In this document: one piece after another, positions 1-64,000 of the stretch
Layout of the letters: every line of letters begins with the position of its first letter
Position numbering within the stretch: the first letter of the stretch is position 1
Source of the DNA: an uncultured Candidatus Saccharibacteria bacterium
GTDB lineage: Bacteria > Patescibacteriota > Minisyncoccia > Phycocordibacterales > Zambryskibacteraceae
NCBI GenBank assembly: GCA_964642835.1
Contig: CAZXQA010000001.1
Location: forward strand, 68,219 to 132,218
DNA: 64,000 nucleotides
Reading direction: 5' to 3'
The notes under the pieces: model-generated
Databases searched by the model: none
What the model saw: only the letters and a program-made list of their open reading frames with translations
Told to the model about the DNA's origin: nothing
Made by a program: the position numbers and the translations under genes

Positions 1-489
1 CTCTGCCTCTAGCATGAGTTCGAAGAGTTCATCAGTGCTCATGTCGCAGAGGCGCCTCGTTGCTCGCGGGTCCGAGTCCGGCAGAAGGTAGTAGAAGTAA
101 CTCTTTTCCCACTCCTTCGGCTCGATGAGATCGAGGTATTCCCAGAGCGCTTGCCGAGCCACAATATCTTCGAGTGCGCGCTGTGTGCGCGTGTTGAAGT
201 GGAAGACTCGGTAGCCGAATGGGGGGTGAGTGTAGCGCTCCCAGTTCAGGCCCAAGTTGAGATCGAATTCTTTGGAGCCGTTTCTGGTTTTCCAGTACCA
301 GTAGATTGGTTTCCAATACCAATCTGCTTGAGTGAGTCCAACGCCCTTTGCTCTTCGTGGTTGGCCACAGAGGCACACGTACTCAAGCGAGAGCGCGCCG
401 CCTTCCATGTTCATGTTCACCATGACCTTAATGTATGTCTGTCCGCCGATGATCTGGTCCATCCGAGTGATGGGGCGAATTCTTTTCAC
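1..489 (-). CDS. hypothetical protein (3' end runs off the window start)
   Basis: Minus-strand ORF in a frame different from the track's 32..376 ORF. GTG start at 487-489 with AGGAGG 4 nt upstream. Translation VKRIRPITRMDQIIGG...WYWKPIYWYWKTRNG... continues to position 1 without a stop. No family recognised. Confidence 0.35.
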   Translation of the reverse strand, partial: MKRIRPITRMDQIIGGQTYIKVMVNMNMEGGALSLEYVCLCGQPRRAKGVGLTQADWYWKPIYWYWKTRNGSKEFDLNLGLNWERYTHPPFGYRVFHFNTRTQRALEDIVARQALWEYLDLIEPKEWEKSYFYYLLPDSDPRATRRLCDMSTDELFELMLEAE

Positions 490-604
490 GTTACCTCCTG
501 TTTGAGTAGGGAATGTCCCCGAAAGGACGAAGTTGTACTTACTCTCTACATGATACACCCAAATAGCCTATTTGTCAAGTATCTTATGTAAACCTGGAAA
601 ACAC

Positions 605-1789
605 TTAGAGTTTTATATTGCGAAGGTAATTCGGGAGCATTTCCATAGGAATGGTGTCCTGGGCACGGGTTTGGACATTGCGGATGGTGGCGGTACCGTC
701 GAGGGCCTCCTTGTGGCCGATGATGATGAGATACGGTACACGATATTCCTCGGCACCCTTGAGCTGAACGTCGAGCTTGTCCTTGCCAATGAAGTGGTGG
801 ACGGGGATCTTCTCGCGGCGGAGCATCTCGATGAGGTTTAAGGTCTTCATCTTGGCTTCGCGGCCGAGCTGCACGAGATAGAAGCGAGCCTTGGGTAAGT
901 CTTTATATATCTTCTTCGCGCCCTCCTTCTTGTCCTGATTGAAAATATTTAACCCCGCCATCGGCACTTCCTTGCGCAGACCCATCTTCTTCCCTAGACG
1001 GGAGTAGCGATAGCCTAAGGCGAGGAAGGGATTCTTCGCTCCCGTTTCTATGTCACCTTGCCCGCGACGAATGCCGAAGACGGTGTGCGAGGCATGGTTC
1101 TTCTCGGCGATGAGCGAGTTGTCGAGACCGAACTCAACACCCAAGGACTCGACGAACTCGAGCACCTCCTTGAAGTGAGCGCGCGCGGCACTCGTGAGGA
1201 AGTTGATGGAGGAAGGGGCGGCGGCGGCGAGCTCGCGCATGGCTTCTTCTTCGTGTCGGAAGAGGTTGAAGATGTCCTTCTTGAGACTCTCGCGAAGGTC
1301 CTCTGGGAGACCGGTGCCAGACTTCCTTACGAAGTTGCCCAGCTCACGCTCATAGGAAGCGAGAGAGTCCTTGTCCCCGATGCAGTTGAGATCGACGCGC
1401 ATGTTCTCGAGACCTTCCTCGGCGAGGATGGAGAGACCGGCGCGAATGAGGGCCGCTTCCGCAATGCCCGTCGGCGCGCCGATGTAGTGGAGGCTGTATC
1501 CGCCTGGGGTTACGAGACCACTCGCGCGCTTCTTGGGAGTGGATTTGCGATAAATGAGCGCGAGCGGATGGGGGAGATCGGCGAAGTTCTCTTCTATATA
1601 GGTGCGAATGAGGGCGGCCTTCTCGACGGCGTCGTAGTGCGGCAGCTCGGCGCAGAAGTCGGCCGCGGCGAAGTCGGCTTCAGTCAAGCGCGGCGCGGCA
1701 ATGGGCGTGAAGCCGAAGTAGCTCGCGGTGATGAGAGGCTTATCGAATTCGGTGTTCTGCCAGGTGGGTCGCGACGCTGCCTTATTCAT
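605..1789 (-). CDS. hisS: histidyl-tRNA synthetase family protein (class II aaRS core plus HGPT-type anticodon-binding domain, with a divergent motif 2)
   Basis: The C-terminal ~95 aa (RFYLVQLGREAKMKTLNLIEMLRREKIPVHHFIG...YLIIIGHKEALDGTATIRNV) is a typical class IIa anticodon-binding domain. The core shows HisRS-like LHYIGAP and GYRYSRLG (motif-3-like), but the motif 2 arginines are not evident. Confidence 0.55.
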   Translation of the reverse strand: MNKAASRPTWQNTEFDKPLITASYFGFTPIAAPRLTEADFAAADFCAELPHYDAVEKAALIRTYIEENFADLPHPLALIYRKSTPKKRASGLVTPGGYSLHYIGAPTGIAEAALIRAGLSILAEEGLENMRVDLNCIGDKDSLASYERELGNFVRKSGTGLPEDLRESLKKDIFNLFRHEEEAMRELAAAAPSSINFLTSAARAHFKEVLEFVESLGVEFGLDNSLIAEKNHASHTVFGIRRGQGDIETGAKNPFLALGYRYSRLGKKMGLRKEVPMAGLNIFNQDKKEGAKKIYKDLPKARFYLVQLGREAKMKTLNLIEMLRREKIPVHHFIGKDKLDVQLKGAEEYRVPYLIIIGHKEALDGTATIRNVQTRAQDTIPMEMLPNYLRNIKL

Positions 1790-1803
1790 ATTGTGGGTCT
1801 CGG

Positions 1804-2382
1804 TTAGTTGCTCTGGTAGGTCGGATGGTTGCCCGGGAAGAAGCCGAATGGAAGGGCGCGGAGGAATGGTCGCCCGACAATATCACTCGTTGGCACTGGT
1901 CCCCAGAGGCGCGAGTCGGCACTCTGCGCGCGGTTGTCACCCATGACGAAGTACTCGCCCTGGCCCAAGGTATACGAGAGCGTGTCGGCCTTCGTCCATT
2001 CGACATATGGCTCATCCAGTACCAAGCCCTCTGGGTATTGCGAAGAGGTAATTGTTACGCGGCCTTCCTTAATGGAAACGATTTCGCCTGGCAAGCCGAT
2101 AATGCGCTTGATAAACGACTTCGAGGGGTCCTTCGGGTACTTAAAGACAAGCACCGAGCCGCGCTCTGGGGTCTCGAAGCGGTACGAGAGCTCGTCGACA
2201 ATGAGGTAGTCGCCGTCTTTGAAGGTGGGATACATCGACGCGCCCTCAACGACGAATGGCTGAGCGATCCAGAGACGGAATGGCACGACGATGACGATCG
2301 AGAGAACGGCCAGTTTGAGAAGTTCCTTCCAATCCCAGAAGCTCTTTGGCGTCACGATCTGGTTTTTGGAATTTTTTTCCAT
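1804..2382 (-). CDS. lepB: signal peptidase I
   Basis: From the internal Met (MEKNSKNQ...): a TM anchor then GASMYPTFKDGDYLIVD...FIKRIIGLPGE...GDNRAQSADSR, which are the S26 peptidase boxes. The 5' extension in the track ORF is unlikely. Confidence 0.8.
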   Translation of the reverse strand: MEKNSKNQIVTPKSFWDWKELLKLAVLSIVIVVPFRLWIAQPFVVEGASMYPTFKDGDYLIVDELSYRFETPERGSVLVFKYPKDPSKSFIKRIIGLPGEIVSIKEGRVTITSSQYPEGLVLDEPYVEWTKADTLSYTLGQGEYFVMGDNRAQSADSRLWGPVPTSDIVGRPFLRALPFGFFPGNHPTYQSN

Positions 2383-2431
2383 ACGAATTACAGAGATTGT
2401 ATTATTTAAGTTCGTTTGACACAATAGCTGC

Positions 2432-2959
2432 ATGTATATCGTCGTTGGTTTGGGCAATCCTGGGAGCGAATATGAGAAGACTCGGCACAATACGGGTCGT
2501 CTTGCGAGTGAAGTTGTCGCGGAAAAGGTGGAGAAGGTCAAGGTGCTCGTCCCCGATACCTTCATGAATAAGACCGGCAGCGCAGTGATGAAAGTCGTCA
2601 AGAGTAAAAAGGCGGCCGAGAAATTAATTGTAATCTATGACGATCTCGATCTGCCCCTCGGAACGATGAAAGTCTCCTTTGATCGCGGCTCAGGCGGACA
2701 CAATGGCTTGGAGTCCATCATCAAAGCGGTGAAGACGCGCGCTTTCACCCGCATTCGTGTCGGCATCGCGCCTGTGACACCCTCGGGCAAGATGAAGGGG
2801 CGTCCGGCTGGAGGCAAAGAGCTTGAGTCCTATATTCTCGGTGACTGGAAGCCGAAGGAAATGGAAATTTTAAAAAAGGTGTTCAAAAAAGTAGCCGAAG
2901 CCGTCGAAATTCTTAAAGAAGAGGGTCTCCAGAGCGCGATGACGAAGTGTAATTCATAA
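2432..2959 (+). CDS. pth: peptidyl-tRNA hydrolase
   Basis: MYIVVGLGNPGSEYEKTRHNTG...FMNKTG...GGHNGLES is the canonical Pth signature. Confidence 0.9.
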   Translation: MYIVVGLGNPGSEYEKTRHNTGRLASEVVAEKVEKVKVLVPDTFMNKTGSAVMKVVKSKKAAEKLIVIYDDLDLPLGTMKVSFDRGSGGHNGLESIIKAVKTRAFTRIRVGIAPVTPSGKMKGRPAGGKELESYILGDWKPKEMEILKKVFKKVAEAVEILKEEGLQSAMTKCNS

Positions 2960-2962
2960 AGC

Positions 2963-3727
2963 ATGGTTGATCGTATTAGAAACAACTTCTCCGGCGTTGT
3001 GGGTGCGTACGTTAAGTATCGTCGCGGTTATACGGCAGAGGTATACGAAGTGATGTATGCTTTTTGCCCTGACATAAACTCTCGCGTTCTGGATGTCGGT
3101 TGCGGTACGGGGATCGTGACCAACGAGCTGGCGGGTCATTATGCACATGTTACCGGCATTGATATTGCCGAGAAGATGCTTGAAGTAGCTCGTATCAATA
3201 AACTGGATAACGTTGATCTGCTCGCCGCTTCTGCAGAGAATCTTCCTTTCTTCGATGCTTCATTTGACTTAGTGACCGCTTCCGTCGCGTATCACTGGTT
3301 CAATTATGACAAGGCGGGGAAAGAAATTGTCCGGGTCCTTAAGCCGCAGGGTAAGTTATGCGTTATCTCGAAATATATTCCCGAAAGCTTGGCCGCCGGA
3401 GCTCCCGGATACTTGCCGCTTTTCGCCCTGGAGAATTTGGAGAAGTTTGTTCCCGAAGTGCCTCATACGAATAAAGAGAAGATCGGTGAGCCCATATTTA
3501 CCCGGGTCGGTTTTACGCAGGTAAGCTCCCGTAAAGTGGAGATTGATGACGTCTATACCAAAGAAGAAATTCTTGGCTTCATCCAGTCTCACTCGACGTT
3601 TAACCTGTTAACCTCGGAGCAGCAGGAGGAATATAAAAAGCTCAATGAGAAGTCCGTCGACCAACATCTCGTCGACGGGAAATATACCATCAAAGCCTGC
3701 GTCGAAATGTGGTTGTGTAATAAATAA
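2963..3727 (+). CDS. class I SAM-dependent methyltransferase
   Basis: VLDVGCGTGIVTNELA glycine-rich SAM motif I, then LKPQGKLCV (post I / motif II region). Confidence 0.75.
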   Translation: MVDRIRNNFSGVVGAYVKYRRGYTAEVYEVMYAFCPDINSRVLDVGCGTGIVTNELAGHYAHVTGIDIAEKMLEVARINKLDNVDLLAASAENLPFFDASFDLVTASVAYHWFNYDKAGKEIVRVLKPQGKLCVISKYIPESLAAGAPGYLPLFALENLEKFVPEVPHTNKEKIGEPIFTRVGFTQVSSRKVEIDDVYTKEEILGFIQSHSTFNLLTSEQQEEYKKLNEKSVDQHLVDGKYTIKACVEMWLCNK

Positions 3728-3766
3728 AACACGCCGCGAACTGTTCGTCAGTTCGCGGCGGGGAGG

Positions 3767-4258
3767 TCAGGAGTGGCCGAATGGCTTTGTTGATTTCGGC
3801 TCGTACCACTCATCGAGGTAGCTGTCGAAGTAATTATTGTGGGGGAACGGACGTTCTCGCAGATGCTGGTGATTGCGGACAAAGCAAAATGGAGTAAGGA
3901 ACTTCATAAGCTTCTCGGCCTCACCATCCGTCTTGTTGAAGAAGAGTTGGGAAGGGAAGATCGAGACGAGTTCGGCATACCCATTCGTGTTGTCGTCCCT
4001 CACCGTGTAGAGCTGGATAGCACTTCCATTCAAGAGGTCATACTGATCCAGCTGAGCCGTTTCTCGGTACAAATCTCCGCTACGGCCGCCGCTCATTCGC
4101 CATTCGGATAATGACTTGTAGTAGGACTTCTCAAAGTATTCTCGTACCGCCTCGATTATGCCGGCCAGATCTTTTGAGACGCAGAGGTAAAAACCGCCTG
4201 AGGTCAGAATCATAAAGCTCCTTTTGGGAAGGCAAGAATGACTTATGTCTGAAAACAT
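3767..4258 (-). CDS. hypothetical protein
   Basis: 163-aa ORF with AAGGAG 8 nt upstream of the ATG. No recognisable family. Confidence 0.4.
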   Translation of the reverse strand: MFSDISHSCLPKRSFMILTSGGFYLCVSKDLAGIIEAVREYFEKSYYKSLSEWRMSGGRSGDLYRETAQLDQYDLLNGSAIQLYTVRDDNTNGYAELVSIFPSQLFFNKTDGEAEKLMKFLTPFCFVRNHQHLRERPFPHNNYFDSYLDEWYEPKSTKPFGHS

Positions 4259-4282
4259 ATTACGTATCTCCTTTGAAATAGC

Positions 4283-4308
4283 AAAATCCGCCCCGAAGGG
4301 CGGATTTT
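4283..4308. terminator. bidirectional rho-independent terminator hairpin
   Basis: aaaaTCCGCCCcgaaGGGCGGAtttt: a perfect 7-bp GC stem with a tetraloop, flanked by A and T runs, downstream of rpsA. Confidence 0.5.
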
Positions 4309-4328
4309 GCGTACAAAGCGTTTGAGAA

Positions 4329-5525
4329 TTACTTCGCGATGTAGCTCAAGGCCATCTTCTGCTCCTTCGGATCGAAGAGGGTGATCTTGAAGTTGTAGAC
4401 CTTACCCATTTCAAGCGTGGAGCGGAGCTTTTCCTCCGAACCGAACTCAGAAATGTGAACCAAGCCCGCGACACCTTCCTCAATCGAGGCCAAGGCACCG
4501 TGCTTGTTGAACTTAATGATAACGCCGGAGACAGTGTCGTCCTTCTTGTACTTCTTCTCCGCTTCGCGCCATGGGTTCTCCTTCAAGGCCTTGATCGAGA
4601 GGGAAATCTTGCCCTCCTTGATCTCGATAACCTTCACGCGGACCTTCTCACCAATCTTGAACATGGTCTTTGGATTCTCGACGAGACCCCAATCGATTTC
4701 GGAGATGTGCACGAGGCCTTCGAGACCTTCTTCAAGCTTCACGAAGACACCGAAGTCGACGAGACCCGTCACTTCACCTGCTACTTCGTCGCCCAAAGCG
4801 TACTTCGAGAGCGTCGTTTCCTTGTCCTTAGTCTCAGGAGACTTCTCGGAGAAGATGAGCTTGCCCTCCTTCGGGTTCGCGCCGATCATCGTCACGAGGA
4901 GACGTTCACCCACGAGCTTCCTCAATTCATCGAGGATCTTGTCCTTGTCACCGTCCGCGATGCGCGGATAGTGCTCAGGCTTCAACTGAGAAGCGGGGAG
5001 GAAGCCAGTAATGCCCTGCCAGTTGATGATCAGACCACCCTTGTTGGCATCCATGACTGGGAGATCGAAGGCGCGCTTCTCCTTGATAGCATCCTCAGCT
5101 TCCGACCAGATAATGGCCTGACGAGCTTCCTTAAGAGAGATCTCGATGTAGCCTTCCTTGCCACCGAAGTCGACGACCTTGCCGTTCACTGTGTCGCCTA
5201 CGTTAATGCGCTTGATAATGTCGCGCGCGTTCTGGAATTCCTTGCCGTAAATGATACCGGTACCGAACGGAGGGAGGTCAATGTAAACCGCGCCCTTGTC
5301 GATCGAGATTACCGGACCCTCGACCATGTCGTCGATCGCTGGGGGAACAGGGAGCGTCTCGAGGTACGAGTTAACAGCCTCGGCGGCGGCGTCGAGGACC
5401 TTTTCTTTCTTTACCTTAGGAGCTTTCTCCTTCTTTACCGCTTCCTTCTTGGGAGCTTTAACAGTCTCAACGACCGCGTCCGAAGCTTCTGCTTCAGTTT
5501 TCTTCTTTCTGCCGAACAATGCCAT
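4329..5525 (-). CDS. rpsA: 30S ribosomal protein S1-like (multiple S1 RNA-binding domains)
   Basis: Repeated S1 motifs (GxV.G.V...FGxFV...G.EGLxHISE) three to four times. Start taken at MALFGRKKK; the upstream Met at 5561 is also possible. No clear SD for either. Confidence 0.75.
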   Translation of the reverse strand: MALFGRKKKTEAEASDAVVETVKAPKKEAVKKEKAPKVKKEKVLDAAAEAVNSYLETLPVPPAIDDMVEGPVISIDKGAVYIDLPPFGTGIIYGKEFQNARDIIKRINVGDTVNGKVVDFGGKEGYIEISLKEARQAIIWSEAEDAIKEKRAFDLPVMDANKGGLIINWQGITGFLPASQLKPEHYPRIADGDKDKILDELRKLVGERLLVTMIGANPKEGKLIFSEKSPETKDKETTLSKYALGDEVAGEVTGLVDFGVFVKLEEGLEGLVHISEIDWGLVENPKTMFKIGEKVRVKVIEIKEGKISLSIKALKENPWREAEKKYKKDDTVSGVIIKFNKHGALASIEEGVAGLVHISEFGSEEKLRSTLEMGKVYNFKITLFDPKEQKMALSYIAK

Positions 5526-5640
5526 ATATAGTGTGTGCCGTTGCCGGTCCTCGTGGGTCATCAGTGGTTGCCAGACCGCGAGGGATAACGGAAACGGGGG
5601 TTAATAAGGAACGGGGCCATAGTAACATATTTTGAGCATA

Positions 5641-5672
5641 AGAAAAGGGCAGACCGTGGAGGTCTGCCCTTG
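5641..5672 (-). terminator. rho-independent terminator
   Basis: GGGCAGACcgtggagGTCTGCCC hairpin. On the minus strand it is followed by a T-run, downstream of the 5693..6166 gene. Confidence 0.45.
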
Positions 5673-5692
5673 TGTTGTGTTCATCTTCCGTC

Positions 5693-6166
5693 TTACTGAA
5701 TGGCTTCCTTCGGTGCGCAGAGTTGGCCAACGAAGTCATGCATGAAGGCAAGTGCGCCCTGCGTGTCACCATTGCTTCGGAGACGTGTCAGCGCTTCTTC
5801 AGTCTTGCGGCGCGTGTCGCTGTTGAGAAACTGATTGAGACCGCTGTGACTCATCACGACGTAGGCCCAAGTCGAGGGCGCGTCGTAGCTCTCAGCTTTC
5901 TTGTTGATGAGCTCGGAAATGATCTTGAGAATCTCAGTCGACTTCGGCTCGAACTGCTCAGGCGTCACACTGAGCTCGGCACCCTTGATGTCAAGAATGG
6001 TCGCGAGCTGGTGACCTTTTGCGATGAAGGCGAGCATCCGCTTCATCTCGTCGACTTGTGTTTCGAGTTGGCGCTTGTGCTGCAGGAACTGCGTGATGCA
6101 GTAGACCATGCCGAGCAATCCTACTGTGAAGATCACCGTGAGAACGACGATTGCAATGCTGTTCAT
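5693..6166 (-). CDS. hypothetical membrane-anchored protein
   Basis: N-terminal TM helix (MNSIAIVVLTVIFTVGLLGMVYCI) then a soluble domain. Start taken at the internal Met. Confidence 0.45.
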   Translation of the reverse strand: MNSIAIVVLTVIFTVGLLGMVYCITQFLQHKRQLETQVDEMKRMLAFIAKGHQLATILDIKGAELSVTPEQFEPKSTEILKIISELINKKAESYDAPSTWAYVVMSHSGLNQFLNSDTRRKTEEALTRLRSNGDTQGALAFMHDFVGQLCAPKEAIQ

Positions 6167-6313
6167 GTCACTATCCTTGTGGAAGAGCAAAGAAAGAATA
6201 GAAAGCGGAATTGCCTCCCATCCCTTCCTCACGTCTTTTTATATCCTATCATATATTAATCTTTTTGTCAAGCATGATATTTGAGGGCTAATTTGCTATA
6301 CTTCGGGGTACAT

Positions 6314-6877
6314 ATGATTATCACGCACCAGGGTGGAGGGAGCTTGAAGATTTCTCATGGCGACTTGTCGCTCGCCGTTAACCCTCCGGCCAAAACGAGC
6401 GCCGACGTGACCCTCTTCTCGACGCTCCGCGCCGAAACAGCCGAGAAATCAGGCTTCGTCATCGACGGCCCCGGTGAGTACGAAGTGAAAGATATCTTCA
6501 TCAAGGGCTTCCTCTCCGAGGGCAAAGATGTCTACAACACCATTTACCTCATCACCTTCGAAGGGATGAAGCTCTGCATCCTCGGTGCCTTGGCGAACCC
6601 AGAACTCAAGTCGGAACTTATCGAATCTCTCGAGGATATCGATATCCTTTTCGTGCCAGCTGGAGGCGCTGCCGTTCTCGAACCAGCTGCCGCTTACAAG
6701 CTTGCCGTTTCTCTTGAGCCTTCGGTTATTATCCCAACTCACACCGACAAGACCTCTCTCTCGCAGTTCTTGAAGGAAGGAGGCCAAGCCACTGTTGCCG
6801 CGATTGAGAAGTATGTCGTGAAGAAAAAGGATCTCGAAGGCAAGGAGGGCGAAGTCGTAGTGTTGAAAGAAGAGTAA
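6314..6877 (+). CDS. MBL-fold metallo-hydrolase (UPF0173/UlaG-like)
   Basis: MIITHQGGGSLKISHGDLSLAVNPP...ILFVPAGGA...IIPTHTD matches beta-lactamase-fold metal-binding region patterns. The track ORF starts at an upstream TTG (6281). Confidence 0.65.
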   Translation: MIITHQGGGSLKISHGDLSLAVNPPAKTSADVTLFSTLRAETAEKSGFVIDGPGEYEVKDIFIKGFLSEGKDVYNTIYLITFEGMKLCILGALANPELKSELIESLEDIDILFVPAGGAAVLEPAAAYKLAVSLEPSVIIPTHTDKTSLSQFLKEGGQATVAAIEKYVVKKKDLEGKEGEVVVLKEE

Positions 6878-6887
6878 CCAATACATT

Positions 6888-7229
6888 ATGAGAACATATC
6901 TCTCCACTCTCCGTCAGCGGCCCGAACATCATCAGAAGAATTTCTCGATGGCGGTTTCCGGCGCGGTGACGCTCGTGATCTTCGCGGGCTGGCTCATGGT
7001 GAGGACGCATGGCAGTGAAGTGGTGGCCGAGAATCCGACCGGCACCCGCACTCTCGCCGCGGTGAACGAAGTGGGACCGCTCGAATCTCTCGGTGACTCC
7101 TTCACCTCCGCGTGGAACTCGCTCAAGGCTGGTTGGGGGACGCTCACCGAGAGCATAGGGGAAATTGACGTCCGTTCGGGTTATGATGAACTCCGCGAGG
7201 AGTCGAGTGTCAGCACGTATGGCAACTAA
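6888..7229 (+). CDS. hypothetical small membrane-anchored protein
   Basis: ORF with one hydrophobic helix ([17 protein letters not shown]). It overlaps the gyrA start by 11 nt. Confidence 0.3.
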
Positions 7230-9675
7230 CGAAGAAACAAACATTCCAAACGCCGGCGACCGCATTGTCGCTCGCCAGATCACGGCCGAGATGAAGGACT
7301 CCTTCATCGACTACGCGATGTCGGTTATTACCGACCGCGCTCTTCCTGACGTCCGCGACGGCTTGAAGCCGGTGCACCGCCGCATTCTGTTCTCCATGCA
7401 TGAGAAGGGCCTCACCGCTTCCGCGAAGACTCGTAAGTCCGCAACGGTGGTGGGAGACGTGATCGGTTCGTATCACCCGCACGGCGACGTCGCCGTCTAT
7501 GACGCCATGGTTCGCTTGGCACAGGACTTCGCCATGCGCTATCCGCTCGTCATTGGCCAAGGTAACTTCGGTTCGATCGACGGCGACGGCGCGGCCGCTT
7601 ACCGCTATACCGAGGCGAAGATGAGTAAGCTCGCGAGCGAAATGCTTCGCGACATCGACAAGGAGACCGTCGACTTCCGTCCGAACTACGACGGAACCAA
7701 GGAGGAGCCGGTGGTCTTGCCAGCGGCCGCGCCGAACCTCCTTCTGAACGGTCAGCTAGGTATCGCCGTCGGTATGGCGACGAACATTCCGCCGCACAAC
7801 TTGAACGAAGTCGTCGACGCGACGATCATGCTCGTGAACGACCCGGAGGCTACGACCGAGGATCTCCTTGAGTTCGTGAAGGGCCCTGACTTCCCAACGG
7901 GGGGCGTCATTTTCAATGAAAAAGATATTCATCAGGCGTATGCCACCGGTCGTGGTCCTGTCGTAACGCGCGGCGTCGCCGAGATCACCGAGAACAAGAA
8001 GGGCGATTTCCAAATCATCATTTCCGAAATTCCGTATCGCGTGAACAAGGCTGACCTCATCGAGAAGATCGCCGAACTTCACCGCGAGAAGAAAATCGAA
8101 GGCATCAAGGGTTTGCGCGACGAATCGACGAAGGATATCCGCATCGCCATTGATTTGAAGCAGGGCAGTCAACCGCAGAAGGTGTTGAACTCTCTCTATA
8201 AGCACACCCAACTCGAGGACACCTTCCACTTGAACCTCGTGGCGCTCGTCGACGGCGTGCCGCAAACACTCTCACTCAAGGCCATTCTCGAAGAATTCAT
8301 CAAGCATCGCAAAGACGTCGTGAAGCGCCGCGCCACCTACGATCTGCGCATCGCCGAGGCGCGCGAACACATTCTCCTGGGTCTCTCGAAGGCTCTCGAC
8401 CACATTGACGAGATCATCAGGCTCATCAAGGCCTCAAAGAATGTCGAAGAAGCGCGCGATAATCTCATGAAGAAGTACAAGTTCTCGGAGATTCAGGCGA
8501 ACGCCATTCTCGAAATGCGCCTCCAGAAGCTCTCTGGCCTCGAGCGTCAGAAGATCGAAGACGAGCTCAAAGAAGTTCAGGATCTCATCAAAGAGTTGAA
8601 GGAGCTTCTTGCTTCCGCGGCGAAGATCCTCAAGGTAGTGAAGGACGAACTCGAATCCCTGAAGGAGAAGTACGGCGACGCTCGCCGCACGCGCGTCATG
8701 AAGGGCGCCGTGAAGAACCTCTCTGTCGAGGATCTTATTCCAGAAGAAGAAAACGCCCTCGTCCTCACCTCGGGCGGTTACATCAAGCGCACGAACCCTG
8801 ACGAGTACAAGCGCCAGAAGCGCGGTGGTGTCGGCGTCGTCGACCTTGATACCAAGGAGGAAGACTTCGTGACGAATTTCCTTACCGCGTCTACTCACGA
8901 CGACCTCCTCTTCTTCACCAACCGCGGTAAGGCCTACCAGATCAAGATGTATGACCTTCCGGAAGGCAAGCGAGCCACGAAGGGTAAGGCGATCGTAAAC
9001 TTCATCGCTCTCTCGGACGATGAACGCGTTACCTCGATTCTCCCGATGCCGAAGAACTTAAAGCAGATCGAAGGCTCGCTCCTTATGATCACCGCCCAGG
9101 GTACGGGCAAGAAGGTTTCCGCCAAGTCCTTCCACGACGTCCGCTCCTCGGGCATTATCGCTATCCGTCTCGACGCCGGCGACAGCCTGGTCTCAGTTTC
9201 GCACGTAGAGAAGGGTGATGACGCCTCGATCGTGACAAAGGAGGGAATGTCCATCCGTTTCAAAGAGTCAGACATCCGCGAGATGGGCCGCACGGCGGGC
9301 GGTGTTCGTGCCATGAAGCTCGACAAGAATGACGTCGTCGTCGGCGCGCATGTTATTAAAAAGGAATACAAAGATTGCTGGCTTCTCGTTATTTCGGCGA
9401 ACGGCTACGGCAAGCGCACGGAACTTTCTGAATACAAGATCCAGGGCCGCGGCGGCTCCGGCATTCTTACCTCCAAAGTGACGGCGAAGACGGGAGAAGT
9501 CATTTCCTCGCAGATTATTCACTCCGAAGAAGAAGAGGTGGTTGCCATTTCCAAAAAGAGTCAGGTTGTCCGCACCGGCGTCAATGAAATCCCTGTTCTC
9601 TCCCGCTCCACGCAGGGAGTAAGAATTATGAAACTTCGTGAAGGGGATAGCTTGGCTTCCCTCATCTGTTTGTAG
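7219..9675 (+). CDS. gyrA: DNA gyrase subunit A
   Basis: [42 protein letters not shown]...GNFGSIDGD...AAYRYTEA are canonical GyrA N-terminal motifs, including the active-site Tyr region. C-terminal beta-pinwheel repeats are present. Confidence 0.95.
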
Positions 9676-9692
9676 CCGCTACAATAAGGAGT

Positions 9693-10982
9693 ATGAGTAA
9701 GTTCCAGTTCGTTCTCCTGGCCGTTTTTGGCTTTTTCATTATTGCGGCAGTGCTCGTCTTCTCTATTTATAGAGGCTCTTCCTCTTCCCAGACGGCGATT
9801 ACCATGTGGGGCGTTCTCCCTTCGGCACAGATGAATAGTCTCTTGAGTAACGCGCCGGTCTTTACGCAAGATAAGACCCTCATCATCCGCTATGTCGAGA
9901 AGAAGGCTTCGACTATTGAAGACGACTTCACCGAGGCGCTCGCCCAAGGAAACGGCCCTGATGTCGTCATCCTCTCGCAGGACGCTTTGTGGCAAGCTCG
10001 TCAGAAACTTATTCAGATCCCGTACAGCAATATTTCCGAAGCTGACTTCAAGGAGACGTTCGCCGAAGGAAGCGAAGTCTTCCTCGCTCCCGAGGGGATC
10101 TACGCTCTGCCGGTGCTCGTCGACCCTATGGTGCTCTATTATAACCGCGATCTCCTTTCCTCCGCTGGCGTAGCGAAGCCGCTTGGTTACTGGGACGAGA
10201 TCTACGCCGCGACGACCAATCTCACTCGTCGAGACGGGGCGGGGAACATTGTGCAGTCGACAATTTCCTTGGGCGAGACCAAGAACATCGCGAATGCCAA
10301 GGATATTCTGGCCCTCCTCCTTCTCCAGGCGGGGACACCTATTACTGAGCTGGTGGGTACGTCTCTTCGCTCGGCGATCACTCAATCGACGGCAGGTGCT
10401 CCTGTGTTGCCGGCGGTTTCCGCGCTCGATTTCTATACTCAATTCGCCAATCCTTCCAAATCTTTCTATAGCTGGAATCGTTCTCTCCCTGATGCTCAGT
10501 CCGCCTTCGCGGCCGGTGAGAGCGCGTATTACTTGGGCTTTGCAAGTGAACTTCCGATTATCCGCGGCAAGTCGCCGACGCTCAACTTTGGTATTGCTTC
10601 CGTTCCCCAATCACGCATCGTGGGGAAGAATGTAACGTACGGCGCTTTCTACGCGGCGACTATTTCTCGCGGGACGAAGAACACGACTGCCGCTCTCTCC
10701 GCCGTCGTGAAGCTCGCTTCCAAGGATGTGGGTGAAGTGCTCTCGGCTGAGCTCGCCCTTCCGCCCGTCCGTCGCGACCTTCTCTCTTTGAAGCAAAGTG
10801 ACGCGACGGGGCCCGTCTTCTACACAGCCGCGCTCCAGGCTCAGGCGTGGGTGGACCCGGATGCGCGGGGGACGGAGGCAAGCTTCCTTAACGCCATTAA
10901 CGCCGTGGTAAGCGGACGCTCGCGCGCGAGCGAGGCGGTGAATACGCTTAATAGCGAGATCGAAGACCTTATCAAAAACTAA
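9693..10982 (+). CDS. membrane-anchored extracellular solute-binding-like protein
   Basis: N-terminal TM/signal anchor then a ~400-aa domain with periplasmic-binding-protein-like composition. AAGGAG RBS. It lies directly upstream of the pilin-like array. Confidence 0.55.
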   Translation: MSKFQFVLLAVFGFFIIAAVLVFSIYRGSSSSQTAITMWGVLPSAQMNSLLSNAPVFTQDKTLIIRYVEKKASTIEDDFTEALAQGNGPDVVILSQDALWQARQKLIQIPYSNISEADFKETFAEGSEVFLAPEGIYALPVLVDPMVLYYNRDLLSSAGVAKPLGYWDEIYAATTNLTRRDGAGNIVQSTISLGETKNIANAKDILALLLLQAGTPITELVGTSLRSAITQSTAGAPVLPAVSALDFYTQFANPSKSFYSWNRSLPDAQSAFAAGESAYYLGFASELPIIRGKSPTLNFGIASVPQSRIVGKNVTYGAFYAATISRGTKNTTAALSAVVKLASKDVGEVLSAELALPPVRRDLLSLKQSDATGPVFYTAALQAQAWVDPDARGTEASFLNAINAVVSGRSRASEAVNTLNSEIEDLIKN

Positions 10983-10984
10983 TT

Positions 10985-11332
10985 ATGGCAATCCCCGGCT
11001 GGCAACCTCTGACGAATATCTGTGACCCTCTTCTTGGAGTGGGAGTAGTGGGGAAGCTCCCGCGCTGCGACTTCGCCGCTCTTGTGCAGCTTATTAAGAA
11101 TGGCATTTCCGACCTCCTTCTCTTCTCGACACTTCTCCTTGTGGTACTTCTTCTATACGCGGGCTTCGGTCTCGTGACCTCGCAAGGCAATCAGGCTGCC
11201 ATGACAAAGGCCAAGGGCATGCTCTGGAATGTCATTGCGGGCTATGCGATCATTATCTTAGCGTGGACCGTTGTCTACTCGGTCACGAGCGTGTTGCTGA
11301 GTGATAAATTTAACTTCTTCTTAAAAGGCTAG
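10985..11332 (+). CDS. T4SS-pilin-like (TrbC/VirB2-like) small membrane protein, paralogue 1
   Basis: Two TM helices separated by YAGFGLVTSQGNQAAMTKAKG. Matches the CPR pilin-like family pattern (YAGF..VT..G...K...G). Confidence 0.5.
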   Translation: MAIPGWQPLTNICDPLLGVGVVGKLPRCDFAALVQLIKNGISDLLLFSTLLLVVLLLYAGFGLVTSQGNQAAMTKAKGMLWNVIAGYAIIILAWTVVYSVTSVLLSDKFNFFLKG

Positions 11333-11356
11333 CAGTCCCACTGCCACGATGCTTCA

Positions 11357-11776
11357 ATGAAAAAAACTTTCGCCGCCCTTCTTATCACACTCCCTGCCTT
11401 AGCTCTCTTTGCGCTGCCGGTGTTTGCGCAAAATCCTCCAGGTGGAGGTGGTACTACTCCTCCCGGAGGAGGTGGCACTACCGCGCAACCGATTAGCGTG
11501 AAGGTGACCCTTGAGAACCCTTTTAAGGTAGGCAACAACTTGGTGGATGTGCTTGAAGCGCTCGTGAAGAATGTTCTCATGCCAATCGCCGGCGTTGTCT
11601 GCGTCCTCGCCTTTATCTACGCGGGCTTCACCTATGTGACGGCTGCTGGTGATCCGGGGAAGATTAAGACAGCCCACCGCGCTCTCGGCTACGCAGCTGT
11701 CGGTACCGCCATTCTCCTGGGAGCCTGGGCAATTTCCGAAGCGATCCAAGGCACACTTAACAGTATTATAAAGTAA
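11357..11776 (+). CDS. T4SS-pilin-like small membrane protein with signal peptide, paralogue 2
   Basis: Signal peptide (MKKTFAALLITLPALALFALPVFA), a PPGGGGTT repeat, then VVCVLAFIYAGFTYVTAAGDPGKIKTAHRALGYAAVGTAILLGAWAI. Confidence 0.55.
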   Translation: MKKTFAALLITLPALALFALPVFAQNPPGGGGTTPPGGGGTTAQPISVKVTLENPFKVGNNLVDVLEALVKNVLMPIAGVVCVLAFIYAGFTYVTAAGDPGKIKTAHRALGYAAVGTAILLGAWAISEAIQGTLNSIIK

Positions 11777-11778
11777 AT

Positions 11779-12063
11779 ATGACTGCCGCCTTCCATAGCT
11801 TCAAGGAGTTTGTCGATCTCATCTTGGGCTACATCGAGCTCATCACACCTATTGTTGCTTCGCTTGCTCTCCTTGCTTTCTTTTGGGGATTGGCGAAGTT
11901 TATCTTCTCGGCGAGCGAGAAGACAGTAGAAGACGGAAAGAACTTTATGATCTGGGGCGTCGTGGCGCTCTTTGTCATGGTATCCATTTTTGGCATTCTT
12001 CGGTACATGAACGGGGAATTGGGGCTGGGGACATTCGGGGTTCCCTTATTGCCGACGAACTAG
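11779..12063 (+). CDS. pilin-like small membrane protein, paralogue 3 (FFWGL subfamily)
   Basis: LALLAFFWGLAKFIFSASEKTVEDGKNFMIWGVVALFVMVSIFGILRY, a motif shared with paralogues 4-6. Confidence 0.5.
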   Translation: MTAAFHSFKEFVDLILGYIELITPIVASLALLAFFWGLAKFIFSASEKTVEDGKNFMIWGVVALFVMVSIFGILRYMNGELGLGTFGVPLLPTN

Positions 12064-12075
12064 CATAATAAAGAT

Positions 12076-12447
12076 ATGAAAAAATTGACATATACCGCCT
12101 TCCTGTCCGCCTTGCTTACAATGCCCGTGCTTGCTTTTGCTGCTACTTCTCAACTTACGAGAACGGGCGGGCTCATTAGAAGAGTAGGAGATCTCATCGA
12201 TATCTCCATCGGTATTGTGGCCGCCATGGCGCTTCTTGCCTTCTTCTGGGGTCTCACGCAGTACATCTACAAGAAAGCGAGTGATCCTAAAGCCGCCGGC
12301 GAAGGTAAGACGCTTATGATTTGGGGAACTATCGCTCTCTTCGTCATGGTCTCGGTCTGGGGTCTGGTCCGCTTCCTCCAAGTTGAATTCGACATCAATG
12401 ATACGAGCAACGTCTCTATCCCGGGATATACGAATTCCATCAGGTAA
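12076..12447 (+). CDS. pilin-like small membrane protein with signal peptide, paralogue 4
   Basis: Signal peptide then MALLAFFWGLTQYIYKKASDPKAAGEGKTLMIWGTIALFVMVSVWGLVRF. Confidence 0.5.
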   Translation: MKKLTYTAFLSALLTMPVLAFAATSQLTRTGGLIRRVGDLIDISIGIVAAMALLAFFWGLTQYIYKKASDPKAAGEGKTLMIWGTIALFVMVSVWGLVRFLQVEFDINDTSNVSIPGYTNSIR

Positions 12448-12543
12448 AGAGGGGATAACGGGCGTTGTCTTTCCTCCACGCTCCCGTATCATTAAGGCAT
12501 ACCGTGCAGGTATATTTAGAGGCTTAAACGTAACAATTAAAGA

Positions 12544-12885
12544 ATGAAAAAGTTTATTATCGCCGCGTTGGCAGTCGCTCCGACGATCGCTTCCGCTCAG
12601 CAGCTCGGTAACCTTCAGACGCTTCTCCAGTCAATCGGCCGCCTCATCGACCTCGCCTTGCCGATTGTCGTGGCGCTCGCTCTCCTCGCTTTCTTCTGGG
12701 GTCTCGCGAAGTTTATCTTTGCCGGCGCAGAGTCTGCAGAAGAAGCCAAGAACCTCATGATCTGGGCTGTCGTCGCTCTCTTCGTCATGGTCTCGGTCTG
12801 GGGTCTGGTCCGCTTTATCGGCAACGCCTTCGGCATCCAGCAGGGGGGTAGTGTTGATCTCCCAAGCGTTCAACTTAAGAGCTAA
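12544..12885 (+). CDS. pilin-like small membrane protein with signal peptide, paralogue 5
   Basis: Signal peptide (MKKFIIAALAVAPTIASA) then LALLAFFWGLAKFIFAGAESAEEAKNLMIWAVVALFVMVSVWGLVRF. Shares a 43-nt identical DNA tract with paralogue 4. Confidence 0.5.
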   Translation: MKKFIIAALAVAPTIASAQQLGNLQTLLQSIGRLIDLALPIVVALALLAFFWGLAKFIFAGAESAEEAKNLMIWAVVALFVMVSVWGLVRFIGNAFGIQQGGSVDLPSVQLKS

Positions 12886-12893
12886 TACGTAGC

Positions 12894-13163
12894 ATGACGT
12901 TCACAAGGCTTTTGAACAATATCAACGAGTTCATCCTGAACCCGATTATTGTTCTAGCCTTTGCGATCGCGCTTCTCTACTTCTTCTGGGGAGTGTACCA
13001 GTTCATCAGTACGGAAGCCGCGGGTAAGGACCGCGCGAAGGGTCAGCAAAAGATTCTCTACGGCATTCTCGGCATGTTCATCATGTTCGCGGCCAAGGGA
13101 CTCATCGGCTTGGTTCTCAATACCTTCGGTATTACTCCGAGTTCCTCCTACATCCAGTTCTAA
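12894..13163 (+). CDS. pilin-like small membrane protein, paralogue 6 (divergent)
   Basis: ALLYFFWGVYQFISTEAAGKDRAKGQQKILYGILGMFIMFAAKGL: same architecture, more diverged. Confidence 0.45.
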   Translation: MTFTRLLNNINEFILNPIIVLAFAIALLYFFWGVYQFISTEAAGKDRAKGQQKILYGILGMFIMFAAKGLIGLVLNTFGITPSSSYIQF

Positions 13164-13238
13164 CAACTCTTCCCACGCAGAAGAAAAGGCGCTCCGCGAA
13201 AGCGGGGCGCCTTTTGTGTGTGACCACTCGCATGGTAC

Positions 13239-14018
13239 TTAACCCGGAGGTCGGACGGTGACGGTAATATTTTCCGGACGATCCGTCATGGCCTTGAAGG
13301 CGATAGTCCGGATTTTACCTTCTTTCTCCAGGACATCGTCCGATTTCTTTGGAGTGAAGCTGTATTCACTCACCCCATTTACCATGACTTGGAACTGGGA
13401 GTCGTTCTCTCCGTACCAGTCCACCCGCCACCCTCCGAGAGGGAGGCAGTACGTTTCCGTGTAGCCACTCTTCGTGGCAATTACGGGGAACACACCTTGG
13501 CGGTCGGGTACGACCGTGCAGGGTGCGAGGGCTCTGAGGATAACCGTTGGATGAAGCCAGCGGTATCCGTAGTACCCCACGAACCCGACAATCGCGATGA
13601 CCGCGGCCCATTTCAGCGTCTTCTTCACGGGGCTGAGTGTGGGGCGCCATCCCGTTTTTGAGATGACGAGTGCGATCAGCGTGAGTGCCATCACGCTTCC
13701 GATTCCAATCCAGATCCACTTCTGTTCGAAGGGGAGAGACGGGAAGCTGAAGTGGAAGTTCTGCCATGCCGTGTTGATGCGGTAGGCAACGTACGCGACG
13801 AGCAGTACGAGCGCAAGAAGTTGGAATCCCGCCTTCTTGCTGCTGTAGTAGCGTGAGCGTTTGAATGTGCGCCACGCAACCCTGGCTCTTACTCCAGCAC
13901 GCCGTCTTATGTAAGCGAGACGGGGCTTGGCAAGTCGCCGCAGTATCTTCGCTTCGTTGCGAATAAACCCGGGCAACCTTTTTACAACTGTAACAACTCG
14001 TCTCCAAAACTCCATCAT
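13239..14018 (-). CDS. hypothetical polytopic membrane protein with a C-terminal extracytoplasmic domain
   Basis: Start at MMEFW with GGAGGTG upstream. Several TM helices then a ~100-aa beta-rich tail. It lies immediately downstream of the SPFH gene and may be its partner. Confidence 0.45.
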   Translation of the reverse strand: MMEFWRRVVTVVKRLPGFIRNEAKILRRLAKPRLAYIRRRAGVRARVAWRTFKRSRYYSSKKAGFQLLALVLLVAYVAYRINTAWQNFHFSFPSLPFEQKWIWIGIGSVMALTLIALVISKTGWRPTLSPVKKTLKWAAVIAIVGFVGYYGYRWLHPTVILRALAPCTVVPDRQGVFPVIATKSGYTETYCLPLGGWRVDWYGENDSQFQVMVNGVSEYSFTPKKSDDVLEKEGKIRTIAFKAMTDRPENITVTVRPPG

Positions 14019-14052
14019 GCACCTCCAATGTGCAATATATTTCCTATTGTCT

Positions 14053-14081
14053 ATATTAGCATATTTAATAGTATTTGTCAA
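14053..14081 (-). promoter_or_regulatory. near-consensus sigma70 promoter (minus strand): TTGACA-17-TAATAT
   Basis: Minus strand reads TTGACAaatactattaaatatgcTAATAT, about 35 nt upstream of the 14018 start. Confidence 0.45.
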
Positions 14082-14091
14082 GTATAGAAAA

Positions 14092-14116
14092 GCCGGACAC
14101 GTATGAGGTGTCCGGC
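14092..14116 (-). terminator. rho-independent terminator after the SPFH gene
   Basis: GCCGGACACgtatgagGTGTCCGGC hairpin, followed on the minus strand by a T-rich tract. Confidence 0.45.
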
Positions 14117-14133
14117 CGGTATTCCCACGCAGC

Positions 14134-15237
14134 TCATGCTGTCGTGGTGGTGTCTTTCTTCTCACTCAACGGAAGCGGAATGAACGAATTCGCTCCGGGA
14201 GCAAAGACGGTCACCTTTTCGTTGTGCCGATAGGCGTCTGCGAAACTGACGGCGACCGTACGGTCGTTCTCTGCCATCGGCTTCAAAACGCGTTCGAGGC
14301 GGTCCTTGTCTGCCTCGTTCTGCTTCATTGCCGCCTGGTAGACGCCTTCGGCTCTCGTGACTGTTGCATCACGATCGCCTTCGGCATCTCGACGCTTCGC
14401 CTCTGCGGCTGTTTCGGCTTCTTTGATCCGCTTCTCGCCCTCCTTTTTTGCCTTGGTGGGTCCCTCATAGAGGGCGAGATCTGTAGCCGGCATACTCGTC
14501 GAGATGAGAGTGACGCTGCAGATGGTTTTGCCGATCTGGTCGCGCGCTTCATCTTCTGACTTTTCTGCTGCCGTTTCCAGCATCTCCGTGCTTTCCTCAC
14601 TCGGCTTCATGAAGAAGTCGGGTGCTTTGGAGCCGGTGACGGTATTGACGTACTTCTTCACCATGCTAGACAGGACGGTGTTGGCGTCAGCGACCTTGAG
14701 GATCGATCGCACCGGAAAGGTGCATTCCTCAATGATGTTGAAGATAAAGTCGAGTGCAAAGATGTCTGCTGACTCGGCCTCACGAACTGGTATGGCCTGC
14801 TCTCCCGAGAAGGGGACGTACTTGGTGGTGAGGTCATCCGACTTCACGATGAAGTCACCGATGCGGTCCGCTTCGTTGCCTGTCGCCTTCATGTATCGGA
14901 AGCGGCGGATCTTGTTTACGCGCAGCTTACCGAAAAAACCGATCCAGTGAACGCCGAGGAGGATGTAGAGAATTCCTCGTGATTCACGGCCTTTGACGAA
15001 GTACCAGTCCATGACGCTGTTGCCCTTTTTCACAAGGCGTTCGCCAGGGACCGCATGGATGACATTGGTAACATCACCACCACCGTCCTGCATATTTCCG
15101 CTCTCGTTAGCTTTACGAGTAACAAGCGCGAAGCAATTTGCGGGGACGAAGGCGAACCATTTCTCCCGTGATCCGAGAGCTCGAATGCCGACAGCTAAGC
15201 CAGCGAGGAGCATGAGAACAACGACGAGTCCTAACAC
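14134..15237 (-). CDS. SPFH/band 7 (flotillin/stomatin-like) family membrane protein
   Basis: N-terminal TM helix, a core resembling the SPFH domain (FVPANCFALVTRK...IHAVPGERL...), and a long Glu/Ala/Lys-rich coiled-coil tail (KAKKEGEKRIKEAETAAEAKRRDAEGDRD) typical of flotillin-like proteins. Confidence 0.5.
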   Translation of the reverse strand: MLGLVVVLMLLAGLAVGIRALGSREKWFAFVPANCFALVTRKANESGNMQDGGGDVTNVIHAVPGERLVKKGNSVMDWYFVKGRESRGILYILLGVHWIGFFGKLRVNKIRRFRYMKATGNEADRIGDFIVKSDDLTTKYVPFSGEQAIPVREAESADIFALDFIFNIIEECTFPVRSILKVADANTVLSSMVKKYVNTVTGSKAPDFFMKPSEESTEMLETAAEKSEDEARDQIGKTICSVTLISTSMPATDLALYEGPTKAKKEGEKRIKEAETAAEAKRRDAEGDRDATVTRAEGVYQAAMKQNEADKDRLERVLKPMAENDRTVAVSFADAYRHNEKVTVFAPGANSFIPLPLSEKKDTTTTA

Positions 15238-15349
15238 TGAGCACCCCTTTCTAGGGCAGAATTGTGAACGTACTTCCTCTCTATATTATATCACACTTTA
15301 TGTCTAAAAGTCAAGGGCTGCGAGAGGCGAGGAGAGAAAGGTATACTAT

Positions 15350-15760
15350 ATGTCTTACAAGATAGATTCACGTACAGATATGATTTTCCTCATCGGTAGA
15401 GTGCTCTTCGGCGGTTACTTCCTTTATAATGCGTGGAATCATTTGGCAAACAGCGCCGCGTTGGCTGGATACGCGAAGTTCAAAGGCGTGCCCATGCCTC
15501 GCATGGCCGTGATTGGTTCCGGACTCCTTCTCCTCATTGGCGGCTACGCCATGCTGACGGGTATGCACACGATGCTCGGGGCTTGGGCGCTCGTACTTTT
15601 CTTGGTGCCCGTGACCTTCCAGATGCACGCCTTCTGGAACGAGACTCCGGAGAATCGTCAGACTCAGCAGATCATGTTCGGCAAGAACGTCGCACTCATT
15701 GGCGCGGCGCTCATGATGCTCGCGATCTCCACACCTTGGACCAATACGTTCGGCTTCTAG
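15350..15760 (+). CDS. DoxX family membrane protein
   Basis: Four-TM protein starting FLIGRVLFGGYFLYNAWNHL, the DoxX-like signature. Confidence 0.7.
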   Translation: MSYKIDSRTDMIFLIGRVLFGGYFLYNAWNHLANSAALAGYAKFKGVPMPRMAVIGSGLLLLIGGYAMLTGMHTMLGAWALVLFLVPVTFQMHAFWNETPENRQTQQIMFGKNVALIGAALMMLAISTPWTNTFGF

Positions 15761-15778
15761 CCGCGGTATACTGACTGG

Positions 15779-17146
15779 GTGGCGAACAACTCTCCTTGGA
15801 TTCATCAGCTAGACCCGTTGCGCGAGCGACGGGTTTTGGCTGCTGACATCCGCGCGGACGTAGCGGTGGTCGGAGCGGGTATTGCCGGCATCTCGACGGC
15901 GTTCTATTTGTTGAAACATACCGACAAGTCAGTAGCACTTCTGGAAGGCTACAAACTCGCGCATGGCGCGACGGGACACAACGCGGGACAGATGGTGACA
16001 TACTTCGAGCGCCCTTTTAAAGAAATTGTGGCCGAGTTTGGATTGGAAAAGGCGATCGAAGGCCAGCGTGATGTCGAGAGTGCTTGGAAGCTAGCAGAAG
16101 AAATGTACGCAGAAGCAGGCCTCGATATTCCGATGATGCGCTTTACGACCTACAGCGGCCTCTCGACCTTGGAGCAAGTCATCGCGTATCTCGAAGATGC
16201 AGAGTGTTATCGAGCGGGTGGTGCTTTCATCGCTCCTCTTGAGGTGTGGGAGGACGTCCCATTCCTCCATCAGATTCCGGAGAAATATCGGAAACTATTT
16301 ACCCTTATTCCGCGCGAAGAGATTTCCCTTAAACTCGAAACGCTTGATTCTCAATACGTGGCGATTTTTGCCGAAGCGCGCGGGGTAATGAACTCAGCGC
16401 TCTTCTGTCAGGAAGTGGTGCGATATCTTTTGAAGACATATTCGGAGCGTCTTTCTCTCTATGAGCACACACCGGTTGGTAAGGTTATCGTCCACGCCGA
16501 CGGCGTGCTTCTCGATGCGGGTACTCATACTGTTGGAGCAGAACGCGTCGTTCTGTGCACGAACGGCTTTGACCATTTTGATATTCTCACTCCGACCGGG
16601 CTCTCCGTTAATACTCGTTTTCATCATTCTCTCCATGGCGTCATTGGCTTCATGACGGCATATCTTGAGCCGCACACGGGAGTGCCGGCGGCCATCCATT
16701 ACTACCCAGCTACAAAGGAAGGACTCACGGAGACGCCGGGCGAGCCTTACTTCTATGTCACTCGCCGTCCGTATGAATATGAAAAGGGGATGAGCCGTGA
16801 CCTCGTGTGCATCGGCGGACCGGATGTTCACCTGGAGGACCGAGCGAACTATGACCGAGAAAGGGAAATTTCCACCAAGGCTCGCTCGCAGATCGCGGCC
16901 TTCGTCTCGCATACGTATGACAAGAAGGCCGAGCTCGAATACGCCTTTACGTGGCACGGCGTCATGGGATATACCAAGAACATGTTGCGCATGATTGGAC
17001 CGGATCCGACATTTGATCGCTTGTATTACAACTTAGGTTGCAACGGTGTGGGCCTTTTGCCATCGATTTTTGGCGGAGCCAAAGTAGCGCGCCAGATTGG
17101 CGGAGAGATCTTCCCGCCTTCTATTTTCGATATTCCTCTTACGTAA
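15779..17146 (+). CDS. FAD-dependent oxidoreductase (DAO family)
   Basis: GTG start. DVAVVGAGIAGISTAFYL dinucleotide-binding motif (GxGxxG), with a C-terminal ...LGCNGVGLL typical of DAO-family enzymes. Confidence 0.75.
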   Translation: MANNSPWIHQLDPLRERRVLAADIRADVAVVGAGIAGISTAFYLLKHTDKSVALLEGYKLAHGATGHNAGQMVTYFERPFKEIVAEFGLEKAIEGQRDVESAWKLAEEMYAEAGLDIPMMRFTTYSGLSTLEQVIAYLEDAECYRAGGAFIAPLEVWEDVPFLHQIPEKYRKLFTLIPREEISLKLETLDSQYVAIFAEARGVMNSALFCQEVVRYLLKTYSERLSLYEHTPVGKVIVHADGVLLDAGTHTVGAERVVLCTNGFDHFDILTPTGLSVNTRFHHSLHGVIGFMTAYLEPHTGVPAAIHYYPATKEGLTETPGEPYFYVTRRPYEYEKGMSRDLVCIGGPDVHLEDRANYDREREISTKARSQIAAFVSHTYDKKAELEYAFTWHGVMGYTKNMLRMIGPDPTFDRLYYNLGCNGVGLLPSIFGGAKVARQIGGEIFPPSIFDIPLT

Positions 17147-17876
17147 CCTTCGGTTCGGTATCCTTCCGCATTTTGCCGAACGGGATATTGTCGTGCACGG
17201 GAGTTTTCCGGATTATTTCCATAATTTCGTCGTGGTTGTCGGTGATGGTGAAGAGGTCGAGGTGGGCGGGGAGAATGGCGTCGTGCGCGAGCTTCTCGTG
17301 CTTGAGCATTTCCAATTTCATAAACTCTTTCAACTTGAGCCAGTACTCGCTACCGACACAGATGAGAGGTACACCGCTAATCTTCTTCGTCTGGATGAGG
17401 GTGATGAGTTCAAAGAATTCGTCGAGCGTGCCGAAGCCGCCGGGATAGAAGATAAAGGCTTCCGCTGCGAAGGCGAGACAGACTTTGCGGGCGAAGAAGT
17501 AGTAGAAGCTCGTACTCTTTTTGAGATAGGGGTTCGTGGGCTGGGTGTCGGGGAGGTCGATCAAGAGCCCGAGCGAGTCGCCACCCACTTCGAAGGCACC
17601 GCGATCCGCCGCTTCCATGATACCGGGCCCGCCGCCCGAGATAACCGAATAGCCGAGTTCGGTGACGAGGCGAGCGGAGAGTTTGCGAGCGTCTTCGTAG
17701 TAGAAGTCGCCTTCGCGGGCTTCGGTTGAGCCGAAGAAGGTGATCGACTTAGGGTAGTCACGGAGGAAGGCGAAGCCTTCGGTGAATTCGCGGGAGATTT
17801 CGGCGACGCGTTCGGCCGCTACTTTCTCCATGGCGGCGCGGGTGAGAAGAGCAGCTTTCTTTAACTCTTGTTCCAT
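17139..17876 (-). CDS. LOG family protein (TIGR00730; cytokinin riboside 5'-monophosphate phosphoribohydrolase-like)
   Basis: ITFFGSTEA...VISGGGPGIMEAADRGA...PGGFGTLDEFFE are LOG/lysine-decarboxylase-like family motifs. Confidence 0.8.
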   Translation of the reverse strand: MEQELKKAALLTRAAMEKVAAERVAEISREFTEGFAFLRDYPKSITFFGSTEAREGDFYYEDARKLSARLVTELGYSVISGGGPGIMEAADRGAFEVGGDSLGLLIDLPDTQPTNPYLKKSTSFYYFFARKVCLAFAAEAFIFYPGGFGTLDEFFELITLIQTKKISGVPLICVGSEYWLKLKEFMKLEMLKHEKLAHDAILPAHLDLFTITDNHDEIMEIIRKTPVHDNIPFGKMRKDTEPKVT

Positions 17877-17930
17877 GAGCGTTATTTTAGCACATGGTAT
17901 AATGAACTCATTAGGAGATAACGCATACGA

Positions 17931-18410
17931 ATGAAGAAATTGAACACAGGTGAATGGGTAGCGGTCGGGGTAGGTCTTGCTTTCCTGACGTACCTCTTCT
18001 TCTCGGGCCCATTGATCAACTTATTTAACTTTCCTATGACCGAATCTGAAACATCCGCCACGTTCACTGGTAACGCCGCTCCCTTTACTGTTAAAGACGT
18101 AACGGTAGGTACCGGTAATGTCGCGGCTGCTGGCGATAAGGTGACCGCTCACTACGTTGGTACTCTTTCCGACGGTCGCGTCTTCGATAGCTCGCGTGAT
18201 CGTGGCCTGCCGATCAGCTTTACGCTTGGAACTGGGCAGGTGATCCGTGGTTGGGACGAGGGTATCGCAGGCATGCGTGAAGGCGGCAAGCGCGTCCTCA
18301 CCATTTCTCCTGAATACGGGTACGGCTCTCACGCCTGGGGTACGATCCCGGCCAACTCGACGCTCATCTTTGAAGTGGAGCTCGTGAAGGTGGAGAAGTC
18401 TGCACAATAA
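17931..18410 (+). CDS. FKBP-type peptidyl-prolyl cis-trans isomerase, membrane-anchored
   Basis: [62 protein letters not shown] is the FKBP signature. AGGAGA RBS. Confidence 0.85.
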
Positions 18411-18418
18411 CGCCGCGC

Positions 18419-19024
18419 ATGGATTTCGACTTCGCGCATCTCCATCACGCCTACCTTGTCGTTGGCAACCGGGAGCGCGCCGAAGCCGAGCTTCACGCTC
18501 TCTTTGAAAGAGCGGGAGAACCCTTGAAGGGGTCTCCCGACTTTTTCGTTCTGCGAGAAGAGACGTTTGGAATTGACGCGGCGCGTTCCCTCTCCGTTCT
18601 TGCCGCGCGTAAGGCCTTCGGTGCACGCAAAGTCTTCTTTGTCATCCCAGAGTCTCTGACGCGCGAAGCTCAGAATGGGTTGCTGAAGACCTTTGAAGAG
18701 CCGGTGGCGGGGACTCACTTCTTCCTTCTTCTCCGTGATGATGGCATGGTCTTGCCGACCCTGCGTTCGCGCGTCCGGGAAATGCGTTTGCGCGGCACTC
18801 TTGAAGAAGAAGAGAATGAGGCGAAGAAATTTCTCAACCTTTCTCTCAAGGATCGCCTCACCTTCGTTAAAAATTTTGTTGACAATGAAAAGAACCTCTC
18901 TGCCTTCCTCGACGACCTCCTTCTCTACTCTCGGGATAAGCGTGTGCATGAGGTGCGTCTTCTTTCCGACGAGCGAGCCGCTTCCTCTCGCCTTATTCTC
19001 GAACACCTGGCAGTAGTGCTATAA
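18419..19024 (+). CDS. holB: DNA polymerase III delta' subunit-like protein (short)
   Basis: NGLLKTFEEP...HFFLLL...LPTLRSRV are delta'/clamp-loader box motifs. Only 201 aa, with a degenerate P-loop region. Confidence 0.55.
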   Translation: MDFDFAHLHHAYLVVGNRERAEAELHALFERAGEPLKGSPDFFVLREETFGIDAARSLSVLAARKAFGARKVFFVIPESLTREAQNGLLKTFEEPVAGTHFFLLLRDDGMVLPTLRSRVREMRLRGTLEEEENEAKKFLNLSLKDRLTFVKNFVDNEKNLSAFLDDLLLYSRDKRVHEVRLLSDERAASSRLILEHLAVVL

Positions 19025-19031
19025 TCCGGTT

Positions 19032-19583
19032 ATGGCATACAACTTTTCACCTTTTAAACAGGGCGCCGAGGCAACGTATGAGTGGCTTAAGAAAGAATAC
19101 CTGGGGATTCGCTCTGGGCAGGCAACGCCTGGCATTCTCGACTCCGTGCGAGTCGACATGTACGGCTCGAAGATGCCCGTTAGCCAGGTGGCTTCCGTGA
19201 CCACGGAAGGAGCGAAGTCCTTGCGCGTGACGCCGTGGGATAAGGGGGCCGTGAAGGCTTTGGACGCGGCCATCCGCGAAGCCAACCTCGGCGTCTCCGT
19301 GGCGGTGGATGATCAGGGTTTACGCATTGCTTTCCCGGACTTAACGGCCGATCGACGCGACGGCCTCTTGAAGCTTGCGAAGGCGAAGCTCGAGGAAGCA
19401 CGCGTGCGTGTCCGTGGTGAGCGCGAGAAGGTCATGAACGATGCCGACAAGCAAGAGAAATCGGGCACCATGAGTAAGGACGACGTTTTCCGCACCAAGC
19501 AAGATTTGCAAAAGCAGGTCGACGAAACGAACAAAAAGCTCGAGGATCTCTTCGACAAGAAGGAGAAGGAAATTCTTTCTTAA
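19032..19583 (+). CDS. frr: ribosome recycling factor
   Basis: Full-length RRF-like 183-aa protein (...RVTPWDKGAVKALDAAIREANLGVS...DVFRTKQDLQKQVDE). Confidence 0.9.
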   Translation: MAYNFSPFKQGAEATYEWLKKEYLGIRSGQATPGILDSVRVDMYGSKMPVSQVASVTTEGAKSLRVTPWDKGAVKALDAAIREANLGVSVAVDDQGLRIAFPDLTADRRDGLLKLAKAKLEEARVRVRGEREKVMNDADKQEKSGTMSKDDVFRTKQDLQKQVDETNKKLEDLFDKKEKEILS

Positions 19584-19598
19584 CCAGGTTGTCACACG

Positions 19599-20408
19599 AT
19601 GTCTGTCATTTTATTTTTCCTCATCTTAAGTGTGCTTGTGATCGTCCATGAACTGGGGCATTTTCTCGTGGCGAGAGCTTTCGGCATCAGAGTAGACGAA
19701 TTCGGCATCGGGTATCCACCTAAGGCTAAGACCTTGTTTCGCTGGAAGGGTACCAACTTCACGCTTAACTGGTTGCCGTTCGGTGGGTTCGTGAAGATCT
19801 TTGGCGAAGAATACGATGAGGAGGGAGGTGTAGCACCGTCTTCCGAGAGCCTCCAAGGCAAGCATCGCGGTATCCAGGCGGCCGTTCTCGCGGCGGGAGT
19901 GGCGTGCAACTTCCTTTTCGCGGCCTTTCTTATTGGAGTAGTGGTGTGGCTCGGCCTCGCCGCTCCTCTTTCGGCGGTGCGCGAAGGTGGGATCTCGCTT
20001 CCAGCCGCGGTCGTGGAGGGCTTCCGCGCGAGCGCCGTGATTACTGCCGATATTGTCGGGGCGCTCGGCACGCTCGCGCGGGATACTCTTTCGGGTCATC
20101 CTGATCTTTCGAGTGTGGCGGGCCCGGTCGGGCTTGTCTCTTTGGTGGGTGAGGTTGGAGGAATGGGATGGGGATATATTCTCACCTTCGTCGCGCTCAT
20201 TTCTTTGAACCTCTCCGTCATTAACCTTCTGCCTCTGCCGGCGCTCGATGGCGGCAGGCTTCTCTTTGTAGCCATTGAAGCTCTAACTCGGAGACGTATT
20301 CCGACCAGAATTTTTAATATATCTAATACCGTCGGGTTCGGACTTCTCCTTCTCCTTATGGTGCTTATTACCATTCACGACGTTCAGGGGATGGTGAGCG
20401 TGAAGTAA
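19599..20408 (+). CDS. rseP: RIP metalloprotease RseP-like (site-2 protease, minimal form without a PDZ domain)
   Basis: HELGHF zinc motif in TM1 and a C-terminal LNLLPLPALDGG motif. 269 aa. Confidence 0.75.
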   Translation: MSVILFFLILSVLVIVHELGHFLVARAFGIRVDEFGIGYPPKAKTLFRWKGTNFTLNWLPFGGFVKIFGEEYDEEGGVAPSSESLQGKHRGIQAAVLAAGVACNFLFAAFLIGVVVWLGLAAPLSAVREGGISLPAAVVEGFRASAVITADIVGALGTLARDTLSGHPDLSSVAGPVGLVSLVGEVGGMGWGYILTFVALISLNLSVINLLPLPALDGGRLLFVAIEALTRRRIPTRIFNISNTVGFGLLLLLMVLITIHDVQGMVSVK

Positions 20409-20462
20409 ACGAGAGCACGCGGCTTCTTTGTCTTTATGGTCATATTCCAGTAAAATAGCCCC

Positions 20463-21881
20463 ATGCAAGAGACTATTACTCCGCGCGACAAAGATTACTC
20501 CGAGTGGTATCAAGACGTTATCGAGGCCGCGGAACTCGCCGAGCACGGACCGGTGCGCGGCACGATGATTATTAAGCCTTACGGTTACGCTTTGTGGGAA
20601 AATACTCAGCAGTATCTCGATCAGAAGTTTAAGGAGGTCGGAGTGCAAAATGCCTATTTCCCGCTGTTCATTCCGGAACATTTTTTGAAGAAAGAAGAAA
20701 GTCACGTCGAAGGCTTCTCTCCTGAAGTGGCGGTGGTGACGCATGCTGGTGGCAAGAAGCTTGAAGAACCGATCGTTGTGCGTCCGACTTCCGAGACTAT
20801 CATGTATGACGCGTTCTCGCGTTGGATTCACTCGCATCGCGATCTGCCGCTCCTTATCAACCAGTGGGCAAACGTCGTCCGTTGGGAAATGCGTCCGCGC
20901 CTCTTCATGCGCACGACGGAGTTCCTCTGGCAGGAAGGGCACACCGCTCACGCCACGAACGCCGAGGCAGACGCCTGGGCCCGTCAGATGCTTCGCGTTT
21001 ACGAAACCTTCGCCAAAGAGATGATGGCCATTCCGGTCATCCCCGGACAGAAATCTGAGAGCGAGAAATTCGCCGGCGCTTTGCACACCTACACTATTGA
21101 AGCGATGATGCAGGACGGGAAAGCCCTTCAGTTCGCCACCTCGCACAACCTTGGGCAGAATTTCGCCAAAGCCTTTGACGTGACGTTCTCCGATGAGAAC
21201 AATGAGAAGCAATTCGTCTCGCAGACCTCGTGGGGTCTCTCGACGCGCACGATCGGCGGTTTGATCATGGCGCACTCCGACGACAAGGGGCTGGTGTTGC
21301 CTCCGAACATTGCCTCCATTCAAGTCGTGATCATGCCTATTTGGAAAGATGAAGCCACTAAAGCTGCGGTTATCCAGCGGGCCAAAGATTTGTGCGAAGA
21401 GCTGCGCGATTTCAAAGTCGTCCTCGATGTAGGAGAGGGTCGCCCGGGTGAGAAGCACTATCGTTGGGAAAAGAAGGGAGTACCCGTCCGCATTGAACTC
21501 GGTCCACGCGATATTGAAGCTGGCACCATGGTCCTTGTGCGTCGTGATACGGGGGAGAAGACAAACATCGCGTTAGGAGATGCCGAGAAGGTAGGAGAAA
21601 CACTTGCTGCTATCCAGGCCAATCTTTACAACACCGCTCTCGCTCGCCAGCACGCGAAGACGAAGACGGTTGAGACGTGGGAAGAATTTAAGGCGGAGAT
21701 TGAAGCGGGCAACTTCGTCCTGGCTCATTGGGATGGCGATAAGGAGACTGAAGCGGCGATTAAAGAAGAGACGAAGGCGACGATTCGTTGCATTCCATTT
21801 GACCAGGTGAAGGAAGAGGGTCTCTGCGTAAAGTCGGGCAAGCCTTCTCATGGACGCGTTATCTTTGCTCGCTCCTACTAA
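20463..21881 (+). CDS. proS: prolyl-tRNA synthetase, archaeal/eukaryotic type
   Basis: Class II motifs (FRWEMRPRLFMRTTEFLWQEGH; GGLIMAHSDDKGLVLPP) and a C-terminal zinc-binding-like tail, typical of the short archaeal-type ProRS. Confidence 0.9.
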   Translation: MQETITPRDKDYSEWYQDVIEAAELAEHGPVRGTMIIKPYGYALWENTQQYLDQKFKEVGVQNAYFPLFIPEHFLKKEESHVEGFSPEVAVVTHAGGKKLEEPIVVRPTSETIMYDAFSRWIHSHRDLPLLINQWANVVRWEMRPRLFMRTTEFLWQEGHTAHATNAEADAWARQMLRVYETFAKEMMAIPVIPGQKSESEKFAGALHTYTIEAMMQDGKALQFATSHNLGQNFAKAFDVTFSDENNEKQFVSQTSWGLSTRTIGGLIMAHSDDKGLVLPPNIASIQVVIMPIWKDEATKAAVIQRAKDLCEELRDFKVVLDVGEGRPGEKHYRWEKKGVPVRIELGPRDIEAGTMVLVRRDTGEKTNIALGDAEKVGETLAAIQANLYNTALARQHAKTKTVETWEEFKAEIEAGNFVLAHWDGDKETEAAIKEETKATIRCIPFDQVKEEGLCVKSGKPSHGRVIFARSY

Positions 21882-21883
21882 TA

Positions 21884-22948
21884 ATGAAGCTCACCGCCTT
21901 CAAGAACTTGCGCCAGTACTTTTCCCACGACATGGGGATTGATCTGGGTACCGCGAATACCTTGGTGTACTTGAGTGGTCGCGGGATTGTCGTCAACGAA
22001 CCTTCGGTCGTGGCCGTGAACCAGAAGACGGGCCAAGTCGTCGCCATTGGCACGGAGGCGAAGGCCATGTTCGGTCGCACGCCGACCCATATCTCGGCCA
22101 TTAAGCCCTTGGTCGACGGCGTCATTTCCGACTTCGAGACAACGGAAGAAATGGTGAGCTACCTCTTGGGCAAGGCAACCGCTGGTTCGAAGAAATTGCT
22201 CTCACCGCGCGTCGTCGTCGGCGTGCCTTCGAACATTACGAACGTCGAGATCCGCGCCGTCCGCGACGCGGCGAGAAATGCCGGCGCGGGCGAAGTTCAC
22301 ATTGTCGAAGAGCCGATGGCGGCAGCGATCGGCATGCGTCTCCCCATCCATGAACCGGTCGGGAACATGGTGATCGACATTGGCGGCGGCACGACTGACA
22401 TTGCCATTATTTCCTTGGGTGGTGTCGTGCGCTCGAAGAACGTGCACATCGCGGGAGACAAATTCAACTCAGACATCATTTCATACGTGCGAAATCAGTT
22501 TAAGATTCTTATTGGCGACAAGACCGCGGAGACCGTAAAGATTATGATTGGCTCTGTCCTACCCACTCACGCGCCACTCGAGATGGCGGTAAAGGGACGT
22601 GACCTCGTGACGGGCTTGCCGAAGGAAGTGATTCTCACCGATACCGATATCCGCGAAGCGCTTTCCGTTTCGGTCGAAAATCTCATCGAAGCGGTGCGCG
22701 AAGTGCTCGAATCGACTCCACCCGAAGTCTTGGCCGACGTCATGCAGCGCGGCGTCTACCTCGCAGGCGGCGGCGCTCTTCTTAAGGGTTTGCCGGAGCT
22801 TGTTGAGAACGAGATCAATATTCCCGTGTACGTAGCCGCTGATCCGCTCACGGCTGTGGCCCGCGGCACGGGTATCATCCTCGAGAATCTCGAAGCGTTT
22901 AGAGACGTCTTAATCGAAAATGAAGATGAGCTACCTCCCAAGAAATAG
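21884..22948 (+). CDS. mreB: rod shape-determining protein MreB
   Basis: MGIDLGTANTLVY...NEPSVVA...EEPMAAAIG...VIDIGGGTTD...GVYLAGGGALLKGL are actin-like ATPase motifs. Confidence 0.9.
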   Translation: MKLTAFKNLRQYFSHDMGIDLGTANTLVYLSGRGIVVNEPSVVAVNQKTGQVVAIGTEAKAMFGRTPTHISAIKPLVDGVISDFETTEEMVSYLLGKATAGSKKLLSPRVVVGVPSNITNVEIRAVRDAARNAGAGEVHIVEEPMAAAIGMRLPIHEPVGNMVIDIGGGTTDIAIISLGGVVRSKNVHIAGDKFNSDIISYVRNQFKILIGDKTAETVKIMIGSVLPTHAPLEMAVKGRDLVTGLPKEVILTDTDIREALSVSVENLIEAVREVLESTPPEVLADVMQRGVYLAGGGALLKGLPELVENEINIPVYVAADPLTAVARGTGIILENLEAFRDVLIENEDELPPKK

Positions 22949-23702
22949 AAACCGTTCTTCTCACGGCAAATCGGCTCTTATCCTGGCCGGCATCTTTGCC
23001 GCCGGAGCGCTTATCTTCTCTTTTCTTGGTGGCCCTCTCGTGAGGCTTATTTCTCCCATCTGGCGTGGCGAAAACGCTCTCGGCCGCACCGTGGAGAAAA
23101 TCGGAGAGAATCTCCACACGAGAAGCGCCTTGGCACGAGAAAATATTGCTCTCCGAGAGAAGGTAAGTTCGCTCGAGTTACAAATCTCCTCTCTCAACCT
23201 CTCCCTCTCTCAGGAACGCTCTCTCGCGGAGCTTCTCGGACGAGAGCGACGGGTCAATGAGGTCGTCGCCTCGGTCCTCACTCGACCGCCGCAGAGTCCG
23301 TACGATCTTTTTATTGTTGACGCGGGGGAGAGAGATGGCATTGTGATCGGGGCGGTCGTGCGTTTGCCGGAAGGACCGCTCCTTGGCACAGTTTCCGATC
23401 TCTTCCCGGCTTCTGCCAAGGTAAGGCTCTTCACGACGGCGGGGGAAAAGACGGAAGCGGTGCTTGAACGTGGTAATGTTCCAGTCCTCCTCGAAGGTCG
23501 AGGAGGAGGGAGCTTCCGCATTGCCGTGCCGCGAGAGACGTGGGTGGAAGTGGGTGACCGCGTCGTCTCCGCTGACACCGGTGAGAGCCTCTTGGGAGTG
23601 GTCGAGGAAGTGGTGGTGGAGGCGACCGACTCCTTCAAAGAAATCTTAGTGAAGAGTCCGGCCAACATTTTCTCCGTGCGGCTTGTGTCCATTTCACTCT
23701 AA
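22920..23702 (+). CDS. mreC: rod shape-determining protein MreC
   Basis: N-terminal TM helix, a coiled-coil (ENIALREKVSSLELQISSL), then a beta-barrel domain. Position after mreB. The start overlaps mreB, so the exact start is uncertain. Confidence 0.7.
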   Translation: MKMSYLPRNRNRSSHGKSALILAGIFAAGALIFSFLGGPLVRLISPIWRGENALGRTVEKIGENLHTRSALARENIALREKVSSLELQISSLNLSLSQERSLAELLGRERRVNEVVASVLTRPPQSPYDLFIVDAGERDGIVIGAVVRLPEGPLLGTVSDLFPASAKVRLFTTAGEKTEAVLERGNVPVLLEGRGGGSFRIAVPRETWVEVGDRVVSADTGESLLGVVEEVVVEATDSFKEILVKSPANIFSVRLVSISL

Positions 23703-23956
23703 TGCGTGACCGCCTTATCGCCACGGTACTTATCCTCGGTGCCACCATCTTCTTGCCGTATTGGATCTACCTACCGCTTCTCGTCGTTGCTATGGCTCTT
23801 ATCCCGTTCTACTGGGAAGCAATCTTCCTTGGTTTTCTCATTGACACCTTGTACGGGCCAAGTTCGTTGAATGTCTTTACCTCGGTCGCGTTCTGGTCAC
23901 TCCTTATGCTCGTGGCAATTATGCCGTTGCGTGAGAGACTTCGCTGGCGACTCTAA
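23702..23956 (+). CDS. small polytopic membrane protein (possible minimal MreD)
   Basis: 84 aa with three hydrophobic helices, positioned between mreC and mrdA. No sequence signature. Confidence 0.3.
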   Translation: MRDRLIATVLILGATIFLPYWIYLPLLVVAMALIPFYWEAIFLGFLIDTLYGPSSLNVFTSVAFWSLLMLVAIMPLRERLRWRL

Positions 23957-23961
23957 ACTCT

Positions 23962-25683
23962 ATGTCGAAAATTCTTTTCAATAGAATAAAGTCCACACTC
24001 GGTATTTCGTCGCGCGTCTCTGGCAAATACGGCGACATTAACCCCGAAGACATCTTTCTCGATTCGGCCAACCTGCCCGGCTTCGACGAGCATACGCTTC
24101 AAGGGCGTTTGGATCGCCCGATCGGCCGCCGTACCTTCGCGGGAGTGAAGGTTCTTCTTGGTCTTATCGTGATTGTGTTGGGCGGCAAACTTTGGTCGCT
24201 TTCGATCTCGAATGGTCCAGTGTACGCGAAAATTTCTGAGAACAATCGTCTCGAACAGACCCTCGTCTTTGCCAACCGGGGAGCGATTCTTGACCGCAAT
24301 GGAGTGGAGCTCGCGGGCAACGCGGTGAAGACCGACGCGCTCGGGTTCCCCGAGCGCCAATACGCCTCGATGAAGGGGCTCGCGCATGTGGTGGGATACG
24401 TGAAGTACCCGCTCGCCGACAAATCCGGCTTTTATTATGAAAAGGAATATCGCGCCAAGGACGGCATTGAGCTCGCCTATGATGATGTGCTTCGAGGAAA
24501 GAACGGTCAGAAGCTCGTCGAAACGGACGTGAGGGGAACGGTAACTTCTGAGAGTGTTGTTGAGAAGCCTGCCGATGGTCAGAGCATCACCCTTTCAATC
24601 GACGCGAAGGTGAACGAAGTGCTCTTTAAGGCTATTGAGTCTCTCGCCCGCTCGAGTCGCTTTGTCGGTGGCGCGGGCGTGATTATGAATGTCGAAACGG
24701 GGGAGATTCTGGCGCTTACGAGCTATCCGGAATACGACCAGAACGCGCTCACGACCGGTCTTACTCAAACAACCTTTAACGCCCTATTGAACGATCCTGG
24801 CAAACCGTTCCTCAACCGCGTGGTCGGTGGGTTATACACGCCGGGCTCTATCGTGAAGCCTCTCGTTGCTCTCGCCGCTCTCAACGAGCGCATTATCTCT
24901 CCGGAGAAGGAGATTCTCTCCACTGGTTCTATTAGTGTGCCGAACCCGTATGATCCCGCTCACCCTTCGGTATTCCGAGACTGGAAGGCGCACGGCTGGA
25001 CGGATATGAAGGAGGCGCTCGCCGTGTCCTCAGACACCTACTTTTACTCCATTGGTGGAGGCTTCGGCGGACAGCCTGGGTTGGGGATCTCTCTTATCGA
25101 CAAGTACTTCGACCTCTTCGGCTTGGAAGAGGAGACAAATATCGCGCTCGCGGGAGAAGTGTCCGGCCTGGTGCCAACGCCTGAGTGGAAGAAGGAGAAG
25201 TTCAACGGGGACATCTGGCGTCTTGGCGATACCTACATCACTTCGATCGGCCAATACGGCACTCAGGTGACACCTATAAACGCCGTGCGCTTTACCGCGG
25301 CAGTAGCCAACGGCGGCAAGCTGTTGAAGCCCACGTTGCTCCTCGGTGGCGAAGGAGATCCGGTCGTGCGAAGAATCGATCTTCCGGCGCGTGATTTTGA
25401 GGTCGTGAAAGAGGGTATGCACGAGGGGGTTGAGTACGGTACCTCGATGGGGCTTAACGTGCCCTATGTCTCGGCAGGGGCGAAGACGGGGACGGCGGAA
25501 ATCGGCGCGGGCAAGTCGTACGTCCACTCTTGGACGGCCGGCTTCTTCCCCTTTGAGCGCCCGCGCTATGCCTGGGTGGTTATTATGGAAAAGGGCCCAG
25601 CCACGAACACCGTAGGCGCCTCAACGGTCATGCGGCAGGTCTTTGACTGGATCGAGGCCAATGAACCCCAATACTTCCAATAA
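23962..25683 (+). CDS. mrdA: penicillin-binding protein 2 (transpeptidase)
   Basis: N-terminal TM helix and PBP dimerisation region. Transpeptidase motifs STGSISV/TPGSIVKP (SxxK), SSD (SxN) and KTGTA (KTG). Confidence 0.85.
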   Translation: MSKILFNRIKSTLGISSRVSGKYGDINPEDIFLDSANLPGFDEHTLQGRLDRPIGRRTFAGVKVLLGLIVIVLGGKLWSLSISNGPVYAKISENNRLEQTLVFANRGAILDRNGVELAGNAVKTDALGFPERQYASMKGLAHVVGYVKYPLADKSGFYYEKEYRAKDGIELAYDDVLRGKNGQKLVETDVRGTVTSESVVEKPADGQSITLSIDAKVNEVLFKAIESLARSSRFVGGAGVIMNVETGEILALTSYPEYDQNALTTGLTQTTFNALLNDPGKPFLNRVVGGLYTPGSIVKPLVALAALNERIISPEKEILSTGSISVPNPYDPAHPSVFRDWKAHGWTDMKEALAVSSDTYFYSIGGGFGGQPGLGISLIDKYFDLFGLEEETNIALAGEVSGLVPTPEWKKEKFNGDIWRLGDTYITSIGQYGTQVTPINAVRFTAAVANGGKLLKPTLLLGGEGDPVVRRIDLPARDFEVVKEGMHEGVEYGTSMGLNVPYVSAGAKTGTAEIGAGKSYVHSWTAGFFPFERPRYAWVVIMEKGPATNTVGASTVMRQVFDWIEANEPQYFQ

Positions 25684-25719
25684 TGCCCCTCATAAGGTAA
25701 TATTTCCTTAATCCAATTT

Positions 25720-26187
25720 ATGAACACCGACACAGAATACTTAACGAAAGAGAAACACGAGGAGCTTCAGAAGGAGTTACAGTTCTTAAAGACTCAAAAG
25801 CGCAAAGAGGTTGCCGAGGCTCTTGAATACGCGAAGTCCCTAGGCGACCTCTCTGAGAACGCCGAATACCACGAAGCTCGCGATAGCCAGGCGTCGCTCG
25901 AAGATCGCATTCAGCGTATTGAGCAAATCTTGAAGTCCGCCTCGATTGTCTCTGGTAATGCGTCCGGGGCCGTCGCCGTCGGTTCTTCTCTTACTCTTGA
26001 GCGCGAGAGCGACAAGGTGCGCCGCAACTATACGATCGTTGGTTCCGAAGAAGCTGATGCCGCGAAGGGTATGATCTCCATGCGCTCTCCGCTCGGTCTT
26101 GCCGCCATGGGCAAGATGAAGGGTGAGACCTTCGCCTTCGAAACTCCCTCCGGTCTCGTGAAGTATAAGGTTATCGAGATTAAGTAA
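25720..26187 (+). CDS. greA: transcription elongation factor GreA
   Basis: LTKEKHEELQKEL...GDLSENAEYHEARD coiled-coil acidic finger, plus a C-terminal FKBP-like domain. Confidence 0.9.
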   Translation: MNTDTEYLTKEKHEELQKELQFLKTQKRKEVAEALEYAKSLGDLSENAEYHEARDSQASLEDRIQRIEQILKSASIVSGNASGAVAVGSSLTLERESDKVRRNYTIVGSEEADAAKGMISMRSPLGLAAMGKMKGETFAFETPSGLVKYKVIEIK

Positions 26188-26192
26188 CGTCT

Positions 26193-27731
26193 ATGCGCCT
26201 TCCGGACCATAGCGCCTCTGATTGGGCTGCTACGGCTAGAGATGCCGCTCTTTCGGCCCATCCGGAGAAGGGGCTGTACACGACCGCGGCGGGGATTAGT
26301 CCGTCGGGCGTCGTGCATTTCGGTAACTTCCGTGACATTGTGACCTCGCATCTCGTGCGGGAAGAATTTGTGAAGCAGGGCAAGCAGGCGCGCCTGATCT
26401 TCTCGTGGGACAACTTCGACCGCTTCCGCAAGGTGCCGGCCGGTGTACCCGAATCCTTCGCCGAACATATTGGTAAACCACTCTCAAAGATTCCCGATCC
26501 GTGGGGAGAAGCAGCTTCGTACGCGGAGCATTTCCAGAAGCCGTTTATGGAAGCAATGGAGAAGCTCGGTATCGACATCGAGTACCGAGATCAAACAGCG
26601 TTGTACGAAAGCGGGGCCTATGACGCGCAGATTTTCCACGCCCTCAAGAATAGAGAAAAAATCGCGGACATCCTCCTCTCTTTCATGAGCGAGAAGGCGA
26701 AGGGTGAGAAGGGAATTGATCCAGCCGAATATCGCGCGAACTATTATCCTATCTCCGTCTATTCGCGCTTTACGGGCAAGGACACGACCAAGGTCCTAAG
26801 CTACGACGGCAATACTTCGATCACGTATCGCTGCATTGATACCGGCCAAGAAGAAACGGTCGATCTCTCAGAGGTTCATATTGCCAAGCTACAGTGGAAG
26901 ATCGACTGGCCGATGCGCTGGCAGTACGAGGGGGTGGACTTTGAACCGGGTGGGCACGACCATGCCTCTCCGGGTGGTAGTTATGATGTGGCTACTCGCG
27001 TAGCGACGGAGATTTTCAATTACGAAGCACCCGTCTTTATCGAATACAAATTCGTCGGTATCCAAGGTCAGGGTTCCAAGATGTCGGGCTCGAAGGGCAA
27101 CGCCGTCTCGCCACTTGAGCTCCTCGAGATCTATGAACCCGCGGTACTCAAATGGCTCTACTTTAGAAAGGCACCTGGTCAATCCTTCGAACTTGCTTTT
27201 AATAGCGAAATTTATCGTCAGTACGATGAGTATGACGCCGAGCATCCAGAGACGCAGGCAATCCCATTCCGCCAAGCGGTCGGCTTCGGTCAGGTGGTGC
27301 AGTGGCAGCCGGATAAGCTGGAAACAGTATTGAAGGCGCTTGGCTATACCTATAGCGCGGAGAGTATCGCGGCGCGTCTCATCCTCGCCAAGAACTGGCT
27401 CACCAAGTACAATCCGGATGAAGCGATTAACTTGAATCCTTCTTTCAACAGTGCCTATCTTGAGAACATGTCAGATGAGGCGAAGGCGCTCGTCACTCGC
27501 TTGCGTGCTGAGCTTGAGACAAGAGAGGGGGCAGCGATCGCGGATCTCGAAGAGCTCGTGTACGCGATTCCTAAGAGCGCAGAGCTCGATGAAGCAGAGC
27601 TTAAGAAAGTGCAGCGCGCGTTCTTCAAGGACGTCTACAACCTCCTTATTGGCAAAGACACCGGCCCGCGCCTCGGCACCTTCCTCTGGGCCGCAGATAG
27701 GGAGCGGGTTTTAAAGCTATTGACTTTTTAA
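26193..27731 (+). CDS. lysK: lysyl-tRNA synthetase, class I (archaeal type)
   Basis: Class I HIGH-like PSGVVHFGNFRD and KMSGSKGN (KMSKS) motifs with LysRS-I-like architecture. Confidence 0.8.
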   Translation: MRLPDHSASDWAATARDAALSAHPEKGLYTTAAGISPSGVVHFGNFRDIVTSHLVREEFVKQGKQARLIFSWDNFDRFRKVPAGVPESFAEHIGKPLSKIPDPWGEAASYAEHFQKPFMEAMEKLGIDIEYRDQTALYESGAYDAQIFHALKNREKIADILLSFMSEKAKGEKGIDPAEYRANYYPISVYSRFTGKDTTKVLSYDGNTSITYRCIDTGQEETVDLSEVHIAKLQWKIDWPMRWQYEGVDFEPGGHDHASPGGSYDVATRVATEIFNYEAPVFIEYKFVGIQGQGSKMSGSKGNAVSPLELLEIYEPAVLKWLYFRKAPGQSFELAFNSEIYRQYDEYDAEHPETQAIPFRQAVGFGQVVQWQPDKLETVLKALGYTYSAESIAARLILAKNWLTKYNPDEAINLNPSFNSAYLENMSDEAKALVTRLRAELETREGAAIADLEELVYAIPKSAELDEAELKKVQRAFFKDVYNLLIGKDTGPRLGTFLWAADRERVLKLLTF

Positions 27732-27757
27732 TAATTTAGGTGTCTAATTAGAGATAG

Positions 27758-28027
27758 TTGAACATGTTGCGGCAGGTGCCGCGGGAGATTGAAATGAAGA
27801 TACTTCGAGGCGTTATCCTCGTTCTGGCGGGGTTCGTGGCTGGCGTGCTCTACGTTGGTCTCAATGTCGGGCAGAACCTTCAGAAAGGTTCTGAGGTCAG
27901 TCTCGGCGACAAGCACTATTTGCCGATTGAGTTCGAGAAGACCGACAACGGTCTTTGCGATCTCTTCTTGAAGAAGTCTGATGGTGCCAAGGACTATCTT
28001 CGTCGGATCGAATGTCCTAAGGAGTAG
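27758..28027 (+). CDS. hypothetical small membrane-anchored protein
   Basis: One TM helix (ILRGVILVLAGFVAGVLYVGL) then a short soluble tail. Confidence 0.3.
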   Translation: MNMLRQVPREIEMKILRGVILVLAGFVAGVLYVGLNVGQNLQKGSEVSLGDKHYLPIEFEKTDNGLCDLFLKKSDGAKDYLRRIECPKE

Positions 28028-28045
28028 TTCGACTACGCGACACGC

Positions 28046-28075
28046 AAAAAGCGGATCCTCACGGATCCGCTTTTC
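28046..28075. terminator. bidirectional rho-independent terminator
   Basis: aaaaaGCGGATCCtcacGGATCCGCtttt between convergent genes. Confidence 0.5.
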
Positions 28076-28085
28076 TTATTTCTAT

Positions 28086-29324
28086 CTATTTCTTTTCTTT
28101 AATTTCAGTTTTCAGCTTCTCGACCAGCTCATCCTGATCCATAGCTCCGAGTTGGCCTGCATCGCGGCTCTCTACTCCAACTTTGTTTTCTGCGATTTCT
28201 TTGTCGCCTACGATGAGGAGGTAAGGGATCTTTTCAGACTTGCCGTTCCTGATCTTTTTGCCTAAAGATTCGCCAGTGACGTCGATCTCAGTGCGAATGC
28301 CAGCGGCCTGCAGCTTCGTAACGAGAGCTTCTGCGTACGTGACGTGTCCTTCGCCAATCGGTAACACACGCGCCTGGACAGGAGCGAGCCAGAGGGGGAA
28401 GGCGCCAGCATACTTCTCGATCAAGAAGGCCATAATGCGCTCAATTGCGCCAATTGAGGAACGGTGAACCACGAAAGCCTTGTGCTCTTTACCATCTTCG
28501 CCCGTGTAAACCAAATTAAAGCGTTCCGGCATAATGAAGTCATACTGAACGGTGAGCGCAGTGTCTTCTTTGCCATTTACATTCTTCATTTGGAGATCAA
28601 TTTTAGGCCCGTAGAACGCCGCTTCTCCTTTAGCTTCTTCGAAGTTGTTCCCTAAGCGTTTCTGCATAAGTTGACGTAATAGGTCCTCAGCCTTCTCCCA
28701 CGCGGCTTCGTTGCCCGCGTACTTTTCCTTGTTATCACGATCGCCTTGCGAGAGACGGTAGCGATAGTCTTTACCATGTTCGAGTCCGAAAACAGAACAG
28801 ACGTATTCGATAAGATCGAGTGCCTTGGCAATCTCATCAACGGCTTCAACCTCGTCTTTACAGATGATGTGAGCATCTGCCAGGCAGAAACTGCGAACAC
28901 GCTGGAGGCCCATAAGCTCACCAGATTGCTCATAGCGATAGAGTTGAGCCAGTTCGGCAATACGCATCGGCAACTCTCGGTAAGAGTGGGGTTTTGATAG
29001 GTAGAGTTCGAAGTGGTGCGGGCAGGTCATAGGGCGGAGCATGAATTCATCGTCATCGATTTTGATTGGCGCGTACATGCTGTCGCTGTAATACGGATAG
29101 TGACCGGACTTCTTATAGAGGTCGAGTTTGGCAATATCCGGGGTTACGACGTGGAGGTAACCGCGACGAATTTCTTCATCGACGATAAAGCGTTCAAGTT
29201 CGCGACGCACGGTAGCGCCCTTTGGGAGCCAAAGGGGCAGGCCTTTGCCGACGGTGTCAGAGAAGGTAAAAAGCTCTAATTCTCGGCCTAATTTCTTATG
29301 GTCTCGTTCTTGATTTTCATTCAT
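28086..29324 (-). CDS. thrS: threonyl-tRNA synthetase (catalytic and anticodon-binding domains only)
   Basis: Class II core (MLRPMTCPHHFELY...; FYGPKIDL; HRSSIGAIERIMAFLIE) plus a C-terminal anticodon-binding domain. Lacks the N-terminal TGS/editing domains (412 aa). Confidence 0.85.
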   Translation of the reverse strand: MNENQERDHKKLGRELELFTFSDTVGKGLPLWLPKGATVRRELERFIVDEEIRRGYLHVVTPDIAKLDLYKKSGHYPYYSDSMYAPIKIDDDEFMLRPMTCPHHFELYLSKPHSYRELPMRIAELAQLYRYEQSGELMGLQRVRSFCLADAHIICKDEVEAVDEIAKALDLIEYVCSVFGLEHGKDYRYRLSQGDRDNKEKYAGNEAAWEKAEDLLRQLMQKRLGNNFEEAKGEAAFYGPKIDLQMKNVNGKEDTALTVQYDFIMPERFNLVYTGEDGKEHKAFVVHRSSIGAIERIMAFLIEKYAGAFPLWLAPVQARVLPIGEGHVTYAEALVTKLQAAGIRTEIDVTGESLGKKIRNGKSEKIPYLLIVGDKEIAENKVGVESRDAGQLGAMDQDELVEKLKTEIKEKK

Positions 29325-29480
29325 GGGGTTAATCCTAGCAAACTTGTAGTAAAAACAAACCCCTTCGCGTGGAAGGGGTTTGCCGGGGAACGATCGCTCG
29401 GATCACGCCACAACAGACTCCTTCCAAGGAAGGGTCGTCGTGGTAGTCGTGTTGAAGCGAGCGAATTGCATAGAAATACT

Positions 29481-32400
29481 CTATAACGCCTTCACTTTAT
29501 CTGCAATGAAGCTTGTTTCGCCGTTGCGCTTCGAGACCTTGCCTTTAATGGCGATGCAGGCGTCGGAGAGGAGGAATTGTTTGAACTCGTTGTAGACACG
29601 CGGGAAGACGGCCACTTCGGTCGAGCCCGAGAAGTCAGAGAGCTTCATGAAGACCATTGTCTCGTTGCCCTTAGTCGTCACGGTGCGAGCCTGCTCGACG
29701 ATACCAGCGATGACGGCTTCGGTGTTCTCTCGCATCTCGGAGAGTTTGTTGAGATTCATATTCATCTTGGCGAATTTCTCGCGGTATGGTTCGAGGGGGT
29801 GCCCGGAGATGTAGAGCCCGAGGAGCTCCTTCTCCCAGGCGAGCTTCTCCTTCATGCTTACTTCCGGCGCGCTTTGGAGACGAAGGACGGGGAGGGTGGA
29901 AGTGTCGCTCATGAGACTAAAGAGCGAGCTCTGGTTCTCGGCGGTATTGGCGCGTTCCTTATGGTAGCTCAAGAGGGCATCTAAGTTCGCGAGGAGAAGG
30001 CCGCGTTCGCCGAAGTCGTCGAGAGCGCCGGCTTTGATGAGGGATTCGAGAGACTTTTTATTTAAATTTCTATCCTTGATGCGGTCGAGGAAGTCGGCGA
30101 GGGAGGTAAATTTGCCCGCGCGCTTGCGTTCCTGGGTAATACTTGAAGCGACACTCGCGCCGAAGTTCTTGATCGTGGTTAGGCCGAAGCGGATTTTGTG
30201 TGGCTGGTCGGTTTGAGAAATGACGGAGAATTGCGAGAAACTTTCATTGACGGAGGGCGGCAAGACGTCGATGCCCATGCGCTTACATTCGTTCACCATA
30301 ATACCAATCGTGTCGACGTCTCCTGACTCGGCCGTAAGCACCGCGGACATATAGATGGCCGGATAGTTGGCCTTGAGCCAGGCGGTCACGTAGGCAATGT
30401 GTCCGTAGCTCGCGGCGTGAGCCTTGTTGAAGCCGTAACCCTGGAAGGGCACGAAGAGATCCCAGATAGCCTCGGCCCGGTCGCGGGCCATACCGCCATG
30501 TTTAATACATCCTTCCACGAAGAGGACATGCTGCTTCTTCATTTCTTCCGGGATCTTCTTACCGACGGCTTTGCGGAATTTGTCGACCTCGCCCCAGGTG
30601 TAGCCAGCCACCTCGATAGCGGTCATAAGGAGGTCGTCTTGGTAGACGAGCACGCCGAAGGTCGTGTCGAGGAAGTTCTTCATCTTGGGATGAAGGTAAA
30701 CGGCGGGTTTGCGGCCGTGCTTTCTCGCGATGTACTCCTGGATGTTGTCCATCGGACCTGGGCGGTAGAGAGCGACCATGACGTTAATGTCATGGATGTT
30801 CGTGGGTTTGAGTTCCATGAGAGCCTTCGTCATGCCGGAGCCGTTCAGCTGGAAGGTGCCTTCCGTTTCGCCGCGCGCGAGCATCTCGAAGGTCTTTTTG
30901 TCGTCGATCGGAATGTTTTCGATAGTTACGGTGACGCCTTCAATCTTTTGAATACGGGCGAACGCATCCGCAATGATCGAGAGGTTCCTAATACCAAGGA
31001 AGTCGAACTTCAAGAGCCCGGCTTCCTCGATCGAGTACATGTCGTACTGGGTGATGATCTTGTTTTCCCCCTTGGTATCGTACTGGAGAGCGGTGTAGTC
31101 GGTGAGAGGCCCTGGCGCGATGACGACACCCGCGGCGTGCACGGAGATGTGACGAGCGTTGCCCTCGATCTTCTGGGCCATGTCGACGATGGTGCGGACG
31201 TCGGCGTCGGCTTTGTACATTTCTTTAAATTCCGGCGATTCCTTCTTGGCACGCTCGATGGTCATAGGGAAGCCTTGCGCGCCCATCGGGATCAATTTGG
31301 CGATGTTGTCGCCTAACTGATAAGGAAAACCCATTGCTCTTGTTACGTCGCGGACGGCGCCGCGGGCCATCATGGTGCCGAAGGTACCAATCTGGGCCAC
31401 GTGGTCGACACCGTACTTCCGGCGCGCGTACTCGATCACCTCGTCGCGACGGGTGTCCGCGAAGTCCATGTCGATATCGGGAGCGGATGGGCGGTCAGGG
31501 TTCAAGAAGCGCTCGAAGGGGAGTTTGTACTCTAAGGGATTCACGTTCGTAATACCGGCGAGGTAGGTCACGATCGAACCGGCGACGGAACCTCTCACGT
31601 TTGTAAGAATGCCGTGCTCGTGCGCATAGTGGAGAAGGTCAGATACGACGAGGAAGTACTTAGGGTATCCCTTGTCGCGAATAACCTTGAGTTCGTACTC
31701 AATGCGCTCGACCAAGGTCGGCGTTTCCGTGAGACCGCGGCGCGCGATGCCGTCGTAGACGATTTTCTTCAAGGCTTCGTCCGGCGTGAGACCGTCTGGC
31801 ATCTCAAGATCGGGGAAGACCCATTTGCCGAGTTCGAGCTTCAGATTGCAGCGATCCGCGATGCGCTCCGTATTCGCGAGAGCTTCGGGAAGATGTTTGA
31901 AATATTTGTGCGCCGTTTTTGTATTAATAAAGGAGAAATCCTCTTCCTCTTCGCCGAAGGCATTCCCACCTCCGCCACCCATGTAGCCTTGAATCGAGAG
32001 AAGTGTTTCGCGAGCCTGTCGGTCCTTGGGATCGAGATAGTAGACGTCGTGAGCGGCCACGAGAGGGATGCCTTGAGCGTTCGCCAAAGCGATGCGCGAC
32101 TTCATGCGCTCCTCGTGCTCCATGATCTCGGGGTGATGTGTCACCTCAAGGTAGAAGTGCTCTGGCCCGAACGTTTCTTGGTAGAAGGCGGAGAGCTCTT
32201 CGACATTGGTCTTCACGAAGGACGGGAGAATGGCGATGAGACCTTCCTTGTGTTTCGCGATAAGCTCTTTATCCAAACGCGGTTTGTAGTAGAAGCCCTC
32301 GAGGTAGGAAGCCGTGACAAGCTTCAATAAATTTTGATAGCCTGCTTCATTTTCGGCGAGAAGGACGAGGCGGGTGCGCTGGTTGTCGAGCCGCGCTTCT

Positions 32401-32645
32401 TTGTCGTGTCGCGTGCGCAGGGCGACGTAGAAGTCGACGCCGATGATGGGCTTAATCCCCGCGTCGGTGCACTCCTGATAGAACTCGATCGCGCCGTAGA
32501 GATTCCCCGCGTCGGTAAGAGCCAGGGCCGTCATGCCCTCCTTCTTGGCCTTCGCGACGAGGTCAGGGATCTTCGGCAAAGCTTCGAGAAGTGAGAAGTG
32601 TGAGTGCGTATGGAGGTGGGTGAAGGGGGTATTCGTCTCAGCCAT
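29481..32645 (-). CDS. dnaE: DNA polymerase III alpha subunit
   Basis: N-terminal PHP domain (FTHLHTHSHFSLLEA...), polymerase core, an OB-fold tail. 1054 aa. Confidence 0.95.
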   Translation of the reverse strand: MAETNTPFTHLHTHSHFSLLEALPKIPDLVAKAKKEGMTALALTDAGNLYGAIEFYQECTDAGIKPIIGVDFYVALRTRHDKEARLDNQRTRLVLLAENEAGYQNLLKLVTASYLEGFYYKPRLDKELIAKHKEGLIAILPSFVKTNVEELSAFYQETFGPEHFYLEVTHHPEIMEHEERMKSRIALANAQGIPLVAAHDVYYLDPKDRQARETLLSIQGYMGGGGGNAFGEEEEDFSFINTKTAHKYFKHLPEALANTERIADRCNLKLELGKWVFPDLEMPDGLTPDEALKKIVYDGIARRGLTETPTLVERIEYELKVIRDKGYPKYFLVVSDLLHYAHEHGILTNVRGSVAGSIVTYLAGITNVNPLEYKLPFERFLNPDRPSAPDIDMDFADTRRDEVIEYARRKYGVDHVAQIGTFGTMMARGAVRDVTRAMGFPYQLGDNIAKLIPMGAQGFPMTIERAKKESPEFKEMYKADADVRTIVDMAQKIEGNARHISVHAAGVVIAPGPLTDYTALQYDTKGENKIITQYDMYSIEEAGLLKFDFLGIRNLSIIADAFARIQKIEGVTVTIENIPIDDKKTFEMLARGETEGTFQLNGSGMTKALMELKPTNIHDINVMVALYRPGPMDNIQEYIARKHGRKPAVYLHPKMKNFLDTTFGVLVYQDDLLMTAIEVAGYTWGEVDKFRKAVGKKIPEEMKKQHVLFVEGCIKHGGMARDRAEAIWDLFVPFQGYGFNKAHAASYGHIAYVTAWLKANYPAIYMSAVLTAESGDVDTIGIMVNECKRMGIDVLPPSVNESFSQFSVISQTDQPHKIRFGLTTIKNFGASVASSITQERKRAGKFTSLADFLDRIKDRNLNKKSLESLIKAGALDDFGERGLLLANLDALLSYHKERANTAENQSSLFSLMSDTSTLPVLRLQSAPEVSMKEKLAWEKELLGLYISGHPLEPYREKFAKMNMNLNKLSEMRENTEAVIAGIVEQARTVTTKGNETMVFMKLSDFSGSTEVAVFPRVYNEFKQFLLSDACIAIKGKVSKRNGETSFIADKVKAL

Positions 32646-32676
32646 TGCGCCTAGTTTAGCATAAGCACGGCGATAG

Positions 32677-32705
32677 TTGACAATATGTTACTTTATATCT
32701 ATAAT
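32677..32705 (+). promoter_or_regulatory. perfect consensus sigma70 promoter TTGACA-17-TATAAT
   Basis: TTGACAatatgttactttatatcTATAAT, about 45 nt upstream of the GTG at 32750. A G7 Shine-Dalgarno-like tract lies at 32738-32744. Confidence 0.5.
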
Positions 32706-32749
32706 CTTAAAAAGATAGGCCTCGAGTTAGGCCAGAAGGGGGGGTTGTT

Positions 32750-33610
32750 GTGAAAGAACAACAACGGGCACTTGATAACTTGATTCGTGAATACTGGGAG
32801 GTTAAGACTGACGAAGAGATAGGACAACTTGCGAATCCGCCGGTGGCGAAGCATGTGGTCAAGGAGCGTCGCCATACTCTCAACTTGAAGAAGAAAAAGT
32901 GGAGCACAAATCTGGTTGAGGGTGTTGATGTGGTAGAGCTTAAAGAAGCGTTGTTCGAGAAAGGCTATTCTTTGAGAGAGTTTGTGGAACTCAAGGGTAT
33001 CAAGCGCTCTCTCGATGACTTGTATGCTCTCATGAAGCGTCTTGGGATCGAGAATATTCCAGCTCAACGTAAGCCAGCGTGGAAAGGCGCCCATCTTGCT
33101 CGCAAATACGGGGTAGACCTAGTTGAGCTCAAGAAGGCGCTCTTCGAGACGGGGTACTCTTTAAGGGAGTTTGCCGAACTTAAGGCTTTCAAAGGCTCTC
33201 TTCGTTCTCTATATGAGCTTGCAGAGTGCCTTGGGGTCGACAGCATCCATAAACAACGTAAGCCGGAATGGAAAGTTTTTCGTCTCGCTCGTCAACTTGG
33301 TCGACCAGAATTTCTTAATCGCGAGTGGCTCTCGGGGGAAGTAGGTAACCTAAAAGTTATCAGTGACCTTGCTGCAAAACTTGATGTCACTGAGAGTCAG
33401 CTGCGTGTTTTCACAGATCACTTCGGTCTGACTGGCAAGTCGACAAATAGGCCGAAGGTGCTCAACTTGGTATGTGCAACATGTGGCAACTCGTTCCAGC
33501 GACGAATGGGACGTATGAACGGTAATGCGCATTCGCGCGAGAAACTGGGTTTACTGATGCAGACTGAGTTTTACTGCAAGCAACGGTGCTTCCTGTCTCG
33601 TAAACGGTAG
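32750..33610 (+). CDS. hypothetical protein with an internal ~64-aa tandem duplication and a C-terminal Cys cluster
   Basis: Residues ~59-122 and ~123-186 are clear paralogous repeats (VDVVELKEALFEKGYSLREFVELKGIKRSL... / VDLVELKKALFETGYSLREFAELKAFKGSL...). The C-terminus has CATCGNSF...C motifs. Confidence 0.45.
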   Translation: MKEQQRALDNLIREYWEVKTDEEIGQLANPPVAKHVVKERRHTLNLKKKKWSTNLVEGVDVVELKEALFEKGYSLREFVELKGIKRSLDDLYALMKRLGIENIPAQRKPAWKGAHLARKYGVDLVELKKALFETGYSLREFAELKAFKGSLRSLYELAECLGVDSIHKQRKPEWKVFRLARQLGRPEFLNREWLSGEVGNLKVISDLAAKLDVTESQLRVFTDHFGLTGKSTNRPKVLNLVCATCGNSFQRRMGRMNGNAHSREKLGLLMQTEFYCKQRCFLSRKR

Positions 33611-33714
33611 CTAGGACACAAGTAGGGCGGGGCCAACGGCCCCGCTCTTTCTTTTTGCTTAAAGTAATTGACTTTAGATATAAAATGTGATTTTGTAAGA
33701 ATGGAGGTAATTGC

Positions 33715-34140
33715 ATGAATCAGTTTCTTCGTTCGGTCTTACTCTTTATTTCCGGTGAGTCTCAGTATCTGACGATTGAAGAGTGTTACGAAGCCGTTCG
33801 ATCCGAGCCGTTGACTGTGGCCAGGATGAGTCCGCGCACGACCCGTGTCGAGAAACACATCATTTCTCCAATGGGCGGCAAGGCTCGCGTGACAATCTTT
33901 TATAAGATGACGCGTCGGCCAGATAACGTCGTGGTCGAGACCATCGAAGTGACCGCTTACAAACCCGGTGCTGTCACGGCAACTTTTGTCGGTGAAGTAC
34001 TTGTCGGCCTTACTCATAATGGTGTCAGATCAGATGTTCCGCGTCTCAATGAGCAGGTGCGGACTCGTCTCTGGCAAATTTTGCTTCTTGCTCGAGCGGC
34101 CGCGGAAAGCTTTCAGGAAATCCCTACGACACGTTCGTAG
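33715..34140 (+). CDS. hypothetical protein
   Basis: 141-aa ORF with GGAGG RBS. No family recognised. Confidence 0.4.
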   Translation: MNQFLRSVLLFISGESQYLTIEECYEAVRSEPLTVARMSPRTTRVEKHIISPMGGKARVTIFYKMTRRPDNVVVETIEVTAYKPGAVTATFVGEVLVGLTHNGVRSDVPRLNEQVRTRLWQILLLARAAAESFQEIPTTRS

Positions 34141-34203
34141 GGATTTTATATGTTAGAATTGACTTTATGTTATTTCTATGATTTTATACAGCTAGGAGGT
34201 GTT

Positions 34204-34596
34204 ATGTACTACTGCGTGTTTCTGGCGTTCATGATGTTGATGGAACCCGGTGTCGAGCAGAGCAATTCGTCGCAGGACACGGACATCAAGATTTCTGTAG
34301 CGAGTGATGCGGACGGTCTCTCCGCCACTCTCGAACTCGGCGGCGCCACCACGGTCGTCCGCGATGAAGGCGGCGGTTGGTTCCGGATCAAAACGGAACT
34401 CATCCCCGGCAAACCATCGTCGTATCGCACGAAGGGCACGATCGATCCGCAAGGGAAGAGTGCTTCAGTGACGTTCGACCTGGGCCACGCCAGTACCCAA
34501 GAGCAAAAGGGAGGCCCTTTCTGGACGTGTAGCGTCAAGGCTCCCCTCGAACGATCTGGTTCCAGAGCACCCGTGCTCGAGGCTACCTGTAAGTAG
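34204..34596 (+). CDS. hypothetical secreted protein
   Basis: Start at MYYCVFLAFMMLM (signal peptide) with AGGAGGTG RBS. The track ORF 34150 is extended 5'. Confidence 0.4.
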   Translation: MYYCVFLAFMMLMEPGVEQSNSSQDTDIKISVASDADGLSATLELGGATTVVRDEGGGWFRIKTELIPGKPSSYRTKGTIDPQGKSASVTFDLGHASTQEQKGGPFWTCSVKAPLERSGSRAPVLEATCK

Positions 34597-34610
34597 GGTG
34601 AGACACATGA

Positions 34611-34648
34611 GCCCCGCGTCGCCATCGGCGACGCGGGGCTTTTCTTTT
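34611..34648 (+). terminator. rho-independent terminator
   Basis: GCCCCGCGTCGCCatcgGCGACGCGGGGC followed by TTTTCTTTT. Confidence 0.55.
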
Positions 34649-34666
34649 GTGCTACATTAACTCCAC

Positions 34667-35257
34667 ATGGCGTACACCGTTGGTATTGATGAAGCGGGGA
34701 GAGGACCACTCGCGGGGCCGGTTTCGGTTGGAATGGTGAAGGTTCCTGCGCATCTTAATAAACAGTTTTTCAAAGGTATTAAGGACTCCAAGAAGCTGTC
34801 GCAAGAGAAACGGGAACTCTGGTATGCACGGGCGGTTGAAGGGAAAAAGAGAGGGGAATTAGATTTCCACGTCGCTCTTATTTCAGAAAAGGTTATCGAC
34901 AAGCGCGGTATCTCATATGCCATCCGTTTGGGCATCTTGCGTTGTCTCGAGGCGTTGGACGTTTCTCTGAAGGACAGTATCTTCCTCGACGGGTCGCTCA
35001 AGGCACCTGTGCAGTTTAAAAATCAGCAGACGATTATCAAAGGAGATGAAAAGGTGCCAGTCATCTCACTGGCTTCTATTTGTGCCAAGGTGGCGCGCGA
35101 TCGGAAGATGGTAGGACTCGCGAAAAAGTTCCCTCGCTATGGCTTCGACATTCATAAAGGTTATGGGACCTCCGCGCATCTTGCTGCTTTGCGGAAATAT
35201 GGCAAAACAGCTCTCCACAGGAGCACATTTTTGAAGAATTTGACAAAAAGTGGCTAA
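34667..35257 (+). CDS. rnhB: ribonuclease HII
   Basis: VGIDEAGRGPLAGPV active-site motif and the ...DSKKLS... motif. Confidence 0.9.
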   Translation: MAYTVGIDEAGRGPLAGPVSVGMVKVPAHLNKQFFKGIKDSKKLSQEKRELWYARAVEGKKRGELDFHVALISEKVIDKRGISYAIRLGILRCLEALDVSLKDSIFLDGSLKAPVQFKNQQTIIKGDEKVPVISLASICAKVARDRKMVGLAKKFPRYGFDIHKGYGTSAHLAALRKYGKTALHRSTFLKNLTKSG

Positions 35258-35290
35258 GTAGTATAATAAATTTCAGAAAAGGAGGCCCTT

Positions 35291-35770
35291 GTGGGCGCAG
35301 CGGTAATGCCAATCAATTTAAACTATGCCGCACTGGTTGCTCTACGGGCCCGTGGCGGAGAATTGGAAATCCTCCTTTTGGAGGCAACTGTTCTCACTGG
35401 AGTGCATACCGGACTCCATCTCTGGCAATTACCAGGAGGAGGGGAAGAGATTGCTGATCAAGGCAATCCCTTCCGCACTCTTGAAGCGGAACTCGAAGAG
35501 GAGACGGGATTGTCTTTGAAAAAGAACTATCCCGATCCACAACTTCTCGTTGTGCGAGAGAAGGTGCCAGAGCACTTCCAGCGTTTCTACCTCGCGTGGG
35601 AAACTGATTTGCAAGGAGAGCTTCGTCAAGGAGAGATTGTTGACGGCAACAAGCGTCTGGGTGCGCCCACATGGTGTTCCCTCTCGTTCGCCCGAGAGAA
35701 TCTGTGTGACGCGCACATCTTGGTGCTTCCTTGGTTGGATGAGATTCAATCAAGGTTCCAGAAAAAGTGA
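35291..35770 (+). CDS. NUDIX hydrolase
   Basis: Nudix box GGGEEIADQGNPFRTLEAELEEETGL (Gx5Ex7REuxEExGu). Confidence 0.7.
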   Translation: MGAAVMPINLNYAALVALRARGGELEILLLEATVLTGVHTGLHLWQLPGGGEEIADQGNPFRTLEAELEEETGLSLKKNYPDPQLLVVREKVPEHFQRFYLAWETDLQGELRQGEIVDGNKRLGAPTWCSLSFARENLCDAHILVLPWLDEIQSRFQKK

Positions 35771-35779
35771 GGAATATGG

Positions 35780-35816
35780 GAGCCGGGCGCGTCTATGCGC
35801 CCGGCTCTTTTCTTTT
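35780..35816 (+). terminator. rho-independent terminator
   Basis: GAGCCGGGCGCgtctatGCGCCCGGCTC followed by TTTTCTTTT. Confidence 0.55.
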
Positions 35817-35842
35817 GCTTTATATGTGCTATGGTGGAGGCC

Positions 35843-36055
35843 ATGGTTGTACGAATGAGACACACCCGCGCGCATACGAGAAACAGGCGTTCACATCACG
35901 CCCTATCTCAGCCTGCGTTGAGTAAGGACGCCGCCGGCGCCTCCCACCTCCGTCACAGGATGTCGAAGGCTACCGGCATGTACCGCGATCGCAAGGTCGT
36001 GGATTTGGCGAAGAAGCTCGACAAAAAGGCCAAGAAGCGCACCGCGGTGAAGTAA
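35843..36055 (+). CDS. rpmF: 50S ribosomal protein L32
   Basis: MVVRMRHTRAHTRNRRSHHALSQPALS...HLRHRMSKATGMYRDRKV matches the L32 pattern (...RRSHDAL...HLRHH...YRGRKV). GGTGGAGG RBS. The track ORF is 5'-extended. Confidence 0.8.
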   Translation: MVVRMRHTRAHTRNRRSHHALSQPALSKDAAGASHLRHRMSKATGMYRDRKVVDLAKKLDKKAKKRTAVK

Positions 36056-36088
36056 CCCCAATTTATCCCTTAGTTCTTTTGTTCTTTT

Positions 36089-37000
36089 ATGTCGCAAAGA
36101 CACCTTTCGCGTTCTATTGTTCTCCAATCGCTCTTCGAGTGGGATTTCGAAGGCAAGCAGCGGGAAGACATTTTCCCGATGTTCGAACGCAATATTAAAG
36201 AATTTGCTCCCGGTTCCTCGGACCGCCCGTTCATGGAAACGCTCTTGAAGCGCGTCCTCGACAAGCGCCCCGACCTCGACACCTTAATCGAGAAGGCGGC
36301 GCCCGAATGGCCTATTCATAAAATCGCTCCCGTGGATCGCAATATTCTCCGCATCGGGCTCGCTGAGCTCCTCTTCTCCGATCGCAAAGAAGTGCCACCC
36401 AAGGTTGCCATCAACGAAGCTATTGAGCTCGCCAAGCAGTTCGGTGGGGAGACATCCGGTCGGTTTGTAAACGGGGTCTTAGGCGCGGTCTACAAGGAAA
36501 TGGGCGAGCCGGGCAAGAACGAGACCGGTAAGCCGAAGCAGAAGCACGGCAATGTGCCGGATCATCTTCTCCCCGTCGAGAAGCTTGCCGGCGCGATTGT
36601 CTACGCCAAGCACGAGGGTCAGGTCTATCTTGCCCTCGTTCACGATGTCTTCGGCCACTGGACGCTCTCGAAGGGGAAGATTGGCGAAGGAGAAGCTGAC
36701 ACCGACTGCCTCACGCGCAAGGTGCCACTCGAGATCGGCATTCCTGTATCGGTGAAGGAGCACATCGGGAGTAACACGTACACCACCTTCCTCCCCGAGA
36801 AGGGCAAGGTCCGCAAAGAGATCAACTACTATCTCGCCGAAGCGCCGTTCCAGGAATTGACCCTCGAGAAGAAGGAGGAGAAGGGCGGTCTCGACGACGT
36901 GCGATGGTTCAAACTCGCCGATATTCTCGATCTCAACTTTTATGACGATATTCTGCCTATTATTACCAAGGCTTTGACCCGACTTGCAGAATCCAGGTAG
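36089..37000 (+). CDS. nusB: NusB antitermination factor fused to a C-terminal Nudix-like domain
   Basis: The N-terminal ~135 aa match NusB (RSIVLQSLFEWDF...ILRIGLAELLF...INEAIELAKQFGGETSGRFVNGVLG). The C-terminal ~150 aa carry a degenerate Nudix box GKIGEGEADTDCLTRKVPLEIGI. Confidence 0.65.
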   Translation: MSQRHLSRSIVLQSLFEWDFEGKQREDIFPMFERNIKEFAPGSSDRPFMETLLKRVLDKRPDLDTLIEKAAPEWPIHKIAPVDRNILRIGLAELLFSDRKEVPPKVAINEAIELAKQFGGETSGRFVNGVLGAVYKEMGEPGKNETGKPKQKHGNVPDHLLPVEKLAGAIVYAKHEGQVYLALVHDVFGHWTLSKGKIGEGEADTDCLTRKVPLEIGIPVSVKEHIGSNTYTTFLPEKGKVRKEINYYLAEAPFQELTLEKKEEKGGLDDVRWFKLADILDLNFYDDILPIITKALTRLAESR

Positions 37001-37026
37001 ATAGTAAATAGTAGTGAGTAATACAT

Positions 37027-37716
37027 ATGGATTTTGCCGCTTTTGAAGCCACCGCCGGGGTTACTTTCGCCAATAAGGCGCTTTTGAAGCAGGCCTTCAC
37101 GCATCGCTCGTACATCAACGAGAACCGTGACTCAGGTCTCGAACACAACGAACGCTTGGAGTTCTTGGGCGATGCCGTGCTCGAACTCGTCATCACGGAC
37201 TTCTTGTACGAGAAGATGAAGGATTCCGACGAGGGGACGCTGACCTCACTTCGCTCCGCTCTTGTGAACGCGGACACGTGTGCGAAGGTCGCGACGACGC
37301 TCGGCGTGAATGACTTCCTCCTTCTTTCGAAGGGCGAGAGTAAGGACACTGGTCGCGCTCGTCTCTACATTCTCGCGAACACACTCGAAGCCATTATCGG
37401 CGCTCTCTATCTTGACCAGAAGTATGAAGCGGCCAAGGCCTTTATTCTCGCTCATATCGCTCCCTTGGCCGATGAGATTATGGCAACGGGTGCCTGGATT
37501 GATGCGAAGTCACTTTTCCAAGAGAAGGCGCAGGAGAATCTCGGTCACACTCCTGTCTATAAAACAGTGAAGGAAGCCGGCCCCGACCACGACAAGCGCT
37601 TTACCGTGGCGGTTTCGGTGGCGGGTGCCACGTATGGCGAAGGTGAAGGGAAGAGTAAGCAAGATGCCGAACAGGCCGCCGCGCGTCAGGCTCTCGAAAA
37701 GCAGGGGTGGAAGTAG
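37027..37716 (+). CDS. rnc: ribonuclease III
   Basis: ERLEFLGDAVLELVITDFLY RNase III signature and a C-terminal dsRBD (GPDHDKRFTVAV...GEGKSKQDAEQAAARQALE). Confidence 0.9.
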   Translation: MDFAAFEATAGVTFANKALLKQAFTHRSYINENRDSGLEHNERLEFLGDAVLELVITDFLYEKMKDSDEGTLTSLRSALVNADTCAKVATTLGVNDFLLLSKGESKDTGRARLYILANTLEAIIGALYLDQKYEAAKAFILAHIAPLADEIMATGAWIDAKSLFQEKAQENLGHTPVYKTVKEAGPDHDKRFTVAVSVAGATYGEGEGKSKQDAEQAAARQALEKQGWK

Positions 37717-37748
37717 AATGCACCCTCACCTCACCCGGCTTTCAGCCA

Positions 37749-37782
37749 CCCTCTCCTAGGCGTTAGGAGAGGGTTTTAATTT
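37749..37782 (+). terminator. rho-independent terminator (first of two adjacent hairpins)
   Basis: CCCTCTCCTAggcgtTAGGAGAGGG followed by TTTTAATTT. A second hairpin CCCTTCTCCTtgcgtcTAGGAGAAGGG follows at about 37786-37812. Confidence 0.5.
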
Positions 37783-37860
37783 CTCCCTTCTCCTTGCGTC
37801 TAGGAGAAGGGTCGGGGATGAGGTCGGTGAGGAAGTAAGCTCGTGTTAAAATAATCTTTA

Positions 37861-40080
37861 ATGTATTTAAAGAGTATCGAAATCGCGGGGTTTAAGTCCT
37901 TCGCCAAGAAGAACGCCTTTTCTTTCAACACTCCTATTTCGGCCATCGTGGGACCGAACGGTTCAGGGAAGTCGAACGTGGCGGAATCCTTCCGCTTCGT
38001 CTTGGGCGAGCAAAGTATGAAGAGTATGCGTGGGAAGCGCGGCGAGGATCTCATCTGGAGCGGGTCACCCACCGAGCCACGCGGGAATCGAGCGAGCGTT
38101 AAAGTGGTTTTCAACAACGAGCAGCGCATCTTCGACCTCGACTTCCAAGAAGTACTGGTCGAACGCGTTGTTCATCGTGACGGCTTGAACGAGTACTTCA
38201 TTAACGGCTCATCCGTGCGCTTGAAGGATGTGCTCGAACTTCTGGCCAAAGCGCACATCGGCTCTTCCGGACACCACATTATTTCCCAGGGTGAAGCAGA
38301 CAAGATTATTTCCGCCACCCCGAAGGAGCGTAAGGCGATGGTGGAAGACGCCCTCGGTCTCAAGATTTATCAATACAAACGCGCTGAGTCTGAGCGTAAA
38401 CTCAAGAAGACGTTCGAGAATATCGGTCAGGTCGAAGGTTTGCGCAAAGAGATTGCCCCTCATCTTAGATTTCTTAAGAAACAAGTAGAGAAGCTCGAGA
38501 AGACGGAAAGTCTCCGTGCCGAACTTCTCTCGCTCGCGCACGAATATTTGAAGCGCGAGGAAGCCCATCTTACCGACACTAAGCACGCCCTTGAGTCGGA
38601 GCGCGCTCCTATCAAAGAAGCTCTCGCGAAGCTCGAGGAAGAACTCCTAGAGGCCAAAAAGACCCTTGCCGCCGCCGGGCAGAAAGAGAAGAAGGAATAC
38701 CTCATCCTCGAGCTCGAGAAGGGTCTCCACGCCGCTCGCGCCGAGAAGGACGCCCTTTCCCGTGAGTTGGGTAAGGTCGAGGGGCAGATCGAGATTCAGA
38801 GCGCCACGATCCGCCGACAGGAAGAGTTGGCCCGCTCTGACGAACACAAGACCGTGCCGCTGAAGGAGATCGAGGCTTTGTATAAAGAGATCGAAGGGGA
38901 GAAAGATGAACCAGGGATCTTCGCGCGCGTGAAGGCGAAGATCTTTGAGTTTATTAAGAGCCGCCGAGAGAGCGGACACGTAGCGGCCGTGGCTGAGGCC
39001 GCGCAGGCACTTGAGATGCTCCAGACGCAGAAGCTCGCGGCAGAGCAGAAGTTCCATGCCGCGCGTGAGCTCGAAGAGAAACATCGGAAAGATTACGAGG
39101 CTCTCAAGAGCGAAGTGGAGAAGGCCAAGGACTCCGACAACAGCGCGCAGATCGCCGTCTTTCGGATCATGAGCGAGGAGAATGAGCTCCACGCGAAGCT
39201 CAATCTCTTAACAATGCGAGAGGAGCAGCTCCAGGGTGATTCCCAAGCCTTCACGCGCGACGTCGAGGATCTCTCGCGCCTTCTCGGCGCCGAGGTGCTT
39301 CAGTTCCGCTCTCGTTCGCTCGAGGGAAAGGAAGAACGTAGTATCCAACTTGAGCGCAAGCGCACGCTTGAGAAGACGAAGATTCGCTTCGAAGACGCTT
39401 CGATCGCGGGTGGCGAAGAAATGCTCAAAGAGTTCCGGGAAACCTCTGAGCGTGACGAATTCCTTGCTCGCGAGCTCCTCGATCTTGAGAAGTCGGCCGA
39501 GAGCTTGAAGCATCTTATCGCCGACTTAGAAACGCGGCTCGCGACGGAGTTTGCCACCGGGCTTGCCAATATCAATAAAGAATTCGGGGTTCTCTTTACC
39601 AAAGTTTTCGATGGTGGGGAAGCGGAACTCGCTCTGGTGAAGGAAAGTGAGAAGAAGGTTGGAGAAGAGCCTGGCGACATCGAGAACGTCCCTGCTGAGA
39701 CCGAAGACTCAGGCGTATTAAAAGAAGAAGGATTGGAAATTAAGATTTCTCTCCCCCGAAAGAAGGTGAAGAGTCTCATGATGCTCTCGGGCGGCGAGCG
39801 AGCACTTACTTCGATTGCGCTTATCTTCGCGATTTCTGCCGTGAACCCGCCGCCCTTTATTATTCTCGACGAGACGGACGCGGCCCTCGACGAAGCGAAC
39901 TCCAAAAAGTACGGCGATATGATCGAAATTCTCGCCAAGTATTCCCAGCTCATTCTTATTACGCACAATCGCGAGACAATGAGCCGTGCGGGCGTGATCT
40001 ACGGCGTGACGATGGGTGGAAGCGGTATCTCCAAAGTGCTCTCGATCTCCTTTGACGAAGCAAGTGAGGTGGCGAAGTAA
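37861..40080 (+). CDS. smc: chromosome segregation SMC-like ATPase (short, 739 aa)
   Basis: N-terminal Walker A (IVGPNGSGKSNV), long coiled coils, and a C-terminal LSGGERALTSIALIFAI...ILDETDAALD (signature and Walker B). Confidence 0.85.
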   Translation: MYLKSIEIAGFKSFAKKNAFSFNTPISAIVGPNGSGKSNVAESFRFVLGEQSMKSMRGKRGEDLIWSGSPTEPRGNRASVKVVFNNEQRIFDLDFQEVLVERVVHRDGLNEYFINGSSVRLKDVLELLAKAHIGSSGHHIISQGEADKIISATPKERKAMVEDALGLKIYQYKRAESERKLKKTFENIGQVEGLRKEIAPHLRFLKKQVEKLEKTESLRAELLSLAHEYLKREEAHLTDTKHALESERAPIKEALAKLEEELLEAKKTLAAAGQKEKKEYLILELEKGLHAARAEKDALSRELGKVEGQIEIQSATIRRQEELARSDEHKTVPLKEIEALYKEIEGEKDEPGIFARVKAKIFEFIKSRRESGHVAAVAEAAQALEMLQTQKLAAEQKFHAARELEEKHRKDYEALKSEVEKAKDSDNSAQIAVFRIMSEENELHAKLNLLTMREEQLQGDSQAFTRDVEDLSRLLGAEVLQFRSRSLEGKEERSIQLERKRTLEKTKIRFEDASIAGGEEMLKEFRETSERDEFLARELLDLEKSAESLKHLIADLETRLATEFATGLANINKEFGVLFTKVFDGGEAELALVKESEKKVGEEPGDIENVPAETEDSGVLKEEGLEIKISLPRKKVKSLMMLSGGERALTSIALIFAISAVNPPPFIILDETDAALDEANSKKYGDMIEILAKYSQLILITHNRETMSRAGVIYGVTMGGSGISKVLSISFDEASEVAK

Positions 40081-40085
40081 TTTGT

Positions 40086-40116
40086 AAAAAGGCCGTCGCA
40101 GATGCGACGGCCTTTT
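40086..40116. terminator. bidirectional rho-independent terminator
   Basis: aaaaaGGCCGTCGCagatGCGACGGCCtttt. Confidence 0.55.
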
Positions 40117-40133
40117 CGGCAAAGAACAGGAAT

Positions 40134-40382
40134 TCAGGTGAATTCTGGATCGTCGAATTCTTCGTAGTCTCCATCCAAATCGACGATTTGGTAGAGGGAA
40201 GAAAGAGCGTCAGTTTCCCAAATGTCGGAGAGCGCGCAGAGCCCGGCCAGGAGAAAGATGATGAGAGATAATCCTCCTTCTCCAAATGCGAAGGCGCAAA
40301 TACCACACATGACGATAACGCAAGCCGATCCGAAGATCAAAGAACTTCTGATGGGTGGAATTCCGTTCAAAGAGTTTCTCAT
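40134..40382 (-). CDS. hypothetical small membrane protein
   Basis: 82 aa with two hydrophobic helices and an acidic C-terminus. Confidence 0.35.
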   Translation of the reverse strand: MRNSLNGIPPIRSSLIFGSACVIVMCGICAFAFGEGGLSLIIFLLAGLCALSDIWETDALSSLYQIVDLDGDYEEFDDPEFT

Positions 40383-40476
40383 GGGGGCACCTCTGGTACC
40401 ACCTTAGCATATGAGTAATAAGTAGCTATGCTTGCATTTCCCGCCATTTCTGGCAGATTGGTAGCGAGAGGTGCGC

Positions 40477-40593
40477 ATGGGTGAGCAGCTTGGACAGATG
40501 ATGGCGGATCCGGTTATCCGGGTCATTGGCGCCATGATCGTGGGCGTTGTGGTTCTGGGGACGTACGTCACCAGGAAGACAAAAAAGAGCTAG
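40477..40593 (+). CDS. putative small single-TM membrane peptide (38 aa), absent from the ORF track
   Basis: ATG with GAGAGGTG upstream. Encodes MGEQLGQMMADPVIRVIGAMIVGVVVLGTYVTRKTKKS. A terminator hairpin follows immediately. Confidence 0.3.
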   Translation: MGEQLGQMMADPVIRVIGAMIVGVVVLGTYVTRKTKKS

Positions 40594-40602
40594 TTTCTGA
40601 GA

Positions 40603-40629
40603 GTCCCGGGATTTCCCGGGACCTTTTTA
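40603..40629 (+). terminator. rho-independent terminator
   Basis: GTCCCGGGAtttcCCGGGAC followed by CTTTTTAT. Confidence 0.5.
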
Positions 40630-40636
40630 TAAAAAC

Positions 40637-40659
40637 CACCGGCGCAATAAGCGCCGGTG
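40637..40659 (-). terminator. rho-independent terminator for the 40665..40988 gene
   Basis: CACCGGCGCttattGCGCCGGTG hairpin followed on the minus strand by a T-rich run. Confidence 0.45.
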
Positions 40660-40664
40660 TAAGG

Positions 40665-40988
40665 TCAGATTTCTCGAAAGGAGCTGATTCGGACTTGAAT
40701 CCGAGCCTTGGGATGGAGAAGAGCTGTCGCTGTTTCTCGGAAGATCTCGTGGGTGTAAGTCGAGAGAAGACGGGCGAATGAGCTCGCAACTTCTTTCGGC
40801 GTGAACTCGGACACTTTGATTTCAATGTCGATTTCATCGCCGACCCCTTTGACCATCCGGTCGTGGGGGAAGAGAACGATCAGGTCATTCTCATCCAACA
40901 CGTTCATTTCGCTGATGGACCTTGCTGCTGCCAGAATCTTGTAGAAGTAATGCTCGAGTTCTGCTTCTCCCCATTCAAGCGGCAACAA
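40665..40988 (-). CDS. hypothetical protein
   Basis: 107-aa soluble ORF with a terminator downstream. No family recognised. Confidence 0.4.
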   Translation of the reverse strand: MLPLEWGEAELEHYFYKILAAARSISEMNVLDENDLIVLFPHDRMVKGVGDEIDIEIKVSEFTPKEVASSFARLLSTYTHEIFRETATALLHPKARIQVRISSFREI

Positions 40989-41063
40989 CGAGACTGTGAT
41001 AACAGGTTTCAGATTAATACCCTCCGTATTTAATAATGCTACTTTATATAAGTAGTGTCAAGT

Positions 41064-42992
41064 TTATATAAATGCGAAATCGAGGACCTTCTTTTCGAAG
41101 TCGGCGCTTACGAGCTTCACGCGAACCTTGTCGCCGAGTGAGTACTTCTTGCCAGTCGACTTACCGACGATGGCGTAGAGCTTCTCATTGAGTTCATAGA
41201 AGTCGTCCTTCATGTCGCGGAGCTTCACCATGCCTTCGGCCTTTGTATTCACCTCCTCGACATAGACGCCCCATTCGGAAACACCGGAGACGGTCGCGTC
41301 GAACTCTTCACCTACGCGCGTCGACATGTATTCCACCTGCTTGTATTTGATAGAGGCGCGCTCAGCTTCGGCAGCTTCGATTTCGCGTTCGGTTGAGGCG
41401 TCGCAGAGACGCTGGTACTTGAGAATTTCATCTTGCTCGACGGCACCCTGAGTGAGGAAGCGATAGAGGAGACGGTGCACCATGAGGTCGGGGTAGCGGC
41501 GAATCGGCGAGGTGAAGTGAGTATAGAACTCGAAGCCTAGGCCGAAGTGGCCGATGTTCATGGTGGAGTAGACGGCCTTGGACATGGCGCGGACGGCTGC
41601 GGTCTTAATGAGCGCTTCGGCGGGAGTGCCGGTGACGGATTTGAGCATCTCGGCAATGTCGGTCGCCTTGGTCTCGCCATGTTTGTTCTTGAGTTCGAAG
41701 CCCAAGGCCTTGACGAAGGTGGCGAGGTTCACGATCTTGTCGCGATCCGGCGCTTCGTGGATACGATAGACGAAGGCACTTCTCGTGTTCTTGCCGGTAT
41801 GAGCGTGCATGTATGTCGCCACTTCGCGGTTGGCGAGGAGCATGAAGTCCTCGACGAGCTTATGGATATCCTTGCGCTCCTTTTTGTAGACGCGGATGGG
41901 CTTGCCGTCCGAGTCGAGCTCGAACTTCACCTCATCGGATTCAAAGTCGATTGCGCCGTTCTTGAACTTCTCGACGCGCAGTTTCTTCGCGAGGGTGTCG
42001 AGGGTCTTTAACTCATCATAAAATTCGCCCGCGCCCGCGTCCAAGATATCTTGAGCATCTTCGTAGACGAAGCGCCTATCGGAGTTGATAAGAGTCTTGC
42101 CAAACCAACGCTCTTTGACCACGGCATCCTTGTCCATGGTGAACACGGCCGAGAAGGCGTACTTGTCTTCGTGTGGGTTGAGCGAGCAGAGGTCGTTCGA
42201 GAGCACTTCCGGCAGCATGGGGATAGTGCGGTCAACGAGGTAGATCGAGGTGCCGCGTTCGCGCGCTTCCTTGTCGAGCTCGGTGCCAGGGACCACAAAG
42301 TGAGAGACGTCAGCAATATGAACGCCGACCTCGTAGTCACCATTCTCGAGCTTCTTAAGCGAAATAGCGTCGTCGAAGTCCTTGGCGTCTAAGGGGTCGA
42401 TGGTGAAGGTGGTGGTAGCGCGGAAGTCCTTGCGGCCGTTCGCCAGGTGGTCTTCGTGTTCGAACTTCTGTTTCCAAGCAGCGGCTTCGGCATCGACGGC
42501 GGCCGGGAAGCCAACTTCAAATCCAGAATCATAGACGATAGCTTCCATCTCCGCGTTGTGTTCGCCCGCGCGACCGATGATGCGCACGAGTTTACCTCTC
42601 GGACTCTTGGCAGCGTCAGGCCATTCGGTGATCTGGGCCTGGACTTTATCGCCCGTTTTGGCGCCCGGGGCTTCCGCGAGGAAGATGTCTCGGTACATGC
42701 GCTTGTCGTCCGGGATGAGGAAGAAGCCTGAGCCAGCTTCCTCAAGCTTGCCGACGAAGTCCATCTTGCGGCGCTCGATAATCTCGGCTACTTTGGCGAG
42801 CTTCCTGCCGTACGGAGAGACGCGTTTGAGGTCCTCGACGCGGACCGTGTCCTTGTTGAGGGCGGTGTTCACGTATTCCGCGGGGATCTCGAAGTCTTCA
42901 TCCGAGTCAGGCATGGGGAAGTAGCCGACACCTTTGCCAGTGACGCGGATTGTGCCGATATAGGGGTTTTCGTTTTCTTGAATCATGTTCAT
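41064..42992 (-). CDS. rnr: ribonuclease R / RNase II family exoribonuclease
   Basis: RNB catalytic domain (FTIDPLDAKDFDDAISL...HIADVSHFV) and a C-terminal S1 domain. Start taken at MNMIQ; the track ORF is extended across two tRNA genes. Confidence 0.85.
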   Translation of the reverse strand: MNMIQENENPYIGTIRVTGKGVGYFPMPDSDEDFEIPAEYVNTALNKDTVRVEDLKRVSPYGRKLAKVAEIIERRKMDFVGKLEEAGSGFFLIPDDKRMYRDIFLAEAPGAKTGDKVQAQITEWPDAAKSPRGKLVRIIGRAGEHNAEMEAIVYDSGFEVGFPAAVDAEAAAWKQKFEHEDHLANGRKDFRATTTFTIDPLDAKDFDDAISLKKLENGDYEVGVHIADVSHFVVPGTELDKEARERGTSIYLVDRTIPMLPEVLSNDLCSLNPHEDKYAFSAVFTMDKDAVVKERWFGKTLINSDRRFVYEDAQDILDAGAGEFYDELKTLDTLAKKLRVEKFKNGAIDFESDEVKFELDSDGKPIRVYKKERKDIHKLVEDFMLLANREVATYMHAHTGKNTRSAFVYRIHEAPDRDKIVNLATFVKALGFELKNKHGETKATDIAEMLKSVTGTPAEALIKTAAVRAMSKAVYSTMNIGHFGLGFEFYTHFTSPIRRYPDLMVHRLLYRFLTQGAVEQDEILKYQRLCDASTEREIEAAEAERASIKYKQVEYMSTRVGEEFDATVSGVSEWGVYVEEVNTKAEGMVKLRDMKDDFYELNEKLYAIVGKSTGKKYSLGDKVRVKLVSADFEKKVLDFAFI

Positions 42993-42994
42993 AG

Positions 42995-43078
42995 TGCCCG
43001 GGGTGGGACTCGAACCCACATGACCTTGCGGTCGGGAAATTTTAAGTCTCCTGCGGCTACCAATTACGCCACCCGGGC
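42995..43078 (-). tRNA. tRNA-Leu(TAA)
   Basis: Manual fold: acceptor GCCCGGG/CCCGGGC, anticodon loop CTTAAAA, long variable arm, T-loop TTCGAGT. Confidence 0.8.
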
Positions 43079-43110
43079 GAATGCTGCCAAAAAAGCACGT
43101 CATGCTTTCT

Positions 43111-43186
43111 TGGAGGCGCAGAGGGGAATTGAACCCCTGCAATAACGGTTTTGCAGACCGTCGCGTTACCACTTCGCCACTGCGCC
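43111..43186 (-). tRNA. tRNA-Cys(GCA), encoded CCA
   Basis: Acceptor GGCGCAG/CTGCGCC, anticodon stem ACGGT/ACCGT, loop CTGCAAA, T-loop TTCAATT, 3' CCA. Confidence 0.8.
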
Positions 43187-43249
43187 GTTGCGTACTACTT
43201 TAGCATAATTGATTATTCCTTGCTTTTTTGGAATACTGTATCCCTGTAC

Positions 43250-43322
43250 GCGTCCATAGCTCAGCTGGTAGAGCAGGTCCCTCTTAAGGACAAGGTCGAA
43301 GGTTCGATCCCTTCTGGACGCA
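43250..43322 (+). tRNA. tRNA-Lys(CTT)
   Basis: Acceptor GCGTCCA/TGGACGC, D-loop AGCTGGTA, anticodon loop CTCTTAA, T-loop TTCGATC. Confidence 0.8.
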
Positions 43323-43332
43323 CAGGGTATGA

Positions 43333-43372
43333 GAAAAGGGCCGGCAAGACGATGAGTCTTGCCGGCCCTTTG
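43333..43372. terminator. bidirectional rho-independent terminator
   Basis: aaaaGGGCCGGCAAGACgatgaGTCTTGCCGGCCCttt, a 13-bp stem. Confidence 0.6.
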
Positions 43373-43379
43373 CGTGGCC

Positions 43380-43925
43380 TTACCGGAATCGCGAGGCGCA
43401 GAAGGCCCGGCAGTCCGTGTATACCTCCTCTTCACTGCGCGCACCATCAACTTGAAGGAAGCGATACGAGCGCCTCAAGATGGGCATGACCTCGGCAGCG
43501 TAGAGATTGTACTCTCTCAGACGCTCTTCGAGAGCCGCATCATCCATGCGTGGCCCCCGGCTAGTTTGCGCGACCTTGTTCCGGCGCGCCTCGATCTCCT
43601 TCTTCTTGAGATCGAGTTTGATGGCCAGGGCTTCAACGGTTGGGTCTAGTTTGTCGGCGACCCAGCTGAGTTGTGTCGCGGAGCGAGGGGTATTCAAAAC
43701 CAGCTCACTTGATTTCAGATGCTTCTTGAACAACTCGATCATCATCTGGTCCGGAGCCAGCTTACCTCCTTGGGTCAAGGTTCTGAACTTGGGCACGTGG
43801 GCTTCGAGAAGCCCGCTAGTGCTCACGTGCTCGAGGTTGAAGTCGGCGGCCAATCGTTTGCCGACCGTGTCTTTCCCCGAGAAGGGTGGCCCAAAGACTA
43901 CGACGATTTTCTTGATGAATCTCAC
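43380..43925 (-). CDS. nucleoside monophosphate kinase (adenylate kinase family, divergent)
   Basis: P-loop VVVFGPPFSGKDTVGKRLA (cf. adenylate kinase GPPGSGKGT). 181 aa, no lid zinc motif. Confidence 0.55.
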   Translation of the reverse strand: MRFIKKIVVVFGPPFSGKDTVGKRLAADFNLEHVSTSGLLEAHVPKFRTLTQGGKLAPDQMMIELFKKHLKSSELVLNTPRSATQLSWVADKLDPTVEALAIKLDLKKKEIEARRNKVAQTSRGPRMDDAALEERLREYNLYAAEVMPILRRSYRFLQVDGARSEEEVYTDCRAFCASRFR

Positions 43926-43994
43926 TATTTATCCTCCTAGAAAGATCTTGCCAGAGGACATCCTAGCAGAAAAAAGTTACTATGGCAGGTGTAT

Positions 43995-44078
43995 GGGCGG
44001 GTGGCGAAATTGGCAGACGCGCCAGCCTTAGGAGCTGGTCCTCGCAAGAGGGTGGAGGTTCAAGTCCTCTCCCGCCCA
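43995..44078 (+). tRNA. tRNA-Leu(TAG)
   Basis: Acceptor GGGCGGG/CCCGCCC, anticodon stem CCAGC/GCTGG, loop CTTAGGA, long variable arm, T-loop TTCAAGT. Confidence 0.8.
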
Positions 44079-44109
44079 CTAGGGTTCTGTTTGGTGATAC
44101 AATCTTTAC

Positions 44110-44727
44110 ATGTCTCACAGTAGATTAGATCAGCTCTCCGACGGTATTTTCGCCATCGTGATGACAGTGCTTGTGTTCGAAATCCGTCTTCCGGAAATTG
44201 GCATGGCGCCGAGCAATTTTGAACTCGGTGTCGCCTTGAAGAGTCTGACCCCCGCGCTGCTCTCTTACCTCCTTTCCTTCGCGCTCCTCTTTACCTACTG
44301 GCGCGCGCATCACTTCTTTGTTTCGGTATACGCGAAGAACGTGGATCTCATGCTCACGAACATTAATGCGCTCTTCTTCATGCTCGTGTCGCTCGTGCCC
44401 TTCTCGGCGAGTTTGCTCGGTCGGTATTATCACAACAGACTCTCCGTGGTCGTCTTTGGTATTCATATTATTCTTATCGGCCTCACCCTCTTCTGGATGC
44501 GCGGATATGTCTTCTACTCTGATCACATTAAGAATCCCGAAATTAGCCATCGAGAGATTCGCGGCTCTACCATCCGCACGATGGTGCCGGTCATTTTCGC
44601 GGTGATCGCCATTTGGATCTCTTCGAGAAACATCGACATCTCTCTCGCCGTCTTTACCTTGGCTGTCCTCTTCAACCTTTCCTCGGCGAGCGCGCGGATG
44701 TTTGATAAAATATTCAGGCTTTCCTAA
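44110..44727 (+). CDS. TMEM175/DUF1211 family membrane protein (putative K+ channel)
   Basis: N-terminal RLDQLSDGIFAIVMTVLVFEI matches the RxxxFSDGVFAIAITLLV hallmark. Six predicted TM helices. Confidence 0.65.
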   Translation: MSHSRLDQLSDGIFAIVMTVLVFEIRLPEIGMAPSNFELGVALKSLTPALLSYLLSFALLFTYWRAHHFFVSVYAKNVDLMLTNINALFFMLVSLVPFSASLLGRYYHNRLSVVVFGIHIILIGLTLFWMRGYVFYSDHIKNPEISHREIRGSTIRTMVPVIFAVIAIWISSRNIDISLAVFTLAVLFNLSSASARMFDKIFRLS

Positions 44728-44759
44728 GGGGAATAAAGTGCTGTACCATACAGGCTCGA

Positions 44760-44830
44760 GCGGCCATAGTTTAGTGGCAAAATGAGTGCTTCCCAAGCAT
44801 TAGATGGGAGTTCGATTCTCCCTGGCCGCA
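44760..44830 (+). tRNA. tRNA-Gly(CCC)
   Basis: Acceptor GCGGCCA/TGGCCGC, anticodon stem AGTGC/GCATT, loop TTCCCAA, T-loop TTCGATT. Confidence 0.75.
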
Positions 44831-44840
44831 CCGAAATGTT

Positions 44841-46394
44841 ATGAAAAGAGAGAAATTATTTTTCTTGAGTTTCGCTCTTCTCACCCTTCTTATCTACGGC
44901 CAATCGCTCTGGGGCACGTTTGTCTACGACGACCGGGGGATTCTTGAGCACCAGGAGCTTCTCGGTAAGGCCGAAAACTTGTTTAACGTGGCGGCCTACC
45001 CGTACTGGACCGAAGACGCGGGGTTGTATCGCCCCATCTCTCTCTTGAGTTACTGGGCGAACATCATGCTTCTCGGTGAGGGGGCGTGGGGATTCCATCT
45101 CGTCAATCTCCTCCTCTACATCGGGATTTGTTTCCTTTTGTATCTTCTCCTAAAGAATCTTTTCAAAGATGAGGGAATAGCTTTTCTCTCGGCGTTAATA
45201 TTTCTTATCCTGCCGATTCATACGGAGGTGGTGGCGAATATTACCGGAAGGCTCGAGCTCCTGGCTCTTTTCTTCTCACTCCTTACTCTCCGCGAGGCCA
45301 CTCAGGAGAATCCACGCTTCTGGCTCTCGGCACTCTGGATGTTTCTGGCTATTGGCTCGAAGGAAACGGCCATCGCCACCCTGCCGCTTTTGGGACTTAT
45401 CTTCCTCATGCGGAAGCAGAGAGTGATAAACGAAGCGACTCTCGGGGCTGGGTTTGGCGTGCTCGTATATCTTCTCCTGCGCTTCCTCGTTTTAGGGCCG
45501 GTACATTTCCTCGGGGTAGAGACGTCGCTTATCGAGAATCCACTTCTCTTTGCTTCCGCGCATGATCGCGTGGCGACGGCTCTCTCTATTCTCTGGATGT
45601 ATGTATCGAAGACCTTCTGGCCCGCGTCACTGTGTTCGGATTACTCCTTTAATCAGCTTCCGATCATCACGAGTTTCTGGCATGTCCGGGTACTTCTCGG
45701 ACTCGGTGTCCTCGGAGGAGGCGCGGCGGCAATATGGGTGTTCTGGCGACGCCGCGCTCCTCTGGCTCTCGCGGCCGGGTTCGTGTTCTTTGGTTTTGTG
45801 GTCGTCTCTAATATTCCGTTTCCGATTGGCACCATTGCTGGCGAGCGCCTCTTCTTTTTTGCATCGGTGGGAGTGGCAGTGCTGGTGGCGTACATATTTA
45901 ATCTCTACCTCGCCCCCTTGATAAGAGAGCAGAAAAGCATGCTTTTCTGGGGGATTTTGCTCCTCATCTATGTCGTTCTTTCCTTCCAGCGACAGGGCGT
46001 CTGGATGAGCGAAGAGAAACTCTTTACCAACGCAGGGGCCTGCGCGCCGCATAGCGTCCTTTCTCTTTCAAATCTTGGTACTGTGTACTACTTCCGCGGC
46101 GAGTACGCGATGGCGGAAAAGTATTTGCTCGAATCCAAGGCGATCCAGCCGATCTACTCCAAGGGGTTAAATAATTTAGGGCTCGTGTATTGGAAGCAAG
46201 GACGCTTGGAAGAGGCGGCGGATCTCTATCATCAAGCTCTATTGCAAAAGTATCCGTACCCTGGTGCTATCGAGAATTTACAAATTCTTTATTTGAGTAG
46301 CGGGAAGTACGACAAGGCGCGGGGCTGGCTTAATTTTACATATACTCCTGAAATAACTGAAGCTCTTATTGAACAAGCCAAACGTCTGAATTGA
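44841..46394 (+). CDS. membrane glycosyltransferase family 39-like protein with C-terminal TPR repeats
   Basis: About 12 TM helices (PMT/ArnT-like 4-amino-arabinose/mannosyltransferase topology) then TPR repeats (NLGTVYYFRGEYAMAEKYLLES...LNNLGLVYWKQGRLEEAADLYHQAL). Confidence 0.6.
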   Translation: MKREKLFFLSFALLTLLIYGQSLWGTFVYDDRGILEHQELLGKAENLFNVAAYPYWTEDAGLYRPISLLSYWANIMLLGEGAWGFHLVNLLLYIGICFLLYLLLKNLFKDEGIAFLSALIFLILPIHTEVVANITGRLELLALFFSLLTLREATQENPRFWLSALWMFLAIGSKETAIATLPLLGLIFLMRKQRVINEATLGAGFGVLVYLLLRFLVLGPVHFLGVETSLIENPLLFASAHDRVATALSILWMYVSKTFWPASLCSDYSFNQLPIITSFWHVRVLLGLGVLGGGAAAIWVFWRRRAPLALAAGFVFFGFVVVSNIPFPIGTIAGERLFFFASVGVAVLVAYIFNLYLAPLIREQKSMLFWGILLLIYVVLSFQRQGVWMSEEKLFTNAGACAPHSVLSLSNLGTVYYFRGEYAMAEKYLLESKAIQPIYSKGLNNLGLVYWKQGRLEEAADLYHQALLQKYPYPGAIENLQILYLSSGKYDKARGWLNFTYTPEITEALIEQAKRLN

Positions 46395-46468
46395 CGAATT
46401 GAGTACTGGGGCGTAGGGTGGTGCCAGACTAAGTATTCTGGTGAGTTTCAACACAAAAGGGAGAAGTC

Positions 46469-47158
46469 ATGATTCAAGTTGGATTTGTTGCTTTCCTGAT
46501 CGCTGTCTTTCTTCTCGTCTTTATGTTTTTCGTGAAAAAGTACTCGAGACGGGAAATGCTCATCATTCCACACGAGGTGATCTCTACTGGGTTTCTTCGG
46601 GCCATGTGTGCCACTGCAGCATTATTTGTCGTAGGTGTGACCATCTACGAGTTCCCGCCATTCTCTCTTATGGAAGAGCCGACCCAGGTAGTAAAGAACA
46701 ATTCGCAGCTCGTCGCCTTTGAAGACGGCAGGGTTGTTCGTAAGACTTGGGGCCTCTGGACGATCCCGGGTACTGGGCGAGCGTGGGCACATATTGAAAT
46801 GTGTCACTCACTTGGCCAGACGAAAGGGGCGTGGCATGGCAATCTCGCGGATCCTCAAGAAGTGTATGTGTTCCGCGATATAAGCGGTGCGCTCTTCCAG
46901 CGTAAGAGTGAAGTCACGCTCTGCATCAATTCGCTCGAGACTTTCTTTGCTGATGAGAAACGACGGCGGAATAATTCTCCTGAGATAGAGGCGGCATGGC
47001 TTGAGGCCGACGCCCTAGCGGCTAAGGTCTTACTCGTGGATGCTCCAGGCTTGGAGGCGCGCTATCGAACGTATGAAGCCGCGCTGAATGCGGAAGTGGG
47101 TAAGCGCGGGTTCTCTTTAAGCTTCAGCAGTTTTCAGGAAATGGTTTCTGACTGGTAG
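46469..47158 (+). CDS. hypothetical membrane-anchored protein
   Basis: Two N-terminal TM helices then a ~150-aa soluble domain. No family recognised. Confidence 0.35.
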   Translation: MIQVGFVAFLIAVFLLVFMFFVKKYSRREMLIIPHEVISTGFLRAMCATAALFVVGVTIYEFPPFSLMEEPTQVVKNNSQLVAFEDGRVVRKTWGLWTIPGTGRAWAHIEMCHSLGQTKGAWHGNLADPQEVYVFRDISGALFQRKSEVTLCINSLETFFADEKRRRNNSPEIEAAWLEADALAAKVLLVDAPGLEARYRTYEAALNAEVGKRGFSLSFSSFQEMVSDW

Positions 47159-47165
47159 TAATACG

Positions 47166-47193
47166 CTCCGCTCGGGTCTTGGCCCGAGCGGAG
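47166..47193 (+). terminator. rho-independent terminator
   Basis: CTCCGCTCGGGtcttggCCCGAGCGGAG, an 11-bp stem followed by TCTTCTGTATTT. Confidence 0.55.
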
Positions 47194-47203
47194 TCTTCTG
47201 TAT

Positions 47204-47524
47204 TTAGAGAGGTAGTGTGTCGAGGTGCTGACGGTTTCGTTCTCCGTAGTCTATTTTAAAGTCGATGTGGGGGACGATCATGATGCGGGATTCGTCGCGG
47301 ACATAGCGTTTGAATTCATTCGTCTTGCGTTCGAGAAATTTAAGAGCGGTGTCCTCCTGGCTCTCGGGGAGGGTCGTAAAGAAGACCTTGGCTTCCTTGC
47401 CAGTCGGAGACATGGTGACGCGAGTGACGGTGAGGAGAGAAGCCGGAGAAGCTTCGTCACGGATAAATTGCGCCGCTAAGCGGTGGATCATTTCGCTAAT
47501 GATTTCGCGTTTCTTTTCCTGCAT
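47204..47524 (-). CDS. rbfA: ribosome-binding factor A
   Basis: RbfA-like 106-aa protein (...LLTVTRVTMSPTGKEAKVFF...). Start codon overlaps the infB stop (TAATG). Confidence 0.85.
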   Translation of the reverse strand: MQEKKREIISEMIHRLAAQFIRDEASPASLLTVTRVTMSPTGKEAKVFFTTLPESQEDTALKFLERKTNEFKRYVRDESRIMIVPHIDFKIDYGERNRQHLDTLPL

Positions 47525-49041
47525 TACTTGGTGACTTTAATAACCGCTTCGAGGATGTCGCTGGGGACGATCTCGAGCTTCGACTCAATGAGAGCGCCGA
47601 ACTCACTTCCTTCCAGCACTTCTTCAGCGGCGATCTTTGACTGTTGGAGCTCCTTTACTCGTCCGCGACCAATCTCTGCCTCACGGCGCATAATTTTGAC
47701 CATGGCGTTCAAGGTAACCTTGCCGGTGACGACGCGAGCACCGAGGACTTGTTTGCCGGAAGACTGGCTGAAGAGTTTCAAAACCTTGGCGGACCCGCAA
47801 ACTTCTTCCACCTCGATTCTTGGTTCGCGTTCGGCGAGGAGAGCGCTTACCTTGTCGGTCAGTTCATAAATAATCGTGAAGGGGAGAATAGTGACGCCCG
47901 TGCGCTCGGCGAGAGCGGCCGCCGCGGCGTCGATCTTCGCGTGGAAGCCAAAGATCACCGTGCCAGGAGTGGTGAGAGCGGCCTTCACGTCGTTTTCATT
48001 AATAGCTCCCACACTCATTGCCACTACTTTCGGCGTGATGCGTTCGCGAGAGAGTTTGGCGATCTCACTCTCAACAGCCTCGAGGCTTCCCGCAGTGTCG
48101 GCCTTGATGATGAGAGGAAGAATAGAGTCGGTAGTTGAGACTCTTGGACCGGCTGGTTTTTTGGCGGCTTCGGCTTGGTCGTCCACGTACGCGAGAGCTT
48201 CATCCTTTTTCAAAAATGTTTTGAACATGGCACCAATCGGAGGCAATTTGTCCCAACCGACGATTTGAACCGGGCTCGAGAAGGAGAGTTCCTCGAGCTG
48301 CTTGCCTTCTGCGTCCAGGAGAAAGCGGAGAGGCGTCATCGCGGTGCCCGAGGCGGCGAAGGTGCCCTTGCGAACGGTGCCGTCTTTAATAATGGCCACC
48401 GCTGTAATGCCGCGCTTTGGATCAAGGCGGCTCTCAATGATGACGCCTGTGCCGAGAGTATCGGTATCACCAGTAAGTTCCAAAATGTCTGCTTGAAGCG
48501 CGATCATTTCCAACAGATCGTTCACTCCCTGGCCAGTTTTGGCGGAAAGGGGGACGCAGGAAACGTCGCCGCCGTAACCCTCGACGTAGATGCCGCTCTC
48601 GGCAAGATTCTGCTTCACGCGTTCAATGTCCGCGGTCGGCTTGTCCATCTTGGTGACAGCCACAATGAAGGGGAGCTTGGCTTCGGAGATGTATTTATAG
48701 ACCTCTACCGTCTGCGGCTTCACGCCGTCTTCGCCAGAGACAATAAGGACGGCGATGTCAGCGGCCGAGGCGCCGCGAGTGCGCACGTTCTGGAAGGCTT
48801 CATGTCCTGGCGTGTCGAGGAAGGTGATGCGCATGTCGCGGCCATCTTCACGAGTGTGAGTCACTTCGTAGGCGCTAATGTGTTGGGTGATACCGCCGGC
48901 TTCCGTCGCGACGACGTTACTTTTCCTGATGTAATCAAGAAGCGTCGACTTGCCGTGGTCGATGTGTCCAAGAATACCTACAACTGGAGGGCGGATTGAC
49001 ATACGTGTTGCTACCTTATCATATTTGGCTAAGATATGCAT
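47524..49041 (-). CDS. infB: translation initiation factor IF-2 (short form, G domain onward)
   Basis: G1 VVGILGHIDHGKSTLLD, DTPGHEAF, and the C-terminal IF2 beta-barrel domains. The long N-terminal extension seen in other bacteria is absent. Confidence 0.9.
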   Translation of the reverse strand: MHILAKYDKVATRMSIRPPVVGILGHIDHGKSTLLDYIRKSNVVATEAGGITQHISAYEVTHTREDGRDMRITFLDTPGHEAFQNVRTRGASAADIAVLIVSGEDGVKPQTVEVYKYISEAKLPFIVAVTKMDKPTADIERVKQNLAESGIYVEGYGGDVSCVPLSAKTGQGVNDLLEMIALQADILELTGDTDTLGTGVIIESRLDPKRGITAVAIIKDGTVRKGTFAASGTAMTPLRFLLDAEGKQLEELSFSSPVQIVGWDKLPPIGAMFKTFLKKDEALAYVDDQAEAAKKPAGPRVSTTDSILPLIIKADTAGSLEAVESEIAKLSRERITPKVVAMSVGAINENDVKAALTTPGTVIFGFHAKIDAAAAALAERTGVTILPFTIIYELTDKVSALLAEREPRIEVEEVCGSAKVLKLFSQSSGKQVLGARVVTGKVTLNAMVKIMRREAEIGRGRVKELQQSKIAAEEVLEGSEFGALIESKLEIVPSDILEAVIKVTK

Positions 49042-50052
49042 ATGGATTTCCTCCGAAAATATTTTTCCCCGAAGCGGATCTATCTCGACTATGCCGCGGC
49101 GACGCCGGTGTTGCCGGAAGTGCTCGCCGAGATGCGGAAGTACGAGAGGGAAGCATTTTATAATCCGAACGCGATTTATGAAGAAGGACTTGCCGTGAAG
49201 CGCGCCGTCGACGAGTATCGCACGAGAATCGCGCGCATCCTTGGTGTCGCCAAAGAAAACATTATCTTCACGAGCGGCGGGACGGAGGCGAACACGATCG
49301 CGGTTCGAGGGGCGACGGCTGGCGGTGGTCGCGTGGCATTAGGTGAGGGGACGCACCCCTCGGTTCATGACGCAATCCGTCCGAGTGATAAGGAAGAGAT
49401 CGTCCTAGTTTCAAGTGTAGTCGCCGACAACAAGCTAGGGAGAAAAATTCGTGAAGAGCGTAAAAAGAACCTGCCTGCCGGCAGGCAGGGTAATTCTATA
49501 TATCCACTTCTCCACGTCGATGCTTCGCAGACGGCGCAGTACGTCGCTGTTGGATTAGAAACCCTCGCGTGTGACCTCCTCACTCTTGATGCGGCAAAAA
49601 TATATGGACCGAAAGGCATCGGCGCTCTGGTCGTGCGAAGCGGGGTCAATCTCGACATCCCGCCGCGTGGCACGCCGCCCGTCGCTCTCATTGCTGGCCT
49701 TGCCAAAGCGTTCGAAATAGTTTCTCGTGATCGGGAGAAAGAGCGCGCTCGGGTCGAGGCTCTCGCGCAAGAATTCGCTCGCGAGGTGACTCGTCTCCTG
49801 CCCCAGGCCATTGTTTCCCACTTGGGAGTAAATATTGTCACTGTTTCCGTGCCAGGTATCTTGCCTGAGCTTCTTGTGCTCGCTCTTGAGCGCGGAGGGG
49901 TCCTCGCTTCAGCAGGGCCAGCGTGCGAGGCTCAGAAGCCGGAACCCGCGGAGACCCCGGTCCGCTTTTCCCTAGGACGAACGACAACGCGAAAAGAGCT
50001 CTGCAAGGCCGCGGAAGTCCTTTGTGATGTGGTCCAAAATATGATAAAATAG
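49036..50052 (+). CDS. class V aminotransferase (cysteine desulfurase family, IscS/NifS-like)
   Basis: ...[15 protein letters not shown]..., [13 protein letters not shown], and [14 protein letters not shown] (PLP-lysine region). Contains the in-frame 20-bp palindrome insertion at 49470-49489. Confidence 0.7.
49470..49489. repeat. 20-bp perfect palindrome CCTGCCTGCCGGCAGGCAGG (copy 1, in frame inside the aminotransferase gene)
   Basis: Exact palindrome, encodes LPAGRQ within ...[12 protein letters not shown]... Confidence 0.9.
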
Positions 50053-50056
50053 GCTG

Positions 50057-52729
50057 ATGCAGCCGTTTAATCACTTCACCACCAAGGCTAAGGAGGTTAT
50101 CCGCAAAGCTCACGAACTCGCGATCGAACGCGGGCAGAACCATGTGAACCCCGTCCACCTCCTCGCCGCCCTCATCCTCCAAGAGGAGTCGATGGTTCTT
50201 TCCGTGCTTGAGAAGATGGAAGTGGACACTATTCTTCTCACGGATTCCGTCCTCGACCTTATCGAAACTCCCGAGACGAGCCAGACCCTCTCGCCTTCGT
50301 ACCAGATTTACCTCACCCCCGAGCTCGCTCATACGATTGAGAGCTCGAGCAAGGTCGCGCAGTCGATGGGAGACGAATTTGTATCGACCGAGCATCTCTT
50401 CCTCGCCGTCATCGACACGCCGGGAGACGCTCAGGACCTTTTGAAGAAGTTCCGTATCGGCCGCGATCGCGTCGTTCAGGTTATTGAGGAGTTGAAGAAG
50501 GCGACAACAGAAGCTCCGAAGGAGCCAAAGAAGTATAAGTCGCTTCTCAAATACACGCGCTCTCTTACGACCCTGGCCAAAAATAATAAACTCGATCCCG
50601 TCATCGGCCGCGACGAGGAGATCTCGCGCATCATTCAGATTCTCTCGCGCCGCACGAAGAACAACCCAATACTCATCGGTGAAGCTGGTGTGGGGAAGAC
50701 CGCCATCGCCGAAGGGTTAGCTATCCGCATCGCTTCAGGCAACGTGCCGGAATCTTTGCGCGACAAGGATCTGGTCTCTCTTGACCTCGGGCTTCTTATC
50801 GCAGGGACGAAGTATCGCGGCGAGTTCGAAGAGCGTTTGAAGAGCATCATTAAGGAGATCGAGAAGTCGGAAGGCAAGATCATTCTCTTTATCGACGAGA
50901 TCCACACTATCGTCGGAGCTGGTGCGGCCGAAGGCTCCATGGATGCCTCGAACATGTTGAAGCCGCCGCTCGCTCGGGGCGAAGTGCGCGCCATTGGTGC
51001 CACGACGCTCCGCGAATATCAGAAGCATATTGAGAAGGATCCGGCGCTCACTCGCCGCTTCCAGCCTGTCTACGTGCAGGAGCCTTCGGTCGAAGACGCT
51101 ATGACGATCATGCGTGGTTTGAAGGAGCGTTACGAGCTCTACCACGGCGTGCATATTACCGACGAGGCTATCCAGGCCGCCGTCTCACTCTCGGCCCGCT
51201 ATATTACGGACCGCTTCCTCCCGGACAAAGCCGTGGATCTCATCGACGAAGCGGCTTCCTATTTGAAAATTTCTTTGGAAAACATGCCGCCTGTGTTGCA
51301 AGAGGCGCAGTCGAAGATCATGAAGCTTGAGATTGAGAAGGAGGCTCTCCGCAAGGAAGAGAAGTCGCCGAAGGTGAAGACGCGCTTGAAGGAGATCGAC
51401 CAAGCCGTCGCCGATTTGCGCGAACGCACTGCCGAAATCGAACTCAAATGGAAGAATGAGAAAGAAACAGTTTCCGAAATCAAGGCGTTGAAGAAGTCTC
51501 TCGAAACCTTGCGCCTCGAAGCGGAGGCGGCGGAAGCGCGCGCGGACCTTTCTCGCGCGGCCGAACTTCGCTACGGTCGCATCCCAGCAGTAGAGCGTGA
51601 CTTGGAGACCAAGGCCAAGAAGTTAAAGAAGCTTCAGAGTTCGCGCCGCATCCTTAAGGAAGAAATCACGGGCCAGGATATTGCTGGCATCGTCTCGAAG
51701 TGGACGGGTATTCCGGTCACGCGCATGCTCGAAGAAGAAGCCGAGAAGCTCTCTCGCATGGAGGAGCATCTTATGGAGCGCATTGTTGGCCAGAATGAGG
51801 CAGTGAAAAAGATTGCCGAGACGGTCAAGCGCAGCCGCGCGGGTATTGGCGACCCCAACCGTCCGATTGGTTCCTTCATTTTCCTCGGTCCTACCGGTGT
51901 TGGTAAGACTGAGCTCACGAAGGCTCTGGCTGAGTTCATGTTCGACGACGAGAAGGCGCTTATCCGCGTCGATATGTCGGAGCTCATGGAGAAGCATGCC
52001 ATTTCCAAACTCATTGGCGCGCCTCCGGGCTATGTCGGATTCGAAGAGGGTTCGAGCTTCGCCGAATCCGTGCGCCATCGTCCGTACTCGGTGGTGCTCT
52101 TTGACGAGATCGAGAAGGCGCACCCCGAGGTCTTTAACGTCCTCCTCCAGATTCTCGACAACGGTCGCCTGACTGACGCGAAGGGTCGCACCATCAATTT
52201 CAAAAACACGGTCATCATCATGACGAGTAACATTGGCGCGAACTATATCGACAAGATGCAGTCGATCGGCTTCAGTAAGGGCGAGCAGGATGCGTATGGC
52301 CAGGTGAAGGAGAAGGTCCTCGAGGCTCTCAAGGATCACTTCCGCCCTGAGTTCCTGAACCGTCTCGATGACGTTATCGTCTTCGACGTCCTTTCGCGCG
52401 AAGCAATCAAGGAGATTGTCGGTATCCAGGTCGAAGTGGTGAAGAAGCGCCTCGCTGAGAAGGAGATCGAACTCAATGTTTCTGAGGCAGTCCTCGAGCT
52501 CCTCGCCAAGGAAGGTTACAACCCGCAGTATGGTGCCCGCCCGCTCAAGCGTCTCATTCAGGAGAAGATCCTGAACCCAGTCGCCAATATGATGATTACG
52601 AACAAGGTACTCTCCGGGGGCTCAATCTCTGTCGACCTTAAGGACGGTCAGTTTGTACTCAATGCCGCGAAGGGGAAGAAGGCTCCACGTGTGACAAGCA
52701 TGTCAAAGAAGGAAGCGTTGGTGAAGTAA
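50057..52729 (+). CDS. clpB: ATP-dependent chaperone ClpB
   Basis: Clp N-domain, two AAA+ modules ([15 protein letters not shown]; [17 protein letters not shown]), middle coiled coil, 890 aa. Confidence 0.95.
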
Positions 52730-52775
52730 TTCTAAATAAAAAAAGATCGCCAGGCTGGGGAGCCGGCGATCGGGT

Positions 52776-52948
52776 TGGTACGGGGTGGGTGCCTAGCTTC
52801 AAGAGAAGCTGAAGATTTTTAATCGACTACGCTGGGAACGATGTTCCCGGCTTCCAGGTTTAACGCCGGAAGAAGGAATGATCCCCAGGTATTCCCTAGG
52901 TTCCCCAACTAGCTCAAGATTCTAAGCTGAATCTCCATCACCCCGTAC
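52776..52948. ncRNA. candidate structured RNA element (class unknown)
   Basis: An 11-bp perfect long-range pairing GGTACGGGGTG (52776-86) with CACCCCGTACC (52938-48) encloses several local hairpins (GCTTCaagaGAAGC, GGGAACgatGTTCCC, CTTCC...GGAAG, GGAATgatccccaggtATTCC) in a 300-nt non-coding gap. Confidence 0.25.
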
Positions 52949-53034
52949 CGCTACTCACTCTACTCCTCAGGTTATTTTATGCAAGGAAGGGTGGAAAAGG
53001 GCCGGGAAAGCTGATACATTATTGAAGTTCCAGC

Positions 53035-53118
53035 GCGTCGGTGGCGGAGTGGTCAATCGCACTAGACTGTAAATCTGGCGGCCTATGGCCTACGAAGGTT
53101 CGAATCCTTCCCGGCGCA
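53035..53118 (+). tRNA. tRNA-Tyr(GTA)
   Basis: Acceptor GCGTCGG/CCGGCGC (one G-U), D-arm GCGG-AGTGGTCAA-TCGC, anticodon loop CTGTAAA, long variable arm, T-loop TTCGAAT. The 3' end CCGGCGCACA recurs as the repeat core in the downstream island. Confidence 0.75.
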
Positions 53119-53120
53119 CA

Positions 53121-53160
53121 CATACATAAAAACAGGTCTCCGGGCCTGTTTTTATGTATG
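53121..53160 (+). terminator. perfect 16-bp inverted repeat hairpin immediately after tRNA-Tyr
   Basis: CATACATAAAAACAGGtctccgggCCTGTTTTTATGTATG; the 3' arm is U-rich. Confidence 0.45.
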
Positions 53161-53170
53161 CAGGTTGCAT

Positions 53171-53187
53171 GCCGGGAAGGATTCGAA
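53171..53187 (-). repeat. inverted 17-nt copy of the tRNA-Tyr T-arm and 3' acceptor segment
   Basis: GCCGGGAAGGATTCGAA is the reverse complement of TTCGAATCCTTCCCGGC (53099-53115). Confidence 0.6.
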
Positions 53188-53209
53188 AGGCGCAGTTCGC
53201 GCAGGCGAA

Positions 53210-53364
53210 CGAGCCGGGGTCGCGCGAAAATTCAGCAGAATTTTATGCGTGACCGAAAGTGTACTCACGCCCCTGCCCGGCGCACAATGTTTGAAAATCA
53301 CTATTTTTAGAAGCCTTTGCGAGTATATCGTAAGGGCTTTTAAACTTAATTTGAGCCACATTTC
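53210..53364. repeat. direct repeat copy 1 (155 bp, identical to 56234..56388)
   Basis: Exact 155-bp match, contains CCCCTGCCCGGCGCACAATG (tRNA-Tyr 3'-end core). Imperfect similarity continues for ~30 more bp. Confidence 0.9.
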
Positions 53365-53959
53365 GTTCTTTGATGGAAAGGTTCCAAAGTAGATTTTCCA
53401 GGATTTCTTTCTTTCCGTTCTCGTCTTTCTCTAAAAACTCTTTTCTGGCTCTACTGCCTCGTAAAAATACTTCTTTAGTCGATTCCAAAGTAGCAGACGG
53501 CTCACGCTGTTTTAGCTCCTGAATCTGCTTGTTAAGGGAAACTCTCTGGTTCTGGATTTCTAGAACCTTCTGGTCATAGAGTTCTTTGGTAATCTGGCTA
53601 TCAAGGAAAGTATCAAGAAGCCTCTGCTCTCTCGTCTTAAGACCTCCCAGGGCGGTTTCCAGTTCTTTTATGGCCTTATCAAAGTAGCCGTTATCAGCCT
53701 GAAGCCTTTCCTTGGCGGCTTGGTACATAAGCTCGATCTTTCTCTCGGTAAAGTCTAGGTTTAGGAATAAATCGGCTACTTTAGGATAAAGGTAAGTTTC
53801 TCGAAGATAAGTCTTGTGTTCTTCACACTTCTGTTTGCCGTTAGTGCAGTAGTAATAATGGTGGCCTTTTTTAAGTGAAGCTGTTAATGAGCAACCGCAA
53901 GTCTCACATTTAAGGAACCCTCTTAATGAAAGAGATATTAGGAAGCGCTTTAATACCGC
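53243..53959 (-). pseudogene. large serine recombinase, N-terminally truncated remnant (zinc-ribbon, coiled-coil and C-terminal parts only)
   Basis: The stop-to-stop frame gives ...RGFLKCETCGCSLTASLKKGHHYYYCTNGKQKCEE... (recombinase zinc beta-ribbon), then a coiled coil (KAIKELETALGGLKTREQRLLDTFLD...). It is bounded upstream by TAA at 53960-62, all three upstream frames are closed, and the catalytic resolvase domain is absent. Confidence 0.6.
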
Positions 53960-54054
53960 TTATTTCTGTGAATGTAGGAGCTGACTTTAAAGACGAAATC
54001 GAACTCATTAAAAATGGCTTAGTTAGGGCTTAATTTCATAGCCCGACTAATCTA

Positions 54055-54083
54055 TTGACTTTTAGCATATAGTATGCTATTAT
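54055..54083 (+). promoter_or_regulatory. near-consensus sigma70 promoter TTGACT-17-TATTAT
   Basis: TTGACTtttagcatatagtatgcTATTAT, about 50 nt upstream of the 54133 ATG, with GGAGG RBS at 54122. Confidence 0.45.
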
Positions 54084-54132
54084 TGTATTGTTAACCTAGT
54101 TTCTCAGCTCTTTCACTACATGGAGGTCAGCG

Positions 54133-54594
54133 ATGACTTACGCACAGACGGATCGCAAGGCACCGGCCATCATGGCCGCCCTCGCAGTCGCACAGGTGTT
54201 TCGCAAGCAGGGGGAAGTCAAGGCGCGTCCGGCAACGGACGGCGAACAGATCGAGACGATTCTCGGAAGCGGCGTCAAGGAGACGACGAACTCCGCGAAG
54301 CTCGGCGACTGGATCATGACGAACCCGTCCGGCGAGCAGCACATCATCTCGGAGCAGAAGTTCTTCAGCCGCTACGAAGCGACGGAGGCCGAAGGCGTCT
54401 ATCGCGCCAAGGGCTTCTGCCGGGCGATCAAGAACCCGTTCAGCGAGCCGATCGAGATCATGGCGTCCTGGGGATCGCCGCAGACGGGCGACGAGAACTG
54501 CATGATCGCCGACACCTGCGACGAGAACGGTGAGAACATGGGCGGCGAGCCCTACCTCATCGACGGCGCCGCGTTCGCCGAGACCTACAAGTAG
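54133..54594 (+). CDS. hypothetical protein encoded by a strongly GC-rich foreign segment
   Basis: 153-aa ORF. GC content and G/C-ending codon usage are far above the surroundings. Preceded by a promoter and RBS, followed by a terminator. No family recognised. Confidence 0.45.
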   Translation: MTYAQTDRKAPAIMAALAVAQVFRKQGEVKARPATDGEQIETILGSGVKETTNSAKLGDWIMTNPSGEQHIISEQKFFSRYEATEAEGVYRAKGFCRAIKNPFSEPIEIMASWGSPQTGDENCMIADTCDENGENMGGEPYLIDGAAFAETYK

Positions 54595-54621
54595 ACAGTA
54601 CAACCGCTTACTGAGAAGACT

Positions 54622-54662
54622 GCCCACCGGGCAACACTTCTCGGTGGGCGGTTTTCTTTTTT
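54622..54662 (+). terminator. rho-independent terminator
   Basis: GCCCACCGggcaacacttctCGGTGGGC followed by GGTTTTCTTTTTT. Confidence 0.5.
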
Positions 54663-55134
54663 AATTCTCCCTTCGTGTTTTCTTAGCCTCGTTTTCTAGT
54701 CGAGAAATCCATTTTGTGTTTTCGGTTGAAACGAGTGCTTCCACTACACCCACAAGGATTCTTTTAGCCTCTTCATCATTTTTCCCTTCATACTGGCCAG
54801 TTCGGCCAAGGTAAGTATATTTTTCATGTCTCAATGCTTCGCAAGTAGCTCTGTATGCAATCCAATTTTGAGACCATTGATTTACATGTTGAAGCCCTTC
54901 GATAACAACTACAACAACACCTAAAAAACCAGTTATCTTGGGGAAGCTAGTTGCAATAAAGGGAATTAAAGCGGCACAAGTTATTTCTGCCAGCTTAGAT
55001 CGTTTATACCACCATTGTGCACTACCAGATTTTTTGTCGTACCAAGCTATCTGTTGCTCAAGCCTTGGGTATTTCGAATCTGGCTCTTGGTCAACATTTC
55101 CAGGGGTGATGGTTTTGCTGAAAATGTTTAACAT
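54661..55134 (-). CDS. SLATT-clan / DUF4231-like two-TM membrane protein (putative effector)
   Basis: 157 aa. EQQIAWYDKKSGSAQWWYKRSKL, then two TM helices (LAEITCAALIPFIATSF; ITGFLGVVVVVIEGL), then WSQNWIAYRATCEALRHEKYTYLGRTGQYEG. Fits the DUF4231 pattern (W..Y.kk...y.r...TM-TM...W..yR...E.L..E...Y..G...Y). AT-rich relative to the host. Start overlaps the stop of the upstream TIR gene (ATGTTAA). Confidence 0.55.
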   Translation of the reverse strand: MLNIFSKTITPGNVDQEPDSKYPRLEQQIAWYDKKSGSAQWWYKRSKLAEITCAALIPFIATSFPKITGFLGVVVVVIEGLQHVNQWSQNWIAYRATCEALRHEKYTYLGRTGQYEGKNDEEAKRILVGVVEALVSTENTKWISRLENEAKKTRREN

Positions 55135-55712
55135 CGGACTCTTACTTTACTTGCAATAGGGTGAGTCCTTTTCTCAAAAGCTCGCTCGATATAAGCATTG
55201 GGATCGGCAACAAAGTCGTCCCATTTTACGAGAACGCCGTATCGTTCATCTTCTGTGTGATGGCATTTGTCCTCGTGAATAAAATAGTTTCGATGAAATT
55301 CCTTGATAGTAGTACTGTCATTAACATATACAACACTAATCGGAGTACCGCATCCTCCGCAGGAAGAGGGTGATCCAAAGACACGGTCATACATCTTAGG
55401 GAGCACAATTCCAAGAATGCCGCTTCGAGGATTATTCTCTCCGTCGTAAAGAGAAGCTTGAAGCTCTCGTTTGATAAATTTTTGCTCATCCCACCCAAGA
55501 TTCTCTGCGCTGTTCTCTCCGATAAGGTGAAGTGTTACGGTTGAATCCGAGAGGTATTCCTCACGGATCTTTCGCATGATGTAATCCTCGTCATCTGAAT
55601 CAATAGCTTCGTCCAGAGACTTATCAATCATGTCGAGGCCGGGCATAGCTTGAATTGCCAGTTTGTACGCTAGATCCTCAGTTTTAAAAGATATAAAGCC
55701 TTTTCTCGCCAT
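55128..55712 (-). CDS. TIR-like domain protein, ThsB-like (DUF1863/MTH538 type)
   Basis: MARKGFISFKTEDLAYKLAIQ (beta-A VFISF..D) ... STVTLHLIGENSAENLGWDEQKFIKRELQAS ... GILGIVLP closely parallels the ThsB pattern (KRVFFSFHYQD ... VLIGSQTFNRRWVRYEI ... IIGI). C-terminal Cys/His cluster SSCGGCGTP...HEDKCHH. Confidence 0.6.
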   Translation of the reverse strand: MARKGFISFKTEDLAYKLAIQAMPGLDMIDKSLDEAIDSDDEDYIMRKIREEYLSDSTVTLHLIGENSAENLGWDEQKFIKRELQASLYDGENNPRSGILGIVLPKMYDRVFGSPSSCGGCGTPISVVYVNDSTTIKEFHRNYFIHEDKCHHTEDERYGVLVKWDDFVADPNAYIERAFEKRTHPIASKVRVRC

Positions 55713-55863
55713 GATGTTGAGTGGTTATTATTAGGTGGCTCTAAAATACCACAAATAAGCCGCTAAGTCTGCAAGCCTAGACTGGTTCCAACCTCGTACC
55801 AGACGGCGCACACTAGACTTTTTGTGTTTTCAATGTAAGGTGGTGTTCGGAAAGGAGAGAGTG

Positions 55864-56091
55864 ATGACTGAAACAACGCTTCTTGAAGAGTACGAATCCT
55901 ATGAAGGAACCTACCGCTTGGCGAGTCTTCCGAGCGGAGATCTTAAGGGGATCCTCTTCACTCTCATCAGCGACATGCGTTTAAGACCGGCGTTCGGTGG
56001 TCTCTGGGAGCAATTAAATCGAGCCAGCAAAGAAGACTGGCTTCAGAGGTGGCTGAAGGCCGTTTCTCATGCCCGCGAAGAGCCTGCGTAA
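55864..56091 (+). CDS. hypothetical protein
   Basis: Start at MTETTLL with GGAAAGGAGAGAG upstream. 75 aa. No family recognised. Confidence 0.3.
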   Translation: MTETTLLEEYESYEGTYRLASLPSGDLKGILFTLISDMRLRPAFGGLWEQLNRASKEDWLQRWLKAVSHAREEPA

Positions 56092-56233
56092 TGCAAGCTC
56101 AACGCGGGCTCTTCTATTTTAATACGGTTCCAACTTCGTACCAGACGGTGCACAGTATAAAAAATAACTCGTCTTGCACGGGTTATTTTTTATACTGCCG
56201 GAAAGTAGGTGAGAAAGGCGGAGGCCGACGGGC

Positions 56234-56388
56234 CGAGCCGGGGTCGCGCGAAAATTCAGCAGAATTTTATGCGTGACCGAAAGTGTACTCACGCCCCTGC
56301 CCGGCGCACAATGTTTGAAAATCACTATTTTTAGAAGCCTTTGCGAGTATATCGTAAGGGCTTTTAAACTTAATTTGAGCCACATTTC
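56234..56388. repeat. direct repeat copy 2 (155 bp, identical to 53210..53364)
   Basis: Exact copy. In the recombinase frame it again encodes the last ~50 codons of the serine recombinase, so it is a second recombinase 3' remnant. Confidence 0.9.
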
Positions 56389-56443
56389 CATATTTGAGAG
56401 AAAGGTTCCAATAAAGGCTTAATATTACATATAATTCTACATA

Positions 56444-56473
56444 TTGACTTTTGGGTACATTGTATGGTATGAT
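56444..56473 (+). promoter_or_regulatory. near-consensus sigma70 promoter TTGACT-18-TATGAT
   Basis: TTGACTtttgggtacattgtatggTATGAT, upstream of the 56543 ORF. Confidence 0.4.
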
Positions 56474-56542
56474 AGATATAGGTAAGCATTTCGTTTACCT
56501 CCCTACTGCAGGGTATGCAGAGTTCTTTCAGAGAGGTGAAGT

Positions 56543-56773
56543 ATGACCGAAGAGAGAAAGGGGCAGATCGCTCTTCTTCTGCTCAAGGACAGGCTCCGCA
56601 ATGAAGGCGTCCGACTCAAGCCCGACATGAAGCGGGAGATCGGAAACCAGGCAACCAAGATCGGCGTGCCGATCGAGGAAGCCATGCAGTTCGTCGAAGG
56701 TCTGGTCCGCGAGATGGTGGAAGAAGTCTTCCCACCTCGCTCGTTCAGCTCCGTCAATCCCGATAACACCTAA
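56543..56773 (+). CDS. hypothetical small protein
   Basis: 76-aa ORF with GAGAGGTGAAG RBS, GC-rich. No family recognised. Confidence 0.35.
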   Translation: MTEERKGQIALLLLKDRLRNEGVRLKPDMKREIGNQATKIGVPIEEAMQFVEGLVREMVEEVFPPRSFSSVNPDNT

Positions 56774-56885
56774 TCGGGAAATAGAACACTAGGGTGAACC
56801 GCAAGGTTCCTAAAAGGGTAATTCCAACTCGTCGGAAGACTTAGTTGGAGGATAAGAACCTATCCCCGCGTTCTACCGCAACACC

Positions 56886-56925
56886 CCCCCTCGCTTAGCT
56901 TCGGCTGAGCGAGGGGTTTCTTTTT
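56886..56925 (+). terminator. rho-independent terminator
   Basis: CCTCGCTTAGCttcgGCTGAGCGAGG followed by GGTTTCTTTTT. Confidence 0.5.
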
Positions 56926-57018
56926 ATCTAATTTATATTTCATTTTTCTGCCGGTACAGATTTTGACACCGTGTAATCTTTAATGTATTTTTCTCCGTGG
57001 AAAGAGGGGTGATCTGAG

Positions 57019-57531
57019 ATGATCAAAGATGCCGATACTGAAGCTTTCTTCCTGAAGGCAATGCGTTCGGGCTATGCCGGCGGCGGTGTGGGGAAGACCA
57101 TGACTCTGCCGGACGTGAGGCCAAGCACCAAGGAGATCCGATATGTTCTTGGGGACTGGCTTCTCATCGACGAGTGGAACGTCAATCGGGATACGAACAA
57201 GTCCACTGGCGTGACACGCATCTGGCACGATGGCACACTCGTCTGGTGCATGAGTTATGGCGGGTATTACCCGGACTCTGTGACCAGATTCCTCAAGGTG
57301 GCACTTCGTCATCAGTACTCTTGTGAGGGCTCCTTCAAAGGTGGTCGTGGCCCCGTGCGATGCGTGGCTTCTGATCTTCTCTTTTCTGAAGAACCCGGTC
57401 TCGTCTACACGAACGAGTGCCACGGTAATTTTTGGCACTTCAGTGGCAAGGAAAGGATTTTTGCCCCACAGCTCCTCGCAGGCGATGCGGTGATCGGTTA
57501 CCACGATTACTGGGGCATGAGCCTTCTCTAG
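57019..57531 (+). CDS. hypothetical protein
   Basis: 170-aa soluble ORF (...GYAGGGVGKTMTLPD...). A terminator follows. No family assignable. Confidence 0.4.
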   Translation: MIKDADTEAFFLKAMRSGYAGGGVGKTMTLPDVRPSTKEIRYVLGDWLLIDEWNVNRDTNKSTGVTRIWHDGTLVWCMSYGGYYPDSVTRFLKVALRHQYSCEGSFKGGRGPVRCVASDLLFSEEPGLVYTNECHGNFWHFSGKERIFAPQLLAGDAVIGYHDYWGMSLL

Positions 57532-57539
57532 CTCGCATG

Positions 57540-57581
57540 AATGGGCGCATTTCCTTCGGGGAGTGCGCCCATTATTTTTTT
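57540..57581 (+). terminator. rho-independent terminator
   Basis: AATGGGCGCAtttccttcggggagTGCGCCCATT followed by ATTTTTTTT. Confidence 0.55.
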
Positions 57582-57640
57582 GATTTCTATATGTAAAACC
57601 GGTTCCCGCACAAGGCGGAAACCGGTTAGGTGGGTGATGT

Positions 57641-57886
57641 CTAGCGCTTCTGCATGATGGAGCTCATCTCCTCAAAGATGTCTCCCAGTACAGGCTTCAG
57701 TGCCTTGTACCATAGGGCGCACATGCTCAGGTACACGGTGCTGTAGATGAAGATCTCAGCGAGGCCCCACGTACCCACCCAGACCTTCCAGAAGCTCATT
57801 CCCACGAAGCTGAGGGTGATGACACCGAAGGTTTTCTTCTTTTTGATGAACCCGACGAGTCTCTTCATAGAACGCTCCCGGACCAC
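57641..57886 (-). CDS. hypothetical small membrane protein
   Basis: 81 aa, a KKKK tract then two hydrophobic helices. An AACCGGTT...AACCGGTT hairpin lies downstream at 57597-57630. Confidence 0.3.
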   Translation of the reverse strand: MVRERSMKRLVGFIKKKKTFGVITLSFVGMSFWKVWVGTWGLAEIFIYSTVYLSMCALWYKALKPVLGDIFEEMSSIMQKR

Positions 57887-57968
57887 TTTACCTAAAAACT
57901 TTCGACTTGCAAAAGTCGTGGTTTAAGCGTAATACGGATAGAGACTCGTCTAGGAGAGGGAGAGGCGC

Positions 57969-58253
57969 ATGCTTAAGGTGCTTATTGTAGCTCTCGGGAT
58001 CGTTTCCACATTCACATTCGAAGTCTGGCAGAGAACCGACGAATTGCGCAAGGAGATAGCGGCCTTGCAATTGAAAGACGCTCGACAGGATGATGTTCGC
58101 AGCGCCGAATGGGTGGCCGAGGTGCTCGCGCGTTACCCGGAGAAGGATCTTGCCCGTGATCTCTGCATGGAAGGGAATCCACCAAGGCCCATCACTAACC
58201 CCCTCGATAGGGAGTACATGCTCTACTCCTTCGTGCGACAAAAGATAGACTGA
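57969..58253 (+). CDS. hypothetical small membrane-anchored protein
   Basis: N-terminal TM helix (MLKVLIVALGIVSTFTF). A terminator follows. Confidence 0.3.
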   Translation: MLKVLIVALGIVSTFTFEVWQRTDELRKEIAALQLKDARQDDVRSAEWVAEVLARYPEKDLARDLCMEGNPPRPITNPLDREYMLYSFVRQKID

Positions 58254-58259
58254 TTCTAA

Positions 58260-58289
58260 GGGCGGCTCCTCCGGAGCCGCCCTTTTTTA
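58260..58289 (+). terminator. rho-independent terminator
   Basis: GGGCGGCTCCtccGGAGCCGCCC followed by TTTTTTAT. Confidence 0.55.
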
Positions 58290-58336
58290 TTGCATAAATA
58301 AAAAGCTGACACGCGGGGCGCATGTCAGCTTCGTGT

Positions 58337-58627
58337 CTATCTTTTCCTGGAACTGTGAAGTTCCCGATACGGAATCCCATCGAACCAGTCCAAGAATGGC
58401 GCGATGGGGTATTTCCACAGGAGTCCCAGAGAAAGGGTGACCAGGAACCCGCCGAGGATGTGCCAGAGGAGGTGTTCGTATCCGCTTCTTGTTGCCGCGA
58501 ATCCAACGATCTCGTGGAATTTCTCATCCTTGATGAGACTCCACCAGACGAGGATGGGTGTGAAAACGAGGAAGTGCAGGATTGCCCCGACTGCACTCAT
58601 ATTGAAGAACCTGAGTAAGGTCGCCAT
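58337..58627 (-). CDS. hypothetical membrane protein
   Basis: Start at MATLLRFF with AGGAGG 6 nt upstream. Three hydrophobic helices. Confidence 0.4.
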   Translation of the reverse strand: MATLLRFFNMSAVGAILHFLVFTPILVWWSLIKDEKFHEIVGFAATRSGYEHLLWHILGGFLVTLSLGLLWKYPIAPFLDWFDGIPYRELHSSRKR

Positions 58628-58724
58628 AGAGCCTCCTGAATGGTCTGGGGCCACTGTACCTCAAATATCCTTCTCCTTCAATCCCTACTTGCAAACCTCG
58701 GGAAATACGGTAATCTAATAGCCT

Positions 58725-58898
58725 ATGTCACAGAAGCACCTCATCAAGCTTGTCTCCGTCGGAGACGCCAGGGGCGTGGGCAAAGGCCACACGTATTATT
58801 CGACCAAGAACAAGAAGTCCGTTGAGCGCAAGATCGAGCTCAAGAAGTACAACCCCGTTGCAAGGAAGCACACGATCTATAAGGAAAAGAAAGCCTAA
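58725..58898 (+). CDS. rpmG: 50S ribosomal protein L33 (absent from the ORF track)
   Basis: MSQKHLIKLVSVGDARGVGKGHTYYSTKNKKSVERKIELKKYNPVARKHTIYKEKKA matches L33 (..IKL.S.....Y.T.KNK....KLEL.K.DP..R.H..YKE.K). Confidence 0.8.
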   Translation: MSQKHLIKLVSVGDARGVGKGHTYYSTKNKKSVERKIELKKYNPVARKHTIYKEKKA

Positions 58899-58903
58899 CA
58901 AAA

Positions 58904-58927
58904 ATCCCTCCAATTGGAGGGATTTTT
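58904..58927 (+). terminator. rho-independent terminator
   Basis: ATCCCTCCaattGGAGGGAT followed by TTTTGTTT. Confidence 0.55.
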
Positions 58928-58957
58928 GTTTAACGCTGTGTTAGGATAATCGCGTTG

Positions 58958-59028
58958 GGGCGATTAGTTTAATGGTAGAACAGCGGCCTCCAAATCCGCT
59001 GGTGGGGGTTCGATTCCCTCATCGCCCG
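58958..59028 (+). tRNA. tRNA-Trp(CCA)
   Basis: Acceptor GGGCGAT/ATCGCCC, D-arm GTTT-AATGGTA-GAAC, anticodon loop CTCCAAA (one C-U mismatch closing the stem), T-loop TTCGATT. Confidence 0.7.
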
Positions 59029-59031
59029 CCG

Positions 59032-59643
59032 ATGAATATTCTCTTCGATGTCGAGCAACTTCTAAGAACGTACGGTTATGTTGGCGTGTTTCTGATCGTC
59101 TTTCTCGAATCCGGCATCTTCTTCGCGCTCCCCGGGGACTCACTTCTCTTTACCGCGGGGCTCTTCGCCTCTCTTTCGGGACTCAATCTCTTTATTCTTA
59201 TTCCCGCCATCTTCCTCGCTACGTTCCTGGGCGGATTGGTTGGATATCGGATCGGGGTCTATATCGAGAGCCTGCATCGATACGCCTTCTTTCGCAAAAT
59301 TTTGAAGCCGGAGTACATCGCCAAGGCGCATGAGTTCTTCGTGGAGCACGGTAAGGGCGCCATTCTTATTTCTCGCTTCGTGCCGCTTATGCGTACCTTC
59401 GCTCCGATCGCCGCAGGGATCGCGCGGATGCCACACGCCAAGTTCGTGCGCTACAGCTTCTTCTCCTCGCTTCTCTGGTCGCTCTCAATTACCCTTTTGG
59501 GATATTTCTTAGGGCAGATCTTCCCGCAGATTACCAACTATCTCCACTTCGTCGTTATCGGAATCGTCGTTGTCTCTCTTATTCCATTTCTGACAGAATG
59601 GCTGCGTAGGCGTCTGAAGCGCTCGCGAACCACCGGATCTTAG
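59032..59643 (+). CDS. dedA: DedA family membrane protein (VTT/SNARE-associated domain)
   Basis: Start at MNILFDV immediately after tRNA-Trp. FFALPGDSLLFTAGLFAS...ISRFVPLMRTFAPIAAGIARM DedA motifs. The track ORF is 5'-extended into the tRNA. Confidence 0.8.
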   Translation: MNILFDVEQLLRTYGYVGVFLIVFLESGIFFALPGDSLLFTAGLFASLSGLNLFILIPAIFLATFLGGLVGYRIGVYIESLHRYAFFRKILKPEYIAKAHEFFVEHGKGAILISRFVPLMRTFAPIAAGIARMPHAKFVRYSFFSSLLWSLSITLLGYFLGQIFPQITNYLHFVVIGIVVVSLIPFLTEWLRRRLKRSRTTGS

Positions 59644-60436
59644 AGTTGCGTTTGAACCACGTCATCTGACGACGAGCGTACTGGCGAATGGCGGTATTGA
59701 GTTCCTCAACAAATTCTTTCCTACTCAATTTCTTTTGGAGATAGAGAGAAGCGAAGCGGTATTCGAGGCCGAGATCCTGAGCGCGTTTCTTGGAGAGTTT
59801 TTTTGTCTCGCGGATAATCCCGGGGATTCTGTCGAGTAATCTTTTATAAATTCTTTTCTCGAGGTCTGTGGGGTAGAGGCCGATGTAGACACAATCTTTC
59901 CTTGCCTTCTTTGTATCAAGAGAGGGAACCTTCCCTAGCGCCGCGACAATCTCAAGCGCGCGAATGACTCTCACTTTATTTCGCCAATCAATCTGCTTCG
60001 CGCGGGCGGGATCTTTTTTCTTGAGCTGTTTATAAAGCGTTTCTGCAGAAAGCTTTTCTAACTCTTTGCGCAGTTTCTTGTTCGGTGGGACTTCCGGCAA
60101 CACAAAGCCGTGGCAGAGAGCGTCGATATAGAAGCCCGTGCCGCCAACGACAACAGGGAGCTTCTCGCGCCTCTGGATATCTTCGAGAGCCTCGTTTGCA
60201 AGAGTTTGGTACTCTGCCACGCTGAATTGCTTCTTAGGGTCGGCGACGTCGAGGAGGTGGTGGGGGATGCCGCGCATCTCTTTCTGTGTTACCTTGCCAG
60301 TGCCGATGTTTAATCCTTTATATACTTGTCGCGAATCGGCGGAAATAACTTCGCCCTTAAGTTTCTTCGCCAGGCGAATAGCCAGGGCACTCTTGCCCGA
60401 GGCGGTCGGACCCACTATGGCTAAAACCTTCTTCAT
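59579..60436 (-). CDS. miaA: tRNA dimethylallyltransferase
   Basis: Start at MKKVLAIVGPTASGKSALAI (P-loop) ...ISADSRQVYKGLNIGT...; the 5' extension over tRNA-Leu is rejected. The 3' end overlaps dedA by 65 nt. Confidence 0.9.
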   Translation of the reverse strand: MKKVLAIVGPTASGKSALAIRLAKKLKGEVISADSRQVYKGLNIGTGKVTQKEMRGIPHHLLDVADPKKQFSVAEYQTLANEALEDIQRREKLPVVVGGTGFYIDALCHGFVLPEVPPNKKLRKELEKLSAETLYKQLKKKDPARAKQIDWRNKVRVIRALEIVAALGKVPSLDTKKARKDCVYIGLYPTDLEKRIYKRLLDRIPGIIRETKKLSKKRAQDLGLEYRFASLYLQKKLSRKEFVEELNTAIRQYARRQMTWFKRNSKIRWFASASDAYAAILSEME

Positions 60437-60440
60437 ATCT

Positions 60441-60524
60441 TGGTGCCGGAGAGAGGACTCGAACCTCCACCCCTTTCGGAACACGATTTTGAGTCGTGCG
60501 CGTCTACCATTCCGCCACTCCGGC
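60441..60524 (-). tRNA. tRNA-Leu(CAA), encoded CCA
   Basis: Acceptor GCCGGAG/CTCCGGC, anticodon stem CACGA/TCGTG, loop CTCAAAA, long variable arm, T-loop TTCGAGT, 3' CCA. Confidence 0.8.
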
Positions 60525-60525
60525 A

Positions 60526-60765
60526 TTAATTGAAATGACCCTTAAGAAACTCTTTACCTTCTCCAGTTTTAAACCATTTTTCTCTTGCACGTGCACTTAT
60601 TCTATCGGGGAATCTTTCTGTGTACAGTAAGGTAAACGGAGCGTATGGCTTTGTTGTCTTATTGCTTCCTGAATTATGCTGACCAAATCTTCTCTCTAAG
60701 TTGTCGGAAATTCCCACGTACAGGTAGCGCCTATTTAAGCTTTTAAGTACGTAGACAAAGTACAT
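60526..60765 (-). CDS. GIY-YIG nuclease family protein (small stand-alone)
   Basis: MYFVYVLKSLNRRYLYVGISDNLERRFGQHN contains the GIY...YIG motifs. 79 aa. The 20-bp palindrome lies 14-33 nt upstream of its start. Confidence 0.75.
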   Translation of the reverse strand: MYFVYVLKSLNRRYLYVGISDNLERRFGQHNSGSNKTTKPYAPFTLLYTERFPDRISARAREKWFKTGEGKEFLKGHFN

Positions 60766-60778
60766 AATTCTCCGCCAC

Positions 60779-60798
60779 CCTGCCTGCCGGCAGGCAGG
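60779..60798. repeat. 20-bp perfect palindrome CCTGCCTGCCGGCAGGCAGG (copy 2, in the 5' leader of the GIY-YIG gene)
   Basis: Exact palindrome in the intergenic gap between the GIY-YIG gene and parB. Confidence 0.9.
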
Positions 60799-60850
60799 TC
60801 CGGCAATGAACTTCTACAAATTACCTTAATTTGGTGCTAAAATCTAGCAC

Positions 60851-61867
60851 ATGTCACAGTTCTACAACGACTCTATTTTCTGGATTGAGGTCGACAAGAT
60901 TAAACCCAATCCCTACCAACCTCGTCGCGACTTCGACGAAGCACAGTTGAAGTCTCTCTCCGACTCGATCCGCCAATACGGCGTGCTGCAGGCTCTTGTC
61001 GTGACGCGTAAGGAGTTCGAGAAGCCAGAGGGCGGCCTTGGTGTCGAGTACGAACTCGTGGCGGGCGAGCGTCGTCTCCGCGCTTCGAAGTTGGCTGGTC
61101 TCCAGCAGGTGCCGGTGCTTATTAGGAGCGCCGAGGACACCGACCTCATGAAGCTCGAGCTTGCCATCATCGAGAACATCCAGCGCGAAGATCTCTCGCC
61201 GGTAGATCGCGCCCATGCCTTCGACCGTCTTGTCAAAGAGTTCAGTCTCACTCACGCCGAGGTGGGTCGCAAGGTCGGCAAGAGTCGCGAATATGTCTCG
61301 AACACGCTTCGCATTCTCATGCTCCCGGAGTACATCCTCGCCGCGCTCTCAGAAGGGAAGATTACGGAAGGTCATACTCGTCCGCTCATGATGCTTATCG
61401 AGCGCCCTCAGGAGCAGGAAACGCTCTTTAAAGAAATTATTTTCAAGAAGTTAAACGTACGCGAATCCGAGAACATCGCGCGCAACATTGCCGTCGAGCG
61501 CGCTCGCAAACTTGTTGACCAAGAGCTTATCGAGATCGAAGGTCAGTTCAAGGAGCGTCTTGGGACGCGCGTTCGAATCGAGAAGAAGCCTACTCGCGCG
61601 GGCGAGCCGAGTGATGATGGTGGGGTACTGAAGATCGACTTCTTCAACAAAGAAGATTTGCGCACCATCCTTGAGCGCCTCGCCGCCGAAGTGAGCGCGC
61701 GAGCTGAGGCAGTGCCGGAGGCCGCGATGGAGCAGGAAGCTGCCACTGTTGCCGAGGAGGCAAGGCCCCTGACCGATGAGGAGAAGATTATGGCCGAGGA
61801 CAAGCCGCAGGCTGAGCAGGAGAATGAAGATGAGAATCTCTATTCCGTCTCAAATTTCAGTATCTAA
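60851..61867 (+). CDS. parB: ParB/Spo0J partition protein
   Basis: ParB box ...YELVAGERRLRASKLAGL..VPVLIR..., an HTH, and a C-terminal acidic tail. Confidence 0.85.
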   Translation: MSQFYNDSIFWIEVDKIKPNPYQPRRDFDEAQLKSLSDSIRQYGVLQALVVTRKEFEKPEGGLGVEYELVAGERRLRASKLAGLQQVPVLIRSAEDTDLMKLELAIIENIQREDLSPVDRAHAFDRLVKEFSLTHAEVGRKVGKSREYVSNTLRILMLPEYILAALSEGKITEGHTRPLMMLIERPQEQETLFKEIIFKKLNVRESENIARNIAVERARKLVDQELIEIEGQFKERLGTRVRIEKKPTRAGEPSDDGGVLKIDFFNKEDLRTILERLAAEVSARAEAVPEAAMEQEAATVAEEARPLTDEEKIMAEDKPQAEQENEDENLYSVSNFSI

Positions 61868-61958
61868 GCCGTTTTCTAGGGCTTGACTTTTTGATATTAA
61901 GTGTGATATAATACAGATAGAACGTTCGGGATTTACCCGAATGACTTTGGAGGTTCGA

Positions 61959-62174
61959 ATGCAACTCGAAACAATTGTGCGTCGCACAGGAATGGTTTTG
62001 ACCGAGCAAACGGCTCCAGAACATGTCCGCGCCTGCGTCATCGGCGCGGGGGCTCCCCGGATCGTTTTCGACGGACAGATTTGGGAAGAGCCGGCGAGCC
62101 GACCCGTTGCAACCCAGATTGAAAACGCAATTTACATTGCGCGGCATCTGGGCTTGCCGATCAAGGAATCCTGA
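61959..62174 (+). CDS. hypothetical small protein
   Basis: Start at MQLETIV with TGGAGGT 5 nt upstream. 71 aa. A terminator follows. Confidence 0.3.
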   Translation: MQLETIVRRTGMVLTEQTAPEHVRACVIGAGAPRIVFDGQIWEEPASRPVATQIENAIYIARHLGLPIKES

Positions 62175-62191
62175 TTCACGCCCGTCTCAAG

Positions 62192-62222
62192 AGGCACCCT
62201 TCACCGGGTGCCTTATTTTTAT
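62192..62222 (+). terminator. rho-independent terminator
   Basis: AGGCACCCttcaccGGGTGCCT followed by TATTTTTATTT. Abuts the topA stop. Confidence 0.55.
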
Positions 62223-64000
62223 TTCGCTTTCTTTTTGAACCCTCTCACCTTCTTTTCTTCTTTCAAAATTTCTAACGCACGTGCAAGGGTAATGGTGTAG
62301 ACGTCATCGGTTTTCAAAGAGCGGAAGTCGGGCTTCGGCTTCGTGTTGTGAGCGATATAAGGACCGAAGCGTCCGACGTTCGCGGTAATTTTCTCACCGG
62401 TCTCCGGATGCGTGCCCAAGGTGCGCGGGAGCGTGAGGTAGACGAGGGCGTCCGCGAGCGTGACACTTCCCACATCTTTGTCCTTCGGGAGGCTGGCTTT
62501 CTTCGCTTTCAATTTCTTTTTCTTATCATCTTCGCCGAGTTGGACATAGGGACCGAAGCGACCTGTTTTAACAAAGACGGAGAGACCTGTTTCTGGATCA
62601 ACGCCGATCGGTTCATCAGGCTTAATCTCCGCGCCGTCGAGAGTGCGAGCTCCCGCGCAGTCCGGGAAGCGTTCGCAAGAGTAGAATTTGCCGCCGCGGC
62701 CGAGTTTGACCACCATGCCAGCGCCGCACGTCGGGCACTTCATATCCTTCGGGGCTTCGCCCATCGTCGTGAGTTTGTCGAGCTTGTCCTTGCTCTTCAC
62801 ATCCTTGAGGAAAGGGCCGTAGAAGTCTTTGAGGGTTTTCTCGTACGTGCGCTTGCCTTCGGCGATCTCGTCGAGCTCGTCTTCCATCTCGGCGGTGAAG
62901 GAGTCGGAAATATAGTTTTGGAAATTGCCTTCCAGGAAGGTGGAGACGACGTCGCCCGTGTCCGTCGGTACGAGAGCTTTGTTCTGCTTCTCCACGTAAC
63001 CTCGATCCTCCAAGGTCTTAATAATAGAGGCGTACGTGGATGGGCGTCCGATGCCGCGCTTCTCCAACTCTTTAATAAGACCGGCTTCGGAGTAGCGGGC
63101 CGGCGGCTCGGTTTGCTTCTCGGTCGAGAGAAGATTCGTGAGAGTGAGCGCTTCGCCTAAGGAGAGCTTCGGGAGGACGACGTCTTCGCTCGCGGAAGCG
63201 GGATCGGCCTTGAGCCAGCCGTCGAACATGACGCGTGAACCGTTGAGATGGAAATCGGGGACCTGCCTGCCGGCAGGCAGGTCGTGTCCTCCTTCAATAT
63301 TGGCCACGACCTTCGTGCGCATCATCTGGGCGTCTTTCATTTGGCTTGAGACGGTGCGGCTCCAGATAAGAGCGTAGAGACGCTGCTGCTCTTCGGTGGC
63401 GCCCGCTTTCATGACGTCGAGGTGGGTGGGACGGATAGCTTCGTGAGCTTCTTGAGCGTTCTTACTCTTCTTGGCAAAGACGTGAGACTCATAGTAGTCG
63501 GCGCCGTAGTGCTTCTTCACCACTGCTTCGATCTGAGTGCGAGCTTGAGCGCCGAGATTGGTCGAGTCAGTACGCATATAGGTAATGTGACCGGCTTCGT
63601 AAAGGCGCTGGGCGACGGACATGGTACGGGAAGGCGACCAACCGAGGCGCGAGGAGGCGGCTTGCTGGATGGTTGAGGTGATGAAAGGCGCGCGTGGACT
63701 TCTGGCGACCTTGGTTTCCTTAATATCGGTGATACTCCAGTCGCCAGCGTTGCCGAGTTTTAAAATCCTCTCGACCTCCTTCTTGTCTGTCGGTTCCGTC
63801 GAGCATGTAAAGTTCATCTCGGCTTGTCCCGCAGAGCCTTGGCGGAGTAGGGCGGTGATGACCCAGAAGGTTGTCGGAGTGAAGGCGCGGATCTCACGCT
63901 CACGCTCCATAATGATGCGCAGCGCCGGAGACTGCACGCGGCCGGCGGAGAGGCCGTAGCGGACCTTCTTCCAAATAAGGCCCGAGAGATCGTACCCGAC
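62219..64000 (-). CDS. topA: DNA topoisomerase I (partial, 5' end beyond the window)
   Basis: Toprim/topoisomerase core motifs (...GRVQSPALRIIMERE..., active-site Tyr region ITYMRTDS), C-terminal C4 zinc ribbons (CPTCGAGMVVKLGRGGKFYSC..FPDC). The ORF is open to the window edge. Confidence 0.9.
   Translation of the reverse strand, partial: VGYDLSGLIWKKVRYGLSAGRVQSPALRIIMEREREIRAFTPTTFWVITALLRQGSAGQAEMNFTCSTEPTDKKEVERILKLGNAGDWSITDIKETKVARSPRAPFITSTIQQAASSRLGWSPSRTMSVAQRLYEAGHITYMRTDSTNLGAQARTQIEAVVKKHYGADYYESHVFAKKSKNAQEAHEAIRPTHLDVMKAGATEEQQRLYALIWSRTVSSQMKDAQMMRTKVVANIEGGHDLPAGRQVPDFHLNGSRVMFDGWLKADPASASEDVVLPKLSLGEALTLTNLLSTEKQTEPPARYSEAGLIKELEKRGIGRPSTYASIIKTLEDRGYVEKQNKALVPTDTGDVVSTFLEGNFQNYISDSFTAEMEDELDEIAEGKRTYEKTLKDFYGPFLKDVKSKDKLDKLTTMGEAPKDMKCPTCGAGMVVKLGRGGKFYSCERFPDCAGARTLDGAEIKPDEPIGVDPETGLSVFVKTGRFGPYVQLGEDDKKKKLKAKKASLPKDKDVGSVTLADALVYLTLPRTLGTHPETGEKITANVGRFGPYIAHNTKPKPDFRSLKTDDVYTITLARALEILKEEKKVRGFKKKAK
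63262..63281. repeat. 20-bp perfect palindrome CCTGCCTGCCGGCAGGCAGG (copy 3, in frame inside topA; 24-bp with flanks)
   Basis: Exact palindrome (GACCTG...CAGGTC is palindromic over 24 bp). Encodes LPAGRQ within topoisomerase I (...GGHDLPAGRQVPDF...). Confidence 0.9.

Follow-up and report, generated by a model that had tools for sequence, protein, structure and literature searches.

Examination of the 64,000-nt stretch of DNA considered here in its entirety, referred to below as the window, raises the question of how one and the same 20-nt perfect palindrome, CCTGCCTGCCGGCAGGCAGG (hereafter P), came to lie in frame within two essential genes as well as at a third site, and of what that third site says about its origin. 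Exactly three exact copies of P were found in the window, and these are listed in Table 1 along with the genes concerned. No other copies were detected in the window at three or fewer mismatches, while no match was obtained in any of 100 dinucleotide-preserving shuffles of the same DNA. As such, the contention of an earlier sequence-only reading of this DNA that three identical 20-mers cannot be chance was borne out, as were its descriptions of a GCCGGC core at the center of P and of a topA copy in which the palindrome is widened to 24 bp (63260-63283, GACCTGCCTGCCGGCAGGCAGGTC). In single-stranded form, P pairs with itself over 8 bp, leaving CCGG as the loop (-8 kcal/mol).

Table 1. Copies of P and associated genes and remnants in the 64-kb window.
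Feature	Position	Strand	Remarks
P copy 1 with extra G (49490)	49470..49490		21-nt in-frame insertion, LPAGRQG; exact match at 49470-49489
P copy 2, 'home' copy	60779..60798		14 nt upstream of the GIY-YIG start codon
P copy 3 with extra base 63282 (A, coding strand)	63262..63282		21-nt in-frame insertion
Host gene 1, class V aminotransferase/cysteine desulfurase-like, 338 aa	49036..50052	+	Pfam PF00266
Host gene 2, DNA topoisomerase I, continuing past the window end	62219..64000	-	Pfam PF01131, PF01396, PF13368
Single-domain GIY-YIG nuclease gene, 79 aa, candidate partner of P	60526..60765	-	Pfam PF01541
Intact tRNA-Leu(CAA)	60441..60524	-	ARAGORN; Rfam tRNA 59.8 bits
Displaced tRNA-Leu 5' fragment, nt 1-14 (GCCGGA + GTGGCGGA)	60771..60804	-	Split by P after nt 6

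Several other features of the window were noted. Direct repeats of 178 nt that are 97% identical (53210-53387 and 56234-56411) flank an island of about 3 kb of low GC content (48%), found just downstream of a tRNA-Tyr gene (53035-53119) and including genes for a ThsB-type TIR protein (55128-55712, minus strand) and a DUF4231/SLATT two-transmembrane effector (54661-55134, minus strand). The island looks like a small integrated defense island with att-like repeats. A 47-nt inverted repeat (CGTACTTCCTCTCTATATTATATCACAC...), 83% complementary, is found at 15269-15315 and 61882-61928, 46 kb apart, in AT-rich and apparently intergenic settings, and could correspond to a shared promoter or leader element. 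Finally, the region at 11832-12991 contains paralogous segments in tandem, three to four in number and each about 75 nt long, which encode hydrophobic LLAFFWGL-type stretches and probably represent a small membrane or pilin-like gene family.

In-frame insertions in the aminotransferase and TopA

As had been proposed, both coding copies of P are read as the hexapeptide LPAGRQ, namely, in the plus-strand ORF spanning 49036-50052 and in the minus-strand topA ORF, where the context is HDLPAGRQVPDF. Alignment of the orthologous proteins revealed LPAGRQ, together with one further residue, to be an insertion in each case, these residues being missing from the closest homologues. Thus, whereas homologues of the aminotransferase present the consensus REERKKN-NSxYPLLH, the window protein contains seven additional residues at this position that are not found in a 77% identical homologue (P0002). 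At the DNA level, the empty site reads AAA AAT AAT TCT (L202/P0002), as opposed to AAG AA[P]G T AAT TCT in the window. Likewise, the motif IEG-x-x-IPDF seen in 120 TopA homologues is replaced by IEGGHDLPAGRQVPDF in the window protein, again a gain of seven residues (encoded by A plus P on the coding strand) that is not shared by an 82% identical TopA (P0122). The full-length version of the window TopA, a protein of 735 residues and 100% identical to the portion encoded here, is found in P0121. Going by those homologues that bear names, the organism is a Parcubacteria/Zambryskibacteria-like member of the Patescibacteria.

Protein Data Bank matches of the aminotransferase were IscS/NifS cysteine desulfurases, and alignment to solved structures showed the insertion to face a gap in IscS, located where a helix gives way to the LHxDA strand, while the TopA insertion aligned to a gap at the beta-hairpin turn of Escherichia coli TopA (1CY0). 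Both insertions thus map opposite gaps at loop positions, as the sequence-only reading had expected, and homologue alignments showed both sites to be length-variable loops within their protein families. Both coding copies are true insertions of seven residues (21 nt) into variable surface loops. With LPAGRQ and its additional residue missing from the closest homologues and with an empty site evident in the DNA, the idea of a miniature palindromic element whose copies spread and are tolerated within coding regions was supported.

By contrast, the statement that the length of the palindrome keeps the reading frame was wrong, since the unit measures 20 nt, which shifts the frame, and ORFs keep only those copies bearing one additional base, such that each of the two genes has gained 21 nt. 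The position of that base varies. Versions of 21 nt with the extra base at differing places include the window copies, L203 and L204, while in two homologues with LPAGKAG and LPAGEAG insertions, the DNA corresponds to P with one extra central base (CCTGCCTGCCGGC[A]AGGCAGG and CTTGCCTGCCGGC[G]AGGCAGG). Hence, the unit is 20 nt, while in essential ORFs, where the insertions fall in tolerant surface loops, only 21-nt versions are seen, the added base being either terminal or central. For a coding copy to be 21 nt long, insertion must have been imprecise or else accompanied by a +1 change, a point that weighs against the explanation favored below. Independent LPAGRQ insertions at other positions were found in three homologues (P0105, P0135, and P0004). 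Among 240 aminotransferase and TopA homologues, inserted P was read solely in the LPAGRQ frame, which also predominates among long ORFs spanning P sites.

Other short insertions occur in the same loops of additional aminotransferases (P0047, P0074, P0053, and P0007) and TopA proteins (P0134, P0145, P0147, and P0150), including HLSTWHVDRLG, DPTSLKLRGA, RPVCRQGRRG, SSTSLTTS, and PSTSSGQA or PSTGSGQA. Several of these look to be palindrome-encoded, which would suggest further families of ORF-entering hairpins in Parcubacteria. It was also noted that a gene encoding a DUF559 protein (Vsr-like endonuclease fold) is found directly upstream of topA, just past the end of the window (L201:8525-8902).

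The third copy of P and its counterparts in other genomes

The remaining copy, earlier described as intergenic, is not plain intergenic DNA. Here, P breaks up a second, 14-nt instance of the tRNA-Leu 5' end, and a GIY-YIG gene follows immediately downstream. On the minus strand, the region reads GCCGGA[P]GTGGCGGA-gaatt-ATG...(79 codons)...TAA-t-GCCGGAGTGGCGGAATGG..., with the last part corresponding to the intact tRNA-Leu(CAA), which begins 1 nt past the GIY-YIG stop codon. When exactly 20 nt are removed, the upstream fragment is the same as the first 14 nt of the intact downstream tRNA-Leu. The GIY-YIG ORF accordingly lies between 14-nt direct repeats of the tRNA 5' end, the upstream one of which is split into 6 and 8 nt. 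The earlier suggestion of a possible link to a nuclease was, therefore, apt, given how the GIY-YIG gene starts 14 nt from this copy of P.

The predicted 79-residue protein matches PF01541 over residues 1-67 (E 1.4e-16) and contains no other domain. In an alignment of GIY-YIG homologues (A2), the catalytic-type residues Y5, Y16, G18, R26, H30, and E62 are invariant, and the nearest solved structures are the UPF0213 proteins 1YWL and 1ZG2 (E 7e-9), followed by SLX1. At this locus, tRNA was the only Rfam family detected, and no convincing sigma-70 promoter was seen upstream of the cassette. A literature search for GIY-YIG genes in association with tRNA-Leu in bacteria returned nothing relevant.

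A scan of 185,579 species genomes for the exact 20-mer revealed P in at least 120 species from several phyla. For comparison, the chance expectation for a given palindromic 20-mer in 596 Gb is, by simple arithmetic, about 0.5 occurrences. Among the matches listed, carriers belong to the Patescibacteria, Bacteroidota, Omnitrophota, Planctomycetota, Bdellovibrionota, Nitrospirota, Chloroflexota, and uncultured Proteobacteria, and most correspond to metagenome-assembled genomes; cultured Bacteroidota containing P include Winogradskyella, Flagellimonas, Longitalea, and Flavivirga. P is also found in complete long-read chromosomes from many laboratories and in 35 IMG/VR viral-contig stretches. An independently assembled Logan contig (L201) holds both the topA and the tRNA-remnant copies, and the aminotransferase containing LPAGRQG recurs in an ENA assembly (P0001). 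A full-text search of the literature for the exact 20-mer or for LPAGRQ yielded nothing relevant.

The flanks of P are unrelated between sites and the repeat is, therefore, P alone. The only flank signals are an A at position -1 (42%) and a T at position +1, the A..T pair surrounding P at 34 of 126 sites. About 70% of the P sites have no long spanning ORF. Decayed copies with 1-2 mismatches occur at the same loci as P, and P is nested within P, one base off center, at four loci (L018, L042, L021, and L028), with a further nested copy being found at L123. The possibility that P marks where the CCTGCCTGCC...GGCAGGCAGG ends of a larger element were joined was considered and rejected, as those half-sites found outside P in 0.9 Mb were decayed or nested copies of P. 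At five other P-centered genome loci (L091, L019, L031, L049, and L067), P occupies the loop of hairpins formed by other repeats (GTCATTCCCGC...GCGGGAATC or GTCATTGCGAGGAGCG...GAAGCAATC type), which by eye resemble NTS/SRM repeats; here, one hairpin family appears to be nested in another.

In terms of target preference, stems of at least 6 bp flank the P junction at 12% of the sites, relative to 2.7% of random positions, a control unmatched for intergenic DNA. P-in-P insertions fall in the hairpin loop, and insertions in tRNA remnants lie within or at the edge of loops. The three window sites correspond to loops of weak potential stems of 3-5 bp, although such stems are common by chance. The preference for hairpin loops is thus a modest trend and not a rule. 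Indeed, universal targeting of hairpin loops was rejected, since despite the enrichment over this unmatched control, most sites present no strong stem.

Clustering of ORFs found within 2.5 kb of 128 P sites revealed proteins of about 80 residues containing a GIY-YIG domain as the one relevant recurrent family next to P, and an HMM scan showed P or decayed P to lie 14-50 nt upstream of most such genes. Conversely, in 80 metagenome loci picked solely on the basis of protein similarity to the 79-residue nuclease, P (at two or fewer edits) was found within 100 nt of the GIY-YIG ORF in 63 cases and in exact form in 34, as compared to a background of 1 in 895 segments of 100 nt, although because many of the 80 loci are related by descent, these counts overstate the number of independent events. 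Among the 63 loci, P was upstream of the ORF 48 times and downstream 19 times. P is linked to the GIY-YIG/tRNA-Leu cassette, being present in some 80% of the loci chosen by protein.

Nearly all of the ORFs in the 80 loci abut a tRNA gene, mostly tRNA-Leu with any anticodon and occasionally tRNA-Arg, -Asn, -Gln, or -Lys, and two architectures were recognized. In type A, a tRNA 5' fragment comprising nt 1 to x (x = 14-41) and containing P is followed by the ORF and then by an intact tRNA 0-10 nt past the stop codon. In each of 27 such loci, removal of exactly 20 nt makes the fragment colinear with the tRNA located downstream of it, which it matches in sequence, and hence, there is no target duplication. 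P is found after tRNA nt 6, 9, 14-15, 22-24, or 32. In type B, an intact tRNA, a terminator, and the ORF are followed by a 5'-truncated tRNA copy in which the D, anticodon, variable, or T loops are interrupted by P-like hairpins, from one to three per copy. In both architectures, the cassette regenerates an intact tRNA, while P or a variant thereof is nearly always located within the disabled partial copy, leaving the functional copy free of P.

The cultured species Niabella insulamsoli contains type B cassettes in tandem with the hairpin variant CCTGTCTGCCGACAGGCAGG, and its GIY-YIG protein is 64% identical to that of the window. Because such identity is high for a Bacteroidota-Patescibacteria pair, this comparison of sequences points to horizontal transfer. 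In an orthologous cassette of the same arrangement as in the window (L122), the ORF is about 75% identical at the DNA level, while P is identical at 20 of 20 positions. This difference argues for P being either under constraint or re-homogenized, as judged from these sequences. Such conservation exceeds what neutrality would predict. At the same time, a GIY-YIG gene is found in the vicinity of only about 5% of all copies of P, and any role of the encoded enzyme in their spread would thus require action in trans.

Two additional ideas were discarded. Because some P flanks resemble D-arms, the presence of P inside functional tRNA genes was considered, yet upon deletion of P, ARAGORN recovered no intact tRNA that spanned the sites, the exception being a degenerate tRNA-Val copy in L030; these sites are, instead, partial and displaced tRNA copies. 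Likewise, no constant distance from P to the cassette junction, as would result from a staggered cut, was seen, with tRNA homology running a variable 0-26 nt past P.

Relatives of the nuclease were seen with other hairpins, such as GTCGCCTTAGGCGAC, CCTACCGCAGGTAGG, and TCTACCTGTCGGTAGA, at the same tRNA-Leu positions (L185, L190, L199, and L162). Such differing hairpins would be the expected product of diverging enzyme-hairpin pairs. Elsewhere, in a 701-residue ORF with a GIY-YIG domain (L060:2751-4892), P lies in frame and precedes the domain-encoding sequence by 41 nt; this ORF may represent a cassette absorbed into a larger gene. At L106:3650-4000, a tRNA-Gly(TCC) remnant with P in its anticodon stem is followed by an apparently frameshifted GIY-YIG ORF, which looks like a decaying cassette at a tRNA other than tRNA-Leu.

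How P may have spread

P is inserted DNA of exactly 20 nt that generates no target duplication. The explanation that we favor, to which a probability of about 0.65 is assigned, is that P is a 20-nt hairpin repeat serving as a miniature mobile element that is the companion of the 79-residue GIY-YIG cassette residing at tRNA-Leu. As part of this explanation, the copies at 49470 and 63262 are taken to be dispersed products and that at 60779 to be the copy resident beside the enzyme gene. By analogy with the Ssn nucleases considered below, the 79-residue protein would be the mover of P. As can be inferred from published Ssn biochemistry, the candidate nuclease may bind the P hairpin in single-stranded DNA and nick beside it. 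More speculatively, the nicked P strand could then be released and joined into other single-stranded DNA, favoring A^T steps and the loops of existing hairpins, with replication fixing the new copy while the donor would keep its own copy on the other strand. Since a nuclease by itself leaves the joining step unexplained, a ligase or repair pathway must be assumed.

An unlikely alternative is that P is mobilized by some other enzyme acting in trans, such as a REP-associated Y1/HUH transposase, with the GIY-YIG cassette merely sitting beside a tRNA remnant that offers P a neutral landing pad rich in hairpins. REP/RAYT and IS200/IS605 systems also handle single-stranded DNA hairpins and insert without target duplication (discussed in PMC11893778), P is found in tRNA fragments with no nearby GIY-YIG gene (L015 and L030), and most copies of P are far from any such gene. 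Against this, the clustering of ORFs around the 128 P sites revealed no transposase family and only GIY-YIG, whereas P was present at 63 of the 80 loci picked by the GIY-YIG protein alone. Moreover, relatives of the nuclease pair with different hairpins at the same tRNA positions (L185 and L240), and since its flanks are not conserved, P lacks the GTAG-type head of a REP. We consider it quite improbable that P next to the nuclease gene is instead a protective insert that breaks the partial tRNA copy, with the nuclease being a free-standing homing-type enzyme acting on tRNA-Leu and with the dispersal of P being a separate matter. Such a scheme would account for the absence of P and its variants from functional tRNA copies, all instances being confined to the duplicated segment. 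Once broken, the partial copy could no longer be targeted by the nuclease or recombine with the intact tRNA, an event that would remove the ORF; in the window, P reduces a 14-nt direct repeat to 6 and 8 nt. It likewise fits the regeneration of an intact tRNA in both architectures and the conservation of tRNA genes, which is sufficient for these to serve as homing sites across phyla. Yet, solo copies of P in ORFs and intergenic DNA of many phyla would be left unexplained, the 79-residue protein lacks the DNA-binding domain of homing GIY-YIG enzymes, the intact tRNA would still hold any tRNA-internal target, and several remnants contain two to three hairpin inserts, beyond what protection needs.

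The association of P with the GIY-YIG gene could also reflect two independent elements that both favor hairpins of tRNA origin, or else P may have been selected because it disrupts partial tRNA copies. By contrast, the proposal that P is a locally selected site, such as a protein-binding or restriction palindrome or an uptake signal, or else an assembly or library artifact, is effectively excluded, despite the NaeI/NgoMIV-type GCCGGC core and the fact that carriers are mostly metagenome-assembled genomes. Empty sites differ from filled sites by exactly 20 or 21 nt, the flanks of P are unrelated, and nested and decayed copies exist. An assembly artifact, in particular, is excluded because P recurs in isolates grown in culture and in complete chromosomes that many laboratories obtained by long-read sequencing, because reading frames remain intact, and because the topA and tRNA-remnant copies are seen again on L201 and the LPAGRQG-containing aminotransferase in P0001.

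Returning to the favored explanation of P as the companion of the GIY-YIG cassette, a more far-reaching version is offered only tentatively and may well prove wrong. According to this proposal, no smaller unit of transposable DNA would have been described to date than P, a bare 20-nt single-stranded DNA hairpin moved by a structure- and sequence-specific GIY-YIG nuclease of 79 residues; the cassette would cross phyla by way of the universally conserved tRNA-Leu, regenerating the tRNA as it does so, while the hairpin would be scattered throughout genomes and essential ORFs would keep only +1-corrected 21-nt copies of the LPAGRQ type. Were the pairing of P with the nuclease functional, a 20-nt unit would be seen to remodel essential proteins (TopA and cysteine desulfurase homologues) through recurrent LPAGRQ loops, and tRNA-Leu genes to offer a compact selfish cassette a landing site shared across phyla. 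The P-nuclease pair would also be a candidate for new specificity in single-stranded DNA-cutting tools. In addition, P is a recognizable source of assembly breaks and of spurious seven-residue insertions in metagenome-derived proteins.

Comparison with known systems

Rickettsia palindromic elements, with which the sequence-only reading had drawn a parallel, measure about 100-150 bp, are restricted to Rickettsia, and enter genes in frame, where they are tolerated as an extra peptide; to our knowledge, no partner enzyme has been identified. The parallel holds for behavior, given that P also enters protein-coding genes in frame, adding seven residues to both proteins, but not for size or hosts, as P comprises 20 nt (21 in ORFs), occurs in Patescibacteria, Bacteroidota, and other phyla, and has a candidate partner gene.

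REP and REPIN sequences are short GC-rich hairpins present in multiple copies, lineage-specific, and found beside the gene of the presumed spreading enzyme, the Y1 HUH protein RAYT, with the system relying on recognition of single-stranded hairpins and generating no target duplication. P is similarly a short GC-rich hairpin near a candidate enzyme gene. Here, however, the partner would be a GIY-YIG protein rather than a Y1 HUH enzyme, the former being encoded by the sole recurrent gene near P sites. Furthermore, a REP is an imperfect and extragenic palindrome with a conserved head tetranucleotide, whereas P is perfect, with two of its three window copies lying in ORFs, has neither a GTAG-type head nor a paired-REP unit, and is found across phyla.

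Free-standing GIY-YIG homing endonucleases, such as the Seg proteins of phage T4, are encoded by small selfish genes located in or beside conserved genes, including tRNA regions, possess a C-terminal DNA-binding domain, and are not accompanied by a dispersed hairpin repeat. The small GIY-YIG gene considered here is similarly found beside a conserved tRNA gene, yet the 79-residue protein corresponds to the catalytic domain alone. P differs from a MITE, which has terminal inverted repeats together with a target-site duplication, in that no such duplication is created, with removal of 20 nt restoring the tRNA sequence, and no full-length MITE-like element with P half-sites as ends was found in 0.9 Mb of P loci.

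The closest known system to P and its GIY-YIG gene is Ssn/SRM (Chenal et al., Nat Commun 2025, PMC11893778). Ssn proteins are single-domain GIY-YIG enzymes (cd10448) of about 94 residues that cut single-stranded DNA next to NTS/SRM hairpin repeats, which flank the ssn gene and are dispersed in hundreds of copies; 2% of the NTS copies in Neisseria meningitidis are intragenic (PMC11893778). The authors drew an IS-like layout and an analogy to REP/RAYT, although insertion was only hypothesized (PMC11893778). The two systems share a single-domain GIY-YIG protein (about 80-95 residues for Ssn and 79 residues here), as well as a hairpin repeat of 20-50 nt that both flanks the gene and is dispersed, here as P next to the ORF and two more copies in 64 kb. 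A tblastn search of plasmids, aimed at reference Ssn relatives, returned one weak Vibrio match.

Still, the two are distinct. The SRM consensus, HGTCWYN(0-2)YYVSBRHN(0-5)WNVSBRGN(0-2)RNCYNB, includes an oriented 5' flank (PMC11893778) and overlapped P at 0 of 210 P sites, with no matches in the window. P is a perfect palindrome that is identical across phyla, has no conserved oriented flank apart from the A at -1 (42%), is mostly found on only one side of the ORF, and lies in frame in essential genes. Moreover, the present cassette is docked at tRNA-Leu with partial duplication of the tRNA, whereas the Ssn paper mentions neither tRNA nor Bacteroidota or Patescibacteria (PMC11893778). Finally, P offers precise, base-resolved empty and filled sites, missing from the Ssn work, which demonstrate that such hairpins are truly inserted. 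If the pairing of P with its nuclease is functional, then the principle embodied by Ssn and its hairpin repeats would reach the candidate phyla radiation and the Bacteroidota.

Follow-up and report, generated by a model that had tools for sequence, protein, structure and literature searches.

A variable insertion site between tRNA-Tyr and rpmG

The 64-kb stretch of DNA analysed here (the window) contains a tRNA-Tyr gene followed by two perfect direct repeats, each of which carries a copy of the tRNA end. This arrangement raises the question of whether the locus is a single island with duplicated attachment sites, as the first-pass annotation proposed, or an insertion of a different kind. The tRNA-Tyr(GTA) gene (53035..53118, or 53119; plus strand) is intact according to ARAGORN and an Rfam tRNA score of 58.9 bits, and its 3' end (53106-53120, CCTTCCCGGCGCACA) represents the primary attB-type site. 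Directly 3' of the tRNA lies a 40-nt palindrome (palindrome A, 53121..53160), which is no canonical terminator because its T run falls within the stem. The conserved right flank consists of rpmG (L33; 58725..58898, plus strand) followed by tRNA-Trp (58958-59030).

tRNA genes are classic landing sites of genomic islands. The order clpB - tRNA-Tyr - rpmG - tRNA-Trp is kept in about 50 loci, and the gap between tRNA-Tyr and rpmG, 5.6 kb in the window, measures 183-400 bp in the close relatives L005, L007, L013, L018, L061 and L075 and 1-8.4 kb in other loci. No homologue of the island proteins was found in the loci of these approximately 50 syntenic relatives, the sole exception being ORF76 in L079, where the homologous gene (about 3011-3247) lies upstream of clpB and outside that locus's tRNA-Tyr-rpmG interval. 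The interval is a variable insertion hot spot, with empty or differently filled sites in relatives, which supports the earlier identification of an integrative-element locus at this tRNA.

Remnants of a tRNA-targeting recombinase family

Two fragments of a large serine recombinase (LSR) gene are present on the minus strand. The longer (53243..53950) corresponds to residues 267-486 of the 514-aa L087 recombinase plus a tail derived from the att region. Zinc ribbon and coiled coil are retained, the Resolvase and Recombinase domains are lost, and the only Pfam match is Zn_ribbon_recom (3.8e-06). The shorter (56267..56428) covers residues 443-486 only. A truncated serine recombinase had been recognised from the outset, and both copies indeed start internally, at positions equivalent to residues 267 and 443; Pfam analysis found no N-terminal Resolvase catalytic domain with its nucleophilic serine in either. 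The window contains no intact LSR or Rep gene, and no ORF between 53.1 and 58.7 kb matches Phage_integrase, leaving no tyrosine integrase. The window holds remnants and not a functional member of the LSR element family; since both copies lack the catalytic domain, the island is now immobile debris unless a recombinase acts in trans.

The nearest intact homologue, L087, is 76% identical to the longer fragment and has Resolvase (2e-20), Recombinase and zinc-ribbon domains. Its gene adjoins a rolling-circle (RCR) Rep gene and tRNA-Tyr, and its junction (CCTGCCCGGCGCAC followed by AATGTTTGAAAA) is the same as that in the repeats of the window. Over residues 267-486 the fragment aligns with about 80 full-length LSRs at 50-76% identity. 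A census of this family covered about 80 metagenomic homologues and scored 83 loci for a tRNA junction. In 66 of the 83 the LSR 3' end runs antisense, in convergent orientation, into a tRNA 3' end, with 12 tRNA types represented (Gln 27, Ser 12, Trp 6, Leu 4, Tyr, Ala and Val 3 each, Gly, Lys and Asn 2 each, Ile and Pro 1 each). The C-terminal tails of the recombinases diverge precisely where the antisense tRNA sequence starts. Intact members measure 3-8 kb and combine a rolling-circle Rep and an LSR of about 500 aa with variable defence cargo; a cargo census of 25 delimited elements recorded Rep, restriction-modification and Abi genes. IMG/VR has no representative of the family.

Attachment sites of the family and of the window

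The attachment sites of this family are readable straight from genomes, with more than 35 attL/attR pairs available. The P' arm consists of the last codons of the LSR gene, and attP straddles the gene end. The P arm has the form (A/G)GTTCCAAC-N17/18, and its final 4-8 nt match the target tRNA's acceptor end. In about 35 loci the P-arm motif was located 4-10 kb from the LSR end, and it invariably closes with the targeted tRNA's acceptor sequence; the common core of attL and attR in these loci is only about 4-18 nt. Tandem P arms, two or three per locus, are frequent. Junctions of the P-O-P' (attP-like) type are present in L093 and L100; no excised circle or attP of a Tyr-specific element was recovered. 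The crossover would fall somewhere from the last acceptor nucleotides through the discriminator to the C that follows it. Recombination at or adjoining the discriminator base would bring the integrated LSR ORF antisense into the tRNA and would leave, at the other end, a P arm, the core and the former tRNA flank.

The distance from the T-loop-like GGTTCCAAC to the core is 18 nt in P arms and 13 nt in tRNAs. We tentatively propose that these LSRs read the universally conserved T-loop (GGTTCRAAT) as a recognition motif, the P arm carrying the same motif 5 bp further out. This offset resembles that of LSR prophages and islands, for in serine integrases the attP copy of a recognition motif reportedly lies 5 bp farther from the core than the attB copy. 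If the proposal is true, retargeting to any tRNA would require changing only 4-8 nt of attP, making this a naturally semi-programmable serine integrase family.

A search of the window for attB/attP-like cores, which the first-pass annotation had suggested, yielded two P' arms and two P arms. The P' arms lie at attL-type junctions inside the repeats. Junction 1 (53272..53286, plus strand; CCTGCCCGGCGCAC followed by A) joins a 14-nt tRNA-Tyr 3' end, as found in relatives L005-L007 and L087, to the P' arm AATGTTTGAAAA, and junction 2 lies at 56296-56310. The attR-type P arms, with the motif GGTTCCAACYTCGTACCAGACGGYGCAC, start at 55784 and 56126 (D2a, 55784..55811, GGTTCCAACCTCGTACCAGACGGCGCAC; D2b, 56126..56153, GGTTCCAACTTCGTACCAGACGGTGCAC; both plus strand), which amounts to two exact matches in the window against 0.02 expected. 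These true right-hand ends fall within the inter-repeat interval and had been overlooked when the repeats were taken as the right-hand boundary of the island. The right end of the insertion, before rpmG, yielded no P arm.

The direct repeats are composite

The repeats at 53210-53364 and 56234-56388 are identical at 155 of 155 positions, the exact match stopping at both edges, and ungapped similarity continues to 53387 and 56411 (178 nt, 97% identity), in keeping with the original description of perfect repeats with weaker similarity beyond. Each extended repeat (D1a, 53210..53387; D1b, 56234..56411) is made up of three parts: the right half of a structured element termed motif M, a 14-nt pseudo-tRNA-Tyr 3' end that forms a pseudo-attB core, and the last 48 codons of the LSR gene in a minus-strand ORF, close to the 50 codons first estimated.

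Could these repeats be the attL and attR of a single island inserted site-specifically in the tRNA-Tyr 3' end? The 11-mer CCCGGCGCACA has just three occurrences in the window (53110-53120, 53276-53286 and 56300-56310), one of them at the tRNA and one in each repeat, and the locus is a genuine insertion hot spot. The sharing of this 11-mer had been correctly noted, its position at the tRNA (given as 53108-53118) being off by 2 nt; it comprises the last 9 nt of the tRNA and the next 2 nt. A shorter 9-mer, CGGCGCACA, occurs four times on the plus strand within 53112-56310, where 0.48 would be expected per whole window, and none of 100 shuffles reached five. Nevertheless, 90 nt separate the tRNA from the start of the left repeat, each repeat includes 100 nt of recombinase coding sequence and 66 nt of motif M, and the repeat core is of a foreign, CCTGC type while the resident tRNA-Tyr ends in CCTTC. 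Serine recombinases leave no long duplication, and the core length of the family, the missing tyrosine integrase and the P arms inside the interval all stand against this explanation, as does foreign DNA that continues for about 2.3 kb past the proposed boundary at 56388, to about 58.66 kb. A single island with an att duplication is therefore already contradicted and has very little probability left.

Probable accretion of decayed elements

We consider it likely that the 5.6 kb between tRNA-Tyr and rpmG instead consists of at least two, and probably three, decayed small LSR elements that accreted at this site, all from a Patescibacteria-wide family that targets tRNA 3' ends. The first-pass annotation had also suggested two related elements in tandem with their recombinase-proximal ends beside the att core, and this portion of its interpretation is supported. 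Behind the D2b P arm lies what resembles a foreign tRNA flank, namely a tRNA-flank-like palindrome (palindrome B, 56153-56197) and a second copy of motif M (M_B), which suggests that a tandem array moved as one unit. Such a unit would have comprised the array and the chromosomal DNA between its members, and would have come from a relative with a CCTGC-type tRNA-Tyr. The perfect repeat would then be a duplicated unit of M right half, attL junction and LSR 3' end, most likely homogenised by gene conversion or by homologous recombination in the conserved core of M.

One alternative derives the locus from a single element lineage and not from two integrations: an element would have undergone a recent segmental (tandem) duplication and then deletions. 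The complete identity over 155 nt amid diverged surroundings would fit such an event, and the homologous promoter-like blocks behind the two copies share a 19-nt gap from GGCTTAAT to ATTGACTTTT. The left flanks, however, are only about 45-50% alike and differ in content, with the tRNA, palindrome A and a native M left half before one copy and a P arm, palindrome B and another M left half before the other. The two P arms are different, as is the cargo, and members of the family often have several P arms at one locus. We regard this duplication as unlikely, though less so than a single island.

The order of the units was also compared with Logan unitigs from four sequencing runs. These are identical to the window over 53335-56263 and 56359-58926, which lends the sequence independent support, and they end at the repeat. 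The contig comes from a metagenome assembly, and with short-read unitigs ending at D1 it is the original assembler that sets the tandem order. An assembly artefact, in which two alternative variants of this site from different strains, or a 3,024-bp episome, were joined in tandem through the shared 155 bp, would account for unitigs that end at the edges of D1; the repeat flanks the 2,929-nt unitig (53335-56263) on either side, a configuration that suits a circle or alternative allele no less than a tandem. Contigs of two runs also end exactly at the tRNA end, including L001, which terminates at 53120. A 3-kb circle without a Rep or an intact recombinase could not persist, however, and the two repeats have different left flanks, each of them found once. 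Contig L003 runs from the tRNA into D1a, and a 155-nt repeat is within paired-end scaffolding reach in the original 486-kb contig. An artefact is consequently most improbable, and the accretion of decayed elements remains our preferred reading.

Cargo and composition

Between the longer recombinase fragment and the first P arm lie three genes. A PGDYG-domain ORF (54133..54594, plus strand; Pfam PF14083), of a family common in Patescibacteria, is preceded by a putative promoter-like TTGACT-N17-TATTAT (54055..54083, plus strand), with a spacing homologous to that of the putative promoter-like site at 56444-56473. On the minus strand, a two-TM SLATT/DUF4231 protein (54661..55134; Pfam) overlaps by 7 nt the gene of a ThsB-like TIR protein (55128..55712; Pfam ThsB_TIR, PADLOC ThsB 1.8e-14), which agrees with their earlier designation as a cargo pair. 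This overlapping operon resembles Thoeris (ThsA/ThsB) and TIR-SLATT conflict systems. ThsA is absent, and the SLATT/DUF4231 partner has no PADLOC match; lacking a ThsA (SIR2/Macro-SLOG) gene, the pair is not a canonical Thoeris system, and its role in defence is a prediction from sequence. The 75-aa ORF between the two P arms (55864..56091, plus strand) has no family match in Pfam and is the remnant of a further element.

The rest of the insertion (56444..58654) contains ORF76 (56543-56773), a DUF5680 ORF (57019-57531) and small ORFs at 57641-57886 (minus), 57969-58253 (plus) and 58337-58654 (minus). The mosaic composition remarked on previously was evident in GC fractions of 0.632 for the PGDYG ORF against 0.403 for SLATT, 0.434 for TIR and 0.418 for the LSR fragment, in a window averaging 0.532.

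Comparison with known integrative elements

The family shares with LSR prophages and islands (phiC31, Bxb1, A118/LI integrase, SCCmec Ccr) the Resolvase, Recombinase, zinc-ribbon and coiled-coil architecture of its intact homologues, an attP beside the recombinase gene, and a short attP/attB identity block with no long target duplication. Known LSR targets are mostly protein-coding genes, whereas this family targets tRNA 3' ends of at least 12 isoacceptor types and is carried by 3-8 kb RCR replicons in CPR bacteria. Its attP also overlaps the recombinase stop region, so that, unlike in known LSRs, the C-terminal tail changes on integration. Within the limited literature consulted, LSRs at tRNA 3' ends are unusual because tRNA targeting is normally credited to tyrosine integrases.

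Such islands of the Islander type and actinomycete integrative elements such as pSAM2 (RepSA and Int at a tRNA gene) are likewise small integrative replicons at tRNA 3' ends, with a Rep of RepSA or G2P type, a hot spot that varies between relatives, and tandem arrays. They differ in using a tyrosine recombinase and in duplicating tens of nucleotides of the tRNA; here the tRNA is unsplit, with the crossover probably at or after the discriminator base. The tRNA-like pieces that accompany the intact tRNA-Tyr (two 14-nt cores and two P arms) appear to belong to the elements or to M and not to be displaced fragments of the resident tRNA.

CIMEs beside ICEs (ICESt1/ICESt3 of Streptococcus thermophilus) are tandem decayed elements that arise by site-specific accretion, keep internal att sites, have lost the recombinase and can have composite mobility. 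The array described here is similar in these respects and may move as a composite; it differs in its far smaller, LSR-based elements, the lack of a conjugation module and the captured chromosomal tRNA flank (palindrome B and M_B). The locus illustrates the pile-up and decay of minimal defence-carrying replicons at a single site of a streamlined genome. For CPR bacteria, about whose mobile elements little is known, the family as a whole represents a coherent group of LSRs directed at a dozen tRNA types. The specificity-determining block of its att sites looks short, a feature of practical relevance given the popularity of LSRs in genome engineering.

A structured motif trailing tRNA genes

Motif M, an unexplained by-product of the LSR work, is a conserved structured element whose usual place in this clade is behind tRNA genes. 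Rfam gave no non-tRNA match at E<=1 over 52700-59100, and only chance miRNA-type matches at E<=10 for the L005 copy. Two copies occur in the window: M_A (53170..53271, plus strand; CM R1 77.6 bits, nhmmer) and M_B (56198..56295, plus strand; CM R1 88.4 bits), the latter just after the P arm, in tRNA-flank position. The left end of M_A (53171-53187, GCCGGGAAGGATTCGAA) is an exact 17-nt inverted copy of the resident tRNA-Tyr 3' end. M_A is chimeric, since this left inverted copy matches the resident CCTTC while its right half, from 53210, and the core equal those of M_B and are of CCTGC type.

The 14-nt tRNA-Tyr 3' ends at both attL-type junctions terminate copies of M and not the tRNA itself. 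Insertion at M's tRNA-end copy was seen only in this window and in 0 of 83 other loci, and homologous recombination could have produced the arrangement instead. The closing helix of M is formed by two copies of the 3' end of the adjacent tRNA, one inverted and one direct, and this spare end may serve as a decoy landing pad that draws insertions off the tRNA gene. As a separate part of the proposal made above for the T-loop, and just as provisionally, M may represent a new class of tRNA-trailing structured RNA. The analysis has in any case brought to light an uncatalogued structured motif beside many tRNA genes.

Results

The two copies of the 155-bp repeat described in the first-pass annotation (D1a, 53210-53364; D1b, 56234-56388) are real, being identical at 155/155 positions. 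Identity breaks off immediately at both sides, and ungapped similarity reaches 53387 and 56411 (178 nt, 97%). The tRNA-Tyr(GTA) gene occupies 53035-53118 and ends ...CCTTCCCGGCGCAC, with CCCGGCGCAC running up to 53120. The 11-mer CCCGGCGCACA occurs three times within the 64-kb window, at 53110, 53276 and 56300. It is thus present in both repeats as annotated, but its position had been placed 2 nt off and it is not the last 11 nt of the tRNA, consisting instead of 9 terminal tRNA nucleotides and the two bases that follow them. The 9-mer CGGCGCACA is additionally found at 55804, giving four plus-strand copies in 3.2 kb against an expectation of 0.48 for the whole window. A second, shorter repeat (55784-55815 and 56126-56157, 91%) was absent from the earlier annotation.

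Read in tRNA orientation, the gene is followed by palindrome A (53121-53160), a first copy of a structured motif, M_A (53170-53271), an attL-type junction (53272-53286, CCTGCCCGGCGCAC followed by AATGTTTG...), a large serine recombinase (LSR) fragment running to 53950, a promoter-like site, the PGDYG ORF (54133-54594), and the SLATT and TIR genes. Beyond these lie the P arm D2a (55784-55811), ORF75, the P arm D2b (56126-56153), palindrome B (56153-56197), the second motif copy M_B (56198-56295), a second junction (56296-56310, the 14-nt core followed by P' as in the first), an LSR remnant running to 56428, another promoter-like site, and ORF76, DUF5680 and three small ORFs before rpmG. The window contains two matches to the P-arm pattern, with 0.02 expected. 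This anatomy shows the 155-bp repeat to combine 66 nt of motif M with the 14-nt core and the terminal 100 nt of the LSR gene. The proposal that the long repeats are an att duplication is therefore rejected in favor of duplicated junction regions; the island is indeed tRNA-associated, and it represents a decayed tandem of serine-recombinase elements. The expected mosaic composition was borne out, with GC fractions of 0.632 for the PGDYG ORF, 0.403 for SLATT and 0.434 for TIR against 0.532 for the window.

The end of a recombinase gene is present in each repeat, as first annotated. The minus-strand frame 53950-53243 is open, has Zn_ribbon_recom as its sole match and aligns at 76% identity to residues 267-486 of a 514-aa protein from the metagenomic locus L087, which holds the closest intact LSR (Resolvase, Recombinase and Zn ribbon domains). 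The second copy (56428-56297) retains residues 443-486 only, so the catalytic domain is gone from both, and no further LSR homologue was found within the window.

A profile built from the window fragment and database homologues yielded 80 metagenomic loci, and exact look-ups added three more. The LSR gene, coding for about 500 aa, terminates within or right beside the 3' end of a convergently oriented tRNA gene in 66 of the 83 loci (Gln 27, Ser 12, Trp 6, Leu 4, Tyr 3, Ala 3, Val 3, Gly 2, Lys 2, Asn 2, Ile 1 and Pro 1), and in 6 others it stops at the contig end. A Taylorbacteria genome (L036) has this arrangement at tRNA-Tyr. The conserved part of the protein ends ...KSPYDILAKAPKNADF, beyond which the tails diverge (for example ...RDSN... 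or ...LDSNQD...) because they are translated antisense tRNA. At the far end of the elements, 4-10 kb away, the motif (A/G)GTTCCAAC-N-T-N-GT-N-CC... was detected in about 35 loci, and its last 4-8 nt reproduce the acceptor end of whichever tRNA the element has as its target (GGCCAGC for Gln, TCTCCGC for Ser, GGCGCAC for Tyr, GGTCCAC for Ala and CCGCCCAC for Val).

By this sequence layout the far-end motifs are assigned as P arms, with a predicted attR of P, core and old tRNA flank, and the predicted attL consists of tRNA, core and P', where P' (AnnGTTGAAAwA...) is the LSR gene end. The block common to attL and attR is only 4-18 nt long and stops in every case at the discriminator base and a C (in some cases an A as well), which would place the crossover there. 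An excised circle would join AATGTTTGAAAA to the P arm, and the attP of the L087 recombinase would read GGTTCCAACTTCGTACCAGACGGCGCAC followed by AATGTTTGAAAATC...; in L093 and L100, P is joined straight to P' in an attP-like junction. The T-loop-like GGTTCCAAC of the P arms lies 18 nt from the block end and GGTTCGAAT of the tRNAs 13 nt from it; in structural work on serine integrases one recognition motif is likewise reportedly shifted 5 bp outward in attP relative to attB. A symmetric attP centered between two GTTxxAAC-like motifs was discarded, as its center falls outside the attP/attB identity block in Gln-specific elements. In two loci of identical sequence (L086:850-1000 and L146), the LSR 3' end lies against a tandem pair of pseudo-tRNA modules in place of a tRNA gene. 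Each module comprises a hairpin, GTTCGAATCC and an acceptor-like 3' strand; these may be another sort of spare tRNA end serving as attachment site.

Using P' and the nearest P arm as bounds, 25 elements were delimited. Most carry a rolling-circle Rep directly upstream of the LSR on the same strand (REP_ORF2-G2P 15, RepSA 8, Phage_CRI 6, Helitron_like_N 4), as at L087:4714-5451, and the elements are therefore considered integrative rolling-circle replicons. Their cargo includes methylases, restriction enzymes, an AbiEii-type ATPase and LexA-like repressors, while L087 also has an MrcB_N-NucS_C nuclease. An inovirus identity was rejected, since despite the G2P-type Rep the frequent Pfam matches of the delimited elements include no morphogenesis or virion families. 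IMG/VR returned no match for the attP junction pattern or the LSR profile, and terminal overlaps indicative of circular contigs were absent in every locus. The elements are small integrative replicons with defence cargo, a pattern that the ThsB-like TIR and SLATT operon of the window fits. Several loci (L117, L110, L090, L107, L140 and L161) have two or three consecutive P arms, indicating that tandem accretion is usual. The PGDYG ORF has 63% GC against 53% for the genome, and Patescibacteria metagenomes abound in its homologues (65-91% identity); this frequency argues against a cross-phylum import, and the ORF resembles a small gene that travels widely.

The leftmost 66 nt of each repeat are part of an element of about 98 nt, motif M, located beside tRNA genes in many of the genomes retrieved. 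Paceibacteria examples are L005:6383-6480(-), L014:557-654, L055:5602-5699(-), L067:13372-13469 and L074:8273-8371. A four-helix model fits 17 copies, with 91.5% of cells paired compared to 36-45% with slid partners and compensatory change in 20 of 29 pairs; one invariant G.U pair points to an RNA of the tRNA-sense strand. Searching 2.05 Mb with a covariance model gave 71 copies; for 54 of these a tRNA on the same strand lies 1-127 nt upstream (Tyr 18, Leu 18, Lys 11, Trp 4, Cys 2, Ala 1). In the closing helix an inverted copy of the neighboring tRNA's T-loop region pairs with a direct copy of its 3' end (19-24 nt), and the helix consequently co-varies with that tRNA. Both LSR junctions of the window are located at this spare tRNA end. 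Rfam gave no match to the motif. Hammerhead, group II domain 5, minus-strand tRNA-like gene and rho-independent terminator were each dismissed by eye on a misfit of conserved core or geometry, and an LSR-mobilised mini-element was dismissed because the left junctions lack the P' consensus AnnGTTGAAA. The window also contains a five-tRNA cluster at 42994-44832 (Leu-TAA, Cys, Lys-CTT, Leu-TAG and Gly-CCC); motif M was not detected behind any of them, and the same tRNA types carry it in relatives.

ClpB places the host among Paceibacteria or Zambryskibacteria-like Patescibacteria (83% amino-acid identity to the best species representative). The order clpB, tRNA-Tyr, rpmG, tRNA-Trp, ..., miaA, tRNA-Leu is kept in about 50 of 80 loci. 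The distance from tRNA-Tyr to rpmG is 183 bp in L018, 282 in L007, 320 in L061, 356 in L075, 379 in L005 and 397 in L013, ranges from 0.5 to 8.4 kb in other loci and is 5,605 bp in the window. Since the ORFs of 53.1-58.65 kb have no homologue in the syntenic intervals of relatives and the spacing varies widely, the interval is not conserved core. The comparison with relatives proposed in the first-pass annotation thus does not contradict its reading of an integrative island, and the interval is a variable insertion hot spot. The first sequence common with relatives is the rpmG promoter-like block (CTTGCA...GGTAATYT), so foreign DNA reaches about 58.66 kb rather than ending at 56388. Exact-protein look-ups of rpmG, DedA and a 161-aa LSR ORF gave no match. 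In the region 60441-60765 the long form of the miaA ORF, which probably starts in reality at 60436, overlaps a minus-strand tRNA-Leu(CAA); the 79-aa ORF adjoining this tRNA, 60526-60765(-), was judged GIY-YIG-like by eye only.

Discussion

The core within the repeats is of the CCTGC type, as in L005-L007 and L087, while the resident tRNA-Tyr is of the CCTTC type. The left inverted copy of M_A, GCCGGGAAGGATTCGAA, complements the resident tRNA exactly, and the right half of M_A (3' strand of the closing helix included) belongs to M_B. This composition marks M_A as chimeric and places the left border of D1a inside the conserved M core; the border looks like a product of homologous recombination or gene conversion rather than of site-specific recombination. 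Similarity between the two units is only about 45-50% to the left of the repeat, where they also differ in kind, and a global alignment of 53340-54140 with 56364-56550 found nothing shared past D1 except a short promoter-like block. A pure segmental duplication is a less probable source of the repeat itself. The most economical history of the island would have three steps. Elements would have inserted at the tRNA and at the spare tRNA end of M in a relative with a CCTGC tRNA-Tyr; the array, including the trapped palindrome B and M_B, would then have been transferred as a composite into the present lineage; and deletions would have stripped the 5' parts of the recombinase genes together with the last P arm, with conversion equalising the two junction regions.

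A limited full-text literature search found no description of the LSR family or of motif M. The large LSR survey of Durrant et al. leaves tRNA unmentioned in its main text (PMC10083194). LSRs occur in a minority of tycheposons, and the serine recombinase and LSR passages of the tycheposon preprint state nothing about their targets (10.1101/2020.12.28.424599). As a locus the island is ordinary debris; it is moderately interesting as a view onto an LSR family that targets tRNA genes and onto a new structured motif trailing such genes.

Unitigs bounded by D1, with k-1 overlaps, are identical to 53335-56263 (four runs) and to 56359-58926; they confirm the sequence content and the repeat, and the order of the units is that of the original assembly. 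Among Logan contigs that carry an identical ClpB, those of two runs (L001 and L002) stop at 53120 and 53116, and that of a third run stops at 53239, 30 nt inside D1a. There are hints of a co-existing strain variant diverging exactly at the tRNA-Tyr end, the crossover point. L001 and L002, both short-read contigs, break off there, and the 30-mer preceding this position is unique in the window.

Follow-up and report, generated by a model that had tools for sequence, protein, structure and literature searches.

The closest described relative of the locus analyzed here is type VII Thoeris, a combination of a TIR protein (ThsB) and a SLATT protein (ThsH) that has recently been validated, with canonical cyclic ADP-ribose (cADPR) as its signal (Yirmiya et al., bioRxiv 10.64898/2025.12.03.692087, December 2025). 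In these systems cADPR is made only upon infection, and cells that carry them are poisoned by cADPR supplied from outside; the validated system of Bacillus licheniformis SCCB 37 both makes cADPR and is intoxicated when it is added. Three of the six type VII operons tested defended, and several from Bacillus provided no defense in a heterologous host. Types VII and VIII are the two cADPR-responsive Thoeris types; in type VIII, ThsB is paired with ThsI, a “CMP hydrolase and TPR” protein, while in type VI it is paired with ThsG, a DUF6650 protein, and the signal is 2′cADPR (Yirmiya et al., 2025). The TIR-SLATT architecture itself has a longer history: Iyer, Burroughs, Anantharaman, and Aravind (2022; Viruses 14:1977, PMC9503650) described TIR-SLATT neighborhoods in phages of Firmicutes, with Streptococcus phage Javan281 as the cited example and function predicted only.

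How does the present locus compare? The stretch of DNA that was analyzed (the window; 64,000 nucleotides) carries two co-directional genes on its minus strand, one for a ThsB-type TIR protein (55128–55712; 194 aa, ATG start) and, downstream of it, one for a SLATT/DUF4231 protein (54661–55134; 157 aa, ATG start). We conclude with good confidence that the pair is an anti-phage system resembling type VII Thoeris, and that the small integrative island carrying it is now immobilized. A sequence-only reading of the same DNA had proposed the two genes and their overlap: its coordinates and overlap sequence match ours exactly, all the peptide strings it quoted are present in the translations, and both ORFs are real genes rather than chance ORFs, given their family matches and their homologs (more than 2600 for the TIR protein, more than 188 for the SLATT protein). 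The stop codon of the TIR gene (TAA) and the start codon of the SLATT gene (ATG) lie within the 7 nt that the two genes have in common (55128–55134, minus strand; ATGTTAA, in the context ...CCG ATG TTA AAC...), which implies translational coupling. No other in-frame ATG, GTG, or TTG lies between the SLATT ATG and the conserved core of the protein, and the overlap is therefore independent of start-codon choice.

The upstream gene had been read as encoding a ThsB-type TIR domain, and profile and structure comparisons agree. The ORF product matches Pfam PF08937 (ThsB_TIR; E 2e-6, 28.5 bits against a cutoff of 21.2), the PADLOC ThsB model PDLC00428 over residues 1–184 (E 1.8e-14), and PHROG 13658 (E 1e-67). 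Foldseek matches of its AF2 model (pLDDT 82.9) in the PDB are headed by 9vyl (BdThsB1 with NAD), followed by 8wcf (EcThsB), with SPARTA TIRs among the weaker ones; the profile of the protein also finds the 9vyl sequence (E 2e-8). The ORF is uninterrupted and full length and keeps all invariant columns of the family (E83, C118, C121, C150). E83, located in KRELQASL, is invariant across an alignment of 35 homologs and corresponds in alignment to the Glu of the WEI/YEI motif in ThsB TIRs and in 9vyl; by homology, it is the candidate catalytic Glu. The protein ends in a Cys-cluster extension in which C118, C121, and C150 are invariant throughout the subfamily (same alignment); the cluster, which the sequence-only reading had offered as a possible sensing module, is also present in the solved ThsB 9vyl and looks like a structural metal-binding insertion. 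One otherwise near-invariant residue, C159, is a Gly both in the window TIR and in its closest relative, P0125 (77% identical), a substitution that may alter the presumed metal site. Identity within the subfamily is 62–77% across Patescibacteria, Bacillota, Bacteroidota, and Omnitrophota, and 53–56% in phages and satellites.

The product of the downstream gene belongs to the SLATT superfamily, which was reportedly defined by Burroughs et al. in 2015, and is predicted to be the membrane effector. This single-domain protein from the ORF list matches Pfam DUF4231 (E 4.3e-21), Pfam SLATT_1 (28.7 bits, cutoff 26.3), and NCBIfam NF033634 (SLATT_1; E 1.4e-30), and it has two hydrophobic segments, at residues 48–64 and 65–82, so that the earlier assignment of a SLATT/DUF4231 protein with two TM helices holds. 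Its AF2 model (pLDDT 90.5) consists of four long helices (residues 23–60, 65–85, 87–109, and 120–156), and, as is characteristic of the superfamily, two adjacent TM helices lie between conserved helices that are predicted to be cytoplasmic. The protein is full length and uninterrupted, with the family motifs RLE.QI.WYD and YR.TCEAL.HEK kept. No solved relative turned up in the PDB, whether by Foldseek or by searching its sequences with a profile, and PADLOC 2.0.0 (2023), a library older than Thoeris types V–XI, had no match to it.

Several features tie this pair to type VII Thoeris: both are two-gene operons in which a ThsB-type TIR and a SLATT membrane effector overlap tightly, and both are borne by mobile elements or defense islands. 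The window effector also shares its architecture, a single SLATT_1/DUF4231 domain of about 150 aa, with the B. licheniformis-type effector. It is 40% identical (E 1e-31, 126 aa) to a 150-aa SLATT protein whose gene overlaps a TIR gene; that TIR shares 98% identity with the validated ThsB of B. licheniformis SCCB 37, the comparator being a near-identical relative of the cloned system and not that system itself. The Alteromonadales-type ThsH is different, a 290-aa SLATT_3+SLATT_1 tandem that is distant from the window SLATT (HMM E about 1e-7; hhalign probability 41%); the metagenome collection lacks the validated Alteromonadales scaffold, the closest relatives there being 95% identical. The TIR departs from the type VII examples as well: it belongs to another subfamily (194 aa, with the Cys-cluster extension), its resemblance to the type VII TIRs that have been tested is marginal (E 0.01 against the B. 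licheniformis type), and its gene precedes that of the SLATT protein, the reverse of the order in the Bacillus systems. Types I and II are set apart by their effectors, since Pfam searches of the island ORFs revealed neither a SIR2-SLOG protein (ThsA) nor a Macro-TM protein. Outside Thoeris, effectors of the same two-TM SLATT superfamily occur in CBASS (Yirmiya et al., 2025), in GTPase-centric conflict systems, and in the DRT10/UG17 reverse transcriptase (RT) systems, and are predicted or thought to form membrane-breaching assemblies upon activation; their partners, however, are a CD-NTase, a GTPase, and an RT, whereas in at least 62 of 80 genomes the window family goes with a TIR.

Similar pairs are found in phages. 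Javan281, a Streptococcus (satellite) phage, has a full-length TIR homolog that is 54% identical to the window TIR and whose gene shares 4 nt with a 144-aa ORF, which is unannotated and matches the HMM of the window SLATT family (E 7.5e-38); in Enterococcus phage IME197, a TIR of the same identity (54%) adjoins an annotated DUF4231 gene whose product is 40% identical to the window SLATT. These Firmicute-phage pairs differ from the window pair in that they sit in lysogeny modules of phages and satellites of Bacillota and have the SLATT gene first. The same division runs through the family at large: the TIR gene leads in the window, in CPR bacteria, in Omnitrophota, and in Acidobacteriota, and the SLATT gene leads in Bacillota and their phages, with overlaps or gaps of at most 8 nt between homologous genes in either order. 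The TIR-SLATT pair survives inversion of its gene order.

The sequence-only reading had left the conservation of the pair to be checked in other genomes, and there it recurs. A TIR-like ORF lies within 3 kb of the SLATT gene in 62 of the 80 species genomes that have the window SLATT family (a count from a reseeded local phmmer screen that includes TIR_2-type proteins; the first seeds gave 22 of 80), and within 400 nt in 41; the outer 386 kb of those same loci contain no TIR-like ORFs. The pairing is not due to chance: the co-occurrence is strong and specific. Eight of these genomes have a 194-aa TIR of the window type directly upstream of the SLATT gene, and 14 have TIRs of about 130 aa whose best matches are the type VII TIRs of Yirmiya et al. 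(2025). TIRs that share 71% identity with the validated type VII TIR of Alteromonadales, in turn, adjoin close homologs of the window SLATT (locus L102) or SLATT together with a TPR-S protein (L099). Approached from the TIR side, 15 sampled loci whose TIRs are 54–70% identical to that of the window offer one of two partners: SLATT in ten, one of which also has a TPR-S gene nearby, and a TPR-S/MAP3K_TRAF_bd protein in five, directly adjacent in four and about 1.6 kb away in the fifth. The TIRs with TPR-S partners are 63–68% identical to the window TIR, and their partners, candidate ThsI proteins, fit the preprint's description of the type VIII effector. The window differs from type VIII in having no TPR-S gene; SLATT and TPR-S genes are found together in L099 and L117. 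Homologous pairs also have defense genes and mobile elements for company: one pair adjoins a type III R-M-like methylase/helicase (L115), another belongs to an element that also carries a serine recombinase and Rep (L118), and temperate phages and satellites have others in their lysogeny modules, where an Abi gene is a neighbor.

By homology with the validated systems, the pair would act as follows. Upon phage infection, the ThsB-type TIR would use NAD+ to make a cyclic form of ADP-ribose, most probably canonical (N1) cADPR, as its signal; this molecule would bind to the cytoplasmic helices of the ThsH-like SLATT protein, which would then oligomerize and breach the inner membrane; and growth would stop, or the cell would die, before phage progeny are released (abortive infection). 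Activation by phage, the identity of the signal, oligomerization, and membrane disruption are all modeled on those systems. The sequence-only reading had suggested that the SLATT protein disrupts membranes and is gated by an NAD+ product of the TIR, a mechanism that has since been published for type VII Thoeris (Yirmiya et al., 2025). It had also taken a TIR with a bare SLATT partner for an uncharacterized architecture, a claim that falls with its description by Iyer et al. (2022) and its validation by Yirmiya et al. (2025); the match to a named system makes the pair real but not novel, an outcome which that reading had itself named.

A different division of labor, in which the TIR depletes NAD+ as an effector and makes no signal, and SLATT is either independent or a membrane-associated sensor or partner rather than a ligand-gated pore, is highly improbable. 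Many bacterial TIRs (in CBASS, Pycsar, SPARTA, and AVAST) are indeed NADase effectors, the preprint names such a caveat for unverified configurations (Yirmiya et al., 2025), and SPARTA TIRs appear among the structural matches, but the best matches in both sequence and structure are ThsB proteins. The validated TIR-SLATT systems, moreover, make cADPR only when infected, and the toxicity of added cADPR to cells that carry them places SLATT downstream of the signal. A single TIR subfamily that swaps between two unrelated effector classes, SLATT and TPR-S, is also what one would expect of a signal producer.

If the TIR of the window makes a signal, which one is it? Its closest relatives among experimentally tested TIRs are those of type VI, from E. 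coli S1 (35% identical, E 9e-28) and ACN001 (32%), which align with it over the full length, are of the same length, and have the same Cys-rich extension. Because this kinship is to a 2′cADPR type, the signal molecule is something we infer, and the spectrum of partners, SLATT and TPR-S, both of them cADPR-responsive classes, points indirectly to canonical cADPR as the most probable one. The same two-gene signaling could run on 2′cADPR or another ADPR derivative, the pair being a hybrid of a type VI-like TIR and a type VII-like effector tuned to that ligand; we regard this as fairly unlikely. Besides the kinship just described, such a hybrid would be in keeping with several findings of the preprint: these type VI TIRs fall into cluster 2741407742 together with the type VI TIR of a Gammaproteobacteria scaffold, whose system is intoxicated specifically by 2′cADPR; two of five type VI TIRs made no detectable 2′cADPR, for which the authors allow another signal; and TIR clusters are common to several effector types (Yirmiya et al., 2025). 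However, an identity of 35% is too low for product specificity to be transferred, and the effector of the window is SLATT/DUF4231, not DUF6650, with 40% identity to a cADPR-type ThsH and the conserved motifs kept. The sampled close homologs of the TIR tell the same story: all 15 pair with SLATT or TPR-S and none with DUF6650 (judged from Pfam annotations of eight genomic loci and from the identification of the partner as SLATT or TPR-S).

The pair resides on what is best explained as a small integrative island, now immobilized, and here the sequence-only reading fared well: the island lies at a tRNA-Tyr, it contains a decayed serine recombinase, and the pair is AT-richer than the host (GC 0.40–0.445, compared with 0.53–0.58 in flanking genes). 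The tRNA-Tyr (GTA; 53035–53119, plus strand; ARAGORN, Rfam) marks the left edge. What had escaped that reading is a direct repeat of 178–182 nt, found by repeat search and alignment, whose copies (53207–53388 and 56231–56412) are 97% identical, lie 3024 bp apart, and bracket a 3024-bp unit that contains the TIR-SLATT pair. The left copy holds the 3′ end of a large serine recombinase remnant (53243–53959, minus strand) of which frame translation recovers only the zinc ribbon (Zn_ribbon_recom, PF13408; E 3.9e-6, 27.6 bits, cutoff 25.3) and a coiled-coil C-terminus; the N-terminal catalytic domains are missing from both the translation and the Pfam matches. A weak match of that C-terminus to the Thoeris inhibitor Tad5 (Pfam E 0.015–0.03, 15–16 bits, cutoff 27) was rejected as coiled-coil noise. 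Convergent on the pair is a 153-aa ORF with a PGDYG domain (54133–54594, plus strand; GC 0.63; PF14083, E 1.1e-10), a recurrent neighbor with copies 71–73% identical at the same position in two other loci (L039 and L118); the remnant and this ORF had no PADLOC 2.0.0 match. Between the convergent SLATT and PGDYG genes, a terminator scan found a hairpin with a 19-bp stem and a T-run on the plus strand (54613–54658), a likely terminator. A small ORF divergent from the TIR gene (55822–56091, plus strand; 89 aa, or 75 aa from its second ATG) is of uncertain status: it has no family match in Pfam or PHROG and was seen elsewhere only in an identical 2929-bp Logan contig, L001. Both ends of that contig are inside the two repeat copies, where an assembly break is to be expected; they are no sign of a circular form, and this possibility was rejected. 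An Rfam scan of the window found tRNAs only and no rRNA, and a sigma-70 promoter scan showed no excess over shuffle expectation and placed no site ahead of the TIR gene.

Could the pair, then, be an inactive relic on a decaying island, or mainly an addiction or superinfection-exclusion module of a mobile element rather than host defense? The recombinase is truncated, the TIR has lost the near-invariant C159, such pairs are typically carried by mobile elements, phages, and satellites, and several Bacillus type VII systems gave no defense in a heterologous host (Yirmiya et al., 2025). We nevertheless consider this very unlikely: both ORFs are intact, the invariant family columns and the coupled arrangement are kept, and the C159G change, being common to the 77%-identical relative, is not a private lesion of the window TIR. 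Phage-borne exclusion and host defense, furthermore, share one mechanism.

Type VII Thoeris thereby gains a member with a TIR subfamily outside the validated examples, in a locus that presents a clean, intact TIR-to-membrane-effector immune pathway on a 3-kb island. Since the prediction of this architecture dates from 2022 and its validation from 2025, no new category is opened. The TIR subfamily is large and very conserved and swaps SLATT and TPR-S effectors, which makes it well suited to testing whether the class of effector predicts the signal molecule of the TIR. We think it unlikely that the 194-aa Cys-cluster subfamily makes a non-canonical signal, 2′cADPR or another ADPR derivative, and that its Cys3(+Cys/His) insertion senses infection; if it does make another signal, SLATT effectors would be open to more than one ligand. 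The host appears to be an uncultured, possibly CPR/Patescibacteria-like bacterium, of a kind in which such systems have been little studied.

The TIR gene (55128-55712, minus strand, 194 aa) lies directly upstream of the SLATT gene (54661-55134, minus strand, 157 aa), and the two share ATGTTAA, so that the TIR stop (TAA) and the SLATT start (ATG) fall within a 7-nt overlap, read in CCGATGTTAAAC; both ORFs and their overlap are present as the sequence-only reading described them. Inspection of the sequence between this ATG and the conserved SLATT core found no other in-frame start. A hairpin picked out by a terminator scan (54613-54658) probably marks the predicted end of transcription between the SLATT gene and a convergent PGDYG-domain ORF (PF14083; 54133-54594, plus strand); a sigma-70 promoter scan gave no assignable promoter for the pair.

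The 194-aa protein is a ThsB-type TIR, as first proposed from sequence: it scores 28.5 bits against Pfam ThsB_TIR (cutoff 21.2), matches PADLOC ThsB PDLC00428 over nearly its full length (E 1.8e-14) and PHROG 13658 (E 1e-67), and its AF2 model (pLDDT 82.9) has as top PDB match 9vyl, BdThsB1 with NAD (E 1.7e-7), with 8wcf (EcThsB) and a B. cereus TIR among the further best. In a sequence search, a 35-homologue profile also matches 9vyl (E 2e-8), and the match extends over the CxxC-bearing C-terminal extension. All sequences in the 35-homologue alignment keep E83 (KRELQASL), which corresponds to the Glu in the WEI/YEI motif of other ThsB TIRs; C118, C121, and C150 are likewise invariant. Because these Cys residues are conserved across the subfamily, the Cys/His cluster is a family-wide trait, not a peculiarity of this locus, and it is probably a metal-binding insertion. 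C159 is kept in >90% of homologues and is Gly in the window TIR and in its closest, 77%-identical relative (P0125), the only two of the 35 sequences with His in place of the consensus Pro at position 146; together, these substitutions may mean that one ligand has been exchanged for another at the presumed metal site (residues 146-159).

The 157-aa partner is a single-domain SLATT protein, again as proposed: it matches DUF4231 (E 4.3e-21) and NCBIfam NF033634 (E 1.4e-30), exceeds the SLATT_1 cutoff, and has two adjacent hydrophobic helices (residues 48-64 and 65-82). Its AF2 model is all-helical (pLDDT 90.5; helices 23-60, 65-85, 87-109, and 120-156), and PDB searches by structure and by sequence profile found no solved structure resembling it.

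Is the TIR-SLATT pairing meaningful, or could it be accidental? Relatives of the window SLATT occur in 398 species genomes, from which 80 loci were retrieved. Of the 80, 62 have a TIR-like ORF no more than 3 kb from SLATT, and in 41 the distance is at most 400 nt; the outer flanks of these loci, 386 kb scanned in the same way, yielded none. The 194-aa TIR subfamily (60-68% identity) is directly upstream of SLATT in eight loci, from Saccharibacteria, Kaiserbacteria, Paceibacterota, Omnitrophota, and Acidobacteriota, and ~130-aa ThsB TIRs occupy this position in 14. The TIR subfamily itself has 2665 matches, the best 120 being 62-77% identical. A TIR-centred sample covered eight genomic or metagenomic loci and seven viral contigs, 15 in all. 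Ten of these have DUF4231/SLATT as the partner; in the other five it is a TPR-S/MAP3K_TRAF_bd protein, directly adjacent in four and ~1.6 kb away in the fifth. Both lie near the TIR in one locus, and DUF6650 is beside it in none. The pair is conserved in other genomes, where the sequence-only reading had suggested looking, whether counted from SLATT or from TIR. Its closest relatives are mostly in CPR/Patescibacteria MAGs. TIR precedes SLATT in the window, and the order is reversed in Bacillota and their phages, with overlaps or gaps of at most 8 nt in either arrangement; retention of the pair through this inversion argues that the linkage is functional rather than accidental. In one MAG (GCA_040961665.1; L120:3001-4075), the pair and a few small unannotated ORFs are inserted between the S10 and L3 ribosomal protein genes, an unusual site for a defence module; its SLATT ORF, missed by the gene caller, is counted among the ten. 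Some loci (L099:2048-4760 and L117:486-3588) have DUF4231/SLATT and TPR-S/MAP3K_TRAF_bd genes grouped with one or two TIR genes, which agrees with the mixed ThsH/ThsI operons described by Yirmiya et al. (2025; bioRxiv 10.64898/2025.12.03.692087).

The sequence-only reading took the architecture to be uncharacterised, and here it has to be corrected. Firmicute-phage TIR genes, e.g., in Streptococcus phage Javan281, were reported to share a conserved neighbourhood with a 2TM SLATT domain, predicted to be a membrane effector regulated by an ADPr derivative (Iyer et al., 2022; PMC9503650). Javan281 and its relatives, as well as Enterococcus phage IME197, encode full-length homologues of the window TIR (53-56% identical); in Javan281, the adjacent ORF (144 aa, unannotated) matches the window SLATT-family HMM (E 7.5e-38), and in IME197 the adjacent gene is annotated as DUF4231 and has 40% identity to the window SLATT. 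Three of six TIR+SLATT operons were then found to protect against phage and were named type VII Thoeris (ThsB and ThsH); their TIRs produce canonical cADPR only upon infection, and added cADPR, not 2'cADPR or 3'cADPR, arrests cells that carry the system (Yirmiya et al., 2025). With the TIR domain of the validated B. licheniformis SCCB 37 system as query, a 98%-identical TIR was found whose upstream overlapping gene encodes a 150-aa SLATT_1/DUF4231 protein; with this protein the window SLATT has 40% identity (E 1e-31) and the motifs RL..QI.WYD.KS, YR..CE.L.HEKY.YL, and S.EN..W in common. By contrast, the effector beside 95%-identical relatives of the validated Alteromonadales TIR is a 290-aa SLATT_3+SLATT_1 tandem only distantly related to the window SLATT. 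TIRs 71% identical to the validated Alteromonadales TIR adjoin close window-SLATT homologues (L102) or SLATT plus TPR-S (L099). Since it is homologous to the B. licheniformis-type effector and its homologues stand beside relatives of a validated TIR, the window SLATT is, by sequence, a ThsH-family protein. The operon has the architecture that defines type VII Thoeris, and the pair is a real, intact, well-supported defence module of a kind already predicted, named, and validated.

The genomic setting is the tRNA-Tyr island recognized at the outset, with tRNA-Tyr (53035-53119) at its edge; GC is 0.40-0.445 across the pair vs 0.53-0.58 in the adjoining ClpB region, bearing out its AT-richness. 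The decayed serine recombinase corresponds to a stop-free minus-strand frame (53243-53959) in which a recombinase zinc ribbon (PF13408, above cutoff at E 3.9e-6) and, after it, a coiled coil are retained and the resolvase and recombinase catalytic domains are missing. Absent from the earlier description is a direct repeat of 178-182 nt, 97% identical (~53207-53388 and 56231-56412), enclosing a 3024-bp unit with the recombinase remnant, the PGDYG ORF, the SLATT and TIR genes, and a small divergent ORF. The left copy takes in the last ~48 codons of the remnant, the repeat begins ~90 nt past tRNA-Tyr and contains no tRNA sequence, and each copy holds an identical 17-bp-stem hairpin; the repeat may be a relic of tandem insertion or reflect recombination between two elements. 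The PGDYG ORF (GC 0.63 vs 0.42 for the island), overlapped by a 166-aa antisense ORF, has 71-73% identical copies at the same position in a Saccharibacteria locus (L039) and in L118, where the TIR-SLATT-PGDYG block shows 67% DNA identity over 1.6 kb; the L118 element carries intact serine recombinase, Rep, and HTH genes. PGDYG may be an accessory, a regulator, or independent cargo. A type III R-M-like methylase/helicase adjoins the homologous pair in L115, and further pairs occur in phage/satellite lysogeny modules, next to an Abi gene. The stretch from the right repeat to tRNA-Trp (58958-59030) includes a DUF5680-domain ORF (57019-57531, plus strand; E 8.8e-6) as well as several small ORFs that match no family; it may be further island cargo, and its GC is near host level.

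Acidobacteriota present variants. In ten loci (L031:5345-7524, an Acidobacteriaceae MAG, and L036, L037, L040, L046, L052, L069, L070, L075, and L077), a gene for a phage-type lysozyme (PF00959; E as low as 2e-47) precedes, by 50-160 nt, a SLATT gene 47-51% identical to that of the window; no obvious signal peptide was seen at the conserved lysozyme start MGVNNLTYG. Nine of the loci are not truncated by the end of a contig, and every one of these also has a TIR_2 gene no more than 3 kb away. The arrangement resembles a three-gene variant, TIR + SLATT + lysozyme, in which SLATT would be a holin-like partner of an endolysin; lysozyme is not mentioned in the type VII preprint. In four others (L019:4338-5861, L022, L028, and L042), the gene 125-143 nt upstream of SLATT encodes a protein of ~500 aa that joins TIR_2 at its N-terminus to TonB_C at its C-terminus; this TIR partner, linked to the membrane or periplasm, differs from the small ThsB proteins.

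How would the pair work? What has been observed is the identity and fold of each protein, a conserved candidate catalytic Glu, coupling of the two genes in one operon, their specific co-occurrence, and the homology of SLATT to a validated effector; the pair is probably a defence module in which a TIR signal gates SLATT. By homology, infection would switch on the TIR to cyclise NAD+; the product would be bound by the cytoplasmic helices of SLATT, which would oligomerise and permeabilise the membrane, aborting the infection. But which product? Similarity between the window TIR and the type VII TIRs that have been tested is marginal (E 0.01 to the B. licheniformis type); of all TIR sequences tabulated in the preprint, the type VI proteins of E. 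coli S1 (35%) and ACN001 (32%) match it best, aligned over their full length, Cys-rich extension included. The type VI signal is 2'cADPR, with no detectable signal from two of five TIRs, which two not being stated there (Yirmiya et al., 2025). The S1 and ACN001 TIRs partner DUF6650, whereas the window TIR partners SLATT. Because close homologues of the window TIR partner SLATT or TPR-S, the two cADPR-responsive classes, this partner spectrum tips the balance slightly toward canonical cADPR. The pair adds to type VII Thoeris a TIR of a separate subfamily, and what remains new lies in its signal specificity and its Cys cluster.
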